Part shown: piece after piece, positions 1-64,000 of the stretch
How the letters are laid out: each line of letters begins with the position of its first letter
Position numbering within the stretch: the first letter of the stretch is position 1
Source: Macrostomum lignano
Lineage: Eukaryota
Assembly (NCBI GenBank): GCA_002269645.1
Contig: NIVC01000464.1
Span: 124,001 to 188,000 of the forward strand
Reading direction: 5' to 3'
Length of the DNA: 64,000 nucleotides
Program-made: the position numbers and the translations under genes
Notes under the pieces: model-generated
Told to the model about the DNA's origin: nothing
Database searches by the model: none
The model's input: the letters and a program-made list of their open reading frames with translations, nothing else

Positions 1-171
1 AAATTAAAACTCGAAAGGAACAGCAATCACCGCAATAAAGGTTCAATAGCAAAAAGTTTGATTATTGATTTTTTATAACGCATTGCTACATTTTAGCTAC
101 TTATATTCAGTAGTATATAAAGCTTACTTTTTCAAACAGGGGCTACTGATTCTACTCCCAATGTTTCATAG

Positions 172-365
172 GGGGTTGTAGCATAGTGTGGTTAGAGTAT
201 CGGGCTCAAGACTGAAAGGTCGGGGGTTCGATTCTCGACCTGACTCGGAAACAATTTTAACCAGCTTTAGCTGGGGTAATTGAGGGTCCTTAGACAGAAC
301 AGCCGTAACGCAGCCTTCAAACGCAATAGCTGCGGCTGAGCTGTCGGTTGCACATCTGGCCCAAT
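172..365 (+). mobile_element. tRNA-headed SINE, family 2, copy 1
   Basis: Pol III A box (TAGCATAGTGTGG) and B box (GGTTCGATTC), then a body (CCAGCTTTAGCTGGGGTAATTGAG...GCAGCCTTCA...AGCTGCGGCTGAGCTGTCGGTTGCACAT) found again in opposite orientation at 42525-42757. Confidence 0.7.
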
Positions 366-621
366 TAGGGCAGGTGCAATCAATTATTATTAGCTCATAT
401 TCATTATTTTTCAACAGTTTCGGTAGTTATAGTTAAAAGCATAATAATAACCATTTTTACCATTAGGTTACTTAGCATCAGCTACTAAGTCAGTAGTATA
501 GTAAGTATTGCAGTATAGAACGGATATTTCCGCCTCATTACAATCTAAATTAATTGGTGAGCGACTAAAAAAATTCCAACAGAAAGCAGATAAAATCAGA
601 TTTCAATCCGAGCCTCAGAAC

Positions 622-18022
<17,401 letters not shown>

Positions 18023-18224
18023 ATTGGCTGATAGATTGATTTATTATTGATTTGTTTGTTATATAGCGATAGCGGATTTTAAGAAATTAAACTCGTTTCC
18101 TTTCTCTCTGAAAGGACAGAAATGATATTTTTAGGATAGGTTGTATATGAATACTAATACTGAGATATATTATATGGTTCTTAATTAATAACATACTTTA
18201 CGTAAGAGCTATATACGAGTTACA

Positions 18225-18590
18225 GGTAAGGGGGGGCGGTGTGCACCCTGGCGCACTTTAAGCAACATTGTCACACAACCGGCGAGAGGCATTACTGCCC
18301 ATTCCGCCGACTCCCCTGAGCAGGCATACAAGCGCGCGGATACGTTACGCAGGCACACACTCACAGGAGTGTACAGAGGCCCTGACTTTATTAATCGTTA
18401 GGCATGTACACTTCACTGTGAATTGGGGGGGGGGGGGGTTGGCCCTTAAGGCAGTTAATTGCCCTGAGCCGAGCCAAGCCGAGATTCTAATTCAGCCCCA
18501 AATTAATGTGACTGCACTTGGAATCGAGCCTGGGCCGCTGGAACATCAGAGCGCCGCGCTGGACCGCTGGGCTACGGCACCCTGCACCAG
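18225..18590 (-). mobile_element. tRNA-derived SINE, family 1, copy 1
   Basis: Minus-strand head GGGTGCCGTAGCCCAGCGG...CCAGGCTCGATTCCAAG (A and B boxes). About 360 bp, co-linear with 27378-27730. Confidence 0.8.
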
Positions 18591-18853
18591 AGAGCTATAT
18601 ACGGCTACCTATTATTTATTATTGATGCATATAATGTACAAAAATACAAAACTTTCAAAACAGACTACATCAAGTTTATTTACTCATAGAACATATGCTT
18701 TGAAGCTACTATGAGTACAGAGTAACAGTATTTAAAATTTAATTATTGATCAAGGAGGAATTAGAACGGCAAAGCCAGGCCTTCAAATGTTTGTGAACGA
18801 TTTAGCCAAATTTAAATGCTAATTTTTACACAGTCAATTTCAGTCACTACATG

Positions 18854-21800
18854 TCAAGAATCAGCAGTTGCAGACGAAGACGTCAAAGGCAAACTCTGTT
18901 TAAACTTTATCAACCGTTTGTGCACTTCATCGGAGCCCAGATGGTGGAAAATCTCGCGCACTGATGGCCCCTCAGATTGGCCTGTCATTAGCAGCCTGGC
19001 CGCTTTGAAATGCAACGGCGAAGGCTTCTTAACTGAGCCAGTCGGCAAGGATGATGACGTCATGCTTGACAGTAGATCCATAGCGGACAATGCTAGACTG
19101 TCAGCGGTGCAGTGTGCTGCAGCAGACTCTGATAAGAGTTGAGCCAGGCCTTGCCACACTGCACTATCATCGGGAGCTCGAAATAGGTAACTATGCGAGT
19201 CCACATCGAATAGAGTTGCTAGGCGACCGCGTAGGGTTGCTAGGCATCTGTGCAGTTCGGCGTCGCTTGGAGAACTGTTTAATTTATGGGGAATTAATTA
19301 GGGTGAATTAGAGTAGTTATTAAAAAATGCCACATGTGAGATTCTAGCGCCAATAAATACCCGAAAGTGAGTTTAAAGCTCCAATTTATCACCACAGGTG
19401 AGATTCTGGCGCCAATTTAGCGCCCCAGGTGAGATTCTAGCGCCAATTCAGCGCCCCAGGTGAGATTCTAGCGCTAATTTAGCGCCGTAGATGAGAGTTT
19501 AGTGACAATTAAGCGCCGCAAGTGAGATTCTAGCGCTAATTTAGCGCCGCAGGTGAGATTCTGGCGCCAATTTAGCACCGCAAGTGAGATTTCAACGCCA
19601 ATTCAGCGCCCCAGGTGAGATTCTAGCGCCAATTTAGCGCCCTAGGTGAGATTCTAGCGCCAATTTAGCACCCCAGGTGAGATTCTAGCGCCAATTTAGC
19701 GCCGTAGATGAGAGTTTAGTGACAATTAAGCGCCGCAAGTGAGATTCTAGCGCTAATTTAGCGCCGCAGGTGAGATTCTAGCGCCAATTCAGCGCCCCAG
19801 ATGAGATTCTAGCGCCAATTGAGCGCCGCAGATAAGATTATAGCGCCAATTTAGCGCCTTACGTGGTATTTCAACGCCAATTTAGCACTGCAAGTGAGAG
19901 TTTAGCGCCAAATTTAGCAGAAACACATGACTAACCCTTCAATCCCATCAGCCAGAGCCAGCCGGTCTCTAACAGCTTGGATAGCAGCTGTGGATGCTAA
20001 TTCCGGAGTTAGCGAACGCAGCCCGGCAGATCGCAGAGCGGCAGGATCCAACCGGGCATCCCGACTAGCCAGACACTGCTCAGTGAGCTCGATTGCGCTG
20101 CAGAACTCTGACAGCGTTTTGGCTGGCGACTGCTGTGTCTGAATAGCGGCGGATTAGTGCTAGATATACATGCAGATAGGCTACCCTTCGATAATTCGCC
20201 TCCTTATTAGACCCTTCGATAATCCGCCTGACCCTTTGATAATCCGCCTGACCCTTAGATAATCCGCCTCCTTATTAGACCCTTCGATAATCCGCCTGAC
20301 CCTTCGATAATCAGCAGCCCATTCTGGCACTTCGATAATCCGTCCACTCTGAACCTTCGATAATCCAACCACTCTGACCCTTCGATAATCCGCCCCCATT
20401 CTGACCCTTCGATAATCCATCCCCCCTCTGGCCCTTCGATAATCCATTCACTCTGACTCTTCGAATAATCCGCTCTCTGGCCCTTTGATAATACATTCAC
20501 TCTGACTCTTCGAATAATCCGCTCTCTCTGACCCGTCGATAATCCGCTCTCTCTGACACTTCGATAATCCACCTCTTTGACCCTTTGATAATCCACTTAC
20601 TCAGACCCTTCGATAATCCACTCACTCAGACACTTCGATAATGCGCCCCTTTGACCCTTTGAAAATCCGCCCGTTTGATTTTACCCTTCGATAAGCCGCT
20701 CATTTGCCTTTTGATAATCCGCCTTTTTGACACTTCGATAATGAGCCCTCATTTGACCCCTCGATAATCCGCCCAATTTGACCCTTCGATAATCCACCCA
20801 CTCAGTTACCAGTTCCTGCTCAGCAGACGACTCTCCAATCCGCCGTCCAGTCCAAGTGGCCGACACCAGCCAATCAATAACAGCCTCGGGCAGGTAGCCG
20901 AGAGCGCGCAGCTCGCGAATCTCCGTAGCAACCGCCGGTCCGTCTTTGCCGCTACTGCCGCCGCCGCCGCCCTTCCGTTTAGACAGCTTGGCACCGTCTC
21001 GCCAGTCTAACAACAGCGGTAGATGAGCGAACAGCAACGACGACGGCGGCGGCGGCGCGTCAGTGTTCGACGGCAGCACAGAGTCGAGCGCGGCTCGCAG
21101 TAGCACATGCTTCGGCGCCGATGGCAGCCATTCCCGGCCGCGGATGACGTGAGTAACGCCAGAGCATCGGTCGTCGAACACGCTGGCAAGATGGTACACT
21201 GGCCAGCCGTCAGACTTCAATAGCACAGGATCGGCTTCCATGCCGGTTAGGGGGAAGCTTAGATCGCCTAGCAGGAGGTCGCGGACTCGAATCGTTGATG
21301 GCGATGTTGATGATGAGGATGACAATGATGACGGAAGTAGACGAGCAGCTGCGGCGCGCATGTTAAAGCGAATCACTGGTGAGCGCTCACCTGATGAGGC
21401 AAAAAGTGTTCAGTCGGACACGGGCTGCCAGTCTAGCTCACAGATAGTAGAATAACCAGATTGGCCAGTCAGCACATTTGCGTGTAAGCTACTGTCAGTT
21501 CAGTAGTAAGTTAAACTGAAGCAGTTTGATGTATTTTAGAGCCAAGGCTCATTTATAGGTTCTTAACCCCCAGCTTAAACCCTTCAACCACGCCTTTCCA
21601 CACTAGCCCCCCCTCCGCCCCGCCCCAATTTTTATAACCTTTCTCGAAATTTCAGTCTAAAGCTGCCATGTACATTTAAGAGGACTGGCCAATGTACATT
21701 ATTGCTGACCCCAATTAGCAAGCTGTTTACGCACCTGCAAGCTTTGCTTGGACTTCAAAACTTATCAAAGTTATTTCAGCTGCCTTATTTTTTATAAAAT

Positions 21801-24276
21801 AGCTTATGTATTCTTCTTTGCTACCGAACTGATAGTAGAAAGCTGTTTTTACTAAGCATATATGCCTGAGTGGCCCAGCTAATTATTCTATACATATTAG
21901 GTCATTGCAGGAGGGGCATTGAGGCAATTCTACCCAATCCGCTGACTCCCTGGGCACATACAAGCTACCGGTAAGCCACTGTACGCGGGCACGCACTCAT
22001 ACACAGGCTTACATAGGGTGTACAGCGGGTCTTTGATTTCTAATTTCTCGGGCACACAAGCCCGAAATGAAAGTGGCCGCGCACGGAATCAAATCAGCTG
22101 TTCTGCTTTTTCGAAGATCTTCAAAGACTGTTGCCAATGCTTAATAAATTCTTCTGTTTTTGTGCTTTCGCAATTGATGCGATAGAGGCGACTGTTGCGT
22201 CACAAGTGCGTCACGTGAGTTGTAGAATCAGAGTGGCGAAAGAGTCGTCCCAAGAATCGTTGGCGCTCATGAGTCACTGAGTTGTGTCTGAATGTGATAG
22301 AGTCGCTATTGAGTCAATGAGTTGTGTCTGAATGTGATAGAGTCGCTATTGAGTCAATGAGTTGTGTCTGAATGTGATAGAGTCGCTATTGAGTCAATGA
22401 GTTGTGTCTGAATGTGATAGAGTCGCTATTGAGTCAATGAGTTGTGTCTGAATGTGATAGAGTCGCTATTGAGTCACTGAGTTGTGTCTGAAGGTGATAG
22501 AGTCGCTATTGAGTCACTGAGTTGTGTCTGAAGGTGATAGAGTCGCTATTGAGTCACTGAGTTGTGTCTGAATGTGATAGAGTTGCTATTGAGTCACTGA
22601 GTTGTGTCTGAATGTGATGGAGTCGCTATTGAGTCAATGAGTTGTGTCTGAATGTGATAGAGTCGCTATTGAGTCACTGAGTTGTGTCTGAAGGTGATAG
22701 AGTCGCTATTGAGTCACTGAGTTGTGTCTGAATGTGATAGAGTTGCTATTGAGTCACTGAGTTGTGTCTGAAGGTGATGGAGTCGCTATTGAGTCACTGA
22801 GTTGTGTCTGAATGTGATGGAGTCGCTATTGAGTCACTGAGTTGTGTCTGAATGTGATAGAGTCGCTATTGAGTCAATGAGTTGTGTCTGAATGTGATAG
22901 AGTCGCTATTGAGTCAATGAGTTGTGTCTGAATGTGATAGAGTCGCTATTGAGTCAATGAGTTGTGTCTGAATGTGATAGAGTCGCTATTGAGTCACTGA
23001 GTTGTGTCTGAATGTGATAGAGTCGCTATTGAGTCAATGAGTTGTGTCTGAATGTGATAGAGTCGCTATTGAGTCAATGAGTTGTGTCTGAAGGTGATAG
23101 AGACGCTATTGAGTCACTGAGTTGTGTCTGAATGTGATAGAGTCGCTATTGAGTCAATGAGTTGTGTCTGAATGTGATAGAGTCGCTATTGAGTCAATGA
23201 GTTGTGTCTGAATGTGATAGAGTCGCTATTGAGTCAATGAGTTGTGTCTGAAGGTGATAGAGTCGCTATTGAGTCACTGAGTTGTGTCTGAATGTGATTG
23301 AGTCGCTATTGAGTCACTGAGTTGTGTCTGAAGCGCATTTGAGTCGCTTGATAAATTAGAGTCACAGCGGCGTTTCGGCGGCATTCTCCAGTCGCTAAAG
23401 CGCTTAAGCCACTGTAGCGCTTTGTATACGTTACAGAGTCAGAGTTACAGTTACACAATAAACATTCAGTGTAGTTTATTAAATTCTAATTGCACTCTAA
23501 CTAGCCTACTGAGTTAGTAGTAGAAAGTTAAGCGTCAAAACAATGATTCTTGGCCAACTCTTGCAACTTTTACGATTCTACAACTCAAGTGACGGGCTTG
23601 TCACGCAGCAGTCGCCTCTACCGTCGTATCAAGACACATTTGAATCGTAATTAAGTCACAGGAGTCTCCCCAGAGTCACTAGAAAGTCGTTTGCAATGAC
23701 TTTTCAGCAATTCTTGTCACTGTAACATTTTCAAAGAGGTGTTACAGATGATTAAATTGTCAACTGACCAGCCGCCATCAGCTGCTGTCGCTCGTCAGCC
23801 GTCAACAATCGGCATTTGCCATCGTAGCCGGGCGTCTGCCCGGCGGCCCGTTGATGCCGACGCAAGAGCTCCAGCCGGTGCTCGGAGCAGAAGCACGGAT
23901 AGGCCAGGCCGCTATCCACTAGCCTAGCAGCGGCGTCTCTGTATTTGTCCAGCCTGTTAGACTGAACCGGCACTGAGTCTGCATTGTCCGGCCTCAGTCC
24001 TAGCCAATCCAATGACTCTAATATATCGCTAGCAGCTTCCGGTTTGCAACGCTTAGCATCCGTATCCTCTAGGCGTAATAGAAACCGGCCGTTGCTATGC
24101 CGTTTGGCGAAGGCAAAATTTACTAGAGCTGTACGAGCTCCGCCAACGTGCATGCGACCGGTGGGCGAAGGTGCAAAACGAACCACTACAGGCTGAGGCT
24201 CGCGGCAGCCGCCGCCTCCGCTGCTTGAGCAGAGCCGCAGGCGGCTGATGTGGCCAATAATTCCAGTAGATTTTCG
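18854..24276 (-). CDS. EARS2: Mitochondrial glutamyl-tRNA synthetase (class I GluRS), 4 coding exons; start codon not in the first visible exon
   Basis: Exons 24276-23769, 21390-20810, 20138-19936, 19274-18854, GT-AG with consistent phases. Motifs: VRFAPSPTGRMHVGGARTAL (HIGH), FLLRLEDTD, AYPCFCS, YDGKCR, KSDGWPVYHLASVFDD, VTHVIRGREWL, KLSKR (KMSKS-like), C-terminal LLMTGQSEGPSVREI. The N-terminal 30 codons are Arg/Ser-rich and presequence-like. Confidence 0.9.
19340..19920. repeat. 31 bp minisatellite (GAGATTCTAGCGCCAATTTAGCGCCCCAGGT), EARS2 intron 3
   Basis: Direct reading. Confidence 0.88.
20185..20800. repeat. Variable-length minisatellite with GACCCTTCGATAATCC core, EARS2 intron 2
   Basis: Direct reading. 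Confidence 0.85.
21443..21892. mobile_element. MITE-like palindromic element, copy 2 (EARS2 intron 1)
   Basis: Co-linear with 8773-9201 (AAAGCTGCCATGTACATTT, GGCCAATGTACATTA, CAATTAGCAAG, AAATAGCTTATGTATTCTTCTTTGCTAC). Confidence 0.75.
21905..22050 (-). mobile_element. Diverged fragment of the SINE family 1 central region
   Basis: CCAATCCGCTGACTCCCTGGGCACATACAAGC...GGGTGTACAGCGGGTCTTTGATTTCTAAT resembles the middle of 18225-18590. Confidence 0.55.
22275..23335. repeat. 40 bp minisatellite (GAGTCACTGAGTTGTGTCTGAATGTGATAGAGTCGCTATT), EARS2 intron 1
   Basis: About 26 units. Confidence 0.95.
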
Positions 24277-24295
24277 CTGCAGAGATATTTAGAAA
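24277..24295 (-). promoter_or_regulatory. 3' splice acceptor preceding the ATG-less first coding exon of EARS2 (candidate trans-splice acceptor)
   Basis: TTTCTAAATATCTCTGCAG|CGAAAA on the minus strand; phase 0 with the GluRS frame; in-frame TAA five codons upstream. Confidence 0.6.
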
Positions 24296-24409
24296 GCTAT
24301 AATTTAATGCATGGTTGCTAGTGCTTTCACTAATGACTTATGAAATGGCTTATTAGGACTAGAGCTGAATAGTACTACAGAGAGAGAGAGGGAGAGAGTG
24401 ATACCTCAG

Positions 24410-25070
24410 AGGACTGAATGAGTCATAGAGTGGTGTCAGACCATTGAATGAGTCATAGAGAGAGGAATGACAGACTACTGAATGAGTCATAGAAAGAGGA
24501 ATGACAGACCATTGAATGAGTCATAGAGAGAGGAATGACAGACTACTGAATGAGTCATAGAGAGAGGAATGACAGACTACTGAATGAGTCATAGAGGGAG
24601 GAATGACAGACTACTGAATGAGTCATAGAGAGAGGAACGACAGACTACTGAATGAGTAATAGAGGGAGGAATGACAGACTACTGAATGAGTCATAAAAAG
24701 AGGAATGACAGACCATTGAATGAGTCATAGAGAGAGGAATGACAGGCTACTGAATGAGTCATAGAGAGAGGAATGACAGACTACTGAATGAGTCATAGAG
24801 AGAGGAATGACAGACTACTGAATGAGTCATGGAGAGAGGAATGACAGACTACTGAATGAGTCATAGAGAGAGGAATGACAGACTACTGAATGAGTAATAG
24901 AGAGAGGAATGACAGACTACTGAATGAGTCATAGAGAGAGGAATGACAGACTACTGAATGAGTAATAGAGGGAGGAATGACAGACTACTGAATGAGTCAT
25001 AGAGGGAGGAATGACAGACTACTGAATGAGTCATAGAGAGAGGAATGACAGACTACTGAATGAGTAATAG
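24410..25070. repeat. 34 bp minisatellite (GACTACTGAATGAGTCATAGAGAGAGGAATGACA) between UBE2S and EARS2
   Basis: Direct reading. Confidence 0.93.
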
Positions 25071-25783
25071 AATGGTTTTAAACTACTAAAATACGAGTAT
25101 CGATGCACAGACATAGATCTATGCTCATAAATTGTAATAAACTACAGTAATATAAATTAAACCAGTCAGTAAGTAGTTCGTTAAAATACGTGTTACAGTT
25201 TATTACATTTTAAACAAATATTGGTTGAGTCATTAATTGCGAATGTTGTGGAAAACAAATATTAGCTGTTGTCATAAAAAATACCGGTCAATTATTGGCA
25301 TTTGCTCGTGCAGCAAGGGATGTAAAAAATGAGAAAAATCAATTTCATACTAGCATTACTTTCAATTGGTCAGGTACAAAATGAGTTGTTGGAATAAAAT
25401 AAGACGCCACTCAGTTGAGTTAACAAAAAGCATTATTAATTTTTGTGCACTGTGTGCTATAATTGGCATAGCCGCAACTTAATTGTAATTATATAGATAG
25501 GTAAACGCAATAATAAAATGAAATAAATTAGAATACATACCGAAGACTTTTAGTTAGCAGAATGTAAAAAAATTAATAAAAGCATCGGCCGTGTACAAGT
25601 ATAGGCTATTGACGTTTATTACTGTATTAAAACAATGATACAAAATGTACACACACTTGATGAAAGTAAATCACACTACTAATAGTAACAGGTCATTTTA
25701 AGCAACGAGGACCATTTAGATATTTAAAGTTAATAAAAGCGGTTCATTTATTCTCAGCTGAACGCTTAAGCGACCGCACCGCA

Positions 25784-27167
25784 TCACAAACGTTTCAGCG
25801 CCTTTTTAGTCTTGCTTTTAGCTGCATTGGCTCCGGCTGCGGTTCCAGTTGATGAGGCTGACGCTGCAGAGGGCTTCTTTGAGCTGTCGCTGCCAGATCC
25901 GTTCTCGTTGGAATCCTTCAGGCTGGACGGCGGTTTGGGATTTGAGATGGATTTTTAAGCTGGTGACTTAAATTTTGGATTTGGGATTAAGGTTTGGGAT
26001 TTGAGATGGATTCTTAAGCTGCTGACTTAGATTTGAGATTTTGGGATTAAGGTTTGGGATTTGAGATGGATTTTTAAGCTGGTGACTTAGATTTTGGATT
26101 TTGGGATTAATGTTTTGGATTTGAGATGGATTTTTAAGCTGGTGACTTAGATTTGGGATTTTGGAGTTTGGGGTTAGGTTTAGGATTTGAGGATTATGCT
26201 AGGGATTTGGGGTTAGGTTTGGGATTTGCGGATTAGATTTGGGAGTTCAGGATTATGCTATGGATTTGAAGATCAGGTCTGGGATTTGGAGATTAGGCTT
26301 GGGATTTAGGGATTAGGTTTGGGATTTGTGGATTAGATTTGGGATTTGGGATTAAGGTTTGGGATTTGAGATGGCTTTTTTAAGCTGGTGACTTATATTT
26401 GGGATTTTGGGATTTGGGGTTAGGTTTGGGATTTGAGGATTACGCTAGGGATTTGGAGATTAGGTTTGAAATTTGAGAATTCGTTTTGGGATTTGATGAT
26501 TATGCTAGGGATTTGGGGTTAAGTTTGGGATTTGGGAGTATGTTTGGGATTTGAGGATTAGATTTGGGATTTGAGGATTATGCTATGGATTTGGAGATTA
26601 GGTTTGGGATTTGGGAAATATGCTTAGACTTAAAATCATAACTGAATAGACTATGATGATTACTTAAACTCACATAGCAGCAGAGTCGCCGCCTTCTGTA
26701 CACTTTAACGCGTGAATCTCCGTGTAGAGTCGAGCCCGAGCAAAGTACTCAGAGTACTCTTCTAGCAAAAGTCGGCCAGCATCTTCATTTAAGGCTGACT
26801 CGGGATTAGGCACAATGAGCAGGCATTTAATCACTAGGAGAAGCTTCTTAAGCCCGGTGTCCGGTGTCCAATCCCGTTTGAGCGTGTTAACACAGATCTC
26901 CCCAGTCTGAGGTGCAATATTCGGATGAAATATCTTAGTGATAAAGTAGCCCTTCGGCGGCTCATTAGGATAGTTGGAACCCAGATGCAGCTTGATGTGA
27001 AAACTGCCGCCAGCGTAGGGTGTGTCAACAGGACCATCAATATAGGCCTGGATGTCTGCGAGGTTGGATTCATTGAACACAATTCTAATGCCTTCTGGTG
27101 GATGAAGCAGCAGTTCCTTCACTTCCTTTGACAGCTGCCTCACCACCGATGGCTGACAGTTTTCCAT
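25784..27167 (-). CDS. UBE2S: Ubiquitin-conjugating enzyme E2 S, 2 exons
   Basis: Exon 27167-26674 encodes the UBC fold ([44 protein letters not shown]). Donor AT|GTGAG joins acceptor CCAG|C at 25922; exon 2 ends [13 protein letters not shown]-stop (25784), the basic LRRL-type tail typical of UBE2S. Confidence 0.93.
25935..26630. repeat. Degenerate GGGATTT/GGATTAG-rich repeat, UBE2S intron
   Basis: Direct reading; irregular period. Confidence 0.8.
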
Positions 27168-27377
27168 TCCTTACTAATAAATAAGGTCAAAGGCTGCAAT
27201 GTAATGTTATTGCAATACTTTAATAGCATAATTAGTTATAATTAATCAGAACTTATTTAACCTCTGGATTATCCAGCAACACTTCATGTATTTTTCATTA
27301 ACTGACTATATTTTAAAAAGCTATTAAAATATTTTCATTTACTAAAGAATCTAAAATAGCTAAGCCTTTTTTTATTA

Positions 27378-27730
27378 GTGGCAGGGAGGTTGTGTGCACC
27401 CTGGCACACTTTAAGCGACATTGGCACACAACCGGCGAGAGGCATTACTGCCCATTCCGCCAACTCCCCTGAGCAGGCATACAAGCGCGCGGATACGTAC
27501 GCAGGCACAAACTCACACAGGAGTGTACAGCAGCCCTGACTTTATATTATCATTACGTATGTACACTTCATTGCGCCTTGGGGGGTTGGCTCTCAAGGCC
27601 ATTAATTGCATAAGCAGAGCCAAGCCAAGATTCCATTTTAGCCCCAAATTAATGTGACTGCACTTGGAATCGAGCCTGGGTCTCTGGCACACTAGAGCAG
27701 CTGCGCTACCGCTGGGCTATGGCCCCCCAT
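27378..27730 (-). mobile_element. tRNA-derived SINE, family 1, copy 2
   Basis: Co-linear, highly similar copy of 18225-18590 (CACAACCGGCGAGAGGCATTACTGCCCATTCCGCC...CACTTGGAATCGAGCCTGGG). Confidence 0.8.
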
Positions 27731-28098
27731 TAGCTAAGCCTAACAATTGAATATTTATAATAATCAACTCAACTAAGCCAAGGGCCACATGACATGAGTT
27801 AGTGCCTCATGGCCAAGCCAACTTATTTTTATTGGGTTTATTAAATTGATATTAACATAGAAATGACGAAGTAAACATAAAATTATTAGCACTATAAAGT
27901 TTATATTACTAATGTCTATAGATCTGACAATGCCAAACATAATAAAACTATTTGACAATGAAAGGTGCATACTGTATAGGCCAAATCTTGAATATTAAAA
28001 AAGCTAATACCAAATAAAATTGCTTCTGATATTTCCTACCACATATTATAAATACAATTCTTGTCTATTTTCAATATCAGAGCTTTGAAATATGAGCA

Positions 28099-30005
28099 TG
28101 CGGGGTGATTCAAAAGTAACAAGAATTTTGTGTTATAACTTTTGAACAGATGAACTTATCAACTTGAAGTTTTCACACAACAATTTTTCAAATATTCATG
28201 AAATACATAGCTTCAGTTTCAGCTCTATAAGCCAATTCAAAACAAGTAGTATCCTGCGTAAAAGTCTGAACTTAGAGATAAAAAAATTATGTATCTTGTC
28301 TATGGTCTGGAGACTATAAAAAAATTCTTGAATTTTAAAGCTGGCTCTTAGTGCTGGCTCCTTCTTCCATTATTTATAGACAAAGCTGATTTGATTTTTT
28401 GTTTTAAACTGCAGTGTCATGCCAATTTGCAAATGTTTAGCTCAGTGACTGGACTAATCAAAGTGCCTTAAAGTTACAAGTGAGAGCATCCAAAAGATCA
28501 CACAGAAATTAGATCAAAGGATAGGCCAATGACATTTTATTGCCAGTCTGGTCTAACTTGGAAAGAGGCTATACAAAACCACTTGGGACCTAAACCAACC
28601 CTTTGGAGATCACTGCATGGGTTTATGCTCACTGCAAGGCATTCTACAAGGGTGCAATAGGATGTGGTGATGCACCAAAGTTTGGTCCTCACTGCATGGT
28701 CAACAGGCAATAAAAGCAAGGAAATTGCCTATGATTATCTTTGCACCAATTCATTTATTACAATGCATAAAATTAAGGTTTGTTACCTTTCCATCACTTC
28801 TATGAGCCACATCTTCAAGGTCAAGGAGATCAATTGGTCTATGCTAAGTGGGTGCTGCATGAGTTGACCCTGGATCAAAAAGGTAGCAAGTTCAATGTGC
28901 TATGGAAAACTTGTGGGTGTGGCAACAAGTTAGTGATGAAGAGCTTAAACAACTTTTTATCATCATGGATAAGATGCAGCTGCCAATGTTCAACCCACTC
29001 ACTAAGCAACAGTCAATGCAGTGGGGGCCTAGGGGCTATCAGGGGCGTAGCCAGGAATTTCCTACGGGGGGGATACACCAAGGTGAATTTCCTACGGGGG
29101 GATACACCAAGGTAAAAGTGCTCACATGGTAGCATGTATAGCGAAAAAGTGCAACAAAAAAGTTTTGGTCAGGCTCTTCTTCGGGGGGGGGGATACATCC
29201 CCCCTGATCCCCCCCTCCCTATGCCACTGGGGGCTATCAGCCATACACAAAGCCAATGAAGTTGGCTTGGACGTGCAACATCATGTGCACTATGTGGTTT
29301 GATGCCTGTGGTATTCTGATAGTCAACTATCTGCCAGAAAAGACTATCAATTCCACTTACTTGCAAGATCAGCTTGTTTGCACAAGGTCTTCAAATTTTA
29401 ACAAGGAGTTTAACAAGGAAGCGCCACATTATACATGCTAGGACTTTCATCCTATGGGACAATGTTCACCCTCATATTGCTGCAGCCACCATAAAGAAAG
29501 TGGAAGAGCTTGGCTTTTAGCTGCTCAATTATCCGCTTATTTACCAGACCTCCCCATTGCTAACTTTCACTTGTGAATGAAGAAGCCTATGCAAGGTTGT
29601 GCCTTCACCAGTCATGAGAAACTTGTAGTGGAGGCCAACAAATATTTTTATTTCTTGCCTATGAGCTTCTGGGAAGAGAATGTTGACAAGCAGCTATATT
29701 GTATAAGAAATATATTTAGCTCAATGACAGCTTTGTGGAACATTTTGAAATTGTTAAAAAATAGATGGAGGCACTAGTTTTTTTTACACAGTAAACATGT
29801 TTAACTTATTCACTTTTCTATAAACAAAAAATTATAGTTGTTTATCTTGAGGTTTAGATTTTCACACAGGATGCTACTGTTGAGTATTGGCTTATAGAGC
29901 CAGAACTAAAGCAGTATGTTACATGAATATTAGAAAAATTATTGCATGAATTTTCAAGTTGATAAGTTATAACAAAATTCTTGTTAATTTTGAAACACTT
30001 CTTAT
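28099..30005 (+). mobile_element. Decayed mariner (Tc1/mariner) DNA transposon with TIRs
   Basis: TIR-like GGGGTGATTCAAAAGTAACAAGAATTTTG (28102) and inverted CAAAATTCTTGTTAATTTTGAAACACTT (~29970-30000). Remnant transposase YAKWVLHELTLDQK (WVPHEL motif, ~28840) and ILWDNVHPH (~29450), with stops and frameshifts. Confidence 0.75.
29040..29229. mobile_element. Small MITE nested in the mariner remnant
   Basis: Ends CAGGGGCGTAGCCAGG and CCCTATGCCACTG are imperfect inverted repeats; internal duplicated GAATTTCCTACGGGGGGGATACACCAAGGT. Confidence 0.5.
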
Positions 30006-30269
30006 ATATTAAAATCAAAGCCATATACATAGAGTACTACACTACACCCCTATTGGAATAAATGTTGAAAACCCATGGACATGCACTTTAGAATAGTCAA
30101 ATTATTGTACTATGCTTTAGCATTATTAGAGATGTTCTAAAGGAGCATTTTCTATTGAAATTGAAATTTGATAACTTTCCAAAATCAAAATTGATATTTT
30201 CTGCCTTTCTGTAATCAAAATTTAGAAAAACAAACTTTAGTACAATTGAAACTTGGCGCACCAAGGGAG

Positions 30270-30822
30270 CCGACAAGATGGTGATCATCGCATGCTACAA
30301 CAGCTTTGGCATTATTCTCATCCACTGCATTCCTGAGGGCCAAAACATCAACCAACAATACTACCAGAGCTTCATTATTCACCATCTTTGGCCTGCCTTA
30401 TGCAAAAAGTGGCCACAGACCCTGGAACTTGGTCCACTCCTTCTGTACGACAATGCCAGTTTGCACACAGCCTGCATTGTGCAGGACCTACTGCGGGACT
30501 ACCAGTGGGAGGTGCTGCCTCATCCTCCTTACTCCCTAGACCTCAGTCCCTACAATTTTGACCTTTTTCCGAAGCTTAAGAACCAGCTCCGAGGGCATCA
30601 TTTCCATTGCCTGGATGACCTGTTCAGCAAGGTCGGCCATATTGCAAAAGACCTATGCGAATCCAGCGCTGCTGATAGCGTTCAGAAGTTGCCTGGCTGC
30701 TAAGAGCGCACAATTCAAGTCAATAGAAGTTATTTTGAAGGTTTTTGACATGTTCATTGTTCTGACACTCGTTTGTTGAAAATTAGTAGGTGTTTGCTGA
30801 AACTTTTGGGATGACCCTTGTA
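30270..30822 (+). mobile_element. 3' half of a second mariner transposase (catalytic domain) with right TIR
   Basis: ORF 30278-30703: LLYDNASLHTA...WEVLPHPPYSLDLSPYNFDLFPKLKNQLRG is the mariner DD34D C-terminal signature (last Asp replaced by Asn). Ends GAAACTTTTGGGATGACCCTTGTA. Confidence 0.85.
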
Positions 30823-31627
30823 TATGTAACAGAAATTAGTTTATTTTTGCCACTTTTTAGACACGACAAAATTTTGACTTTTAAATATTTTGAAATTGTA
30901 ATTCACTCATAAAAGTTCCAAATTTAAGAAAATCAGAATCAAAATCTTAGAACATCTCTAAGCATTATAAATGACAAGTGTATACGCCTTTCCACAGAGG
31001 TATTATTAGGCGCTTTCCATGTATGTTTGTTTGCTAGAGCAGCTGCCAGAAGGAAGAGGCAATGTTTTATAACTTTTTCCTATAGAGCACTATACAAACA
31101 TTAAAGAATAATAAAAAAGATTTCTAGAATTCTGAGACTAGGATTTTAGAAAAAAAACTAGAGCATTATGGACAAGCATACAAACAAACAAACCTTAGAC
31201 TTAAAGATTTAGTATATTTAGATTATAGAAAAACTGATAAAAAGTTGCCTATACTAGGCCTATAAAATTTAAGTGCCTAAAACTTTCATTAAGGGAAAAC
31301 CTGCATGAAAAATTTGTTCCATTTTCTATTACAAAACCACTGAAAAGATTATATCTTTGATCATTGAAATAGTTTGCTATAGGCCTAGTAATGCAATATT
31401 AATTTAAATATTGTACACTTTAACTTTAAGTAGGGCCTAGGCCTAATTAATACATTTTAAAGCATGAATGTGATTAAATCTAATTTTATCTTAATTTAGA
31501 GGGCCTAGCCTGGGTTTTTTGTGAGAAACAAATGCAAAATTGTACCTTGAATGTCATTTCAAGGTGCAACTTTAAGGCTCAGAGTGCACTTTCTCTGATT
31601 TTAGAAAATTAGGAATAGGGCCTAGAA

Positions 31628-31923
31628 TGGCAATGGCTAGAGTTCCGGCACCGGAACCCATTTTCTAATGGCTACGGATCCGGTAGTGCCATTATAATAT
31701 AGATGGAACATTATATTTTTCTTTCTATAGGTGGCTGATATTGAGATTTTGTTCTAGATTAAAATTTAAGATGATATGATAAGATTTGGGATGAGATGCT
31801 TCTAATATTCAGACTTCTTAAGATATGTTCTTACCAGTCTTTATATGCTTCTATACGGCACTGCCGGATCCCTAGCTGTTAGAAAATGGGTTCCGGTGCC
31901 GGAACTCTAGCCATCCATTGCCA
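31628..31923. mobile_element. MITE with long terminal inverted repeats
   Basis: TGGCTAGAGTTCCGGCACCGGAACCCATTTTCTAA at left and its exact reverse complement TTAGAAAATGGGTTCCGGTGCCGGAACTCTAGCCA at right, continued inward by GGATCCGGTAGTGCC and GGCACTGCCGGATCC. Confidence 0.75.
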
Positions 31924-33368
31924 CCTAGAATAGGCCTATAGGCATGTCTTTTCTTATGTTTAGACTCAGAGAATGCTTTGACTTCTTGGCTTGTGTTTTT
32001 TTGATTGAATGCAAATGAGGCTTTAAAAAAAGAAAAATTAGAATAGGTTGTGAGACTAGTCCTATGGCTACACTTAAACTACACCCAAACCCAATTTAGG
32101 CCTAATTTAAGCCTTAGGTAGGCACTTCAGTGAGAAAATTAAATTTCAGAAATTGTTATAGGCTGCTATTTCACTAGATAGATCTTACTTTCCCATTTCC
32201 AAAATGGCCAAACTTTAGTGATTTGGTTGAGTAATAATAAGGAAACTACAGCTATTTTAGTAACCCCGATTTGTGCCTTTAGCCAATGGAATTTTTACAT
32301 TACGGTTTGTGATCATTTTTGGCCAAAAAGTTGGCTTTTTGTCTTTGAACACTTGTAATTAATTTTCTAGCCAACCAAAATGACTGTGCTTGGTGTCATT
32401 TTGTTCAGTTTTTTAGTGTTAATTGTATGAATTATATATTTTAATATTATTTTATATGCCCAAGTTGCTAAGCTAATTGAAACAGGATGGGTGTATGAAA
32501 TTTTGACTATTTTAACCAGATACGCAATGATTGCAATTTTAAAAATACAATAGCATCTGTTCTGCTTGCTTAATTTATACAAGGCTAGTGTCATTTTGTT
32601 CAGGTTTTTACCTACTATAATACTATTCTACTTCTTGCCATTGGCACGCACTTCTTATAACTCACTGAAGTCCCTACCTTAGGGTATAATTTCAAAATTC
32701 AAGGTGCATATACACACTTTGACTAGACTAGGCTTATATAATAGTATTATAGTTTACTTTAACTTCCTAAATGTCATGGATTCTTGCCTTAGGCTTAATA
32801 CATGGCTGAGAACAATAGCACCGGCTATACATTACTAATACTAGATTCACACTGCATGTATTGGGTAGTAGTAGTAGTAGTAAGTTAACACGTCTAGTTT
32901 TGCCAATCAATTAAAGAATTCAGACAAGACTATGATGAAGTACGCGCTATCTATCGTGCATATGCTGCTTATGGCCGTCTACAATTCCAAATAATTAATT
33001 ATTCTTTAATAAAGAACCGCAAAAGGTATGCATTCAAAGAGTGCGCGAGCCGCGAAGATTATTTTAGCTCGTACTCGTATAACGACAATTTTATTGCAAT
33101 CAAATCAGGCAAGGAACTGATGAAGGGTCGAAGTTCATAATGTTTACATACATGTAGATAAAAATATTTTGCTTGGATTTTGAATTAGATCAGATTAAAT
33201 TTTAACTCTAAAGTTTCTAGATGCATGGCAACAAAGTCTATGCAAAAATAAATATTCGCCAACGCGCTGATGCGCTTCTCGTGGGTTCTAATGCGTAACG
33301 TAAATGTAACAGATGGATACTGTGTAAGCACATGTACGTACTTGTGCACATGACATCCACATGCAACC

Positions 33369-34310
33369 TCAGCTGTCAAGATAGACTTCGGCCCGGATGA
33401 CATGCCCGGCAAGCTGCAGACGTCGCTTGCTCAGCAGGACAGAAGGCCGCGTCAGGTGCGCTCTCGCTGGTACGGGGAGTCGGTCATCTTGCTGCCAGGG
33501 CCGCGGCGGGCGCCGAACGCGGCACGAATCAGAGCCGTATGCGCCACATCGAGCTGCCTCTCGAGCGCCCAGTACAGGGTCGAGGGCGGTCTCGACAACA
33601 GCCTGGAACAGCTGCCATTGGAACCTAAAGCTGTCCAATAGAGCCTCTGAAAGCAGCTCCGCCCACAGATCGAAAGGCGGCCCAGGCCTTGCCGGCCGCG
33701 CCGTCTCCCAGGTCGTCGCTCACATCCGTCACCAGCCCGCTAAAGTAGAGGGGCTGACGGCACTTGGTGCACCGTCCCAGGGCCATCGTGCCGTCTCTGA
33801 GTCTTATCTTGGCGGGTAGATCGTGGGGAACTGTCAGCACCTCGGTATTTTTGGCGTTGATGACGAGGCCGACCCTTGCAGCCGCCACAATCAGGCCATC
33901 CAGCAGCCGTTGGGGCGCCTTCGGCCGTCGTAGACAGCATGCAGGGCGAGGTCGTCCGAGCTAGTAGCCGAGGAGGAACAGCCTCTTCTCCGGGTGTCGC
34001 CGACTGGTGTCGCCTTTGCAGTAGAAGGCCGTTCTCTGCTGTCGGCAGGCCGCCGCCTCCTGAGCACACAGTCCATCAGCAAAACAAAGAGGAGAAGGGC
34101 GCCAGAGTGTCACGGCCTGCAGCACTCCGGAGGTCGTGCTGAACAGGTCCGACGGTCCGTCGGCGTCGCTACCGCAGCGGTCGTGTCCTGGTACAGCGCC
34201 ATGTTTGCGAAGATCAGCTACTGCGGTACGGAGCACGTGAGGGAGCGCACCGCGGGCCACCGAGTCGAAAGCCTTGAGGAAGTCGACAAAGATTGATGAA
34301 ACTGTTTGAT
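33369..34310 (-). pseudogene. Decayed non-LTR (RTE-like) reverse transcriptase fragment
   Basis: Frameshifted pieces FVDFLKAFDSVARGALPHVL, DLFSTTSGVLQ, GLVINAKNTEVL, AWAAFRSV, RRLQLAGHVIRAE, typical of RTE-clade RT and its C-terminus. Confidence 0.7.
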
Positions 34311-35046
34311 GAAACGCAATGAAAATGCATAACTTTTTTCTTGGCGCCATGCAAGTCTCAGCTGCCCCAACAGAATATGATTGGATCATACCCATGCAGA
34401 ACACGTGCATGCAGTACATATACATGTACATATGTGTACATGTAATTATAAAGTACAAATAGATTTTACAAACGGAAACTGTAGATCTTTAATTTTAAAG
34501 GGCTTCAAAATAGCTAAGGCATTATAATTAGGTTCCCGTAAGAAATGAAATACATTATACTCGCGTGTATTTTAGCTTGTTACACGTACACTGTTAAAGT
34601 AAAAATAAATTGTAGTAACATCCATCTCCTTGGCTTGGACGCTGAGTTAAAGATTGTTTAGGCAGAATAATACATTTATGTATTTATAAAAGAAAAACTT
34701 TCAATATACTCGTTTGCTAACAAAAACTAGCAACAAAAATAGCACAAATAATTAACATACACTTAAAAATAGTTTAGCTTAATTTTACACAGAGAAGAAA
34801 GAGTCTTTTGACGACATGCTGACTGAGAAGTGAACGGGTTATTTAAAGTCTTCGATTAGCTAATGGTATTTACTGTTTGCTAGTAATGAGGCTGGTCCAA
34901 AAGGCCCGATTAAATAGCCGTCAGCCAACCATATTGTAATAATTTCCTTTAACTTAATGGCTAACAAACTTCAACAGCAGTTTTTTTTGCTAAATTCATT
35001 CTTGACCATACTTAGTCCGGATCCTGACAGTAACTTATTAGAATGT

Positions 35047-36719
35047 TCACGCGGTTTGTTTGTCAATACCAAGATAAGCTTTCGCTCCACCAGCGAGACC
35101 CGTTCTGTCGGGATCAATTGTTTGAGCTGTCGGATCACTTTTTCCGGATTTGGATAGAGCAATGCCAGCAGCTCCAGTAGCGGCCAAGCCGGTTGTGGCA
35201 GCGCCAGCACCTATGAAGCCGATTTTCTTTTTGTGTGGACCGATAGCCCCGCCCGCTCTTTTAAAGAAGCCTCCGCTCTTTTTGCAGGGCAGAAACGGAT
35301 TCTGGCAGCCGGGATTATCCAAGTCGGCGGACTTTTTTGATTTCCCCTTTTGAGCCGCACCGGCCTTTTTACCCACGGATTTCACCAGGCCGCCCTCGTT
35401 GCAGGGAAAAAAGGGATTTTTACACCCGGGATTATCCATGTCGGTAACGCTGGACTTCCTGTTTGCGTTGCCCGGCGCGTCGCCGGCTTTCTTAGCAGAT
35501 TTCAGCTTAAAAAACGATTTCGCTCGCGATTTCACTGCAAACAAGGATTGAATAAATTATAGCAATCACAGCTACTCTCACCAACCACAGCTGCTCTCAC
35601 CAATCACAGCCTGCTCTCACCAATCACAGCCTGCTCTCACCAATCACAGCTGCTCTCACCAATCACAGCTTCTCTCACCAATCACAGCTGCTCTCACCAA
35701 TCACAGCTGCTCTCACCAATCACAGCTGCTCTCACCAATCACAGCCTGCTCTCACCAATCACAGCCTGCTCTCACCAATCACAGCTGCTCTCACCAATCA
35801 CAGCTTCTCTCACCAATCACAGCTGCTCTCACCAATCACAGCCTGCTCTCACCAATCACAGCTGCTCTCACCAATCACAGCTGCTCTCACCAATCACAAC
35901 TGCTCTCACCAATCACAGCTTCTCTCACCAATCACAGCCTGCTCTCACCAATCACAGCTGCTCTCACCAATCACAGCCTGCTCTCACCAATCACAGCTGC
36001 TCTCACCAATCACAGCTTCTCTCACCAATCACAGCCTGCTCTCACCAATCACAGCTGCTCTCACCAATCACAGCTGCTCTCACCAATCACAGCTTCTCTC
36101 ACCAATCACAGCTGCTCTCACCAATCACAGCTTCTCTCACCAATCACAGCTGCTCTCACCAATCACAGCTGCTCTCACCAATCACAGCTGCTCTCACCAA
36201 TCACAGCCTGCTCTCACCAATCACAGCTGCTCTCACCAATCACAGCTTCTCTCACCAATCACAGCCTGCTCTCACCAATCACAGCCTGCTCTCACCAATC
36301 ACAGCTGCTCTCACCAATCACAGCTTCTCTCACCAATCACAGCTTCTCTCACCAATCACAGCTGCTCTCACCAATCACAGCTTCTCTCACCAATCACAGC
36401 TTCTCTCACCAATCACAGCCTGCTCTCACCAATCACAGCTGCTCTCACCAATCACAGCTTCTCTCACCAATCACAGCTTCTCTCACCAATCACAGCCTGC
36501 TCTCACCAATCACAGCTTCCCTCGACTTCACTTCCTACTAATAAAATTATTGAATTTCTCAGACATTCAATGTGCAAATTAATAATAAAGCATTATTTCC
36601 ATAAACTCGATAAACTCACATGATTTTACTGCTTTCGGGCAGCATTGGCCGCCGCTTGGAAACTGGCTGACAATCGTGAGCAGAATAAAGTAAATTGCTA
36701 TAAAGCTTTGAGTTCGCAT
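35047..36719 (-). CDS. Secreted cationic protein A (~195 aa), unknown family, with duplicated DNPGCxNPFxPC motif
   Basis: Exon 1 36719-36620 (MRTQSFIAIYFILLTIVSQFPSGGQCCPKAVKS, signal peptide), donor T|GTGAGT. Exon 2 35534-35047 after TTGCAG, phase 1, in frame with the 165-aa ORF of the track. Confidence 0.8.
35570..36520. repeat. 19/20 bp minisatellite (CCAATCACAGCTGCTCTCA), intron of gene A
   Basis: About 48 units. Confidence 0.95.
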
Positions 36720-37139
36720 GAGAAGTCTGCCTGAGCATTTACTGGAGCTTGTACATGAAGAAATTTGTGTGGGTCTGTTGTTTTAGTTGGAAAATCAATA
36801 TTATTTCAATATTGGCCTTCGCTAGCTTGCTTGGTTATTTGGGGCAATCAGATTTTTTTCTATATCCAGAATTACTATTCAATACATATAATTAATTCAG
36901 ACCATAGATACAATTACTCTCTATCGATTGATGTAGATACTATTTTTGTAACTTGAAGATTATTTAAACAAATAAATACATAAATAGTTTACTGCTCGGC
37001 TATGACGGAAGAATCCCATGGGTTTAATTCAAGGTGAAGACGAAAGAGGTGATAGATTCCACACGCGACCTGCGAATTGCCTTTCCATCTGGCCCTCAAG
37101 TCCTTTGTAACTTCACAATAGCAATCATCTGGCCTACCT

Positions 37140-38100
37140 CCGCTCTCTACTCTCTCGTCTCATCTCCTCTCTCTCCTCTCTTTTCTTTCCTTTCATCTCT
37201 CATCTCTTCTTTCCTCTCATCTCTTCTTTCATCTCATTTCTTTCTTCATCTCTCCTCTCATCTATCATCTCATCTCTTCTTTTCTTTCATCTCTCATTTC
37301 TCATCTTATCTATCCTCTTATCTCTTCTTTCCTCTCATCTCTCATCTCATTTATCCTCTTATCTCTTCTTTCCTCTCATCTCTCATCCCTCATCTCATCT
37401 ATCCTCTCATCTCTTCTTTCATCTCTCATCTCTTCTTTCATCTCATCCCTTCTTTCATCTCTCCTCTCATCTATCATCTCATCTCTTCTTTCATCTCATC
37501 CCTTCTTTCATCTCTCCTCTCATCTATCATCTCATCTCTTCTTTCATCTCATCCCTTCTTTCATCTCTCCTCTCATCTATCATCTCATCTCTTCTTTCAT
37601 CTCATCCCTTCTTTCATCTCTCCTCTCATCTATCATCTCATCTCTTCTTTCATCTCATCTCTTCTTTCATCTCTCCTCTCATTTATCCTCTCATCTCTTC
37701 TTTCCTTTCATCTCTCATCTCTCATCTCTCATCTCATCTATCCTCTTATCTCTTCTTCCTCTCATCTCTCATCCTTCATCTCATCTATCCTCTTATCTTA
37801 TCTTTCCTCTCATCTCTTCTTTCATCCCTCAACTCTTCTTTCATCTCTCATCTCTTCTTTCCTCATCTCCTCTTTCATCTCATTTCTTCTTTCATCTCTC
37901 CTCTCATCTATCATATCATCTCTTCTTTCCTTTCATCTCTCATCTCATTTATCCTCTCATCCCCTCTTTCCTTTCATCTCTCATATTATCTATCCTCTTA
38001 TCTCCGCTTTCCTTTCATATTTGATCTCATCTATACTCTTATCTCCTCTTTCCTTTAATCTCTCATCTCATCTATCCTCTTATCTTCTCCTTCCTCTTCT
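37140..38100. repeat. Pyrimidine-rich low-complexity (TCATC/TCT) tract between divergent genes A and B
   Basis: Direct reading. Confidence 0.9.
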
Positions 38101-38427
38101 AAATCTAAGATTCTAATGTCAGGCTGTTTTGATGACGCTGTAGGCTTTTTACAATAAATAATTTGACATAGGCTGTGTCAAAACACAATTTTAACAAGCC
38201 CACCTACTCTCAGTTTCTCCTGTTTGCTTCTGATCGCATTTTAGATGAGCGGCGTCTTTCTTAAGATGCCAATTTAAAATTGTCTATGGCAATTTATTGT
38301 CAAACCAACGAAATTTATTTATTGCCAACAAAAATTTTTCGTAATCTTCGTAGAAATATCGGTTTAATCTGTTCTTCAACAGCCCTACAGGAGTGTCTGT
38401 TTAAAAAATAACTTAACTGCAACCTAA

Positions 38428-40099
38428 ATGGGATGCATAAGATTAGCATTGCTATTTAGCATTGTGCTGGTGATCCTCATCGAACCTGGTGAAGGCTGTG
38501 TCAAGAAATTGAAGGCTTTGAAAGGTGGTAAGTAGTCAGTCTTGCAGTTGGCAATGAAATTGGTAAAACTTGAGACTGTTCGAATTCATACGGCCTTTTT
38601 TAACACGCTCGTACTGAGATCAACGCGGGAGGGAGCTGTCGTGCGATTCGGGCACAGAAAGTGTACATGCCTGATGATTAGACAGTCAAAGGGCCGCTGT
38701 ACACCCAAGGACAACTTAAGTAGAAGAACGCAACACTCGAAATCTAATGGTAAATATTTTGACGGCAACTTTTCGCCGAAAAATACACTACAGAGATAAG
38801 AGGATTTAATCTTTGTAGCACAAAAATTGTTATTGCTTTTGATAGGAGGCAGATCCAGTGTTCATATTTTGATATGTTGTGCCTTTTTTTATTGCTCTAT
38901 CGATATTCATAAAGCTTTTCGTCCAGAAATAGTTTTAAAGGAAGGTTTCACCGGAAAAATACATTAAGGAGATAGGAAATTTCACGATTTTCAACACTAA
39001 AACAGTGATTGGGTCTCTTAACAGTGTCAGAGAAAGTTCTAATCACACTATTTTGTGCCTCACATGCTGCTCTCACGACGCATTAATCGATTTTTCATGT
39101 TAAATTGGTCTGTCACTTGAAAAAAACGTTTAAAATAATTACAAGACCAATATAAAGGCGAAAAGTTGCCTTCAAAACATTTACCAATAGATTTCGAGTG
39201 AGGCGCGCTTGTGTACACCCTGTGTGAGGCGCGCTTGTGTACACCCTGTGTGAGGCGCGCTTGTGTACACCCTGTGTGAGGCGCGCTTGTTTACACCCTG
39301 AGTGAGGCGCGCTTGTGTACACCCTGTGTGAGGCGCGCTTGTGTACACCCTGTGTGAGGCGCGCTTGTGTACACCCTGTGTGAGGCGCGCTTGTGTACAC
39401 CCTGTGTGAGGCGCGCTTGTGTACACCCTGTGTGAGGCGCGCTTGTGTACACCCTGTGTGAGGCGCGCTTGTGTACACCCTGTGTGAGGCGCGCTTCTGT
39501 ACACCCTGTGTGAGGCGCGCTTGTGTACACCCTGTGTGAGGCGCGCTTGTGTACACCCTGTGTGAGGCGCGCTTGTGTACACCCTGTGTGAGGCGCGCTT
39601 GTGTACACCCTGTGTGAGGCGCGCTTCTGTACACCCTGTGTGAGGCGCGCTTGTGTACACCCTGTGTGAGGCGCGCTTCTGTACACCCTGTGTGAGGCGC
39701 GCTTGTGTACACCCTGTGTGAGGCGCGCTTGCATGCAGAATCGCCTCAGCGCTGCGGCTGTGGGAAGATGTCGCCGAAGCGTATCCCAATTATTATTGCT
39801 ATTATTTTCTAAATGCCACTGGGCATTCATTCATTTCATTCTAACAAAACTTCGCGCCCCCAGCTTTCAAGAGAGTCGGCAAGGTGTTCAAAATAGCCAG
39901 ACGCCCAAAAGCCGCCAAAGTCATTGCGAATTCTGCGGACGACGTTGGCAAGGTGGCCAAGAAGTCCAAGAGCTTCAGCACGGCGCGCTCGCTCCTCATT
40001 GGTGGCACGGTTGGAGGTGCGGCACTGGGGGGCGCCGTGTACGTGGGGGAAAAAGAGAAGAAAAAAGGCATGAGCAGCGGTTCGTACGTCACCCACTAA
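38428..40099 (+). CDS. Secreted cationic peptide B (~111 aa), amphipathic helix plus glycine-zipper segment
   Basis: Exon 1 38428-38527 (MGCIRLALLFSIVLVILIEPGEGCVKKLKALKG), donor G|GTAAGT. Exon 2 39864-40099 after CCCCCAG: AFKRVGKVFKIARRPKAAKVIANSADDVGKVAKKSKSFSTARSLLIGGTVGGAALGGAVYVGEKEKKKGMSSGSYVTH-stop. Confidence 0.85.
39197..39730. repeat. 26 bp minisatellite (GAGGCGCGCTTGTGTACACCCTGTGT), intron of gene B
   Basis: About 20 near-perfect units. Confidence 0.95.
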
Positions 40100-40609
40100 G
40101 AGACCCTGCACAGCCATGCATGAGGAAATAATGTGTACTTTGCGGTATTCTTATACTCGAAATACTCGTTGCGTATTCAATTGTTAAGTATATAGCCAAT
40201 TTACCAAAAATTTTTCTTTTAAAATTTAATTGTAAATCAGCACAGTTTCTTTTAAATTAGATCCAGATCTACGTAGTTTGCCAAAATTGCACTTTGAGCA
40301 GTTGAAACGTGTTTTTGTAAATTTTGTTTTACTGGATGTTATTTTTACCGGTATGCCATGGGCAGAGGACTCGTGACTTTAGTTTTAACATATAATATAA
40401 ATAAAGCTTCTTAGACAGTTTCAGTTGTGCTTCACAGATTATATCTCATATATTCTTATAGTGACTATGTACTCAATTCTTTTAAGCTTGCACAGTAGTC
40501 TTCTAACTTAAGTTTCGTTTTTATTTGGTTCTCCACTTATGGCTCTGCACTCGAGGACCTCGCTGCCACGCCTGTCTACCATCCTGCGACTTTAATTGGC
40601 GGGTCGCGT

Positions 40610-40985
40610 AATCACCCACCTTGGTAATCACCCACCTTGGTAATCACCCACCTTGGTAATCACCCTACTTGGTAATCACCCACCTTGGTAATCACCCACC
40701 TTGGTAATCACCCACCTTGGTAATCACCCACCTTGGTAATCACCCACCTTGGTAATCGTCCACCTTGGTAATCATCCACCTTGGTAACCACCCACCTTGG
40801 TAATCACCCACCTTGGTAATCACCCACCTTGGTAATCACCCTACTTGGTAATCACCCACCTTGGTAATCACCCACCTTGGTAATCACCCACCTTGGTAAT
40901 CACCCACCTTGGTAATCACCCACCTTGGTAATCGTCCACCTTGGTAATCATCCACCTTGGTAACCACCCACCCATCACCATCCGC
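40610..40985. repeat. 16 bp minisatellite (TTGGTAATCACCCACC) between genes B and C
   Basis: Direct reading. Confidence 0.93.
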
Positions 40986-41400
40986 CTTGGTGATCAGAAT
41001 AAAATAAACCACAGCGTAATAATGTCATTTATTCGAATATAAACATTTAAATGCATTGCAAAGGTGGTCTTTGCTTAAGTTTTACTTAATTCTATCTCGA
41101 ACAAAACTGCAAGACGACTAATTAAAATTATACTGGTGCAGTGAATAAGAGCTGATTGTTTGCTGCAGTATTTTGTTACTTTTTTAATAAAGGGACTTTT
41201 TTATTATTATTCGGCAGTCAGATCATGTCTATGGTAATCTACTATCAACCGAAATGCTTGAAAATCGCTAAAAATTTGATTGCCGAAAAAAGCAACTTGA
41301 GCCTCGATGCATCACCTGCCGGTTGTAGTTGACATCTTGGTAGAAATATCACTTCAATAGAGCAGTCATACAAGAGAGTAGAGAATAACTGGGACCTATA

Positions 41401-43119
41401 ATGGGTTACATAAGATTAGCATTGTTATTTACCATTGTGCTGGTGATCCTCATCGAACCTGGCGATGGCTGCTTTAGGAAATTGAAAGGTGGTAAGTAGT
41501 CAGCCTTGCTTATGTGCCTTAAAATTAGAAATTATACTATAATGCATAAGAGAATTACCCAATTGGCATTAGTATCAAAATTGGTTTACAGTAGTGCTCT
41601 TGCGGAATCACCCGGTTGGTTCAGGGCTCATGGGGGGAATCACCCGGTTGGTTCAGGGCTCATGAGGAATCACCCAGTTGGTTCAGGGCTCATGAGGAAT
41701 CACCCAGTTGGTTCAGGGCTCATGAGGAATCACCCAGTTGGTTCAGGGCTCATGAGGAATCACCCGGTTGGTTCAGGGCTCATGAGGAATCACCCAGTTG
41801 GTTCAGGGCTCATGAGGAATCACCCAGTTGGTTCAGGGCTCATGAGGGGAATCACCCAGTTGGTTCAGGGCTCATGAGGAATCACCCAGTTGGTTCAGGG
41901 CTCATGAGGAGTCACCCAGTTGGTTCAGGGCTCATGAGGAATAACCAAGTTGGTTCAGGGCTCATGAGGAGTCACCCAGTTGGTTCAGGGCTCATGAGGA
42001 ATCACCCAGTTGGTTCAGGGCTCATGAGGAGTCACCCAGTTGGTTCAGGGCTCATGAGGAATCACCCAGTTGGTTCAGGGCTCATGAGGAGTCACCCAGT
42101 TGGTTCAGGGCTCATAGGGAATCACCCAGTTGGTTCAGAGCTCATAGGGAATCACCTAGTAGGTTCAGACCTCTAGAGGAATCACCCAGTTGGTTCAGGG
42201 CTCATGAGGAGTCACCCAGTTGGTTCAGGGCTCATAGGGAATCACCCAGTTGGTTCAGAGCTCATAGGGAATCACCTAGTAGGTTCAGACCTCTAGAGGA
42301 ATCACCCGGTTAATTGATTCAGGGCTCATAGGGAATCACCCATTTGGTTCGGGGCGTATGGGGGAGTTGCCGAGTGGCCTCGAATGCGCTGCTAAGATTT
42401 AATTCTGAAAGAAAGAATGCTTATATCATAGGCCGAAAAGTTTTGATATTGGCGCACTTAAATGTGCTCGGGACTTTGTGCTCTTTGCTATGAATATTGA
42501 TGATGATTGATTATCCCTGCCGTAATGGAAATATGTGCAACCGACAGCACAGCCGCAGCTATCTGAAGGCTGCGTGCGGCTGTTCAGTCCAAGGACTGGG
42601 GGGTCGCCACACACAGCCTCAATTACCCCAGCTAATGCTGGCACTCATTTTACAGCTGGGTGAACTGAAGCTATGCAGAGGTTAAGTGTCTTGCTCAAGG
42701 ACACAAATTGTTCCAGTAGGATCAGGAATCGAACCCCCGACCTTGAACCACTAGGCTACAGTCCCCTGTGAATATTATTACAACTATAGTATAGGCAGGC
42801 ACTGATCCGAAACTGAGAGCCGCAACCCCAACCCGCTTCTAATTCGCACGCAGCGGTCAAGGCGGTTGGCAGGCGCGTCGGTCGAGTATTCGGACGCGGA
42901 AAGAAGGCGCCGAAAGCGGCCGCCGATATTGCCCAAAGCGCCGAGAAGGTGGGCAAAACAGCTAAAAAAGGCCCCAGTGCGACAAAAACAGCCGGAATCA
43001 GTGTTGGCACTGGAATGCTTGCCGCCGGTACCATTGGTGCTGGCAGTTTGGCCTACACAAATAACAAGAAGAATCGGATGCAAAGCGAGAGCGCTCCGCC
43101 TCCTGTCACATACAAATAG
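41401..43119 (+). CDS. Secreted cationic peptide C (~118 aa), paralog of B
   Basis: Exon 1 41401-41491 (MGYIRLALLFTIVLVILIEPGDGCFRKLKG) is nearly identical at DNA level to exon 1 of B; donor G|GTAAGT. Exon 2 42854-43119 after CACGCAG: AVKAVGRRVGRVFGRGKKAPKAAADIAQSAEKVGKTAKKGPSATKTAGISVGTGMLAAGTIGAGSLAYTNNKKNRMQSESAPPPVTYK-stop. This frame is absent from the ORF track. Confidence 0.85.
41605..42345. repeat. 30 bp minisatellite (GGAATCACCCAGTTGGTTCAGGGCTCATGA), intron of gene C
   Basis: Direct reading. Confidence 0.93.
42525..42757 (-). mobile_element. tRNA-headed SINE, family 2, copy 2 (intron of gene C)
   Basis: Shares ATGTGCAACCGACAGC-CAGCCGCAGCTAT, CTCAATTACCCCAGCTAA-GCTGG and GAATCGAACCCCCGACCTT with the reverse complement of 172-365. 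Confidence 0.7.
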
Positions 43120-44086
43120 AAGCCGGCCACGGACAAAAATGTTGGCTGCGACCTTACAATCTCTACGCTTAGTACACCATGACAGGCATTTACTATTTCT
43201 TTCCAGTTTTCATGTGTTAATTGAGTGCAATTTGATTTCCTCTACATTTTAAGGCCTATGTAATGCATATATACTCGTAGTTGTTTCATTAGCATTGGCA
43301 ACTTTTGTATTTAGTTAATCTGATGCTGGAAAAATGCTTAAACACTTTCAACAATTACAGTTAGACAGAATATAGACTCATGTTCCACTAAGTGTGGCGG
43401 CAGTGAATTTCGAAAAACTTCACTTGACTTTTTTATTAATTGCTTATCAGGTTAAAAGTACATGTGCACACCGTGGCTATGGAGAGGAAGATCACAGAAA
43501 AGCGATAGCAACACTGCTTCCAAGGGGGGTTGTGCCTGCCCGAGGAAAAAACAAACCAAACTTGCTAAGTACTTGATAAGTCAACAATGGAACCTCGTGG
43601 CGAGGACAGCCTAAGTAAAGTACATTCGATAAGTTTCCAAGTACTTGAATGTAGAGACAGGCGTGTACTTTGTAAACTTTTCAAGTCGATTGAACTTGGA
43701 CAAAAGCATTGCATATACTGTTTAAGTTCATGACAATGATACTTTGCAAACTTGGTTAGTCAACAATGTCATCCAAGTGCATGGTTGACTTTAAAAGTTT
43801 AGCATGTGTTTTTTTCCGGTTGGCATCTCTGGGACTAAAGTTCGCAAAGTTTTTTTTGTTAAAATTTACGTTTTGATCGATTGCGAACTAGCAGAGTTTG
43901 CTAGCCATAAAGCATGCACAGTTAATAGTTAAAAGATTGCCCACAGTCTACAGCAGCCACCCTATCTATGGGCTCACTCACAGGTAAAGAAGCGGCTGAG
44001 AAAATCATAGTTAGGTAGACAAAAGTGCACTTTGCGAGACGCGGGCTAGAAGAAGAAGCTCGGACTGCAAATCAGATTAGCTTGAA

Positions 44087-44635
44087 ATGGTGCTATTGAA
44101 ATGGTCGATGAAATGCCTGTTGCTGGCAGTCATTCTGCTAGCTGTGCTGCCGGACTATAGCAGCGGATGCAAAGCGGCGGTCAATAAGGGTGAGTTGGCA
44201 ATTCCAACCGCATGTTTTCATTCAGTAAAAACAGTAAAAAGGACTATAAGAGGGGAATTTCATGCCATTAACAGCCGTGATGACAAACCCTTAAAAAGTC
44301 AGTCAGTTTATGAACAGACTCTGACAAAACACACTTTTCCCCATGCTATATTAACAGTGAAAGAGTTCTACAAGTCTTACACGCTAAAGAAAAAGCCGAA
44401 AGAGGAAACTGACGAAGCCGAAAAGAAGAAAAAGCAGGAGGCAGAAGAAAAAGAATACAAGAAGAAATTGGACGAGGCCAAAGCGAAAATGCGACAGCGA
44501 AACAAACAGCTCCTTGAAACCATAGCAACCGAGCGCACCAAGCAGGAGTCTCTGCTGGAGCAGCGGAAGAAGAAAGGCGAGAAGAAGATCGCAGGCATTG
44601 TGGCCACCACCACTGGTACGCAAATAATCCTCTAG
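44087..44635 (+). CDS. Secreted Lys/Glu-rich coiled-coil protein D (~126 aa spliced), unknown family
   Basis: Signal peptide MVLLKWSMKCLLLAVILLAVLPDYSSG followed by C. Probable intron 44190-44357 (G|GTGAGT ... AACAG|TG, 168 nt, no stop). Exon 2 encodes KEFYKSYTLKKKPKEE...EYKKKLDEAKAKMRQRNKQLL...GIVATTTGTQIIL-stop. Confidence 0.8.
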   Translation: MVLLKWSMKCLLLAVILLAVLPDYSSGCKAAVNKGELAIPTACFHSVKTVKRTIRGEFHAINSRDDKPLKSQSVYEQTLTKHTFPHAILTVKEFYKSYTLKKKPKEETDEAEKKKKQEAEEKEYKKKLDEAKAKMRQRNKQLLETIATERTKQESLLEQRKKKGEKKIAGIVATTTGTQIIL

Positions 44636-45062
44636 ATTGCGGAGACCGCTCCGCAACCATCAGCTGCAGTTTTATTTATTAAGGACGAAACCGAGATAAT
44701 TGACAGTTTAAGGCGCAGCTCAAGACAAAAGCCTGAGAAGTTTTGTTAATATTCTAGAGTTCTACTGGTCAGGAAATTTAATTTCGTTTACTTTACTGGA
44801 TCGGTTTATAAATAATACACAGGACAGTGTTTTAACTCATTTTTAATTGCCTGTTTTATTGCAATTTCTCATTCAATTAGATGTATTGCGATTTTCAAGA
44901 GGATAGAGAAGTACGAGCTATTTGTGCAGCACTGTATTGTCTATTGTGGTATTAGAGAGAAAAAACTGCTATGGCAATTACCGCTGGCACGGACTGCTCG
45001 GTTTCAGCTTGCAGGAGTGTAAGCTGCCGGGTAGGATTAATTATGGAGGGCGCTGAAGCGTC

Positions 45063-45955
45063 AGCACCAGGATATTTAGCACCAGTGGTTTTAGCACCAG
45101 TGGCTTTAGCACCAGGGGCTTTAGCACCAGTGGCTTTAGCACCAGTGGTTTTAGCACCAGTGGTTTTAGCACCAGGGGCTTTAGCACCAGGGGCTTTAGC
45201 ACCAGGGGCTTTAGCACCAGGGGCTTTAGCACCAAGGGCTTTAGCACCAGGGGCTTTAGCACCAGGGGCTTTAGCACCAGGGGCTTTAGCACCAGGGGCT
45301 TTAGCACCAGGGGCTTTAGCACCAGGGGCTTTAGCACCAATGGTTTTAGCACCAGTGGCTTTAGCACCAGGGACTTTAGCACCAGTGGCTTTAGCACCAG
45401 TGGCTTTAGCACCAGTGGCTTTAGCACCAGTGGCTTTAGCTCCAGTGGCTTTAGCACCAATGGTTTTAGCACCAGTGGCTTTAGCACCAGGGACTTTAGC
45501 ACCAGTGGCTTTAGCACCAGTGGCTTTAGCACCAGTGGTTTTAGCACCAGTGGTTTTAGCACCAGTGGCTTTAGCACCAGTGGTTTTAGCACCAGTGGTT
45601 TTAGCACCAGTGGCTTTAGCACCAAGTGCTTTAGCACCAGTGGTTTTAGCACCAAATGCTTCAGCACCAGGGGCTTTAGCACCAGGGGCTTTAGCACCAG
45701 GGGCTTTAGCACCAGGGGCTTTAGCACCAGGGGCTTTAGCACCAGGGGCTTTAGCACCAGGGGCTTTAGCACCAGGGGCTTTAGCACCAGGGGCTTTAGC
45801 ACCAGGGGCTTTAGCACCAGGGGCTTTAGCACCAGGGGCTTTAGCACCAGGGGCTTTAGCACCAGGGGCTTTAGCACCAGGGGCTTTAGCACCAGGGGCT
45901 TTAGCACCAGGGGCTTTAGCACCAGGGGCTTTAGCACCAGGGGCTTTAGCACCAG
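45063..45955. repeat. 15 bp minisatellite (GCTTTAGCACCAGGG/GTG)
   Basis: About 59 units; source of the GAKAP, LAPGA and LVLKP ORFs. Confidence 0.95.
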
Positions 45956-46500
45956 AGACGATTGCATGGAAAGGCGGAAGGCCATGCTGCCACCAGTCCA
46001 GTTGAACGCGGAGCTCGCCCGCCACGGGAATCCGGCGATGACACCCATTGATGGTGTTGGTGACGTCAATTCGAGCTCGCAGAAAGACTCGAGCGGGGCG
46101 AGCCACCTTGCAAAAACCAGCCGATTTTGCCCACCAGCTTTTGAAGTTGAAGCTTTGACAGACTCTTAGCGCTCAAACCTCCACGCAGCAACATCCGCAG
46201 CTCATCTGTCTTGCTCTGCGGCAGGGATAGCAGCTAGACCGGATGTGCTGTCGATTTGCACTCCCAGGAATGTGATACACGTAGCAGGTGGGCTGGTATT
46301 TTCCCAATCGATGCAGCTAATCCCAGCGTGGGAGGCAAGTCGTATGAGCTTCTAAAAAAACAACAACGCACACCGCCGGGGAACAGACTACAGTTCACAA
46401 AGGTTGGTGTCGGATCAGTCTTCTCAGCGCTGGCTCTCTGAAGGCGGCTACAGCGTGCACCTGGCCAATCACCCCAGCGTAATCCAGCTAGCAATCCGCG
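45956..46500 (-). pseudogene. DIRS-like (tyrosine recombinase retrotransposon) RT/RNase H junction fragment
   Basis: Frameshifted pieces LGLAASIGK, PATCITFLGVQIDST, LQLQKLVGKIGWF, VARPARVFLR...ELRVQLDWWQHGLPPFH resemble the DIRS RT thumb and connection region as I recall it. Confidence 0.55.
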
Positions 46501-46609
46501 AAGCACATCCGGAAGTACAACACAATTAGAATAAATAAAATGAAGGTATAAAAGTGGGAACATTAAGTCAATATTTGCTAGTATGAACTCGAAATGTGAG
46601 TAAAGGAAA

Positions 46610-47780
46610 CGACAGTGTACGTCAATATTGTGGGTCAATATCGTACGTCAATATCAGTCACTTCGCCCTGGAGTGCACCCTGGCCAAAGTCCTAACACCA
46701 TCCTTCGAAACCGCATTCAACCCATCATCAACCAGAGGCTTCTCAATATCCAGAACGGCTTCCAACCTGGACGGTCAACAGCAAAAACAAGTCGCTGCGG
46801 TCCGGTGCATCATAGACACCTGCAAGACTCGCCAAAAGGCGGTGTCAATTGTTTTTGCAGATTTGTGCAAAGCTTTTGACTCAGTCAGCCGGGCGGCCAG
46901 GCCATTGCGTAGCTCCTCCAGCAGCATGGAGTTTCTCAGATGCTGGTCCAGGCGATCATGGACCTCTACAGCTCATCCAAGGCGCTTTCGTCTAGACTGA
47001 CCACGGCCCTAAAGCTGAATTGACAACCACTTCCGCAAAGCGACACCTGTTTGTATTCGTCATCCTGATCGACTTCGTCATGCGGTTGGCTCTGCGCGAT
47101 GAAGACGGCTATGAAGTGGTGCTTCGCCGTAGCTCCCGCTTTGCCTGCGTCAAGCCGACCTGCCTCGCCTGCGCCGACGACCTGGCGCTGACCTGCTGCA
47201 GTCTCAAAGCTGCGCAGACGGCGGTGAGTCGGCGGACCAACGAGGGGAAGCGCGTGGGGCTCCACATCAACTACGGCAAGGCAGAGGTGCTGCATGTTGG
47301 CATTGCCAACTCTCCACTGCTGCTTCTGCCGGACAGCAACACCATCGCCCTGTGCAACCAGTTCAAGTATCTGGGGTGTCCTGGTCTCTGACCCGGATGT
47401 CATTGTCAACAACCGCAAGCACAGCCTGGTGGGCCTCCCACCTTCTCCGCTCCATCTTCAACTACTGGCTCGCCACCGACAGCCTGAACGTCGCCCTATT
47501 CCGCTCGGCAGTTGAGACGGTGCTGACCTACGGGCTGCTGGAAGCTGTTCCCATGACTGCCACTCGTCAGGCGAGCTTGGAGGGCTGCCATCGCCACCTC
47601 ATGCACAATGCCCTGGGCATCCGGTTCCCGAGCGCGTGAGCAACGCCGAGCTGGCGGCCCGGACCCGCGTGGTCGCAGAGACGACGCCAGATGTTGATCG
47701 GCCTCTGCCTGCGTGCCCACACACGGGGCACCGGGCCCCAGCTCACCGACCTGCTGCTCAGCCACCACTCTGACGGACAC
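46610..47780 (+). pseudogene. Decayed non-LTR (RTE-like) reverse transcriptase fragment
   Basis: ILRNRIQPIINQRLLNIQNGFQPGRST, SIVFADLCKAFDSVSR, LFVFVILIDFVMR, LACADDLAL, GLHINYGKAEVL, FKYLG, LFRSAVETVLTYG, spread over several frames. Related to 33369-34310. Confidence 0.75.
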
Positions 47781-48467
47781 TGTACTCTCTAACTTGCAGT
47801 CTTACCCCCCCCACTGTCTGCAGCTAGGATGGACTCAGCTGTTTTCCACCAGCAGGTGCTTCACTGACCCCCCTGTGCCAGCATCACTGACCCCCTGTGC
47901 CAGCGTTATAGATTTAGAGATTTAAACTTATTTGGAGCCACTGCAGGAGACTGTAAATTTCAGTGCAATGTGTGAATGCGGGCAGTGTGCGGTATCTTGG
48001 TTTCTGTTGCAGTTTTTCAAAGTTTTTAACTACCTCGTTGACCGAAGATGGCCAGACCGATGATGGTTGAAGAGGAAAAACCGATGGGATGGGTCGGAGA
48101 AGATTTTGTAGTTATTTTAGACACGCTTAAATAGGTCACAGTTAGTTTGCAATCGAGTGGTTGAGAGTGAGAAAGTGTTTTGGCTGCTAGAACGAGTTGG
48201 ATTCAAGCTGACATTTGTTGGCTTTAACATGTAGCTGAGTGAATGACGAATTCCAATCACTCTTCACCCGCGCGGTTCCCTGCATCTTTTTACCCAGAAA
48301 CAAAAAGTAAATAAGTGGAATTTTACGCGCGCACTGAAGCCTGAGTGAGAAGGCCATAGACTATACTCTAGGGCGAGCTGTCAAAGTGTAGTTTACTAGG
48401 AAAGTAAAGCTGCGAGGCTAAGCCCATCTATCTTATCGGCAACGCTCCTTTCGGATGCCAACAAGCA

Positions 48468-48974
48468 ATGGCATTTTTCAGATACCTAGCATTGCCGGCA
48501 ATCTTGTTCGCGGTTTTTGTACAATACAGCGAAGGATGCAAGAAACCGGCTCCTGTGCAGCAGGGTGAGTGGGTCAAAGTTGTGCCGCCGTTACTATTAT
48601 GTTATTATTGGACCAGCGTCTTTAAAGTAGCAATCTGTAGTACCTGATTCCATGCTTATTGAACCCGCCCCACAGTTCAGAAGAATGTTGAAGCAAACTA
48701 TGAGCTAGAACAACGGCTGGCGCGAGAAAAGCACGAGCGTGACGAGGTCGAGAGGTTGCGGCGAAAAAACGAACAAACGAGGAAAGAAGAGCAATACAAG
48801 AAGGAATTGAAGGAGGCAAAAGCGAAAATGAAGGAGCGCAAAGAGAAGATTCTAAACTTGGTCGCGGCCCAGCGATCATACCAGATTGCTCTGATGAAGA
48901 AGCGCAAAAAGAACGGGGCTCAGAAAATATACGGTGTCGACGCGGAGGTAACAGGCACCCAGCTTGTCATATGA
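48468..48974 (+). CDS. Secreted Lys/Glu-rich coiled-coil protein E (~131 aa), paralog of D
   Basis: Exon 1 48468-48564 (MAFFRYLALPAILFAVFVQYSEGCKKPAPVQQ), donor G|GTGAGT. Exon 2 48676-48974 after CCCACAG: VQKNVEANYELEQRLAREK...EQYKKELKEAKAKMKERKEKILNLVAAQRSYQIALMKKRKKNGAQKIYGVDAEVTGTQLVI-stop, which aligns with the C-terminal half of D. Confidence 0.82.
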
Positions 48975-49424
48975 GACCTTTGATTGGCGGCGTCCGCTTA
49001 GTGACAAACCGACAGAGCACCCGCGACGGGCAAATGTAATTTCCATTTGTAAATGCAGCTCATTTCCTCTGACAGAATAAGAGATGGAAGAGTTTTTTTA
49101 GTTTAACAAAGCCTGTTAGAGCATCTTACCAAAGCTTGAACCCTTTAACACTGTAACATTTTTATTCAAACACACTATAGTTAGCAGGCAATTATTTTGA
49201 ATCTTCCCAAAGTTTCCGAGAAATTCGTACTGTAACTATTTAAACAAATAAACCAATACAAACCGCTAAAAATAAAGCTGTACACGAACTAGTCAGGATA
49301 GCAGGACCACTTGGAGGTCGGTTTCATTTTTAAGCACAAACTGGACTCGCGAAGTCTTGCCGGATGCGAGCAATGAAAAATTATTTGGAACTTGCGAACA
49401 GGCCAGGCGCTCGAGATAAGTCTT

Positions 49425-50032
49425 ATTGCATCTTGCACATTAGTCTTACATGACATCTTGCACATTTGTCTCATTACATCTTATTACATCTTTCCTATAA
49501 GTCTTACTGCATCTTGCACATTACTATTACTGTATCTTGTACATTAGTCTTACAGCATCTTGAAAATTAGTATCATGATATCTTACTACATCTTGCACAT
49601 TAGTCTTATTGTATCTTGCACATTAGTCTTATTACATCTTGCACATTAGTCTTACTGCATCTTACACATCAGTCTTACTGCATCTTACACATTAGTCTTA
49701 CTGCATCTTACACATTAGTCTTACTGCATCTTACACATTAGTCTTATTACATCTTACACATCAGTCTTACTGCATCTTACACATCAGTCTTATTGCATCT
49801 TACACATCAGTCTTACTGCATCTTACACATTAGTCTTATTGCATCTTACACATCAGTCTTATTGCATCTTACACATCAGTCTTATTGCATCTTACACATT
49901 AGTCTTACTGCATCTTACACATCAGTCTTACTGCATCTTACACATCAGTCTTATTGCATCTTACACATTAGTCTTACTGCATCTTACACATTAGTCTTAT
50001 TGCATCTTACACATCAGTCTTATTGCATCTTG
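49425..50032. repeat. 23 bp minisatellite (CATCTTACACATCAGTCTTACTG)
   Basis: Direct reading. Confidence 0.9.
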
Positions 50033-50094
50033 CAGAGCGCATGAATATTGAGTCTAGTTATTAGCTACTTAAGTCGTTAAGTGGCCGTAGTACC

Positions 50095-50180
50095 AATGAA
50101 GGCCAATACGATTAGAAAGTCAACAAAGGGCCCGCTGTACACCCCGTGGAGCGGGTGTGTGAGTGCGTGACTGCGTACCT
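50095..50180 (+). mobile_element. Fragment of the SINE family 1 central region, opposite orientation
   Basis: Reverse complement reads CACGCACTCACAC...GGGGTGTACAGCGGGCCCTTTGTTGACTTTCTAATCGT. Confidence 0.45.
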
Positions 50181-50702
50181 CGGTTCCTCGGTTCAGTAGG
50201 TTATTATACATCAAAAGAAAATAAGCTTGAAATAAGAAGTAAGCAAATGTGGTTAACAAACTGATGCAGCACAATCGCAATAAATGCAATCAGAATATTA
50301 ACTTTTATATTTTAGCTACCTCGAAATTTACTATGATATTACAACACAGTACAAATATTTCAAACATTCCCAAGTCAATCCAATAAAACCAGTTCAAGAG
50401 AACACACTTACAGAGTACAGCGGATACAAAAAAGCATATTGTGAATTTATTCAGCGATGACTCAGTCGTGAACTCAAATTGAATTAGCAAATTATATTTT
50501 TGCACAAAATATTGGCCAGATGACATGAACATCGGTGGTGCTTCGTCGCCAGTTATTTAGAAGACTAACTTTGTAAGAAAAAACACCCCCCCCCCTCTTT
50601 AAACATGTACACCCACTCACTGCCGGCTGGCCCTCAAGTCTATGAACCCTCTGACCAATCTCAATCCTAGCGAGTAACATTGAGGAGTGATTGAGTCTCC
50701 AA

Positions 50703-51284
50703 TTATTTCGACAGGCTGTTCAGAAGGCCGAGCAGCCGGTCCAGTGTGCTCACAATGGCATCAGTCTTGGCGCAGTCCGAACTTTCCAGCAGGCGAGCCT
50801 GATAGTAATCAATCCGGTCAAGAGTGGCCGTCCGCAGTCTCTCTTCAACACAGACTCGGTCCTTGCCAGCGGCAGCCTGTGTTTGGCTGCGCGATGACGC
50901 CTGCGAGCTGGCAACGGAGGCGGCGGCTGCGGCGGCCTCTCTGGCGTGGACTCGGGCGGCCGACTCCGACTGAGCCGGGTCGTCTTTGCTAACGTCGGAC
51001 TCGAGCTCGCGACAGGCGATGCAATAGTTGCCACCGCCGTTGCTCACCTCCATGAGGATGGTGCCGCAGTCGGGGCACACGTGGTCCAGCATTTTCCAGC
51101 CTTTGAGCAGGTACTCGCCCATCCGTTTGGCGATCTTGTCCGAGCGCTCGCGGCGAGCTTTCAAAACTTTCTGCTCCGCCTCGGTTGGCGGGCGCCACTC
51201 GGCATCGAAGCTGGCGTCGCCATTGTCGGCAGTTGATGATGAAGATGCGGCTGCTTGTTCGCGGAGTAGACTGCGAAAATCCAT
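50703..51284 (-). CDS. ZNRD2: Zinc ribbon protein SSSCA1/ZNRD2 (autoantigen p27 family), single coding exon
   Basis: RRERSDKIAKRMGEYLLKGWKMLDHVCPDCGTILM...YCIACRE (CxxC...CxxC) is the SSSCA1 signature. ATG start, stop at 50703. Confidence 0.88.
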   Translation of the reverse strand: MDFRSLLREQAAASSSSTADNGDASFDAEWRPPTEAEQKVLKARRERSDKIAKRMGEYLLKGWKMLDHVCPDCGTILMEVSNGGGNYCIACRELESDVSKDDPAQSESAARVHAREAAAAAASVASSQASSRSQTQAAAGKDRVCVEERLRTATLDRIDYYQARLLESSDCAKTDAIVSTLDRLLGLLNSLSK

Positions 51285-51304
51285 GCTGCTGCCGGGCTGC
51301 GGGT

Positions 51305-51730
51305 CAGCGAGTTCAATCAGTCATAGAGGGGGGGTCAGCGAGTTCAATCAGTCATAGAGGGGGGGGGTCAGCGAGTTCAATCAGTCATAGAGGGGGGTCA
51401 GCGAGTTCAATCAGTCATAGAGGGGGGGTCAGCGAGTTCAATCAGTCATAGAGGGGGGTCAGCGAGTTCAAGCAGTCATAGAGAGGGGGGGTCAGCGAGT
51501 TCAATCAGTCATAGAGGGGTGGGTGTCAGTGAATTCCATCAGTCATAAAGGGGATGTCAGTGAGTTCCATCAGTCATAGAGGGGATGTCAGTGAATTCCA
51601 TCAGTCATAAAGGGGATGTCAGTGAATTCCATCAGTCATAAAGGGGATGTCAGTGAGTTCTATCAGTCATAAAGTGGATGTCAGTGAGTTCCATCAGTCA
51701 TAAAGTGGATGTCAGTGAATTCCATCAGTG
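51305..51730. repeat. ~30 bp minisatellite (GTCAGCGAGTTCAATCAGTCATAGAGGGGG) immediately upstream of ZNRD2
   Basis: Direct reading; variable G-run length. Confidence 0.88.
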
Positions 51731-52454
51731 AAATAAAAGTGCAACAAAGAAAACAGTAAATAAAATCAGAACTGTAAAATCAGTTAACCATCTTATTTAA
51801 CAGATTACAGACTAGTTGAAAGCATAAATTCCGGTATTGGATTAGTGGAACACAAACAATTATCACCTGAAAATCGTGTCAAGACTATTTTTAGATCGCA
51901 TGACTGATGACTCATAATTGATAAAATTTATATTACAATTTCGTGTTTCAATGACAATAACAATTAAATAATTTTGGCAGCAAACTGCAAGACAATGCAA
52001 TAAAACTTTTGTACAGTTGATGATATGATGATAGATCGGTATTATTGGTTGACAAAGACACACACAGATAGCCCGAAAAAAACGCTTTTTTGTGTACATC
52101 AATCTATTCGGCATTTAGCACAAGGCTCAGCTTTGATATTCAATACCGTGCTGTGGATGACAAACTATTAAATATATCTGATTATTTATTATGAACATAA
52201 ACTAATTGTACACATATTTGAACAGTTTGGTCTATTGTGAGCAATAATAAAGTAGTTCCCAAGAACTCATCGAATACAAAATATTTAATTTATAGGCTGG
52301 GGCCTAATAAATATATAAATATAATTACTGACTTCTGGGTTGACAAATTTAGGACAAGTTAAACTGGAATAAGAACTTGGAGAGCCGTACAAGCGCATCC
52401 TTGTGAACACCGGCTATCGTTGTGCTTGAGTCAGCTTGACATTTACTGGGATAT

Positions 52455-54110
52455 GGATAGAATGGGATCAGGATAGAATGGGATCCGGATAGAATGGGAG
52501 CAGGATAGAATAGGATCAGGATAGAATAAGGATCAGGATAGTTTAGGATCAGGATACAATGAGATCAGGATAGAATGGGATCAGGATAGAATGGGATCAG
52601 GATAGAATGGGATCAGGATACAATGGGATCGGGATAGAATGGGATCAGGATAGAATGGGATCAGGATAGAATGGGATCAGGATAGAAATGGGGTTAGAAT
52701 AGAATGGAATCAGGATAGAATGGGATCAGGATAGAATGGGATCAGGATAGAATGGGATCAGAATAGAATGGGATCCGGATAGAAATGGGGTTAGAATAGA
52801 ATGGGATCAGGATAGAATGGGATCAGGGTAGAATGGGATCAGGATAGAATGGGATCAGGATAGAATGGGATCAGAATAGAATGGGATCCGGATAGAAATG
52901 GGGTTAGAATAGAATGGGATCAGGATAGAAATGGGGTTAGAATAGAATGGGATCAGGATAGAATGGGATCAGGATAGAATGGGATCAGGATAGAATGGGA
53001 TCAGGATAAAATGGGATCAGGATAGAATGGGATCAGGATAGAATGGGATCAGGATAGAATGGGATCAGGATAGAATGGGATCCGGATAGAAATGGGGTTA
53101 GAATAGAATGGGATCAGGATAGAATGGGATCAGGATATAATGGGATCAGGATATAATGGGATCAGGATAGAATAGGATCAGGATAGAATGGGATCCGGAT
53201 AGAATGGGATCAGGATAGAATGGGATCAGAATAGAATGGGATCAGGATAGAATGGGATCCGGATAGAAATGGGGTTAGAATAGAATGGGATCAGGATAGA
53301 ATGGGATCAGGATAGAATGGGATCAGGATAGAATGGGATCAGGATAGAATGGGATCAGGATAGAATGGGATCAGGATAGAATGGGATCAGGATAGAATGG
53401 GATCAGGATAGAGTGGGATCAGGATAGAATAGGATCAGGATACAATGAGATCAGGATAGAATGGGATCAGGATAGAATGGGATCAGGATAGAATGGGATC
53501 AGGATAAAATGGGATCAGGATAGAATGGGATCAGGATAGAATGGGATCAGGATAGAATGGGATCAGGATAGAATGGGATCCGGATAGAAATGGGGTTAGA
53601 ATAGAATGGGATCAGGATAGAATGGGATCAGGATATAATGGGATCAGGATATAATGGGATCAGGATAGAATAGGATCAGGATAGAATGGGATCCGGATAG
53701 AATGGGATCAGGATAGAATGGGATCAGAATAGAATGGGATCAGGATAGAATGGGATCCGGATAGAAATGGGGTTAGAATAGAATGGGATCAGGATAGAAT
53801 GGGATCAGGATAGAATGGGATCAGGATAGAATGGGATCAGGATAGAATGGGATCAGGATAGAATGGGATCAGGATAGAATGGGATCAGGATAGAATGGGA
53901 TCAGGATAGAATGGGATCAGGATAGAGTGGGATCAGGATAGAATAGGATCAGGATACAATGAGATCAGGATAGAATGGGATCAGGATAGAATAGGATCAG
54001 GATAGAATGGGATCAGGATAGAATAGGATCAGGATAGAATGGGATCAGGATAGAATAGGATCAGGATAGAATGGGATCAGGATAGAATGGGATCAGGATA
54101 GAATAGGGTC
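52455..54110. repeat. 16 bp minisatellite (TAGAATGGGATCAGGA), ~1.65 kb
   Basis: Direct reading. Confidence 0.95.
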
Positions 54111-54137
54111 AAAGAAACAGAATCTTCATAGCAACAA

Positions 54138-57100
54138 TCAAGAGGCCGGAGGCGAAGCAGGCGGACTGGGCGATGGCGAATAGAAGTCAACAGAAGAGGC
54201 GGCGGCGCTGGCGGCCCGGGCGGATGCGCAGTCGCCGTCATTAGATGACAGACAGTCGGCAAAGGTCTCATCTTCGTAGTGCTCGGACGCTGACGCGGCT
54301 CCAGGCAGAATCCGTTCGCTCTGGGTGAAGGTGCGCAGCACCGACTCTTCAACGGAGTGGTCGCCGCGCTCGGCCAGCGCGCTGAGCGAGTCCTCCAAGA
54401 AGCGGCATTTGACGGTGAGCTGGTGCAGGCGGGATCGGCGCAGCTCCTCCTGCTGGGTGATCTGCGCCAGGCAGCTGGACAGAGCGCCAGCCACCTCCGC
54501 TGAGCTTTTGGACAAGGCTCGAAGCTTCGGCTGTACAGCGGACAGGCAGCGGCTGGCGTCGCTTGGAGACTGCGGCTGTTCGATGAGGCGGAGTAAAGAC
54601 TCAACAGCGGCCACCTGGGAGTTTGAGCAGGGTTTTCGCTTTTAAAAGATTCTGAAATAGATTCTAACTTAAACGTAAAAAAATTTAACTTAAACTGAGT
54701 TAATGAAGTACAGGAAATGTTTGCTATGGTGTCAGAATGCTTGAGCTGTAATTGACTGTCTGTGTCAGACTGCTTGAGCTGTAATTGACTGCCTGTGTCA
54801 GAATGCTTCAGCTGTAATTGACTGCCTGTGTCAGAATGCTTCAGCTGTAATTGACTGCCTGTGTCAGAGTGCTCAGCTGTAATTGACTGTCTGTGTCAGA
54901 ATGCTTCAGCTGTAATTGACTGTCTGTGTCAGACTGCTTCAGCTGTAATTGACTGTCTGTGTCAGAATGCTTCAGCTGTAATTGACTGTCTGTGTCAGAC
55001 TGCTTGAGCTGTAATTGACTGTCTGTGTTAGACTGCTTGAGCTGTAATTGACTGCCTGTGTCAGACTGCTTGAGCTGTAATTGACTGTCTGTGTCAGACT
55101 GCTTGAGCTGTAATTGACTGCCTGTGTCAGAGTGCTCAGCTGTAATTGACTGTCTGTGTCAGAATGCTTCAGCTGTAATTGACTGTCTGTGTCAGACTTC
55201 TTCAGCTGTAATTGACTGTCTGTGTCAGACTGCTTGAGCTGTAATTGACTGTCTGTGTCAGACTGCTTGAGCTGTAATTGACTGTCTGTGTCAGACTGCT
55301 TGAGCTGTAATTGACTGTCTGTGTCAGACTGCTTGAGCTGTAATTGACTGCCTGTGTCAGAGTGCTCAGCTGTAATTGACTGTCTGTGTCAGACTGCTTG
55401 AGCTGTAATTGACTGTCTGTGTCAGACTGCTCAGCTGTAATTGACTGCCTGTGTCAGAGTGCTCAGCTGTAATTGACTGTCTGTGTCAGACTGCTTGAGC
55501 TGTAATTGACTATCTGTGTCAGAATACTTGAGCTGTAATTGCCTGTGTCAGAGTGCTTGAGCTGTAATTGACTGTCTGTGTCAGAATGCTTCAGCTGTAA
55601 TTGACTGTCTGTGTCAGAATGCTTCAGCTGTAATTGACTGTCTGTGTCAGAATGCTTCAGCTGTAATTGACTGTCTGTGCCAGAGTGCTTCAGCTGTAAT
55701 TGACTGTCTGTGTCAGACTGCTTGAGCTATAATTGACTGTCTGTGTCAGAATGCTTCAGCTGTAATTGACTGTCTGTGTCAGAATGCTTGAGCTGTAATT
55801 GACTGTCTGTGTCAGAGTGCTTCAGCTGTAATTGACTGTCTGTGTCAGACTGCTTGAGCTGTAATTGACTGTCTGTGTCAGAATGCTTGAGCTGTAATTG
55901 ACTGTCTGTGTCAGAATGCTTCAGCTGTAATTGACTGTCTGTGTCAGACTGCTTGAGCTGTAATTGACTGTCTGTGTCAGACTGCTTGAGCTGTAATTGA
56001 CTGTCTGTGTCAGACTGCATCAGCTGTAATTGACTGCCTGTGTCAGAGTGCTCAGCTGTAATTGACTGTCTGTGTCAGAATGCTTCAGCTGTAATTGACT
56101 GTCTGTGTCAGAATGCTTCAGCTGTAATTGACTGTCTGTGTCAGAATGCTTCAGCTGTAATTGACTGTCTGTGTCAGAGTGCTTCAGCTGTAATTGACTG
56201 TCTGTGTCAGACTGCTTGAGCTGTAATTGACTGTCTGTGTCAGAATGCTTCAGCTGTAATTGACTGTCTGTGTCAGAATGCTTGAGCTGTAATTGACTGT
56301 CTGTGTCAGAGTGCTTCAGCTGTAATTGACTGTCTGTGTCAGACTGCTTGAGCTGTAATTGACTGTCTGTGTCAGAATGCTTGAGCTGTAATTGACTGTC
56401 TGTGTCAGAATGCTTCAGCTGTAATTGACTGTCTGTGTCAGACTGCTTGAGCTGTAATTGACTGCCTGTGTCAGACTGCTTGAGCTGTAATTGACTGTCT
56501 GTGTCAGACTGCATCAGCTGTAATTGACTGCCTGTGTCAGAGTGCTCAGCTGTAATTGACTGTCTGTGTCAGACTGCTTGAGCTGTAATTGACTGTCTGT
56601 GTCAGACTTCTTCAGCTGTAATTGACTGTCTGTGTCAGACTGCTTGAGCTGTAATTGACTGTCTGTGTCAGACTGCTTGAGCTGTAATTGACTGTCTGTG
56701 TCAGACTGCTTGAGCTGTAATTGACTGTCTGTGTCAGACTGCTTGAGCTGTAATTGACTGCCTGTGTCAGAGTGCTCAGCTGTAATTGACTGTCTGTGTC
56801 AGACTGCTTGAGCTGTAATTGACTGTCTGTGTCAGACTGCTCAGCTGTAATTGACTGCCTGTGTCAGAGTGCTCAGCTGTAATTGACTGTCTGTGTCAGA
56901 CTGCTTGAGCTGTAATTGACTATCTGTGTCAGAATACTTGAGCTGTAATTGCCTGTGTCAGAGTGCTTGAGCTGTAATTGACTGTCTGTGTCAGAATGCT
57001 TCAGCTGTAATTGACTGTCTGTGTCAGAATGCTTCAGCTGTAATTGACTGTCTGTGTCAGAATGCTTCAGCTGTAATTGACTGTCTGTGTCAGAGTGCTT

Positions 57101-60100
57101 CAGCTGTAATTGACTGTCTGTGTCAGAATGCTTCAGCTGTAATTGACTGTCTGTGTCAGAATGCTTCAGCTGTAATTGACTGTCTGTGTCAGAATGCTTG
57201 AGCTGTAATTGACTATCTGTGTCAGAATACTTGAGCTGTAATTGCCTGTGTCAGAGTGCTTGAGCTGTAATTGACTGTCTGTGTCAGAATGCTTCAGCTG
57301 TAATTGACTGTCTGTGTCAGAATGCTTCAGCTGTAATTGACTGTCTGTGTCAGAATGCTTCAGCTGTAATTGACTGTCTGTGTCAGAGTGTTTCAGCTGT
57401 AATTGACTGTCTGTGTCAGACTGCTTGAGCTGTAATTGACTGTCTGTGTCAGAATGCTTCAGCTGTAATTGACTGTCTGTGTCAGAATGCTTGAGCTGTA
57501 ATTGACTGTCTGTGTCAGAATGCTTCAGCTGTAATTGACTGTCTGTGTCAGAATGCTTGAGCTGTAATTGACTGTCTGTGTCAGAGTGCTTCAGCTGTAA
57601 TTGACTGTCTGTGTCAGAATGCTTCAGCTGTAATTGACTGTCTGTGTCAGAATGCTTCAGCTGTAATTGACTGTCTGTGTCAGAATGCTTCAGCTGTAAT
57701 TGACTGTCTGTGTCAGAATGCTTCAGCTGTAATTGACTGTCTGTGTCAGAATGCTTCAGCTGTAATTGACTGTCTGTGTCAGAATGCTTGAGCTGTAATT
57801 GACTGTCTGTGTCAGAGTGTTTCAGCTGTAATTGACTGTCTGTGTCAGACTGCTTGAGCTGTAATTGACTGTCTGTGTCAGAATGCTTGAGCTGTAATTG
57901 ACTGTCGGTGTCAGAATGCTTCAGCTGTAATTGACTGTCTGTGTCAGAGTGCTCATCTGTAATTGACTGCCTGTGTCAGAGTGCTCAGCTGTAAGTGCCA
58001 ACCTGATCAACCAGAATCTGCTGGTGCGCCTCGGCGGCCCGGACGGACTCGGCCATTGACCGGATCGGCACAAAGCCGCCGCCGCCGCCGTTTTCCAGAC
58101 CGCCGCCTACGCCGCTGCTGTCGCTAGCAGATCCGGCCGCCTCGATGTCGGTGGCCAACCGGCGGTCGCCGAATTCGATGTGACGCCGAATAGCGGTGAG
58201 CCACAGTTGCCTGGCAACTGGCGAGTCATCCTCCGGCATGCAGCGGAGGGTGTGTCTAGAGGGTGTGGATTGAGATTCTCTGGTCTGGATTGAGATTCTC
58301 TGGTTTGGTTTGAGATTTTCTGCTCTGGTTTGAGACTCTCTGGACAAAGATCTGCAGAATTGATATTTACCTTTCCACTTGAGTCTTGAGAGTCTCCAGA
58401 TTGACATAATGAGATACTCTATTAAATTGAGACATCCAGATTCTCCGAAATGAGACGGTGAAATTCTTTAAATTGAATGCCGATTCAAATTCTAAACTCA
58501 GTGGAAAGAGCTCGGAGGCGACTCAGTTTCCCCGCCTTTTTCCCCGCTCTCCTCTGCTAAGGGTAGATAGATATAATGGGCAGATAGAGATAAGAGGCAG
58601 ATAGAGATAAGGGTAGATAAAGATAAGATTAGATAGAGATAAGAGCATATAGAGATAAGGGGCAGACAGGGATATAAGGAGCAGATAGAGATTAGGGTAG
58701 ATAGATATAAGCGGCAGATAGAGATAAGGGTAGATAGAGATAAGGGTAGATAGAGATAAGGGGCCGATAGAGACAAGGGGCAGATAGAGATAAGGGTAGT
58801 GCCAATATACACTATAATAAGCATATGCAATAAATACCTGGCGCCATTGCTGAAGCAGACAACAAGACAATCGGCTTGCACATCCGTGCTGGTCACCACG
58901 CTGCCATTCAATGCCCGTTGAAACGCCAGACTCTGGGTTGCTCTGTACTGTCCGCCAGATTTTGACGCCCGATAATACCTGAGCTCGGCGTTGTCCAATT
59001 CTACGTGTATAGTCCGCCAGCCTAGCAACAAGAAGGCGGCTTTCTTCTGCATCAGACCGGACCGAGGCGCGGGCGGGTCCCGGTGCAGCAGGGACGGTAG
59101 GCTGGGCACCGAGGCGAGCAGCTGGCGCATCGCTGAGCTGACAGCCAGATCAGCTGGACAGCAACCGGCCAGGTTTCGTTTAGACGGATCGGCGCCTCGC
59201 TCTAATAACTGTACTGCTAATTGGCTGCGGTTGGATCTGGCAGCCAGGTGTAGCGGCGTGTTGCCGTACCGGTCTGTGCAGTGCAGGTCTGGCGGGCAGG
59301 TCAGGCCTGCGCGAGAGGGGGGGCATGGATATGCTCAGGGACTGCTCAGACACTGCTCAGAGGCTACTAAAGAGTTGATCAAGTGCTGCTCAGAGGCTGC
59401 TTGGTTACATGCTGCTTAGGGGTTACTCAGGGGTTGGTCAGATGCTGCTCAGGGGTTAGTCAGGGGTTGGTCATGTCCTGCTCAGGGGTTAGTCAGGAGC
59501 TGCTCAGGGGTTAGTCAAGGGTTGGTCAGGGGTTAGTCAGGTGCTGCTCAGGGGTTAGTCAAGGGTTGGTCAGGGGTTAGTCAGGTGCTGCTCAGGGGTT
59601 AGTCAGGGGTTGGTCAGGGGTTGGTCAGGTGCTGCTCAGGGGTTAGTCAGGTGCTGCTCAGGGGTTGGTCAGGTGCTGCTCAGGGGTTGGTCAGGTGCTG
59701 CTCAGGGGTTAGTCAGGAGCTGCTCAGGGGTTAGTCAGGTGCTGCTCAGGGGTTAGTCAGGTGCTGCTCAGGGGTTAGTCAGGGGTTGGTCAGGAGTTAG
59801 TCAGGAGCTGCTCAGGGGTTAGTCAGGGGTTGGTCAGGTGCTGCTCAGGGGTTAGTCAGGGGTTGGTCAGGTGCTGCTCAGGGGTTAGTCAGGGGTTGGT
59901 CAGGTGCTGCTCAGGGGTTAGTCAGGGGTTAGTCAGGGGTTGGTCAGGTGCTGCTCAGGGGTTAGTCAGGTGCTGCTCAGGGGTTACTCAGGGTTTGGTC
60001 AGGTGCAGCTCAGGGGTTAGTCAAGTGCTGCTCTTGGGTTACTCAGGGGTTAGTCAAGTGCTGCTCTTGGGTTACTCAGGGGTTAGTCAGGTGCTGCTCT

Positions 60101-60792
60101 TGGGTTACTCAGGGGTTAGTCAGGTGCTGCGCAGGGGTAACTCAGGGAATCAGAATAACTGCTAAGAGGCGGCTCCTACGATTCGTAAAGTCGGTTTCTC
60201 TTAATTCCCAAGTCTGTTTAGTGAAGATTCTCAATGTCTAAGGCTTTCAATTACCCAGCAGTTGGTCCGCGGTGCCGCAGTCACCAGCCTGAGCAGCCGC
60301 TAGCAATCTCTGCTCCAGCTGTTTGCCAGCGTGAATCTCAGCGGCAGCAATCATGTCGGCAACCTCAGGCGTTTTAGCCAAATCTGACGGGGTCTGATTG
60401 GCGTAGTTTGTCAGGCGGACATCGCAGCCGGCGTCTAGGAGGATTCGAACCACGGACGACCGGCCAGTATAGCTGGCCTTGTGCAAAGGAGTGTCGCCAT
60501 TGTCGGCTGGGGCGTCGACATCGGCGCCATGTTCCAGCAGGAATCGGCAGGCCTCAGAGTGGCCAAAGAAAGCAGCCAGGTGCAGCGGAGTCCAACCAAA
60601 GAAGCTCTTGGAGTAGCTGGGTAGGTTCAAGCTGAAGCCGGGCATTGCTCGGTTGAGGCTGAGCAATTGTTGCAAATCGTCTACTGAATTGTTTCTGGCG
60701 CACTGGCTCACCAGCTCGCGAAGCTCATCCAGCTCTAGCAGGCAGCCGTTGGCATAGTCCGTTTTCGCCTCAGGCTGGTGGCACTCGGTCAT
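54138..60792 (-). CDS. OSBPL1A: ORP1L/OSBPL1-like protein: ankyrin repeats, PH domain, helical region and FFAT-like motif; no ORD domain visible
   Basis: Exons 60792-60255, 59306-58838, 58255-58003, 54614-54138 with consistent phases. ANK repeats GWTPLHLAAFFGH, GDTPLHKASYTGR, QRLLAAAQAGD, GNTPLHLAA follow the ORP1L N-terminus. PH-like GLMQKKAAFLLLGWRTIHVELDNAELRYY...QLWLTAIRRH. Acidic EHYEDETFADCLS is FFAT-like. Confidence 0.75.
54725..57992. repeat. 33 bp minisatellite (TGACTGTCTGTGTCAGAATGCTTCAGCTGTAAT), ~3.3 kb, ORP1L-like intron 3
   Basis: About 98 units. Confidence 0.95.
58560..58800. repeat. Purine-rich AGATAGAGATAAGGG repeat, ORP1L-like intron 2
   Basis: Direct reading. Confidence 0.8.
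59415..60140. repeat. 11/22 bp minisatellite (CAGGGGTTAGT and CAGGTGCTGCT), ORP1L-like intron 1
   Basis: Direct reading. Confidence 0.9.
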
Positions 60793-60829
60793 GGCTGCAA
60801 GGTTAAGCTAGCTAATCAGAATATTTAGA

Positions 60830-64000
<3,171 letters not shown>

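What the first reader, a model, noticed from the sequence alone, without database searches (positions are those of the whole stretch)
24186..24295. EARS2 has no usable start codon; a spliced-leader AUG would complete an in-frame mitochondrial presequence
Seen: the GluRS frame is closed by TAA just upstream of the acceptor CTCTGCAG|CGA (24276), and its first ATG lies inside the HIGH region (GRMHVGG), which would delete VRFAPSPTG. The acceptor is exactly phase 0. I found no convincing ATG-containing phase-0 donor exon in 24300-25780. Established: flatworm spliced leaders end in AUG, which can act as the initiator. Inference: SL trans-splicing gives M-RKSTGIIGHISRLRLCSSSGGGG..., an Arg/Ser-rich presequence-like N-terminus with no acidic residue in the first 26 positions, so the gene would depend on trans-splicing for translation and import.
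Basis: partly seen in the sequence, partly recalled or inferred. Interest (0 to 1): 0.78.

Follow-up and report, generated by a model that had tools for sequence, protein, structure and literature searches.

The report
Spliced-leader start codon for flatworm EARS2
In this Macrostomum lignano scaffold the mitochondrial glutamyl-tRNA synthetase gene has no start codon of its own and almost certainly borrows the AUG at the end of the trans-spliced leader, a mechanism already known in flatworms, so this is a clean new example, not a new kind of thing.

Summary
On the minus strand a four-exon EARS2 gene (570 codons) starts at the acceptor ctctgcag|CGA (24277/24276). An in-frame TAA lies four codons upstream. 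The only genomic in-frame ATG (24153) sits 12 residues inside the catalytic domain.

The window is identical to M. lignano Mlig_3_7 scaffold NIVC01000464.1. The published M. lignano spliced leader ends in ...TTGCATG, and the site fits the published SL-acceptor motif YTNCAG.

GenBank annotates all three EARS2 copies as 5'-partial, with no upstream exon. Here EARS2 is Mlig013908g6. The same-strand upstream UBE2S is Mlig013908g5, the same transcriptional-unit cluster.

Two other contigs of the same assembly read TTGCATG|CGAAAATCT at this position instead of CTGCAG|CGAAAATCT. That is the last 7 nt of the leader joined at the predicted junction, giving ATG-CGA in frame. The assembly was polished with RNA-seq, so this is either a footprint of the trans-spliced mRNA or a real allele.

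No SL-containing read was seen directly, and the mitochondrial presequence is supported only by position, length and composition. Use of the SL AUG as initiator is established in flatworms (Cheng et al. 2006).

Verdict: interpretation supported; new member of a known kind; modest interest.

The parts
24277..24282 (-). 3' splice acceptor CTGCAG (AG = 24278-24277), the proposed SL trans-splice site; the first exon base is 24276
   Evidence: Sequence. Fits the published M. lignano SL-acceptor motif [T/C]TNCAG. Replaced by TTGCATG in contigs L002 and L005.
24289..24291 (-). In-frame TAA that closes the EARS2 frame four codons upstream of the acceptor
   Evidence: Conserved in all four assembled copies.
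23769..24276 (-). EARS2 exon 1: 30-codon N-terminal extension (RKSTG...PQP), then the catalytic core with PSPTG (24171-24157) and HVGG (24150-24139); donor G|GTCAGT
   Evidence: Splice junctions confirmed by UniProt and GenBank M. lignano models.
24151..24153 (-). Only genomic in-frame ATG (Met43 if the SL Met is residue 1), inside GRMHVGG
   Evidence: The catalytic domain starts at residue 31.
20810..21390 (-). EARS2 exon 2 (catalytic domain; KLSKR = KMSKS motif at 20989-20975; poly-Gly insert of variable length)
19936..20138 (-). EARS2 exon 3
18854..19274 (-). EARS2 exon 4 (anticodon-binding domain, stop TGA 18856-18854)
24413..25071 (.). 34-bp tandem repeat (19.5 copies) filling almost half of the UBE2S-EARS2 intergenic space (outron)
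25784..27167 (-). Upstream same-strand gene UBE2S (exon 1 27167-26674, exon 2 25922-25784; AATAAA at 25752 and 25620); GenBank Mlig013908g5
17792..18022 (-). First coding exon (CAP-Gly) of downstream same-strand DCTN1; ATG 18022; candidate acceptor ctatcag| 5 nt upstream

Best explanation
EARS2 of M. lignano (GenBank Mlig013908g6 at this locus) is made from a pre-mRNA whose 5' part (outron) is removed by spliced-leader trans-splicing at ctctgcag|CGA (24277/24276). It is probably a polycistronic unit that also carries the upstream UBE2S, and possibly the downstream DCTN1. The 35-nt leader CGGTCTCTTACTGCGAAGACTCAATTTATTGCATG brings the cap and, with its last three bases, the only usable AUG. The AUG is in phase, so translation gives M-RKSTGIIGHISRLRLCSSSGGGGCREPQP followed by the GluRS core. 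The 30-residue basic, Ser-rich, acid-poor extension most likely acts as the mitochondrial presequence. Shown here: the gene structure, the lack of a genomic start codon, the quality and phase of the acceptor, the species and its SL, the 5'-partial transcript-based models, and an SL-tail/exon junction preserved in sister contigs. Inferred: trans-splicing at this exact site in vivo, initiation at the SL AUG, mitochondrial import, and operon membership.
For: 1) Window = Mlig_3_7 NIVC01000464.1. M. lignano proteins match at 99-100%.
2) The SL sequence ends in ATG, about 30% of genes are SL trans-spliced, and the acceptor motif is YTNCAG (PMC8629364). The site reads CTGCAG and is the only phase-0 AG with that motif.
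3) No genomic ATG lies before Met43. The Pfam and PDB GluRS alignments start at residue 31.
4) GenBank models PAA82522.1, PAA50957.1 and PAA68726.1 are all 'partial'. They start at IGHISRL, 18 nt after the acceptor, and have no upstream exon. They come from a pipeline that cuts transcriptional units at SL and poly(A) signals (PMC5730564).
5) UBE2S and EARS2 at this locus are Mlig013908g5 and g6. The intergenic distance is about 1.3-1.45 kb, or 0.66-0.79 kb without the tandem repeat. That is under the 1-kb repeat-adjusted operon threshold of PMC8629364.
6) Contigs L002 and L005 read ...aatatcTTGCATG|CGAAAATCT, the last 7 nt of the SL at the predicted junction. The assembly was Pilon-polished with RNA-seq.
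7) SL-AUG initiation is established in flatworms and includes mitochondrial proteins.
8) The extension is as long as the presequences of orthologues (24-30 residues), with 5 basic residues, 1 acidic residue, and none acidic in the first 26.
Against: No SL-containing read or cDNA for this gene could be retrieved; exact look-ups of M-RKSTG... found nothing. The GenBank partial CDS starts 18 nt downstream of the acceptor, not at it, and this offset is unexplained. The same pipeline gives different starts for identical UBE2S upstream sequences, so it may be boundary noise. Helical amphipathicity of the extension is no better than in shuffles, and no trained targeting predictor was available. The Echinococcus orthologue has its own genomic ATG, so the ATG-less design is not conserved across flatworms. 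If the TTGCATG haplotype is real, the animal also has copies with a genome-encoded start, which weakens 'the gene depends on trans-splicing' at the level of the organism. By my reading of the sequence, the SL AUG context (U at -3, C at +4) is not a strong Kozak context.
Confidence: 0.85

Rival explanations
1. A cis-spliced upstream exon supplies the ATG. One version is a small unannotated exon in 24300-25780. The other is read-through from UBE2S, as in the fused UniProt models that join ...KKALKR to (F)RLRLCSSS.
For: Three WormBase-ParaSite/UniProt models (A0A1I8G0L6, A0A1I8IFA5, A0A1I8FXX5) fuse UBE2S+EARS2+DCTN1 in one ORF. They use donor CGTTT|GTGATG and acceptor CATCAG|CCGC at 24244. 41 formal ATG...GT phase-0 candidates exist upstream.
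Against: The fusions skip each stop codon by a few bases with weak donors, which is typical of a gene predictor bridging neighbouring genes. The later transcript-based GenBank annotation splits the three genes. A UBE2S-EARS2 fusion would have no N-terminal presequence. None of the 41 candidates has a donor like the gene's real ones, and most lie in the tandem repeat.
Confidence: 0.05
2. The mRNA is not trans-spliced, or the SL AUG is skipped, and translation starts at the genomic Met43 or at a non-AUG codon. The in-frame CTG at 24282-24280 is one candidate, but it is present only in unspliced RNA.
For: Met43 is the first AUG in any frame after the acceptor, so scanning ribosomes that miss the SL AUG would start there. 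The annotated 5' end lies 18 nt inside the exon.
Against: A Met43 start removes VVVRFAPSPTGR, the first strand and the loop before HIGH, which every bacterial GluRS sequence retains from its residue 2. It also removes the whole targeting extension, so the product is unlikely to be an active mitochondrial enzyme. The coding sequence is kept intact, with only synonymous differences between haplotypes in exon 1, including the extension. There is no evidence for CUG use.
Confidence: 0.05
3. The copy in the window is a silent or redundant allele. The functional EARS2 is the haplotype (L002/L005) whose genome really encodes TTGC-ATG-CGA, and that ATG is an ordinary start codon.
For: Two separate contigs of a haplotype that differs by about 4.5% in intron 1 share the ATG variant. 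Given an ATG, the four preceding bases matching the SL by chance is only about 1 in 256.
Against: The window copy and L004 keep a complete, uninterrupted 570-codon ORF with all motifs. The variant converts exactly the acceptor into exactly the SL tail by five adjacent base changes with no length change. That is what end-to-end-aligned SL reads would impose during RNA-seq polishing. Even if the allele is real, it confirms M-RKSTG as the N-terminus, and the ATG-less copies would still need the SL.
Confidence: 0.05

Closest known systems
[quoted passage not shown]
   Same: The SL ends in AUG, the acceptor lies in phase directly before an ORF that has no AUG of its own, and the conserved N-terminus is recovered only with the SL Met. 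In S. mansoni the SL AUG is in frame in 28% of trans-spliced transcripts and more than 40 cDNAs need it. In E. granulosus 143 of 187 SL clusters are full-length with the SL ATG, including mitochondrial proteins such as NADH-ubiquinone oxidoreductase and COX6B homologues.
   Different: Those cases rest on sequenced SL-bearing cDNAs and in vivo assays in parasitic species. Here the species is the free-living M. lignano, the gene is EARS2, and the evidence is genomic and annotation-based with no read in hand.
SL-resolved operons / transcriptional units of M. lignano (Wudarski et al. 2017, PMC5730564; Ustyantsev & Berezikov 2021, PMC8629364)
   Same: Same-strand neighbours UBE2S-EARS2-DCTN1, repeat-adjusted spacers under 1 kb, the same TU-cluster prefix (Mlig013908g5/g6), and repeats inflating the spacer as those authors describe.
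   Different: SL and poly(A) read tracks for this unit were not available, so operon membership is inferred.
Relic spliced leaders from recycled cDNAs in dinoflagellates (Slamovits & Keeling 2008; recalled from my own knowledge, not checked here)
   Same: If the TTGCATG|CGA haplotype is real, part of an SL sits in genomic DNA directly before the mature 5' end of the mRNA.
   Different: Only 7 nt are SL-like and the introns are retained, so it is not a retrogene. An RNA-seq polishing artefact explains it at least as well. The exon's own 5' end shows no significant similarity to the SL.
Metazoan mitochondrial glutamyl-tRNA synthetase EARS2 (e.g. Echinococcus CDS41260.1, Calicophoron CAL8072845.1)
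   Same: Class I GluRS core with PSPTG-x-HVGG and KLSKR, Pfam PF00749 + PF19269, and a 24-35 residue N-terminal extension before the core.
   Different: The orthologues examined start with a genome-encoded ATG (Echinococcus transcript L001). The M. lignano protein carries low-complexity inserts (poly-Ser; poly-Gly of 5-11 residues near KMSKS).

Membership tests
SL-AUG-initiated flatworm genes | The organism has an SL RNA whose leader ends in AUG | tested here: met
   Species identified as M. lignano. SL CGGTCTCTTACTGCGAAGACTCAATTTATTGCATG from PMC8629364. The SL RNA gene itself is not in the window.
SL-AUG-initiated flatworm genes | A 3' acceptor directly upstream of the ORF, in phase with the SL AUG | tested here: met
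   ctctgcag|CGA, phase 0, YTNCAG, 13/20 pyrimidines.
SL-AUG-initiated flatworm genes | No genomic AUG that preserves the conserved N-terminus | tested here: met
   TAA four codons upstream; the first ATG is Met43, inside the domain that starts at residue 31.
SL-AUG-initiated flatworm genes | SL-bearing transcripts joined at this acceptor | tested here: inconclusive
   No read or cDNA was retrievable. Indirect evidence: 5'-partial transcript-based models and TTGCATG|CGAAAATCT in two RNA-seq-polished contigs.
SL-AUG-initiated flatworm genes | Translation actually starts at the SL AUG | not testable with these tools
   Needs ribosome profiling, N-terminal proteomics or reporter assays.
Mitochondrial GluRS (EARS2), class I aaRS | Catalytic domain with HIGH and KMSKS motifs and a GluRS anticodon-binding domain | tested here: met
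   PF00749 E=5.8e-61 (residues 31-378); PF19269 E=1.4e-5, 25.9 bits against a 23.6-bit cut-off; HVGG and KLSKR present. Best named relatives include proteins named EARS2 from animals.
Mitochondrial GluRS (EARS2), class I aaRS | Cleavable N-terminal mitochondrial presequence | tested here: inconclusive
   30-residue extension, +5/-1 charge, 6 Ser/Thr, no acidic residue in the first 26. The hydrophobic moment is not above shuffles. MitoFates and TargetP were not available.
M. lignano SL-resolved operon | Same-strand genes, repeat-adjusted spacer under 1 kb, downstream gene trans-spliced | tested here: inconclusive
   Strand and spacing are met and the TU-cluster prefix is shared. Trans-splicing of each gene was not directly seen.

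The most novel reading that the evidence does not exclude
The TTGCATG|CGAAAATCT haplotype (NIVC01003528.1 and NIVC01004000.1) is real DNA. In that reading, part of the spliced leader, including its AUG, was copied from a trans-spliced EARS2 mRNA back into the gene, for example by cDNA-templated repair. This destroyed the acceptor and turned an SL-donated start codon into a genome-encoded one. One animal would then carry both states of the same gene side by side. That would be a direct snapshot of how genes move between dependence on and independence from trans-splicing.
Probability: 0.2. Interest if true: 0.6.

Novelty: new member of a known kind. Interest (0 to 1): 0.33.

Why it matters
It explains why the public M. 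lignano EARS2 models are '5' partial' or wrongly fused to their neighbours, and it gives the likely true N-terminus (M-RKSTG...). It is a clear case in a free-living model flatworm where an essential mitochondrial translation enzyme needs trans-splicing for its cap, for its start codon and therefore for its targeting signal. The gene could serve as a handy endogenous reporter for SL-AUG use. It also flags a technical point: genome assemblies polished with RNA-seq can carry spliced-leader tails written into acceptor sites. These are errors to correct, but they are also usable footprints of trans-splice junctions.

Tried and rejected
- Direct transcript evidence. The homology search with exon 1 returned only bacterial-like GluRS at 60% identity or less and missed the identical M. 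lignano entries. That tool is lossy, so its silence is not evidence.
- Exact look-ups of M-RKSTG..., MHVGG... and GTG-start versions, in two poly-Gly variants, were not in the collection.
- A single-exon window ORF was not on record either.
- Rfam found no RNA family in the window and ARAGORN no tRNA or tmRNA gene. No SL RNA gene copy was found.
- The idea that the exon's first 25 nt are a degenerate relic SL was rejected: the local alignment score of 12 is reached by 38% of random windows.
- The other TTGCATG sites in the window occur about as often as chance predicts (6 seen, about 8 expected) and do not start meaningful ORFs.
- The S. mansoni phytochelatin synthase paper looked like a precedent for an SL-supplied mitochondrial start, but it reports no trans-splicing.
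- The hydrophobic-moment test of the presequence was uninformative.
- Supplementary tables of three M. lignano papers do not list this gene, and no paper mentions Mlig013908.
- Early taxon guesses from UBE2S and EARS2 hits (trematodes, mites) were inconclusive. The DCTN1 search settled the species.
Full report
**What is there.** The finding lies on the minus strand. Reading 24330 to 23760 gives ...ATG CAT TAA (24312-24304) ... TAA (24291-24289) ATA TCT CTG CAG | CGA AAA TCT... This translates as RKSTGIIGHISRLRLCSSSGGGGCREPQPVVVRFAPSPTGRMHVGG....

I assembled the gene from open segments and splice signals. The exons are 24276-23769, 21390-20810, 20138-19936 and 19274-18854, giving 570 codons and a stop. 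Pfam finds the class I Glu/Gln-tRNA synthetase catalytic domain at residues 31-378, counting a leader Met as residue 1, and the GluRS anticodon-binding domain near the C-terminus. Bacterial GluRS crystal-structure sequences align from their residue 2 to residue 31.

So residues 1-30 are an extension in front of a complete enzyme. The only genomic ATG between the acceptor and the HIGH motif, in any frame, is at 24153 (Met43). It lies 12 residues inside the domain.

**Is an upstream coding exon hiding?** The same-strand UBE2S gene ends at 25784. Between it and the acceptor lie an AT-rich 3' UTR and spacer and a 34-bp tandem repeat at 24413-25071. I listed every ATG-started, stop-free stretch ending in GT in phase 0 and found 41. 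None has a donor resembling the three real donors of this gene, and most are copies within the repeat. This cannot exclude a cryptic exon, but it gives no candidate.

**Which organism?** The first two protein searches gave no close relative. They pointed only vaguely to protostomes (trematodes, M. lignano at 68%, mites). A search with the neighbouring dynactin gene hit M. lignano proteins at 99%. It also hit UniProt A0A1I8G0L6, a 961-residue model that fuses UBE2S, EARS2 and the CAP-Gly start of DCTN1. That model is 100% identical to my EARS2 from RLRLCSSS onward, apart from a poly-Gly length difference, and it confirms all three intron junctions.

Its 90% cluster holds three GenBank EARS2 entries and the UBE2S entries. 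Fetching their contigs showed that the window is identical over 13,405 nt to Mlig_3_7 scaffold NIVC01000464.1. By arithmetic, window 24276 is record position 148,276. The earlier searches had simply missed these entries, so their silence means nothing.

**Does the species do what the hypothesis needs?** Yes.
- M. lignano has one 35-nt spliced leader, CGGTCTCTTACTGCGAAGACTCAATTTATTGCATG.
- About 30% of its genes are trans-spliced and about 15% lie in operons.
- The top motif at SL acceptors is [T/C]TNCAG (PMC8629364).

The site here reads CTGCAG. Of the eight AG sites in the open 5' stretch, three are in phase 0, and only this one has the motif and a pyrimidine-rich run. All reported flatworm leaders end in AUG. 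Its use as initiator Met is established: the Cheng et al. 2006 results are summarised in PMC9851317, PMC12582326 and PMC3510090. [quoted passage not shown]

**What do the public annotations say?** The GenBank models come from a genome-guided transcriptome whose transcriptional units were cut into genes at SL and poly(A) read signals (PMC5730564). All three EARS2 copies (PAA82522.1 at this locus, PAA50957.1, PAA68726.1) are labelled partial. They begin IGHISRLRLCSSS..., 18 nt after the acceptor, and have no upstream exon.

At this locus UBE2S is Mlig013908g5 and EARS2 is Mlig013908g6. Under the naming rule shown in the paper's Supplementary Fig. 5 legend, this puts them in the same transcriptional-unit cluster.

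The spacer from the UBE2S poly(A) signals (25752, 25620) to the acceptor is about 1.3-1.45 kb. Without the tandem repeat it is 0.66-0.79 kb, under the 1-kb repeat-adjusted operon threshold of PMC8629364. The EARS2-DCTN1 spacer is similar and is largely a SINE-like repeat.

The 18-nt offset is unexplained. The same pipeline gives a complete UBE2S in one contig and a 5'-partial one in two others whose upstream sequences are identical. Boundary noise is therefore likely.

**The most telling result.** Four assembled copies of the region exist:
- L003, which is the window;
- L004;
- L002 (NIVC01003528.1);
- L005 (NIVC01004000.1).

The window and L004 read ...aaatatctCTGCAG|CGAAAATCTACTGG. L002 and L005 read ...aaatatcTTGCATG|CGAAAATCTACTGG. 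This is a same-length replacement of five adjacent bases. It turns the acceptor into the last seven bases of the leader and creates ATG-CGA in frame, exactly the predicted M-RKSTG.

L002 and L005 are one haplotype: they differ by 2 substitutions in 2.5 kb. That haplotype differs from the other two by about 4.5% in the compared 2.5 kb, mostly in intron 1. In the first ~250 nt of exon 1 aligned I read only two differences, both synonymous.

The Mlig_3_7 assembly was polished with Pilon using RNA-seq as well as DNA reads. End-to-end-aligned SL-bearing reads would impose just this change. There are three possible readings:
- The bases are a footprint of the trans-spliced mRNA left by polishing.
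- The allele is real and was made from such an mRNA.
- The allele is real and simply has an ordinary ATG at that codon.

The first two imply the SL-exon junction at 24276. The third still fixes M-RKSTG as the N-terminus and leaves the CTGCAG copies in need of the leader's AUG.

A 7-mer match at one given position has a chance of about 6e-5. TTGCATG elsewhere in the window occurs at chance frequency and without meaning.

**Presequence.** The extension has 5 Arg/Lys, 1 Glu (at position 27), 6 Ser/Thr, and the same length as the N-terminal extensions of animal EARS2 orthologues. My crude helical hydrophobic-moment test is no better than shuffles. The mitochondrial-import part therefore rests on homology (EARS2), position and composition, not on a predictor or an experiment.

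**Rivals.**
- The fused UniProt models join ...KKALKR to (F)RLRLC through donor CGTTT|GTGATG and acceptor CATCAG|CCGC. They then join EARS2 to DCTN1 in the same stop-skipping way. This looks like a gene predictor bridging an operon, and the later annotation splits the genes.
- Initiation at Met43 would delete the first strand and the PSPTG loop that every GluRS keeps.
- The Echinococcus orthologue has its own ATG, seen in a transcript contig whose 'M' at Leu9 is only a bacterial-style TTG start call. The ATG-less design is therefore not ancestral to all flatworms.

**Verdict.** The mechanism is a known one, so this is a new member of a known kind. The gene is already flagged '5' partial' in GenBank. 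The one open and more interesting thread is whether the TTGCATG haplotype is real DNA.

Noticed in passing
L002 3976-3982 and L005 8934-8940 (sister contigs NIVC01003528.1, NIVC01004000.1); corresponds to window 24283-24277: The acceptor CTGCAG is replaced by TTGCATG, the last 7 nt of the M. lignano spliced leader, giving a genomic in-frame ATG. This is either an RNA-seq polishing artefact of the Mlig_3_7 assembly or a real allele with a captured SL tail.
   Followed up: partly
window 24258 (annotated CDS start) vs 24276 (acceptor); L003 1098 vs L005 6001 for UBE2S: GenBank 5'-partial CDSs start 18 nt (EARS2) and 6 nt past the ATG (UBE2S) inside the exons, although no AG lies there. Identical UBE2S upstream sequences get complete or partial models in different contigs. 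The gene-boundary calls appear to be offset or noisy.
   Followed up: partly
window 24301-24315, + strand: AATTTAATGCATGGT matches the SL 3' end plus its donor (AATTTATTGCATG|GT) at 14 of 15 bases. It lies on the strand opposite EARS2, about 25 nt upstream of the acceptor, and it contains the palindrome ATGCAT that also forms the minus-strand ATG-CAT-TAA. Probably chance in AT-rich sequence.
   Followed up: partly
window 17792-27167, minus strand: UBE2S, EARS2 and DCTN1 lie head to tail on one strand. Three UniProt (WormBase ParaSite) models fuse them into single proteins of 961, 1301 and 1914 residues. These are annotation errors that probably reflect a polycistronic precursor.
   Followed up: partly
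window ~18230-18600 and ~27380-27710: Two copies of a ~340-nt SINE-like repeat (with a stretch, ggctcgattcc, that looks to me like a tRNA B box) sit in the EARS2-DCTN1 spacer and upstream of UBE2S. ARAGORN calls no tRNA there.
   Followed up: partly
window ~20960-20975 (exon 2, just after KLSKR): The poly-Gly insert next to the KMSKS loop varies in length between copies: 5 Gly in the window and in PAA68726.1, 10 in A0A1I8G0L6, 11 in PAA50957.1.
   Followed up: no
window 61100-64000, + strand: An uninterrupted ORF of more than 967 codons from a non-LTR retrotransposon (reverse transcriptase plus, by eye, an RNase H-like region) runs off the window end and looks recently active. Shorter RT fragments lie at ~33960-34460 and ~46600-47000, and a mariner-type transposase fragment at 30278-30703.
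   Followed up: no
window 1000-5900, 9700-10250, 11700-13000, 20180-20680, 23000-23332, 25932-26624, 39100-39830, 44950-46100 and others: Minisatellite and microsatellite arrays are very dense inside introns and spacers; for example, (GACA/CTGT)n runs give long spurious ORFs. This fits the repeat-inflated operon spacers described for this species.
   Followed up: no
window 29939-29948, + strand: An exact 10-nt match to the SL tail (TTATTGCATG) is followed by only an 8-codon ORF. About 0.12 such matches are expected by chance in the window; no function is apparent.
   Followed up: partly

Follow-up and report, generated by a model that had tools for sequence, protein, structure and literature searches.

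Five neighbouring genes, here called A to E, in a 64,000-nucleotide stretch of the Macrostomum lignano genome (the window) are genuine transcribed two-exon protein-coding genes, annotated already but uncharacterised. On balance, and judging from sequence, we take their products to be lineage-restricted, fast-diverging cationic proteins of the secretory pathway that form three groups, with a possible role in host defence for B and C. The genes are composed as follows (positions in the window; a slash marks a predicted signal-peptide cleavage).

36620-36719, minus strand: gene A (Mlig010768, 195 aa), exon 1; signal peptide MRTQSFIAIYFILLTIVSQFPSGG, then QCCPKAVKS; phase-1 donor GTGAGT
35535-36619, minus strand: gene A, intron; 1085 nt, largely made up of a 19-nt unit repeated in tandem about 50 times
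35047-35534, minus strand: gene A, exon 2; cationic region, motif pair, hydrophobic segment, polar tail
38345-38360, plus strand: 16-nt element TCTTCGTAGAAATATC, 68-83 nt upstream of the gene B start codon
38428-38527, plus strand: gene B (Mlig005534, 111 aa), exon 1; signal peptide ...EPGEG/C, then VKKLKALKG; donor GTAAGT, phase 1
38528-39863, plus strand: gene B, intron; 1336 nt, containing a 26-nt unit repeated in tandem about 20 times
39864-40099, plus strand: gene B, exon 2; remainder of the cationic helix, Lys-rich linker, Gly-zipper LLIGGTVGGAALGGAVYVG, KKK, short tail
41401-41491, plus strand: gene C (Mlig014360, 118 aa), exon 1; signal peptide ...EPGDG/C, then FRKLKG
41492-42853, plus strand: gene C, intron; 1362 nt, containing a 30-nt unit repeated in tandem about 25 times, plus an interspersed SINE-like repeat (42540-42747)
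42854-43119, plus strand: gene C, exon 2; paralogue of B exon 2 at the protein level
44087-44189, plus strand: gene D (Mlig025199, 126 aa), exon 1; signal peptide ...DYSSG/C, then KAAVNK; alternative ATG at 44108
44190-44357, plus strand: gene D, intron; 168 nt
44358-44635, plus strand: gene D, exon 2; Lys/Glu-rich helical region, ending ...TGTQIIL
48468-48564, plus strand: gene E (Mlig007023, 131 aa), exon 1; signal peptide ...QYSEG/C, then KKPAPVQQ
48565-48675, plus strand: gene E, intron; 111 nt, against 113 nt in both other genome copies
48676-48974, plus strand: gene E, exon 2; predicted helix of about 83 residues, conserved C-terminus ...TGTQLVI

The five two-exon models with phase-1 GT-AG introns of the original prediction were all reproduced. 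Exon 1 measures 100, 100, 91, 103 and 97 nt in A, B, C, D and E, respectively, and ends in phase 1 in each; the donors are GTGAGT or GTAAGT, the acceptor is AG in every case, and all five models splice in frame. Their spliced products are exactly matched by the M. lignano GenBank proteins PAA82524-PAA82528, which carry the label "hypothetical". Thus, the genes are not hidden, as had been assumed, but belong to the 2017 GenBank annotation, the source of which was StringTie/TACO and de novo RNA-seq transcript assemblies (PMC5730564). The five Mlig identifiers were absent from all searchable paper text and from seven text-bearing supplement sets. Both strands of the whole window were scanned for first exons with four features: a start ATG, a hydrophobic core, small residues at both -1 and -3 and, no more than 12 codons on, a GTRAG donor. 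Exactly five matches were obtained, namely exon 1 of A to E, and none in 11 reversed or shuffled controls. Thus, this exon-1 pattern does not arise by chance.

As predicted, the cluster sits among ordinary genes; these include a homologue of SSSCA1/p27 (50.7 kb) and, represented by an exon, a Glu/Gln-tRNA synthetase (23.7 kb). Between A and E there is no other annotated gene, and the protein accessions run consecutively. Each gene is present in the polyploid genome only as three near-identical syntenic copies, giving one gene of type A, two of B/C and two of D/E per genome copy. Across the three copies the open reading frames and GT-AG sites are intact and the exons align gap-free, while intron lengths vary (950 and 1327 nt for gene A in the other two copies). 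The gene D intron is in frame and stop-free here, so that the unspliced reading frame is open too; it measures 169 nt in copy C1374. The copies differ by 19 nonsynonymous versus 7 synonymous changes, and pN/pS of gene E is about 1.1, both from small counts. Between paralogues, pN and pS are 0.345 versus 0.705 for B-C and 0.37 versus 0.85 for D-E. From the differences between genome copies, the five genes appear to be diverging fast.

Exon 1 encodes a classical N-terminal signal peptide in each gene, in agreement with the original prediction, and a hydrophobic core is found in all five (19-residue hydropathy mean 1.6-2.4). The mature parts, 88-170 aa long, are as basic as had been claimed (pI 9.75-10.98, net charge +12 to +21). 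All five quoted signal-peptide ends were found in the spliced models. The cleavage sites themselves are predictions from the (-3,-1) rule only. In B to E the best site would leave a Cys as the new N-terminus, and each of these four mature proteins contains exactly one Cys. For gene A the sequence PSGGQCC is present as stated, but cleavage at SGG/QCC, giving a mature start of (Q)CC, fits the rule better than the proposed GGQC/C. The products would be routed into the secretory pathway; an intermolecular disulfide (dimer or tether) could form through the lone N-terminal Cys, and the basic bodies of the proteins may bind polyanionic targets outside the cell.

Searches of protein collections gave no homologues of A to E outside M. 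lignano, in keeping with the earlier view of lineage-specific genes. An exhaustive HMM search with a B/C profile against 1.84 billion mostly prokaryotic proteins likewise yielded no homologue; exhaustive searching covered B/C only, and A and E were searched with a word-indexed tool only. Pfam, PDB and fold searches produced no match, in agreement with the original statement that no domain family is recognised. As far as current protein collections show, the genes appear lineage-restricted.

At the protein level the five genes fall into three groups: A alone, B/C (48% identity, E 7e-27) and D/E (41% identity, E 4e-20). Local tandem duplication is the best explanation for each of the two pairs. 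Similarity across groups is not significant (A-B E = 0.075, every other pair E of at least 1.9), and the only cross-group alignment spans 25 columns that cover the signal peptide and Gly-Cys, with hhalign probabilities of 0.2% and 21%, the latter for these columns. The single tandemly diversified family originally proposed is therefore not borne out, since only B with C and D with E are demonstrably related.

That one ancestral two-exon gene gave rise to all five by tandem duplication, with the exon 1 design retained and the mature exon diverged beyond recognition, nevertheless has a chance that we put at somewhat under even. The genes are adjacent with consecutive accessions; they share a first exon of 91-103 nt with a phase-1 intron 6-9 codons past the Cys; Gly-Cys stands at the predicted cleavage site in both B/C and D/E, which are otherwise unrelated, with (Q)CC in A; the hhalign comparison of B/C with D/E over signal peptide and Gly-Cys gives P = 0.001; and the B/C pair shows that complete loss of DNA similarity in exon 2 is possible next to an exon 1 that is still 88% identical. 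However, there is no significant cross-group similarity outside the signal peptide, composition alone makes signal peptides look alike, no promoter k-mers are common to the three groups, and exon 1 of D and E has diverged as much as their exon 2. The shared exon design is weak evidence of kinship because secreted-protein genes in general tend to have a signal-peptide exon with a phase-1 intron after it, such introns being over-represented near cleavage sites (PMC1626468). A different origin, as annotation artefacts or chance reading frames of non-coding transcripts, or as horizontally acquired bacterial glycine-zipper lipoprotein genes, is highly improbable and already largely refuted. Every model is labelled "hypothetical" and lacks homologues, the Gly-Cys closing the signal peptide superficially resembles a bacterial lipobox, a lipoprotein ancestry could account for a signal peptide followed by Cys, and one chimeric model carries the UniRef label "Gly-zipper_YMGG". 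Yet that protein, P0011, is B exon 2 fused to C exon 2, and the spliceosomal introns and the unmatched B/C profile speak against a bacterial source. Artefacts are contradicted by pN well below pS between paralogues, by reading frames and splice sites intact in three of three genome copies, and by the empty scan controls.

In B and C, DNA similarity is limited to 38414-38545 versus 41386-41509, and exon 2 is comparable as protein only, with no detectable DNA similarity. At synonymous sites the signal part has diverged by 0.18 and the mature part by 0.85 (saturated). The 16-nt element upstream of B recurs at C (41335-41350) and was not found at A, D or E. A signal exon conserved against a hyper-diverged mature exon would be part of the host-defence reading, although gene conversion acting locally on exon 1 could account for it just as well. 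The proteins begin with an amphipathic cationic helix, followed by a Gly/Ala "zipper" segment. AlphaFold places the helix at residues 24-44, in a model of low confidence (pLDDT 52). Its hydrophobic moment is 0.66 in B and 0.73 in C, exceeded by 71/2000 and 15/2000 shuffles, respectively; cecropin A reaches 0.66 on the same scale. With this putative design of amphipathic cationic helix, hinge and Gly/Ala-rich hydrophobic segment, B and C look most like membrane-active host-defence peptides, and such a role is possible by analogy. Against it, the mature proteins (88-95 aa) are far longer than classical linear antimicrobial peptides and have no anionic pro-piece.

Other functions have to be weighed against this. 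Besides the signal peptide, A, B and C each contain another Gly/Ala stretch, about 19-23 residues long and marginally hydrophobic (19-residue hydropathy mean 1.27-1.53). We consider it rather unlikely, though a real alternative, that the three are small single-pass membrane proteins of type I, in which a Gly-zipper transmembrane helix would join a cationic ectodomain to a short cytoplasmic tail. The stretch in all three, its small-xxx-small motifs and the basic cluster after it in B and C (KKK, KKNR), which fits the positive-inside rule, are consistent with this reading; however, the summed Hessa free energy (+3.5 to +4.2 kcal/mol) is unfavourable or marginal for translocon insertion, AlphaFold shows no helix at the segment, and no Pfam glycine-zipper family matches. 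Prostate/seminal-fluid or egg/shell-gland proteins, that is reproductive secretions, are improbable. Orphans with a signal peptide and relaxed or fast evolution would suit them, as would the enrichment of secretory signals among transcripts of the prostate-containing tail region of M. lignano and the fast evolution of its reproduction-related genes (PMC7336406). The Mlig identifiers did not occur in 3.0 million characters of supplement text from that study, nor in the PMC5816591 tables on germline and neoblasts; both results are weak evidence against. Exon 2 of gene A encodes DxDNPGC[KQ]NPF[FL]PC twice, that is two Cys-x6-Cys motifs, possibly loops, between dibasic sites, and a Gly/Ala-rich hydrophobic segment at about residues 138-160 before the polar tail. 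It is quite improbable that gene A encodes a pro-peptide precursor (neuropeptide, hormone or toxin-like) from which dibasic cleavage releases two related disulfide-looped peptides, ...DNPGC[KQ]NPF[FL]PC. A signal peptide is present, both motif copies are bounded by RK, KK or KR sites, and the motif occurs nowhere else in the 764-Mb genome. A protein with 16% Lys+Arg, however, should contain dibasic sites by chance, and prohormones do not typically have a long Gly/Ala-rich C-terminal half. The motif has a presumed resemblance to C-x6-C peptides such as allatostatin-C.

Compared with known systems, B and C share their order of parts with cecropin-type peptides of insects, nematodes and tunicates: the signal peptide is followed by an amphipathic, strongly cationic N-terminal helix, which a Pro/Gly hinge separates from a hydrophobic segment rich in Gly, Ala and Val. 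They differ in having no sequence or Pfam match, in length (88-95 aa versus about 35 aa mature) and in adding a Lys-rich linker, a polar tail and a predicted N-terminal Cys. Frog-skin antimicrobial precursors and conotoxins combine a conserved signal exon with a hyper-variable mature exon; B and C are alike in their exon 1, at 88% DNA identity, beside a saturated mature exon, but form two members per genome copy and no large superfamily.

D and E are predicted to form a single helix (residues 29-111, centre pLDDT above 90) that is not amphipathic, and may represent long charged ER/K-type helices with a conserved TGTQ-hydrophobic C-terminus. Like ER/K single alpha-helices, this high-confidence predicted helix of about 83 residues is about 60% charged or Gln, shows no heptad hydrophobic seam and has an excess of i/i+4 opposite-charge pairs (16-18 observed versus 9-11 expected). 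Known domains of this kind are intracellular spacers (myosins, caldesmon), whereas the D/E helix follows a signal peptide, has a net charge of +12 and makes up nearly the whole protein. In being small, helical, Lys/Glu-rich and predicted to be secreted, D and E also resemble the nematode SXP/RAL-2 proteins (ANIS5_cation-bd, PF02520, formerly DUF148). The UniRef label of D, "DUF148 domain-containing", could not be reproduced: neither D nor E had PF02520 among its Pfam matches with E values up to 1, and a genome-wide six-frame search gave no match at either locus at E up to 10. Finally, in Hedgehog and Spitz, signal-peptide cleavage exposes an N-terminal Cys that is N-palmitoylated by HHAT/Rasp. 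B to E likewise have Cys as the predicted first mature residue with basic residues close behind, but they share no homology with these proteins and only resemble them; a disulfide-linked dimer would be the simpler reading of this Cys.

The five two-exon genes between positions 35047 and 48974, named A to E, are real and their models are exactly right. Splicing of the DNA at its strongest splice sites reproduced the models of the original prediction at these positions, and all its statements on the sequence itself hold.

36719-36620 (exon 1) and 35534-35047 (exon 2), minus strand: gene A, product of 195 amino acids
38428-38527 (exon 1) and 39864-40099 (exon 2), plus strand: gene B, product of 111 amino acids
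41401-41491 (exon 1) and 42854-43119 (exon 2), plus strand: gene C, product of 118 amino acids
44087-44189 (exon 1) and 44358-44635 (exon 2), plus strand: gene D, product of 126 amino acids
48468-48564 (exon 1) and 48676-48974 (exon 2), plus strand: gene E, product of 131 amino acids

As had been proposed, a short first exon of 91-103 nt is followed in each gene by a phase-1 GT-AG intron with a GTGAGT or GTAAGT donor and an AG acceptor, and the mature parts of all products are rich in Lys and Arg (pI 9.75-10.98, net charge +12 to +21). Both strands of the whole window were scanned mechanically for ATG codons followed by a hydrophobic core, small residues at -1/-3 and a GTRAG donor within at most 12 codons. 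The scan returned the first exons of A to E and no others (gene D with two candidate ATGs), and no match was obtained in one reversed and ten shuffled control sequences.

The genes had been described as hidden, which they are not, since all five are annotated in GenBank. The spliced products are identical to the GenBank proteins Mlig010768 (PAA82524, gene A), Mlig005534 (PAA82525, gene B), Mlig014360 (PAA82526, gene C), Mlig025199 (PAA82527, gene D) and Mlig007023 (PAA82528, gene E), each labelled as hypothetical. The annotation of this assembly was derived from transcript evidence only, namely RNA-seq assemblies made with StringTie/TACO and a de novo transcriptome, and TransDecoder was used to call the ORFs (PMC5730564). 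Thus, the five splice junctions are already supported by RNA. A look-up of the exact proteins among the contigs for an independent cDNA gave no match. The intron of gene D (44190-44357, 168 nt) is free of stop codons and in frame, and the unspliced form is also open over 184 codons (44081-44635); the copy on contig C1374 has an intron of 169 nt and is therefore open only when spliced.

In the 764.4-Mb assembly of 5269 contigs, the five-gene block is present three times with its order kept, on C464 (124001-188000, the window copy) and on the contigs C4000 and C1374. The exons are 95-100% identical between these syntenic copies, and no further copy of any of the genes was found in the genome. 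This fits the known redundancy of the neopolyploid M. lignano genome. In all three copies the ORFs and GT-AG sites are intact and the exon alignments gap-free while intron lengths vary, which provides independent support for the models. The differences in the introns of A, B and C are due to different copy numbers of tandem repeats.

Intron lengths (nt) in the three genome copies
Gene A: C464 1085; C4000 950; C1374 1327
Gene B: C464 1336; C4000 1053; C1374 1065
Gene C: C464 1362; C4000 1390; C1374 1142
Gene D: C464 168; C4000 168; C1374 169
Gene E: C464 111; C4000 113; C1374 113

Compared with C1374, the window shows 19 nonsynonymous and 7 synonymous changes; pN/pS is about 1.1 for gene E, and tests for selection on so few changes have little power. 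The differences between the genome copies point to relaxed or diversifying evolution, as far as such small counts go. Identity among the copies is mosaic: the window copies of A, B and D equal those of C4000 and differ from C1374, and for C and E the C4000 and C1374 copies are identical or nearly so and the window copy differs. This pattern suggests recombination or gene conversion between the copies, or a mosaic assembly.

The cluster had been placed among ordinary genes, and this is the case, with the following neighbours on its two sides.

23752-24288, minus strand: class I Glu/Gln-tRNA synthetase exon
50703-51320, minus strand: homologue of SSSCA1/autoantigen-p27

An Rfam scan of the window gave no match, and no tRNA is present between 34 and 50 kb. 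The window is crowded with tandem repeats and transposon remains.

3174-5505: (GACA)n microsatellite of about 614 copies, creating large artefactual ORFs in several frames
30215-30703, plus strand: weak DDE_3 transposase fragment (E 4e-5, under the gathering score)
35563-36517, 39198-39731 and 41596-42355: tandem-repeat arrays with 19-, 26- and 30-nt units that make up most of the introns of A, B and C, respectively
37150-38100, 40608-40972 and 45063-45955: tandem-repeat arrays in intergenic spacers
42540-42747: SINE-like interspersed repeat of about 208 bp within the intron of gene C, with no tRNA call by ARAGORN
about 46200-47800: decayed reverse-transcriptase remnant between D and E, with a weak RVT_1 match (46996-391) and frames broken over several ORFs
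61100-64000, plus strand: open frame of 967 codons continuing past the window end, with reverse-transcriptase (E 1e-30) and RNase H (E 9e-13) matches; a retroelement pol gene

For the SINE-like repeat, more than 1400 first-look candidates were obtained genome-wide; among the matches listed, 37 copies outside the three syntenic copies of the locus are 89-96% identical. Most of the reverse-transcriptase remnant (about 45.6-47.7 kb) is alignable at about 98% in C4000 and C1374, and its insertion between D and E thus predates the divergence of the genome copies.

In agreement with the original prediction, a Pfam scan of the five products gave no credible family; the sole match of B/C at E values up to 1, DUF3482, is spurious. 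When C, A and E were used as queries in a word-indexed search of 5.8 billion proteins, all entries returned were from M. lignano, and an exhaustive hmmsearch of 1.84 billion cluster representatives with a B/C profile returned only B, C and one chimeric older model. Sequence searches of the PDB yielded no meaningful match, nor did a Foldseek comparison of the E model with the PDB yield any. Judged from these sequence comparisons, A to E are lineage-specific genes, as had been proposed, in the sense that they have no relatives among the available proteomes, where other Macrostomum species are possibly unrepresented. Neither the five Mlig identifiers nor peptide strings characteristic of the products were found in the searchable full text of the literature, and the identifiers were likewise absent from the searchable, possibly incomplete, supplement text of PMC5730564, PMC5816591, PMC5946080, PMC12896417, PMC12732829, PMC6410801 and PMC7336406.

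Two database labels were not confirmed. In UniRef, D is labelled 'DUF148 domain-containing'. The corresponding SXP/RAL-2 family (PF02520 ANIS5_cation-bd, formerly DUF148) is absent from the hits of D and E at E values up to 1, and a genome-wide PF02520 search gave no match at C464:168087-168632 (D) or 172468-172974 (E). The UniRef label 'Gly-zipper_YMGG' is attached to P0011, an older 120-aa model in which exon 2 of B is fused with exon 2 of C and the end is out of frame; no Pfam match of A, B or C to glycine-zipper families (e.g. PF13441) was found. An origin as a bacterial lipoprotein or by horizontal transfer was rejected on the basis of the B/C profile search, which gave self hits only, and of the introns.

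The genes had also been regarded as one tandemly diversified family. On the basis of sequence similarity, they form three small groups, not one proven family: significant similarity past the signal peptide is limited to the paralogue pairs B-C (48% identity, E 7e-27) and D-E (41% identity, E 4e-20). Within both pairs pN is well below pS (0.345 vs 0.705 for B-C; 0.37 vs 0.85 for D-E), which argues that the frames are maintained as proteins. Across the groups, pairwise comparison gave nothing significant (E 0.075 for A-B, at least 1.9 for the remaining pairs). With hhalign, the B/C profile reached a probability of 0.2% against A, and aligned with D/E over 25 columns only, covering the signal peptide and Gly-Cys (probability 21%, P 0.001). 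Promoter words or motifs common to the A, B/C and D/E groups were not found.

Descent of all five genes from one ancestor would agree with their common architecture of two exons, similarly short first exons, introns in the same phase and adjacent positions. Genes for secreted proteins in general are documented to favour a phase-1 intron behind the exon that encodes the signal peptide (PMC1626468). The first residue of the mature protein is predicted to be Cys in the otherwise unrelated B/C and D/E groups, in which it is the sole Cys of the mature protein, and (Q)CC stands there in A. An N-terminal Cys in separate groups suggests either that exon 1 descends from one ancestor or that a functional requirement is common to the groups. 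Taken together, we consider common descent of all five genes conceivable, with the balance tilted slightly against it, and retain the assignment to three groups.

B and C also share a conserved 16-nt element, TCTT[C/G]GTAGAAATATC, at 38345-38360 and 41335-41350, respectively. It lies 51-83 nt 5' of the start codons, where the DNA has otherwise diverged, is common to these two genes only and may be a core-promoter element or regulatory site of the pair.

All five N-termini have a basic n-region, a hydrophobic core whose mean hydropathy over 19 residues is 1.6-2.4, and a c-region in which positions -1 and -3 are occupied by small residues. In B to E such a site is predicted immediately before the Cys, and in A the best fit to the (-3,-1) rule is SGG|QCC. 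A to E are probably secreted, lineage-specific proteins. We propose that they are fast-evolving cationic proteins of the secretory pathway which would act extracellularly on polyanionic targets, for instance microbial membranes, mucus or a granule matrix, with the lone N-terminal Cys probably forming disulfide dimers or tethers; in this mechanism, all steps after the signal peptide and the cationic helix are inferred. A role in rhabdites or mucus is also compatible with the data, because rhabdite-forming flatworm cells stain acidophilic, which implies basic contents (PMC3001876).

The three groups have distinct mature parts. The product of gene A carries CC close to its mature N-terminus and two copies of the motif DxDNPGC[KQ]NPF[FL]PC, flanked by dibasic RK, KK and KR sites. 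With its signal peptide and repeated related peptides, A may be a neuropeptide or prohormone precursor, although basic residues are frequent enough in it for such dibasic sites to arise by chance. In the genome this motif is confined to gene A, and C-x-NPF-x-PC occurs elsewhere only as chance matches or inside a tandem repeat. A Gly/Ala-rich segment of A with the small-xxx-small run AATGAAGIA resembles that of B/C. For D/E, AlphaFold predicts one continuous helix (residues 29-111, pLDDT >90 at its centre) and, with low confidence, a hairpin at the conserved C-terminus ...TGTQ(I/L)(I/V)(L/I). Opposite-charge i/i+4 pairs are enriched in the helix (18 vs 11.3 +/- 2.6 and 16 vs 9.2 +/- 2.3); it shows neither amphipathicity nor a heptad hydrophobic seam, a/d occupancy being no better than in shuffles. 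The modelled D/E helix therefore looks like an ER/K single alpha-helix and not a coiled coil.

Exon 1 of B and C is 88% identical at the DNA level, with a synonymous divergence of 0.18, and this similarity extends from 14 nt upstream to 18 nt inside the intron. Synonymous divergence in the mature exon is 0.85 (saturated), and DNA similarity is absent there. A conserved signal combined with a hyper-diverged mature part is typical of fast-evolving secreted effector families; local gene conversion could alternatively account for the conservation of exon 1.

To our knowledge, the effectors of innate immunity and gland secretion are almost unknown in free-living flatworms, and we know of no flatworm other than M. 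lignano with routine transgenesis. Five short orphan genes in one compact cluster, which look highly expressed and have simple promoters, should be easy to tag, knock down or assay. If B/C were antimicrobial, or if the proteins marked a cell type of glands or rhabdites, new markers would be gained, together with a case study of the rapid birth and divergence of secreted proteins; otherwise A to E are ordinary lineage-specific 'hypothetical proteins', of which the M. lignano genome holds thousands. Overall, the cluster is a tidy but ordinary flatworm case of orphan genes for secreted proteins. We infer that B and C are the best candidates for host-defence peptides in it, a testable hypothesis. 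That B/C, and perhaps the whole cluster, represent the first described flatworm-specific family of membrane-active cationic host-defence peptides, disulfide-dimerised through the N-terminal Cys, with a cecropin-like amphipathic helix and a glycine zipper, and that all five arose and diversified in situ from one signal-peptide exon, appears unlikely.

The predicted B/C helix comprises about 21 residues after the Cys (AlphaFold 24-44) and has a charge of about +8. For this helix the hydrophobic moment amounts to 0.66 (B) and 0.73 (C), values reached by 71 and 15, respectively, of 2000 composition-preserving shuffles; that of cecropin A on the same scale is 0.66. Beyond the helix follow a Pro/Gly break, a Lys-rich linker, a Gly/Ala/Val/Leu segment of 19-21 residues, then a basic cluster and finally a short polar tail. 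Within the hydrophobic segment lie the small-xxx-small runs GTVGGAALG and ALGGAVYVG (gene B) and GMLAAGTIG and GTIGAGSLA (gene C); with a Hessa score of +3.5 to +4.2 kcal/mol, the segment could be a weak membrane anchor or the membrane-inserting helix of a soluble peptide. B/C gave no match to the profile of the cecropin family (Pfam PF00272), and the exhaustive profile search returned self hits only. In cecropins an amphipathic cationic N-terminal helix is followed by a hinge and a hydrophobic C-terminal helix; in B/C the amphipathic helix is supported by prediction for residues 24-44, and a hydrophobic segment is present that lies about 30 residues further on and is not predicted to be helical.

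Follow-up and report, generated by a model that had tools for sequence, protein, structure and literature searches.

Two tandem paralogues of Macrostomum lignano as candidate membrane-active cationic proteins

Two adjoining genes on contig NIVC01000464.1 of Macrostomum lignano, here called B and C and both transcribed according to the annotation, encode small basic proteins, and the question they raise is whether these proteins act on membranes in the manner of host-defence peptides. An earlier note on the window (the whole 64,000-nucleotide stretch of DNA analysed) had proposed as much from the letters of the sequence, and our analysis partly supports that interpretation.

Gene models and the layout shared by B and C

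The sequences quoted in the earlier note are produced only by the two models listed here, each with GT/AG splicing, and the exact match of these models to annotated proteins confirms that B and C are real genes. B is the NCBI hypothetical protein BOX15_Mlig005534g3 and C is the hypothetical protein BOX15_Mlig014360g3 (100% identity over 100% of the length in each case), in an annotation derived from a genome-guided RNA-seq transcriptome (PMC5730564).

Gene B, 38428-38527 and 39864-40099, plus strand: 111 amino acids
B exon 1, 38428-38527, plus strand: signal peptide MGCIRLALLFSIVLVILIEPGEG, then mature residues 1-10 (CVKKLKALKG), ending in phase 1; the spliced model equals the annotated protein
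B intron, 38528-39863, plus strand: GTAAGT...CAG, in which a 26-bp unit is repeated 20.5 times as a minisatellite (39198-39731)
B exon 2, coding part including the stop codon, 39864-40099, plus strand: the remainder of cationic helix 1, then a Pro hinge and cationic helix 2, with LLIGGTVGGAALGGAVYVG as the Gly/Ala-rich segment and EKEKKKGMSSGSYVTH as the tail
Gene C, 41401-41491 and 42854-43119, plus strand: 118 amino acids
C exon 1, 41401-41491, plus strand: signal peptide MGYIRLALLFTIVLVILIEPGDG and mature CFRKLKG, ending in phase 1; the spliced model equals the annotated protein
C intron, 41492-42853, plus strand: holds a minisatellite (41596-42355) in which a 30-bp unit is repeated 25 times
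C exon 2, coding part including the stop codon, 42854-43119, plus strand: cationic helix 1, then a KKAP hinge and cationic helix 2, with ISVGTGMLAAGTIGAGSLA as the Gly/Ala-rich segment and NNKKNRMQSESAPPPVTYK as the tail

The C intron also holds, on the minus strand near 42719-42737, a tRNA T-arm-like element.

A signal peptide, a cationic amphipathic helix, a Pro hinge and a Gly/Ala-rich hydrophobic segment form a layout common to both paralogues. The N-terminus, read from the sequence, has the layout of a classic signal peptide, in which 13 hydrophobic residues link a short basic stretch to Pro-Gly-x-Gly and positions -1 and -3 of the predicted cleavage site are occupied by small residues. 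The proposal that the family is novel agrees with our searches, which detected no homologue of either protein among 1.84 billion representative proteins, Pfam, NCBIfam and the PDB, and the two gene identifiers are absent from searchable literature text and supplements. B and C thus appear to be orphan small, very basic, putatively secreted proteins.

Amphipathic helices and the Gly/Ala-rich segment

With the mature proteins defined by an assumed cleavage before Cys24, B has 21 Lys and Arg residues and 4 Asp and Glu, and C has 20 and 3, exactly the charges that had been counted by hand; the net charge is +17 in both. The first 24-25 mature residues hold 10 Lys/Arg and zero acidic residues. Each mature protein contains two Lys/Arg-rich segments, and in both proteins both segments have a hydrophobic periodicity that peaks at 100-105 degrees. 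Over 18 residues the hydrophobic moment reaches at most 0.66 in B and 0.73 in C; on the same scale, cecropin A reaches 0.66, magainin 2 0.51 and pleurocidin 0.54. Compared with composition-preserving shuffles, amphipathicity is elevated in residues 1-25 (p = 0.003 for C, p = 0.05 for B) and in the second cationic segment (p <= 0.002 for B and C alike). The cationic amphipathic helix that had been proposed is therefore upheld by cecropin-range moments that exceed those of shuffles and by the helical periodicity.

The predicted hinge is likewise present, as Pro25 of mature B and Pro27 of mature C. AlphaFold models of low confidence (pLDDT 52-60) consist of a helix, a break, a second helix, a further break and a long helix, and the helix is broken at this Pro. 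The hydrophobic and basic helix positions conserved between B and C are K27, L28, K29, R37, V38, G39, V41, F42, P48, K49, A50, A51, I54, A55, V61, G62, K63, A65, K66 and K67. A signal peptide followed by many KK, KR and RR pairs, some of them after Gly (VGRR and FGRGKK in C), would also be expected of prohormone or neuropeptide precursors cut at dibasic sites into small signalling peptides, but we regard this as very improbable for B and C: their dibasic and Gly-basic motifs do not keep their positions, the conserved residues track helical periodicity instead, and the proteins have neither repeated peptide units nor a match to any Pfam neuropeptide family. There is also no obvious processing site, conserved in B and C, that would release a short peptide.

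Behind the hinge and the second helix lies a Gly/Ala-rich, weakly hydrophobic segment, followed by a short basic and Ser-rich C-terminal tail that B and C share (KK..M.S.S...VT[HY]). The earlier note had called this segment a glycine zipper, a description that holds in part: B has a true GxxxGxxxG (GTVGGAALG), C has just one relaxed [GAS]xxxGxxx[GAST] match in its hydrophobic segment, and in neither does the motif count exceed what composition predicts, the fraction of shuffles of the same segment that reach the observed count being 0.38 for B and 0.81 for C. 'Gly/Ala-rich weakly hydrophobic segment' is the safer name.

Whether this segment spans a membrane bears directly on the fate of the proteins. 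Its Kyte-Doolittle 19-residue means are 1.3-1.5 in B and C, its Hessa free energies add up to +3.5 to +4.3 kcal/mol (glycophorin A, -2.9) and its Wimley-White octanol free energies to +2.8 to +4.8 kcal/mol (glycophorin A, -9.3), which places it under transmembrane thresholds on all three hydrophobicity scales. Because of these scores, the segment seems too weak for an ordinary stop-transfer membrane anchor, and full translocation and secretion is the likelier fate. B and C could otherwise be small single-pass type I membrane proteins with a cleaved signal, cationic helices outside or in the lumen, a spanning Gly/Ala-rich segment that possibly oligomerises through small-xxx-small contacts, and a cytoplasmic tail. 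Such a topology would suit the 19-21 uncharged residues that directly precede a Lys cluster (EKEKKKG in B, NNKKNR in C) and the tail kept by both paralogues, the single long helix that the low-confidence AlphaFold model runs through the segment in C (residues 48-87), and the same arrangement in gene A, described below. Apart from its low hydrophobicity, however, the segment is the least conserved part of B versus C, with only three invariant Gly residues; genomic copies of C vary within it (A->G, G->V, A->G); and its two flanks, supposedly outside and cytoplasmic, are equally basic. We therefore consider membrane-spanning proteins unlikely, though worth keeping in view.

Divergence of the paralogues and their genomic neighbourhood

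Near-identity of the signal-coding DNA alongside strong divergence of the mature exons, as described earlier, is borne out by the alignment: 63 of 69 signal-coding nucleotides are identical (91%), as are 81 of 91 in the whole of exon 1 (with a 9-nt indel), compared with 146 of 232 in exon 2 (63%) and about 58% at the intron ends and in the 3' flanks. Conservation also reaches into the first 18 nt of the intron and into the promoter, where alignment of the two genes defines the following blocks.

Upstream blocks of B kept in C, 38281-38360, plus strand: TGTCTATGGCAATTTATTGTCAA at 38281-38303 and CGTAGAAATATC at 38349-38360
Matching upstream blocks of C, 41226-41350, plus strand: TGTCTATGGTAATCTACTATCAA at 41226-41248 and GGTAGAAATATC at 41339-41350

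Within the window the upstream 23-mer occurs only 5' of B and C, with 0 chance matches expected, and these blocks are candidate shared promoter or 5'UTR elements.

A conserved signal with a fast-evolving mature region had been taken as the signature of a defence family, a reading that goes too far. Synonymous sites of the mature region are saturated and pS (0.78) exceeds pN (0.42), so dN/dS gives no evidence of diversifying selection on it; with a signal-region dS of 0.20, the contrast therefore points to a homogenised or constrained 5' block and is not proven positive selection. An old duplicate whose 5' block underwent gene conversion, or is constrained at the nucleotide level, would fit at least as well as diversifying selection. 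Three recent genomic copies differ by 6 nonsynonymous and 0 synonymous changes, all in exon 2, a pattern that is not significant on its own.

The same comparison bears on whether B and C have any function. As orphans in a region very dense in repeats, where each intron carries a minisatellite, they might be transcribed, functionless young open reading frames that resemble antimicrobial peptides in composition by chance. This we find hard to credit, since paralogues with saturated synonymous sites have kept intact frames, architecture, pN < pS, splice sites and promoter blocks, and all three genomic copies are intact.

B and C belong to a cluster of five genes (A-E), each encoding a signal followed by Cys, which is present three times in the assembly with open reading frames intact in every copy. 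The other members are as follows.

Gene A, 35047-36719, minus strand: 195 amino acids, exons 36719-36620 and 35534-35047
Gene D, 44087-44635, plus strand: 126 amino acids, exons 44087-44189 and 44358-44635
Gene E, 48468-48974, plus strand: 131 amino acids, exons 48468-48564 and 48676-48974

Gene A has the architecture of B and C, with a signal, QCC, a Lys-rich region and a Gly/Ala-rich segment (IGFIGAGAATTGLAATGAA), together with two DNPGC[KQ]NPF[FL]PC repeats and an intron carrying 50 copies of a 19-bp minisatellite; no sequence homology to B or C is detectable. Gene D follows the exon-1 design of its neighbours (signal, then Cys, and a phase-1 intron) and continues into a Lys/Glu-rich helical region, and E is its paralogue (42% identity, E = 6e-22). 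The products of D and E are Lys/Glu-rich and coiled-coil-like, with a low amphipathic moment, so the five genes together do not obviously form a cluster of antimicrobial peptides.

This neighbourhood of small, putatively secreted Lys-rich proteins with one common exon-1 design, two of them unlike antimicrobial peptides, would also be consistent with secreted, non-lytic gland products (mucus, rhabdite or adhesive material, eggshell, seminal fluid), whose positive charge binds polyanions or surfaces and does not break membranes. B and C are lineage-restricted, as are many flatworm gland and reproductive proteins, reproduction-related genes in Macrostomum are reported to evolve rapidly (PMC7336406, PMC5977470), and promoter blocks common to B and C only fit a specialised cell type. 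Simple polyanion binding, however, would not need the strict alpha-helical amphipathic periodicity kept across two diverged paralogues, and B and C show no Tyr/DOPA-rich, Cys-rich or repeat structure of the kind usual in adhesives. On balance, we judge a gland product to be a minority possibility.

Known peptide families and a proposed mode of action

The reading of B and C as membrane-active peptides invites comparison with several known families. Cecropins (insect cecropins, Ascaris cecropin P1 and anisaxins; PF00272) also have a signal peptide in the precursor, an N-terminal cationic amphipathic helix with a comparable moment in the case of cecropin A, a Gly/Pro hinge and, at the C-terminal end, a helix that is more hydrophobic. 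The 'cecropin-type' label given earlier is apt for this layout, but as an analogy only: the Pfam Cecropin model has no match to B or C at E <= 10, the mature proteins have 88-95 residues compared with 31-39, an extra amphipathic helix lies between the N-terminal and hydrophobic helices, a C-terminal tail follows, and B and C have an N-terminal Cys and lack both an N-terminal Trp and an amidation signal.

Bacterial glycine-zipper lipoproteins and toxins (Gly-zipper_YMGG, Gly-zipper_Omp, Rick_17kDa_Anti) resemble B and C in a signal ending ...G|C that precedes a Gly-rich hydrophobic stretch, for example IGGTVGGAALGG. They differ from B and C, which are intron-containing animal genes with the composition-level motif counts given above. 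The glycine-zipper models in current Pfam and NCBIfam have zero matches at E <= 10 to B, C, A or P0002, and an exhaustive profile search with B and C recovered no bacterial protein. P0002, an old chimeric B-C model, bears the UniProt name 'Gly-zipper_YMGG domain-containing'.

Frog dermaseptin-type precursors and cone-snail conopeptides combine a conserved signal region with a hypervariable mature region. B and C recall them in their conserved signal-coding exon (91% of nucleotides, dS 0.20) and diverged mature exon (63%, pS 0.78), but there are only two paralogues to compare, in the mature region pN is lower than pS, and conservation extends to non-coding flanks, which would fit gene conversion equally.

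Among flatworms, the cestode Mesocestoides corti has mesco-2, an experimentally validated, membrane-permeabilising antimicrobial peptide with MICs of 0.5-2 uM, some sub-micromolar, and the related mesco-3 (PMC11546468). Residues 2-29 of C align with residues 2-30 of mesco-2 (FFRRIGRAFSRVGRGIGRGF...) with one one-residue gap (score 45); the shuffle p of ~0.002 would be only marginal after correction for 18 N-terminal-segment comparisons (36 including full-length queries), and the similarity is short and Gly- and Arg-rich. The common pattern is FR[RK][IL]...VGR.[VI]GR.F for C and AF[KS]RVG[KR] for B. As in B and C, the mesco precursor has a signal, a cationic peptide directly after it and a C-terminal region, and the peptides are rich in Gly and Arg, are amphipathic and contain a Gly/Pro region that breaks the helix. 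Unlike B and C, mesco genes are intronless and lack the phase-1 intron, and the mature peptides are ~40 amino acids long, with a C-terminal Cys-x4-Cys loop in place of one N-terminal Cys and without the second amphipathic helix and Gly/Ala-rich hydrophobic segment. Database-level homology was not detected, and a database-wide profile search with the B/C family did not recover mesco-2.

Overall, we see secreted, membrane-active host-defence-type peptides as the leading candidate identity for B and C, plausible if tentative. The 23-residue signal peptide would be removed after ...PG(E/D)G to leave a polypeptide of 88 or 95 residues, net charge +17, that begins with Cys and is predicted to fold into two Lys/Arg-rich amphipathic helices split by the Pro hinge, a Gly/Ala-rich weakly hydrophobic helix and the conserved tail. 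The amphipathic cationic helices would be drawn by electrostatic attraction to anionic (microbial) membranes and settle in their interface; the Gly/Ala-rich helix would then insert and self-associate, so that the bilayer is permeabilised, and the N-terminal Cys may permit disulfide-linked dimers. That these proteins are secreted and processed, permeabilise membranes and act against microbes is what we infer. Counting against this reading, the mature length of 88-95 amino acids is far above that of typical linear antimicrobial peptides, and the C-terminal tail would suit the cytoplasmic tail of a membrane protein. As judged from their divergence and searches, B and C appear to be old tandem paralogues of a gene family so far found only in Macrostomum lignano.

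Gene models, annotation and relatives of B and C

We find that B and C, two neighbouring genes for small basic proteins, each comprise two exons, in DNA of animal type with GT-AG introns and numerous minisatellites. The spliced models are as follows:

38428-38527 and 39864-40099, plus strand: exons of gene B, 111 aa, phase-1 intron
41401-41491 and 42854-43119, plus strand: exons of gene C, 118 aa, phase-1 intron

Both proteins match NCBI hypothetical proteins at 100% identity across their full length, BOX15_Mlig005534g3 in the case of B and BOX15_Mlig014360g3 in the case of C, located on NIVC01000464.1 of assembly GCA_002269645.1 from the free-living flatworm Macrostomum lignano. Because the annotation of this species derives from a genome-guided RNA-seq transcriptome (PMC5730564), B and C are transcribed. 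As entries for hypothetical proteins, both sequences were already public, and the novelty here lies in the functional hypothesis for an orphan family and in the definition of the surrounding gene cluster. The two gene identifiers did not occur anywhere in the full-text literature searched, nor in the searchable supplement text of PMC7336406, PMC5816591 and PMC5730564.

When B, C and their cluster neighbour A were searched by word index against 5.8 billion proteins, M. lignano proteins alone came back, namely B and C themselves, the chimeric entry P0002 and, for A, a copy that is 99% identical to it; no homologue of A was found outside this species. A HMMER profile search run exhaustively over 1.84 billion representative proteins retrieved only B, C and P0002. 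Neither current Pfam nor NCBIfam gave a cecropin, glycine-zipper or other match for B, C, A or P0002, PDB sequences gave no match, and among JGI metagenome contigs none of 600 pattern matches was confirmed. P0002 is a chimeric UniProt/UniRef model from an older assembly, in which part of B exon 2 is joined to C exon 2 and followed by a frameshift, and neither current Pfam nor NCBIfam bears out the name that UniProt gives it, 'Gly-zipper_YMGG domain-containing protein'. A recent bacterial origin of B and C was rejected, given that introns are present and that no bacterial protein was matched.

Charge, helices and the Gly/Ala-rich segment

The earlier note had described B and C as resembling antimicrobial or pore-forming peptides with a cationic amphipathic helix, a hinge and a glycine zipper. 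We could confirm its underlying observation, since the charge, the amphipathicity, the hinge and the contrast in DNA conservation between signal and mature regions were all reproduced. Assuming cleavage after ...PG(E/D)G, the charge counts are exact, with 21 K/R against 4 D/E in mature B and 20 against 3 in mature C, giving a net charge of +17 in each; residues 1 to 24-25 of the mature proteins hold 10 K/R and no acidic residue, and the single Cys of each mature protein lies at its N-terminus. Each protein has two cationic segments whose hydrophobicity peaks at 100-105 degrees, the alpha-helical value, and a Pro stands between them in both. The 18-residue maxima of the hydrophobic moment are 0.66 (B) and 0.73 (C), against 0.66 for cecropin A, 0.54 for pleurocidin and 0.51 for magainin 2 on the same scale. 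Composition-preserving shuffles reached the moment of residues 1-25 in 0.3% of cases for C and 5% for B, and that of the second cationic segment in at most 0.2% for either protein. AlphaFold models of B (with its signal) and of mature C run helix, break, helix, break, long helix, with a confidence (pLDDT 52 and 60, respectively) insufficient to make a fold search meaningful. With an N-terminus that reads as signal-like, B and C thus combine the signal, charge and amphipathicity that characterize the linear cationic amphipathic alpha-helical host-defence class.

The zipper part of the proposal stands less firmly. The transmembrane glycine zipper motif, reportedly defined by Kim et al. in 2005, is [GAS]xxxGxxx[GAST], and it occurs twice in the Gly/Ala-rich segment of B, once in that of C and once in the comparable segment of A. 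B contains a real GxxxGxxxG (GTVGGAALG), whereas C offers one relaxed small-xxx-G-xxx-small match. Shuffles of each segment equalled its motif count in 38% (B), 81% (C) and 84% (A) of trials, so that in all three the motif may be a by-product of composition. The profiles for bacterial glycine-zipper proteins in Pfam and NCBIfam (Gly-zipper_YMGG, Gly-zipper_Omp) did not match B, C or P0002, nor did a Pfam glycine-zipper search with the C variant and the isolated hydrophobic segments give any match.

The hydrophobicity of this segment bears on where the proteins end up. Across B, C and A its 19-residue Kyte-Doolittle means are 1.27-1.53, its summed Hessa free energy is +3.5 to +4.3 kcal/mol (glycophorin A, -2.9) and its summed Wimley-White octanol free energy is +2.8 to +4.8 kcal/mol (glycophorin A, -9.3), the latter two being simple sums and not the output of a full position-weighted predictor. 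On all three scales the segment is less hydrophobic than a stop-transfer anchor usually needs to be, and complete translocation and a secreted product are therefore favoured for B and C. That they are small type I membrane proteins, as the Lys cluster and conserved tail behind the hydrophobic segment might suggest, is unlikely in our judgement, given the hydrophobicity scores of the segment. Two lipid anchors were considered and rejected: a GPI anchor, as 16-21 hydrophilic residues come after the hydrophobic segment, and N-myristoylation at the MGC start, which is MGY in C and is followed by a strong hydrophobic core.

The cluster and the divergence of its members

B and C lie in the middle of a cluster of five genes, A-E (35047-48974), that encode small, predicted-secreted, Lys-rich proteins. 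The other members are:

35047-36719, minus strand: gene A, 195 aa
44087-44635: gene D, 126 aa
48468-48974: gene E, 131 aa

All five share the design of exon 1, in which a signal peptide is followed by a Cys at the predicted cleavage site, 6-10 more residues and a phase-1 intron, and in each a single coding exon comes after that intron. In A, the Cys sits one residue past the predicted cleavage site, as part of a pair in QCC. The domain order of A is that of B and C, a Lys-rich region and then a Gly/Ala-rich segment. Between its Lys-rich stretches and upstream of the Gly/Ala-rich segment, exon 2 of A (35047-35534, minus strand) carries two copies of D(M/L)DNPGC(K/Q)NPF(F/L)PC, which could form small disulfide loops. 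We rejected A as a true paralogue of B and C: a profile comparison put the probability at 0.4%, and architecture and gene structure alone are in common. D and E form a paralogous pair (42% identity, E = 6e-22); both are Lys/Glu-rich with a low amphipathic moment, and neither had a Pfam match at the curated threshold. Their products, predicted to be secreted, are probably coiled-coil and end in TGTQ(I/L)(I/V)(L/I).

The surroundings of the genes include the following repeats and flanking features:

26670-27167, minus strand: intronless ubiquitin-conjugating-enzyme-like open reading frame, conserved flank
33961-34458, minus strand: reverse-transcriptase-like fragment
35563-36517: minisatellite in the intron of A, 19 bp x 50
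37150-38095: CT-rich array upstream of B
39198-39731: minisatellite in the intron of B, 26 bp x 20.5
40608-40972: array between B and C, 16 bp x 23
41596-42355: minisatellite in the intron of C, 30 bp x 25
45063-45955: array after D, 15 bp x 60
~46600-47400, plus strand: reverse-transcriptase-like fragments
50703-51284, minus strand: Auto_anti-p27 family gene, conserved flank

At the equivalent place of another genomic copy of the cluster (L004), the annotation has a UQ_con gene. The reverse-transcriptase-like fragments, with the motif F(A/V)D(L/F)(C/L)KAFDSV, look like decayed copies of a non-LTR retrotransposon. The intron of C contains, on the minus strand at ~42540-42770, a stretch with a perfect tRNA T-arm-like sequence, GGGGTTCGATTCCTGATCC, at 42719-42737, which looks like a fragment of a tRNA-derived SINE; this region matched no Rfam family and yielded no tRNA with ARAGORN. 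Farther away, at 1000-5900 and 9700-13000, very long tracts of simple or tandem repeats can be read in several frames as spurious open reading frames that run for hundreds of codons (QCLSDVSA repeats, for example).

The assembly contains three copies of the entire cluster (NIVC01000464.1, NIVC01004000.1 and NIVC01001374.1), the first two of which are ~99% identical outside repeats; minisatellite copy numbers vary among the copies. This threefold occurrence fits the redundancy already known for the M. lignano DV1 genome (PMC5730564). When the three copies of B and C are compared, every coding difference lies in exon 2, and the tally of 6 nonsynonymous against 0 synonymous substitutions is suggestive and not significant. 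B shows VN in place of EK immediately behind the hydrophobic segment, and C shows G70S, A93G, G94V and A97G, mostly within that segment.

The contrast in conservation between B and C is real at the DNA level, with 63 of 69 nt identical in the signal-coding part and 146 of 232 in exon 2. However, its reading as the conserved signal and fast-evolving mature region of a defence family fails as stated: by the Nei-Gojobori method, the mature region has pN 0.42 below a saturated pS of 0.78, and the contrast is not evidence of diversifying selection. Since synonymous sites are saturated in the mature region and dS is 0.20 (dN 0.06) in the signal region, B and C are old duplicates with a 'younger' or nucleotide-constrained 5' block. 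This block reaches into non-coding DNA, covering the first 18 nt of the intron and several upstream blocks, while the intron ends and 3' flanks are effectively unrelated (~58% identity). Gene conversion explains its conservation as well as the defence-peptide pattern does, and selection on promoter, 5'UTR, signal and splice donor is an equally good explanation. Within the window, a conserved upstream 23-mer is found only upstream of B and C and is absent upstream of A, D and E, and an upstream 12-mer, GGTAGAAATATC, is not enriched; shared regulation of the whole cluster was rejected on these grounds.

What the mature proteins conserve is a tail motif, KK..M.S.S...VT[HY], together with the hydrophobic and basic positions of both helices. 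This pattern points to purifying selection acting on the architecture of the two proteins. The conserved helical amphipathicity also argues against non-lytic gland, mucus, adhesive or reproductive secretory proteins, an identity that the nature of the cluster would suit and that we regard as improbable. It is very improbable that B and C are neuropeptide precursors, and just as hard to believe that they are functionless open reading frames.

Comparison with known peptides and significance

The cecropin-type layout that had been proposed for B and C holds in part. Cecropins have an N-terminal amphipathic helix, a hinge and a hydrophobic C-terminal helix within ~31-39 mature residues, and B and C present a helix, a hinge and a hydrophobic helix as well; however, they are far longer when mature (88 and 95 aa) and possess an additional amphipathic helix and a tail. 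A Pfam scan of both at E <= 10 gave no Cecropin (PF00272) match, and in pairwise comparison neither cecropin A nor cecropin P1, nor magainin or pleurocidin in the same test, scored better than shuffles.

A closer likeness came from another flatworm. Genome mining of the tapeworm Mesocestoides corti yielded mesco-1, -2 and -3, whose precursors consist of a signal peptide, a cationic mature region and a C-terminal region, and synthetic mesco-2 (FFRRIGRAFSRVGRGIGRGFRQLGRLMPRGNYKICLGRCP) killed bacteria at 0.5-2 uM via membrane permeabilisation (PMC11546468). Residues 2-29 of mature C align to mesco-2 with one one-residue gap and share FR[RK][IL]...VGR.[VI]GR.F, at a score of 45 (z = 4.3, shuffle p 0.002) that is marginal after correction for 18 N-terminal-segment comparisons, or 36 including full-length queries. 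B shares AF[KS]RVG[KR] with mesco-2 (shuffle p 0.03). The match was absent from the profile search of 1.84 billion representative proteins. Mesco-2 is the strongest pairwise match to C, yet it is not unique, as styelin D (p 0.004-0.03) and, against full-length C, LL-37 (p 0.01) also exceeded most shuffles. Moreover, mesco genes are intronless and their mature peptides carry a C-terminal disulfide loop (PMC11546468), whereas B and C have one phase-1 intron each and a single N-terminal Cys. Because of the marginal corrected score, the intronless mesco genes and the mesco disulfide loop, we do not take the likeness as membership; it would be a functional resemblance with possible distant homology.

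On purely physicochemical evidence, it is quite possible, with chances slightly short of even, that B and C are secreted, membrane-active peptides of host-defence type, and if this is correct they form a new family inside a well-known functional class. In such a mechanism, binding to anionic membranes would fall to the two cationic amphipathic helices, and insertion and self-association to the Gly/Ala-rich helix; dimers may form through Cys1. A bolder version, which we consider doubtful, places B and C as long, ancestral-type members in a family of pore-forming host-defence peptides that spans the flatworms and from which the mesco peptides also arose, with an N-terminal Cys that is functional throughout the cluster. 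This Cys would then be a disulfide link between chains or a putative site of N-acylation, a modification of N-terminal Cys known in Hedgehog and Spitz. Were that version true, B and C would belong to the first family of innate-immune effectors to be defined in a free-living model flatworm.

In the literature searched, we found no report of an antimicrobial peptide from M. lignano, and the tapeworm study, the one paper on flatworm antimicrobial peptides that we found, terms parasite-derived peptides underexplored (PMC11546468). If B and C turned out to be small membrane or gland proteins, the locus would be an ordinary lineage-specific gene cluster. If, on the other hand, they are membrane-active, they would provide M. 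lignano, a transgenic and regenerating flatworm model, with a tractable innate-immune effector that has a defined promoter, would bring a long scaffold of three helices that is new among helical antimicrobial peptides, and might hold an evolutionary link to the peptides of tapeworms. B and C therefore emerge as good, testable antimicrobial-peptide candidates in a genetic model.
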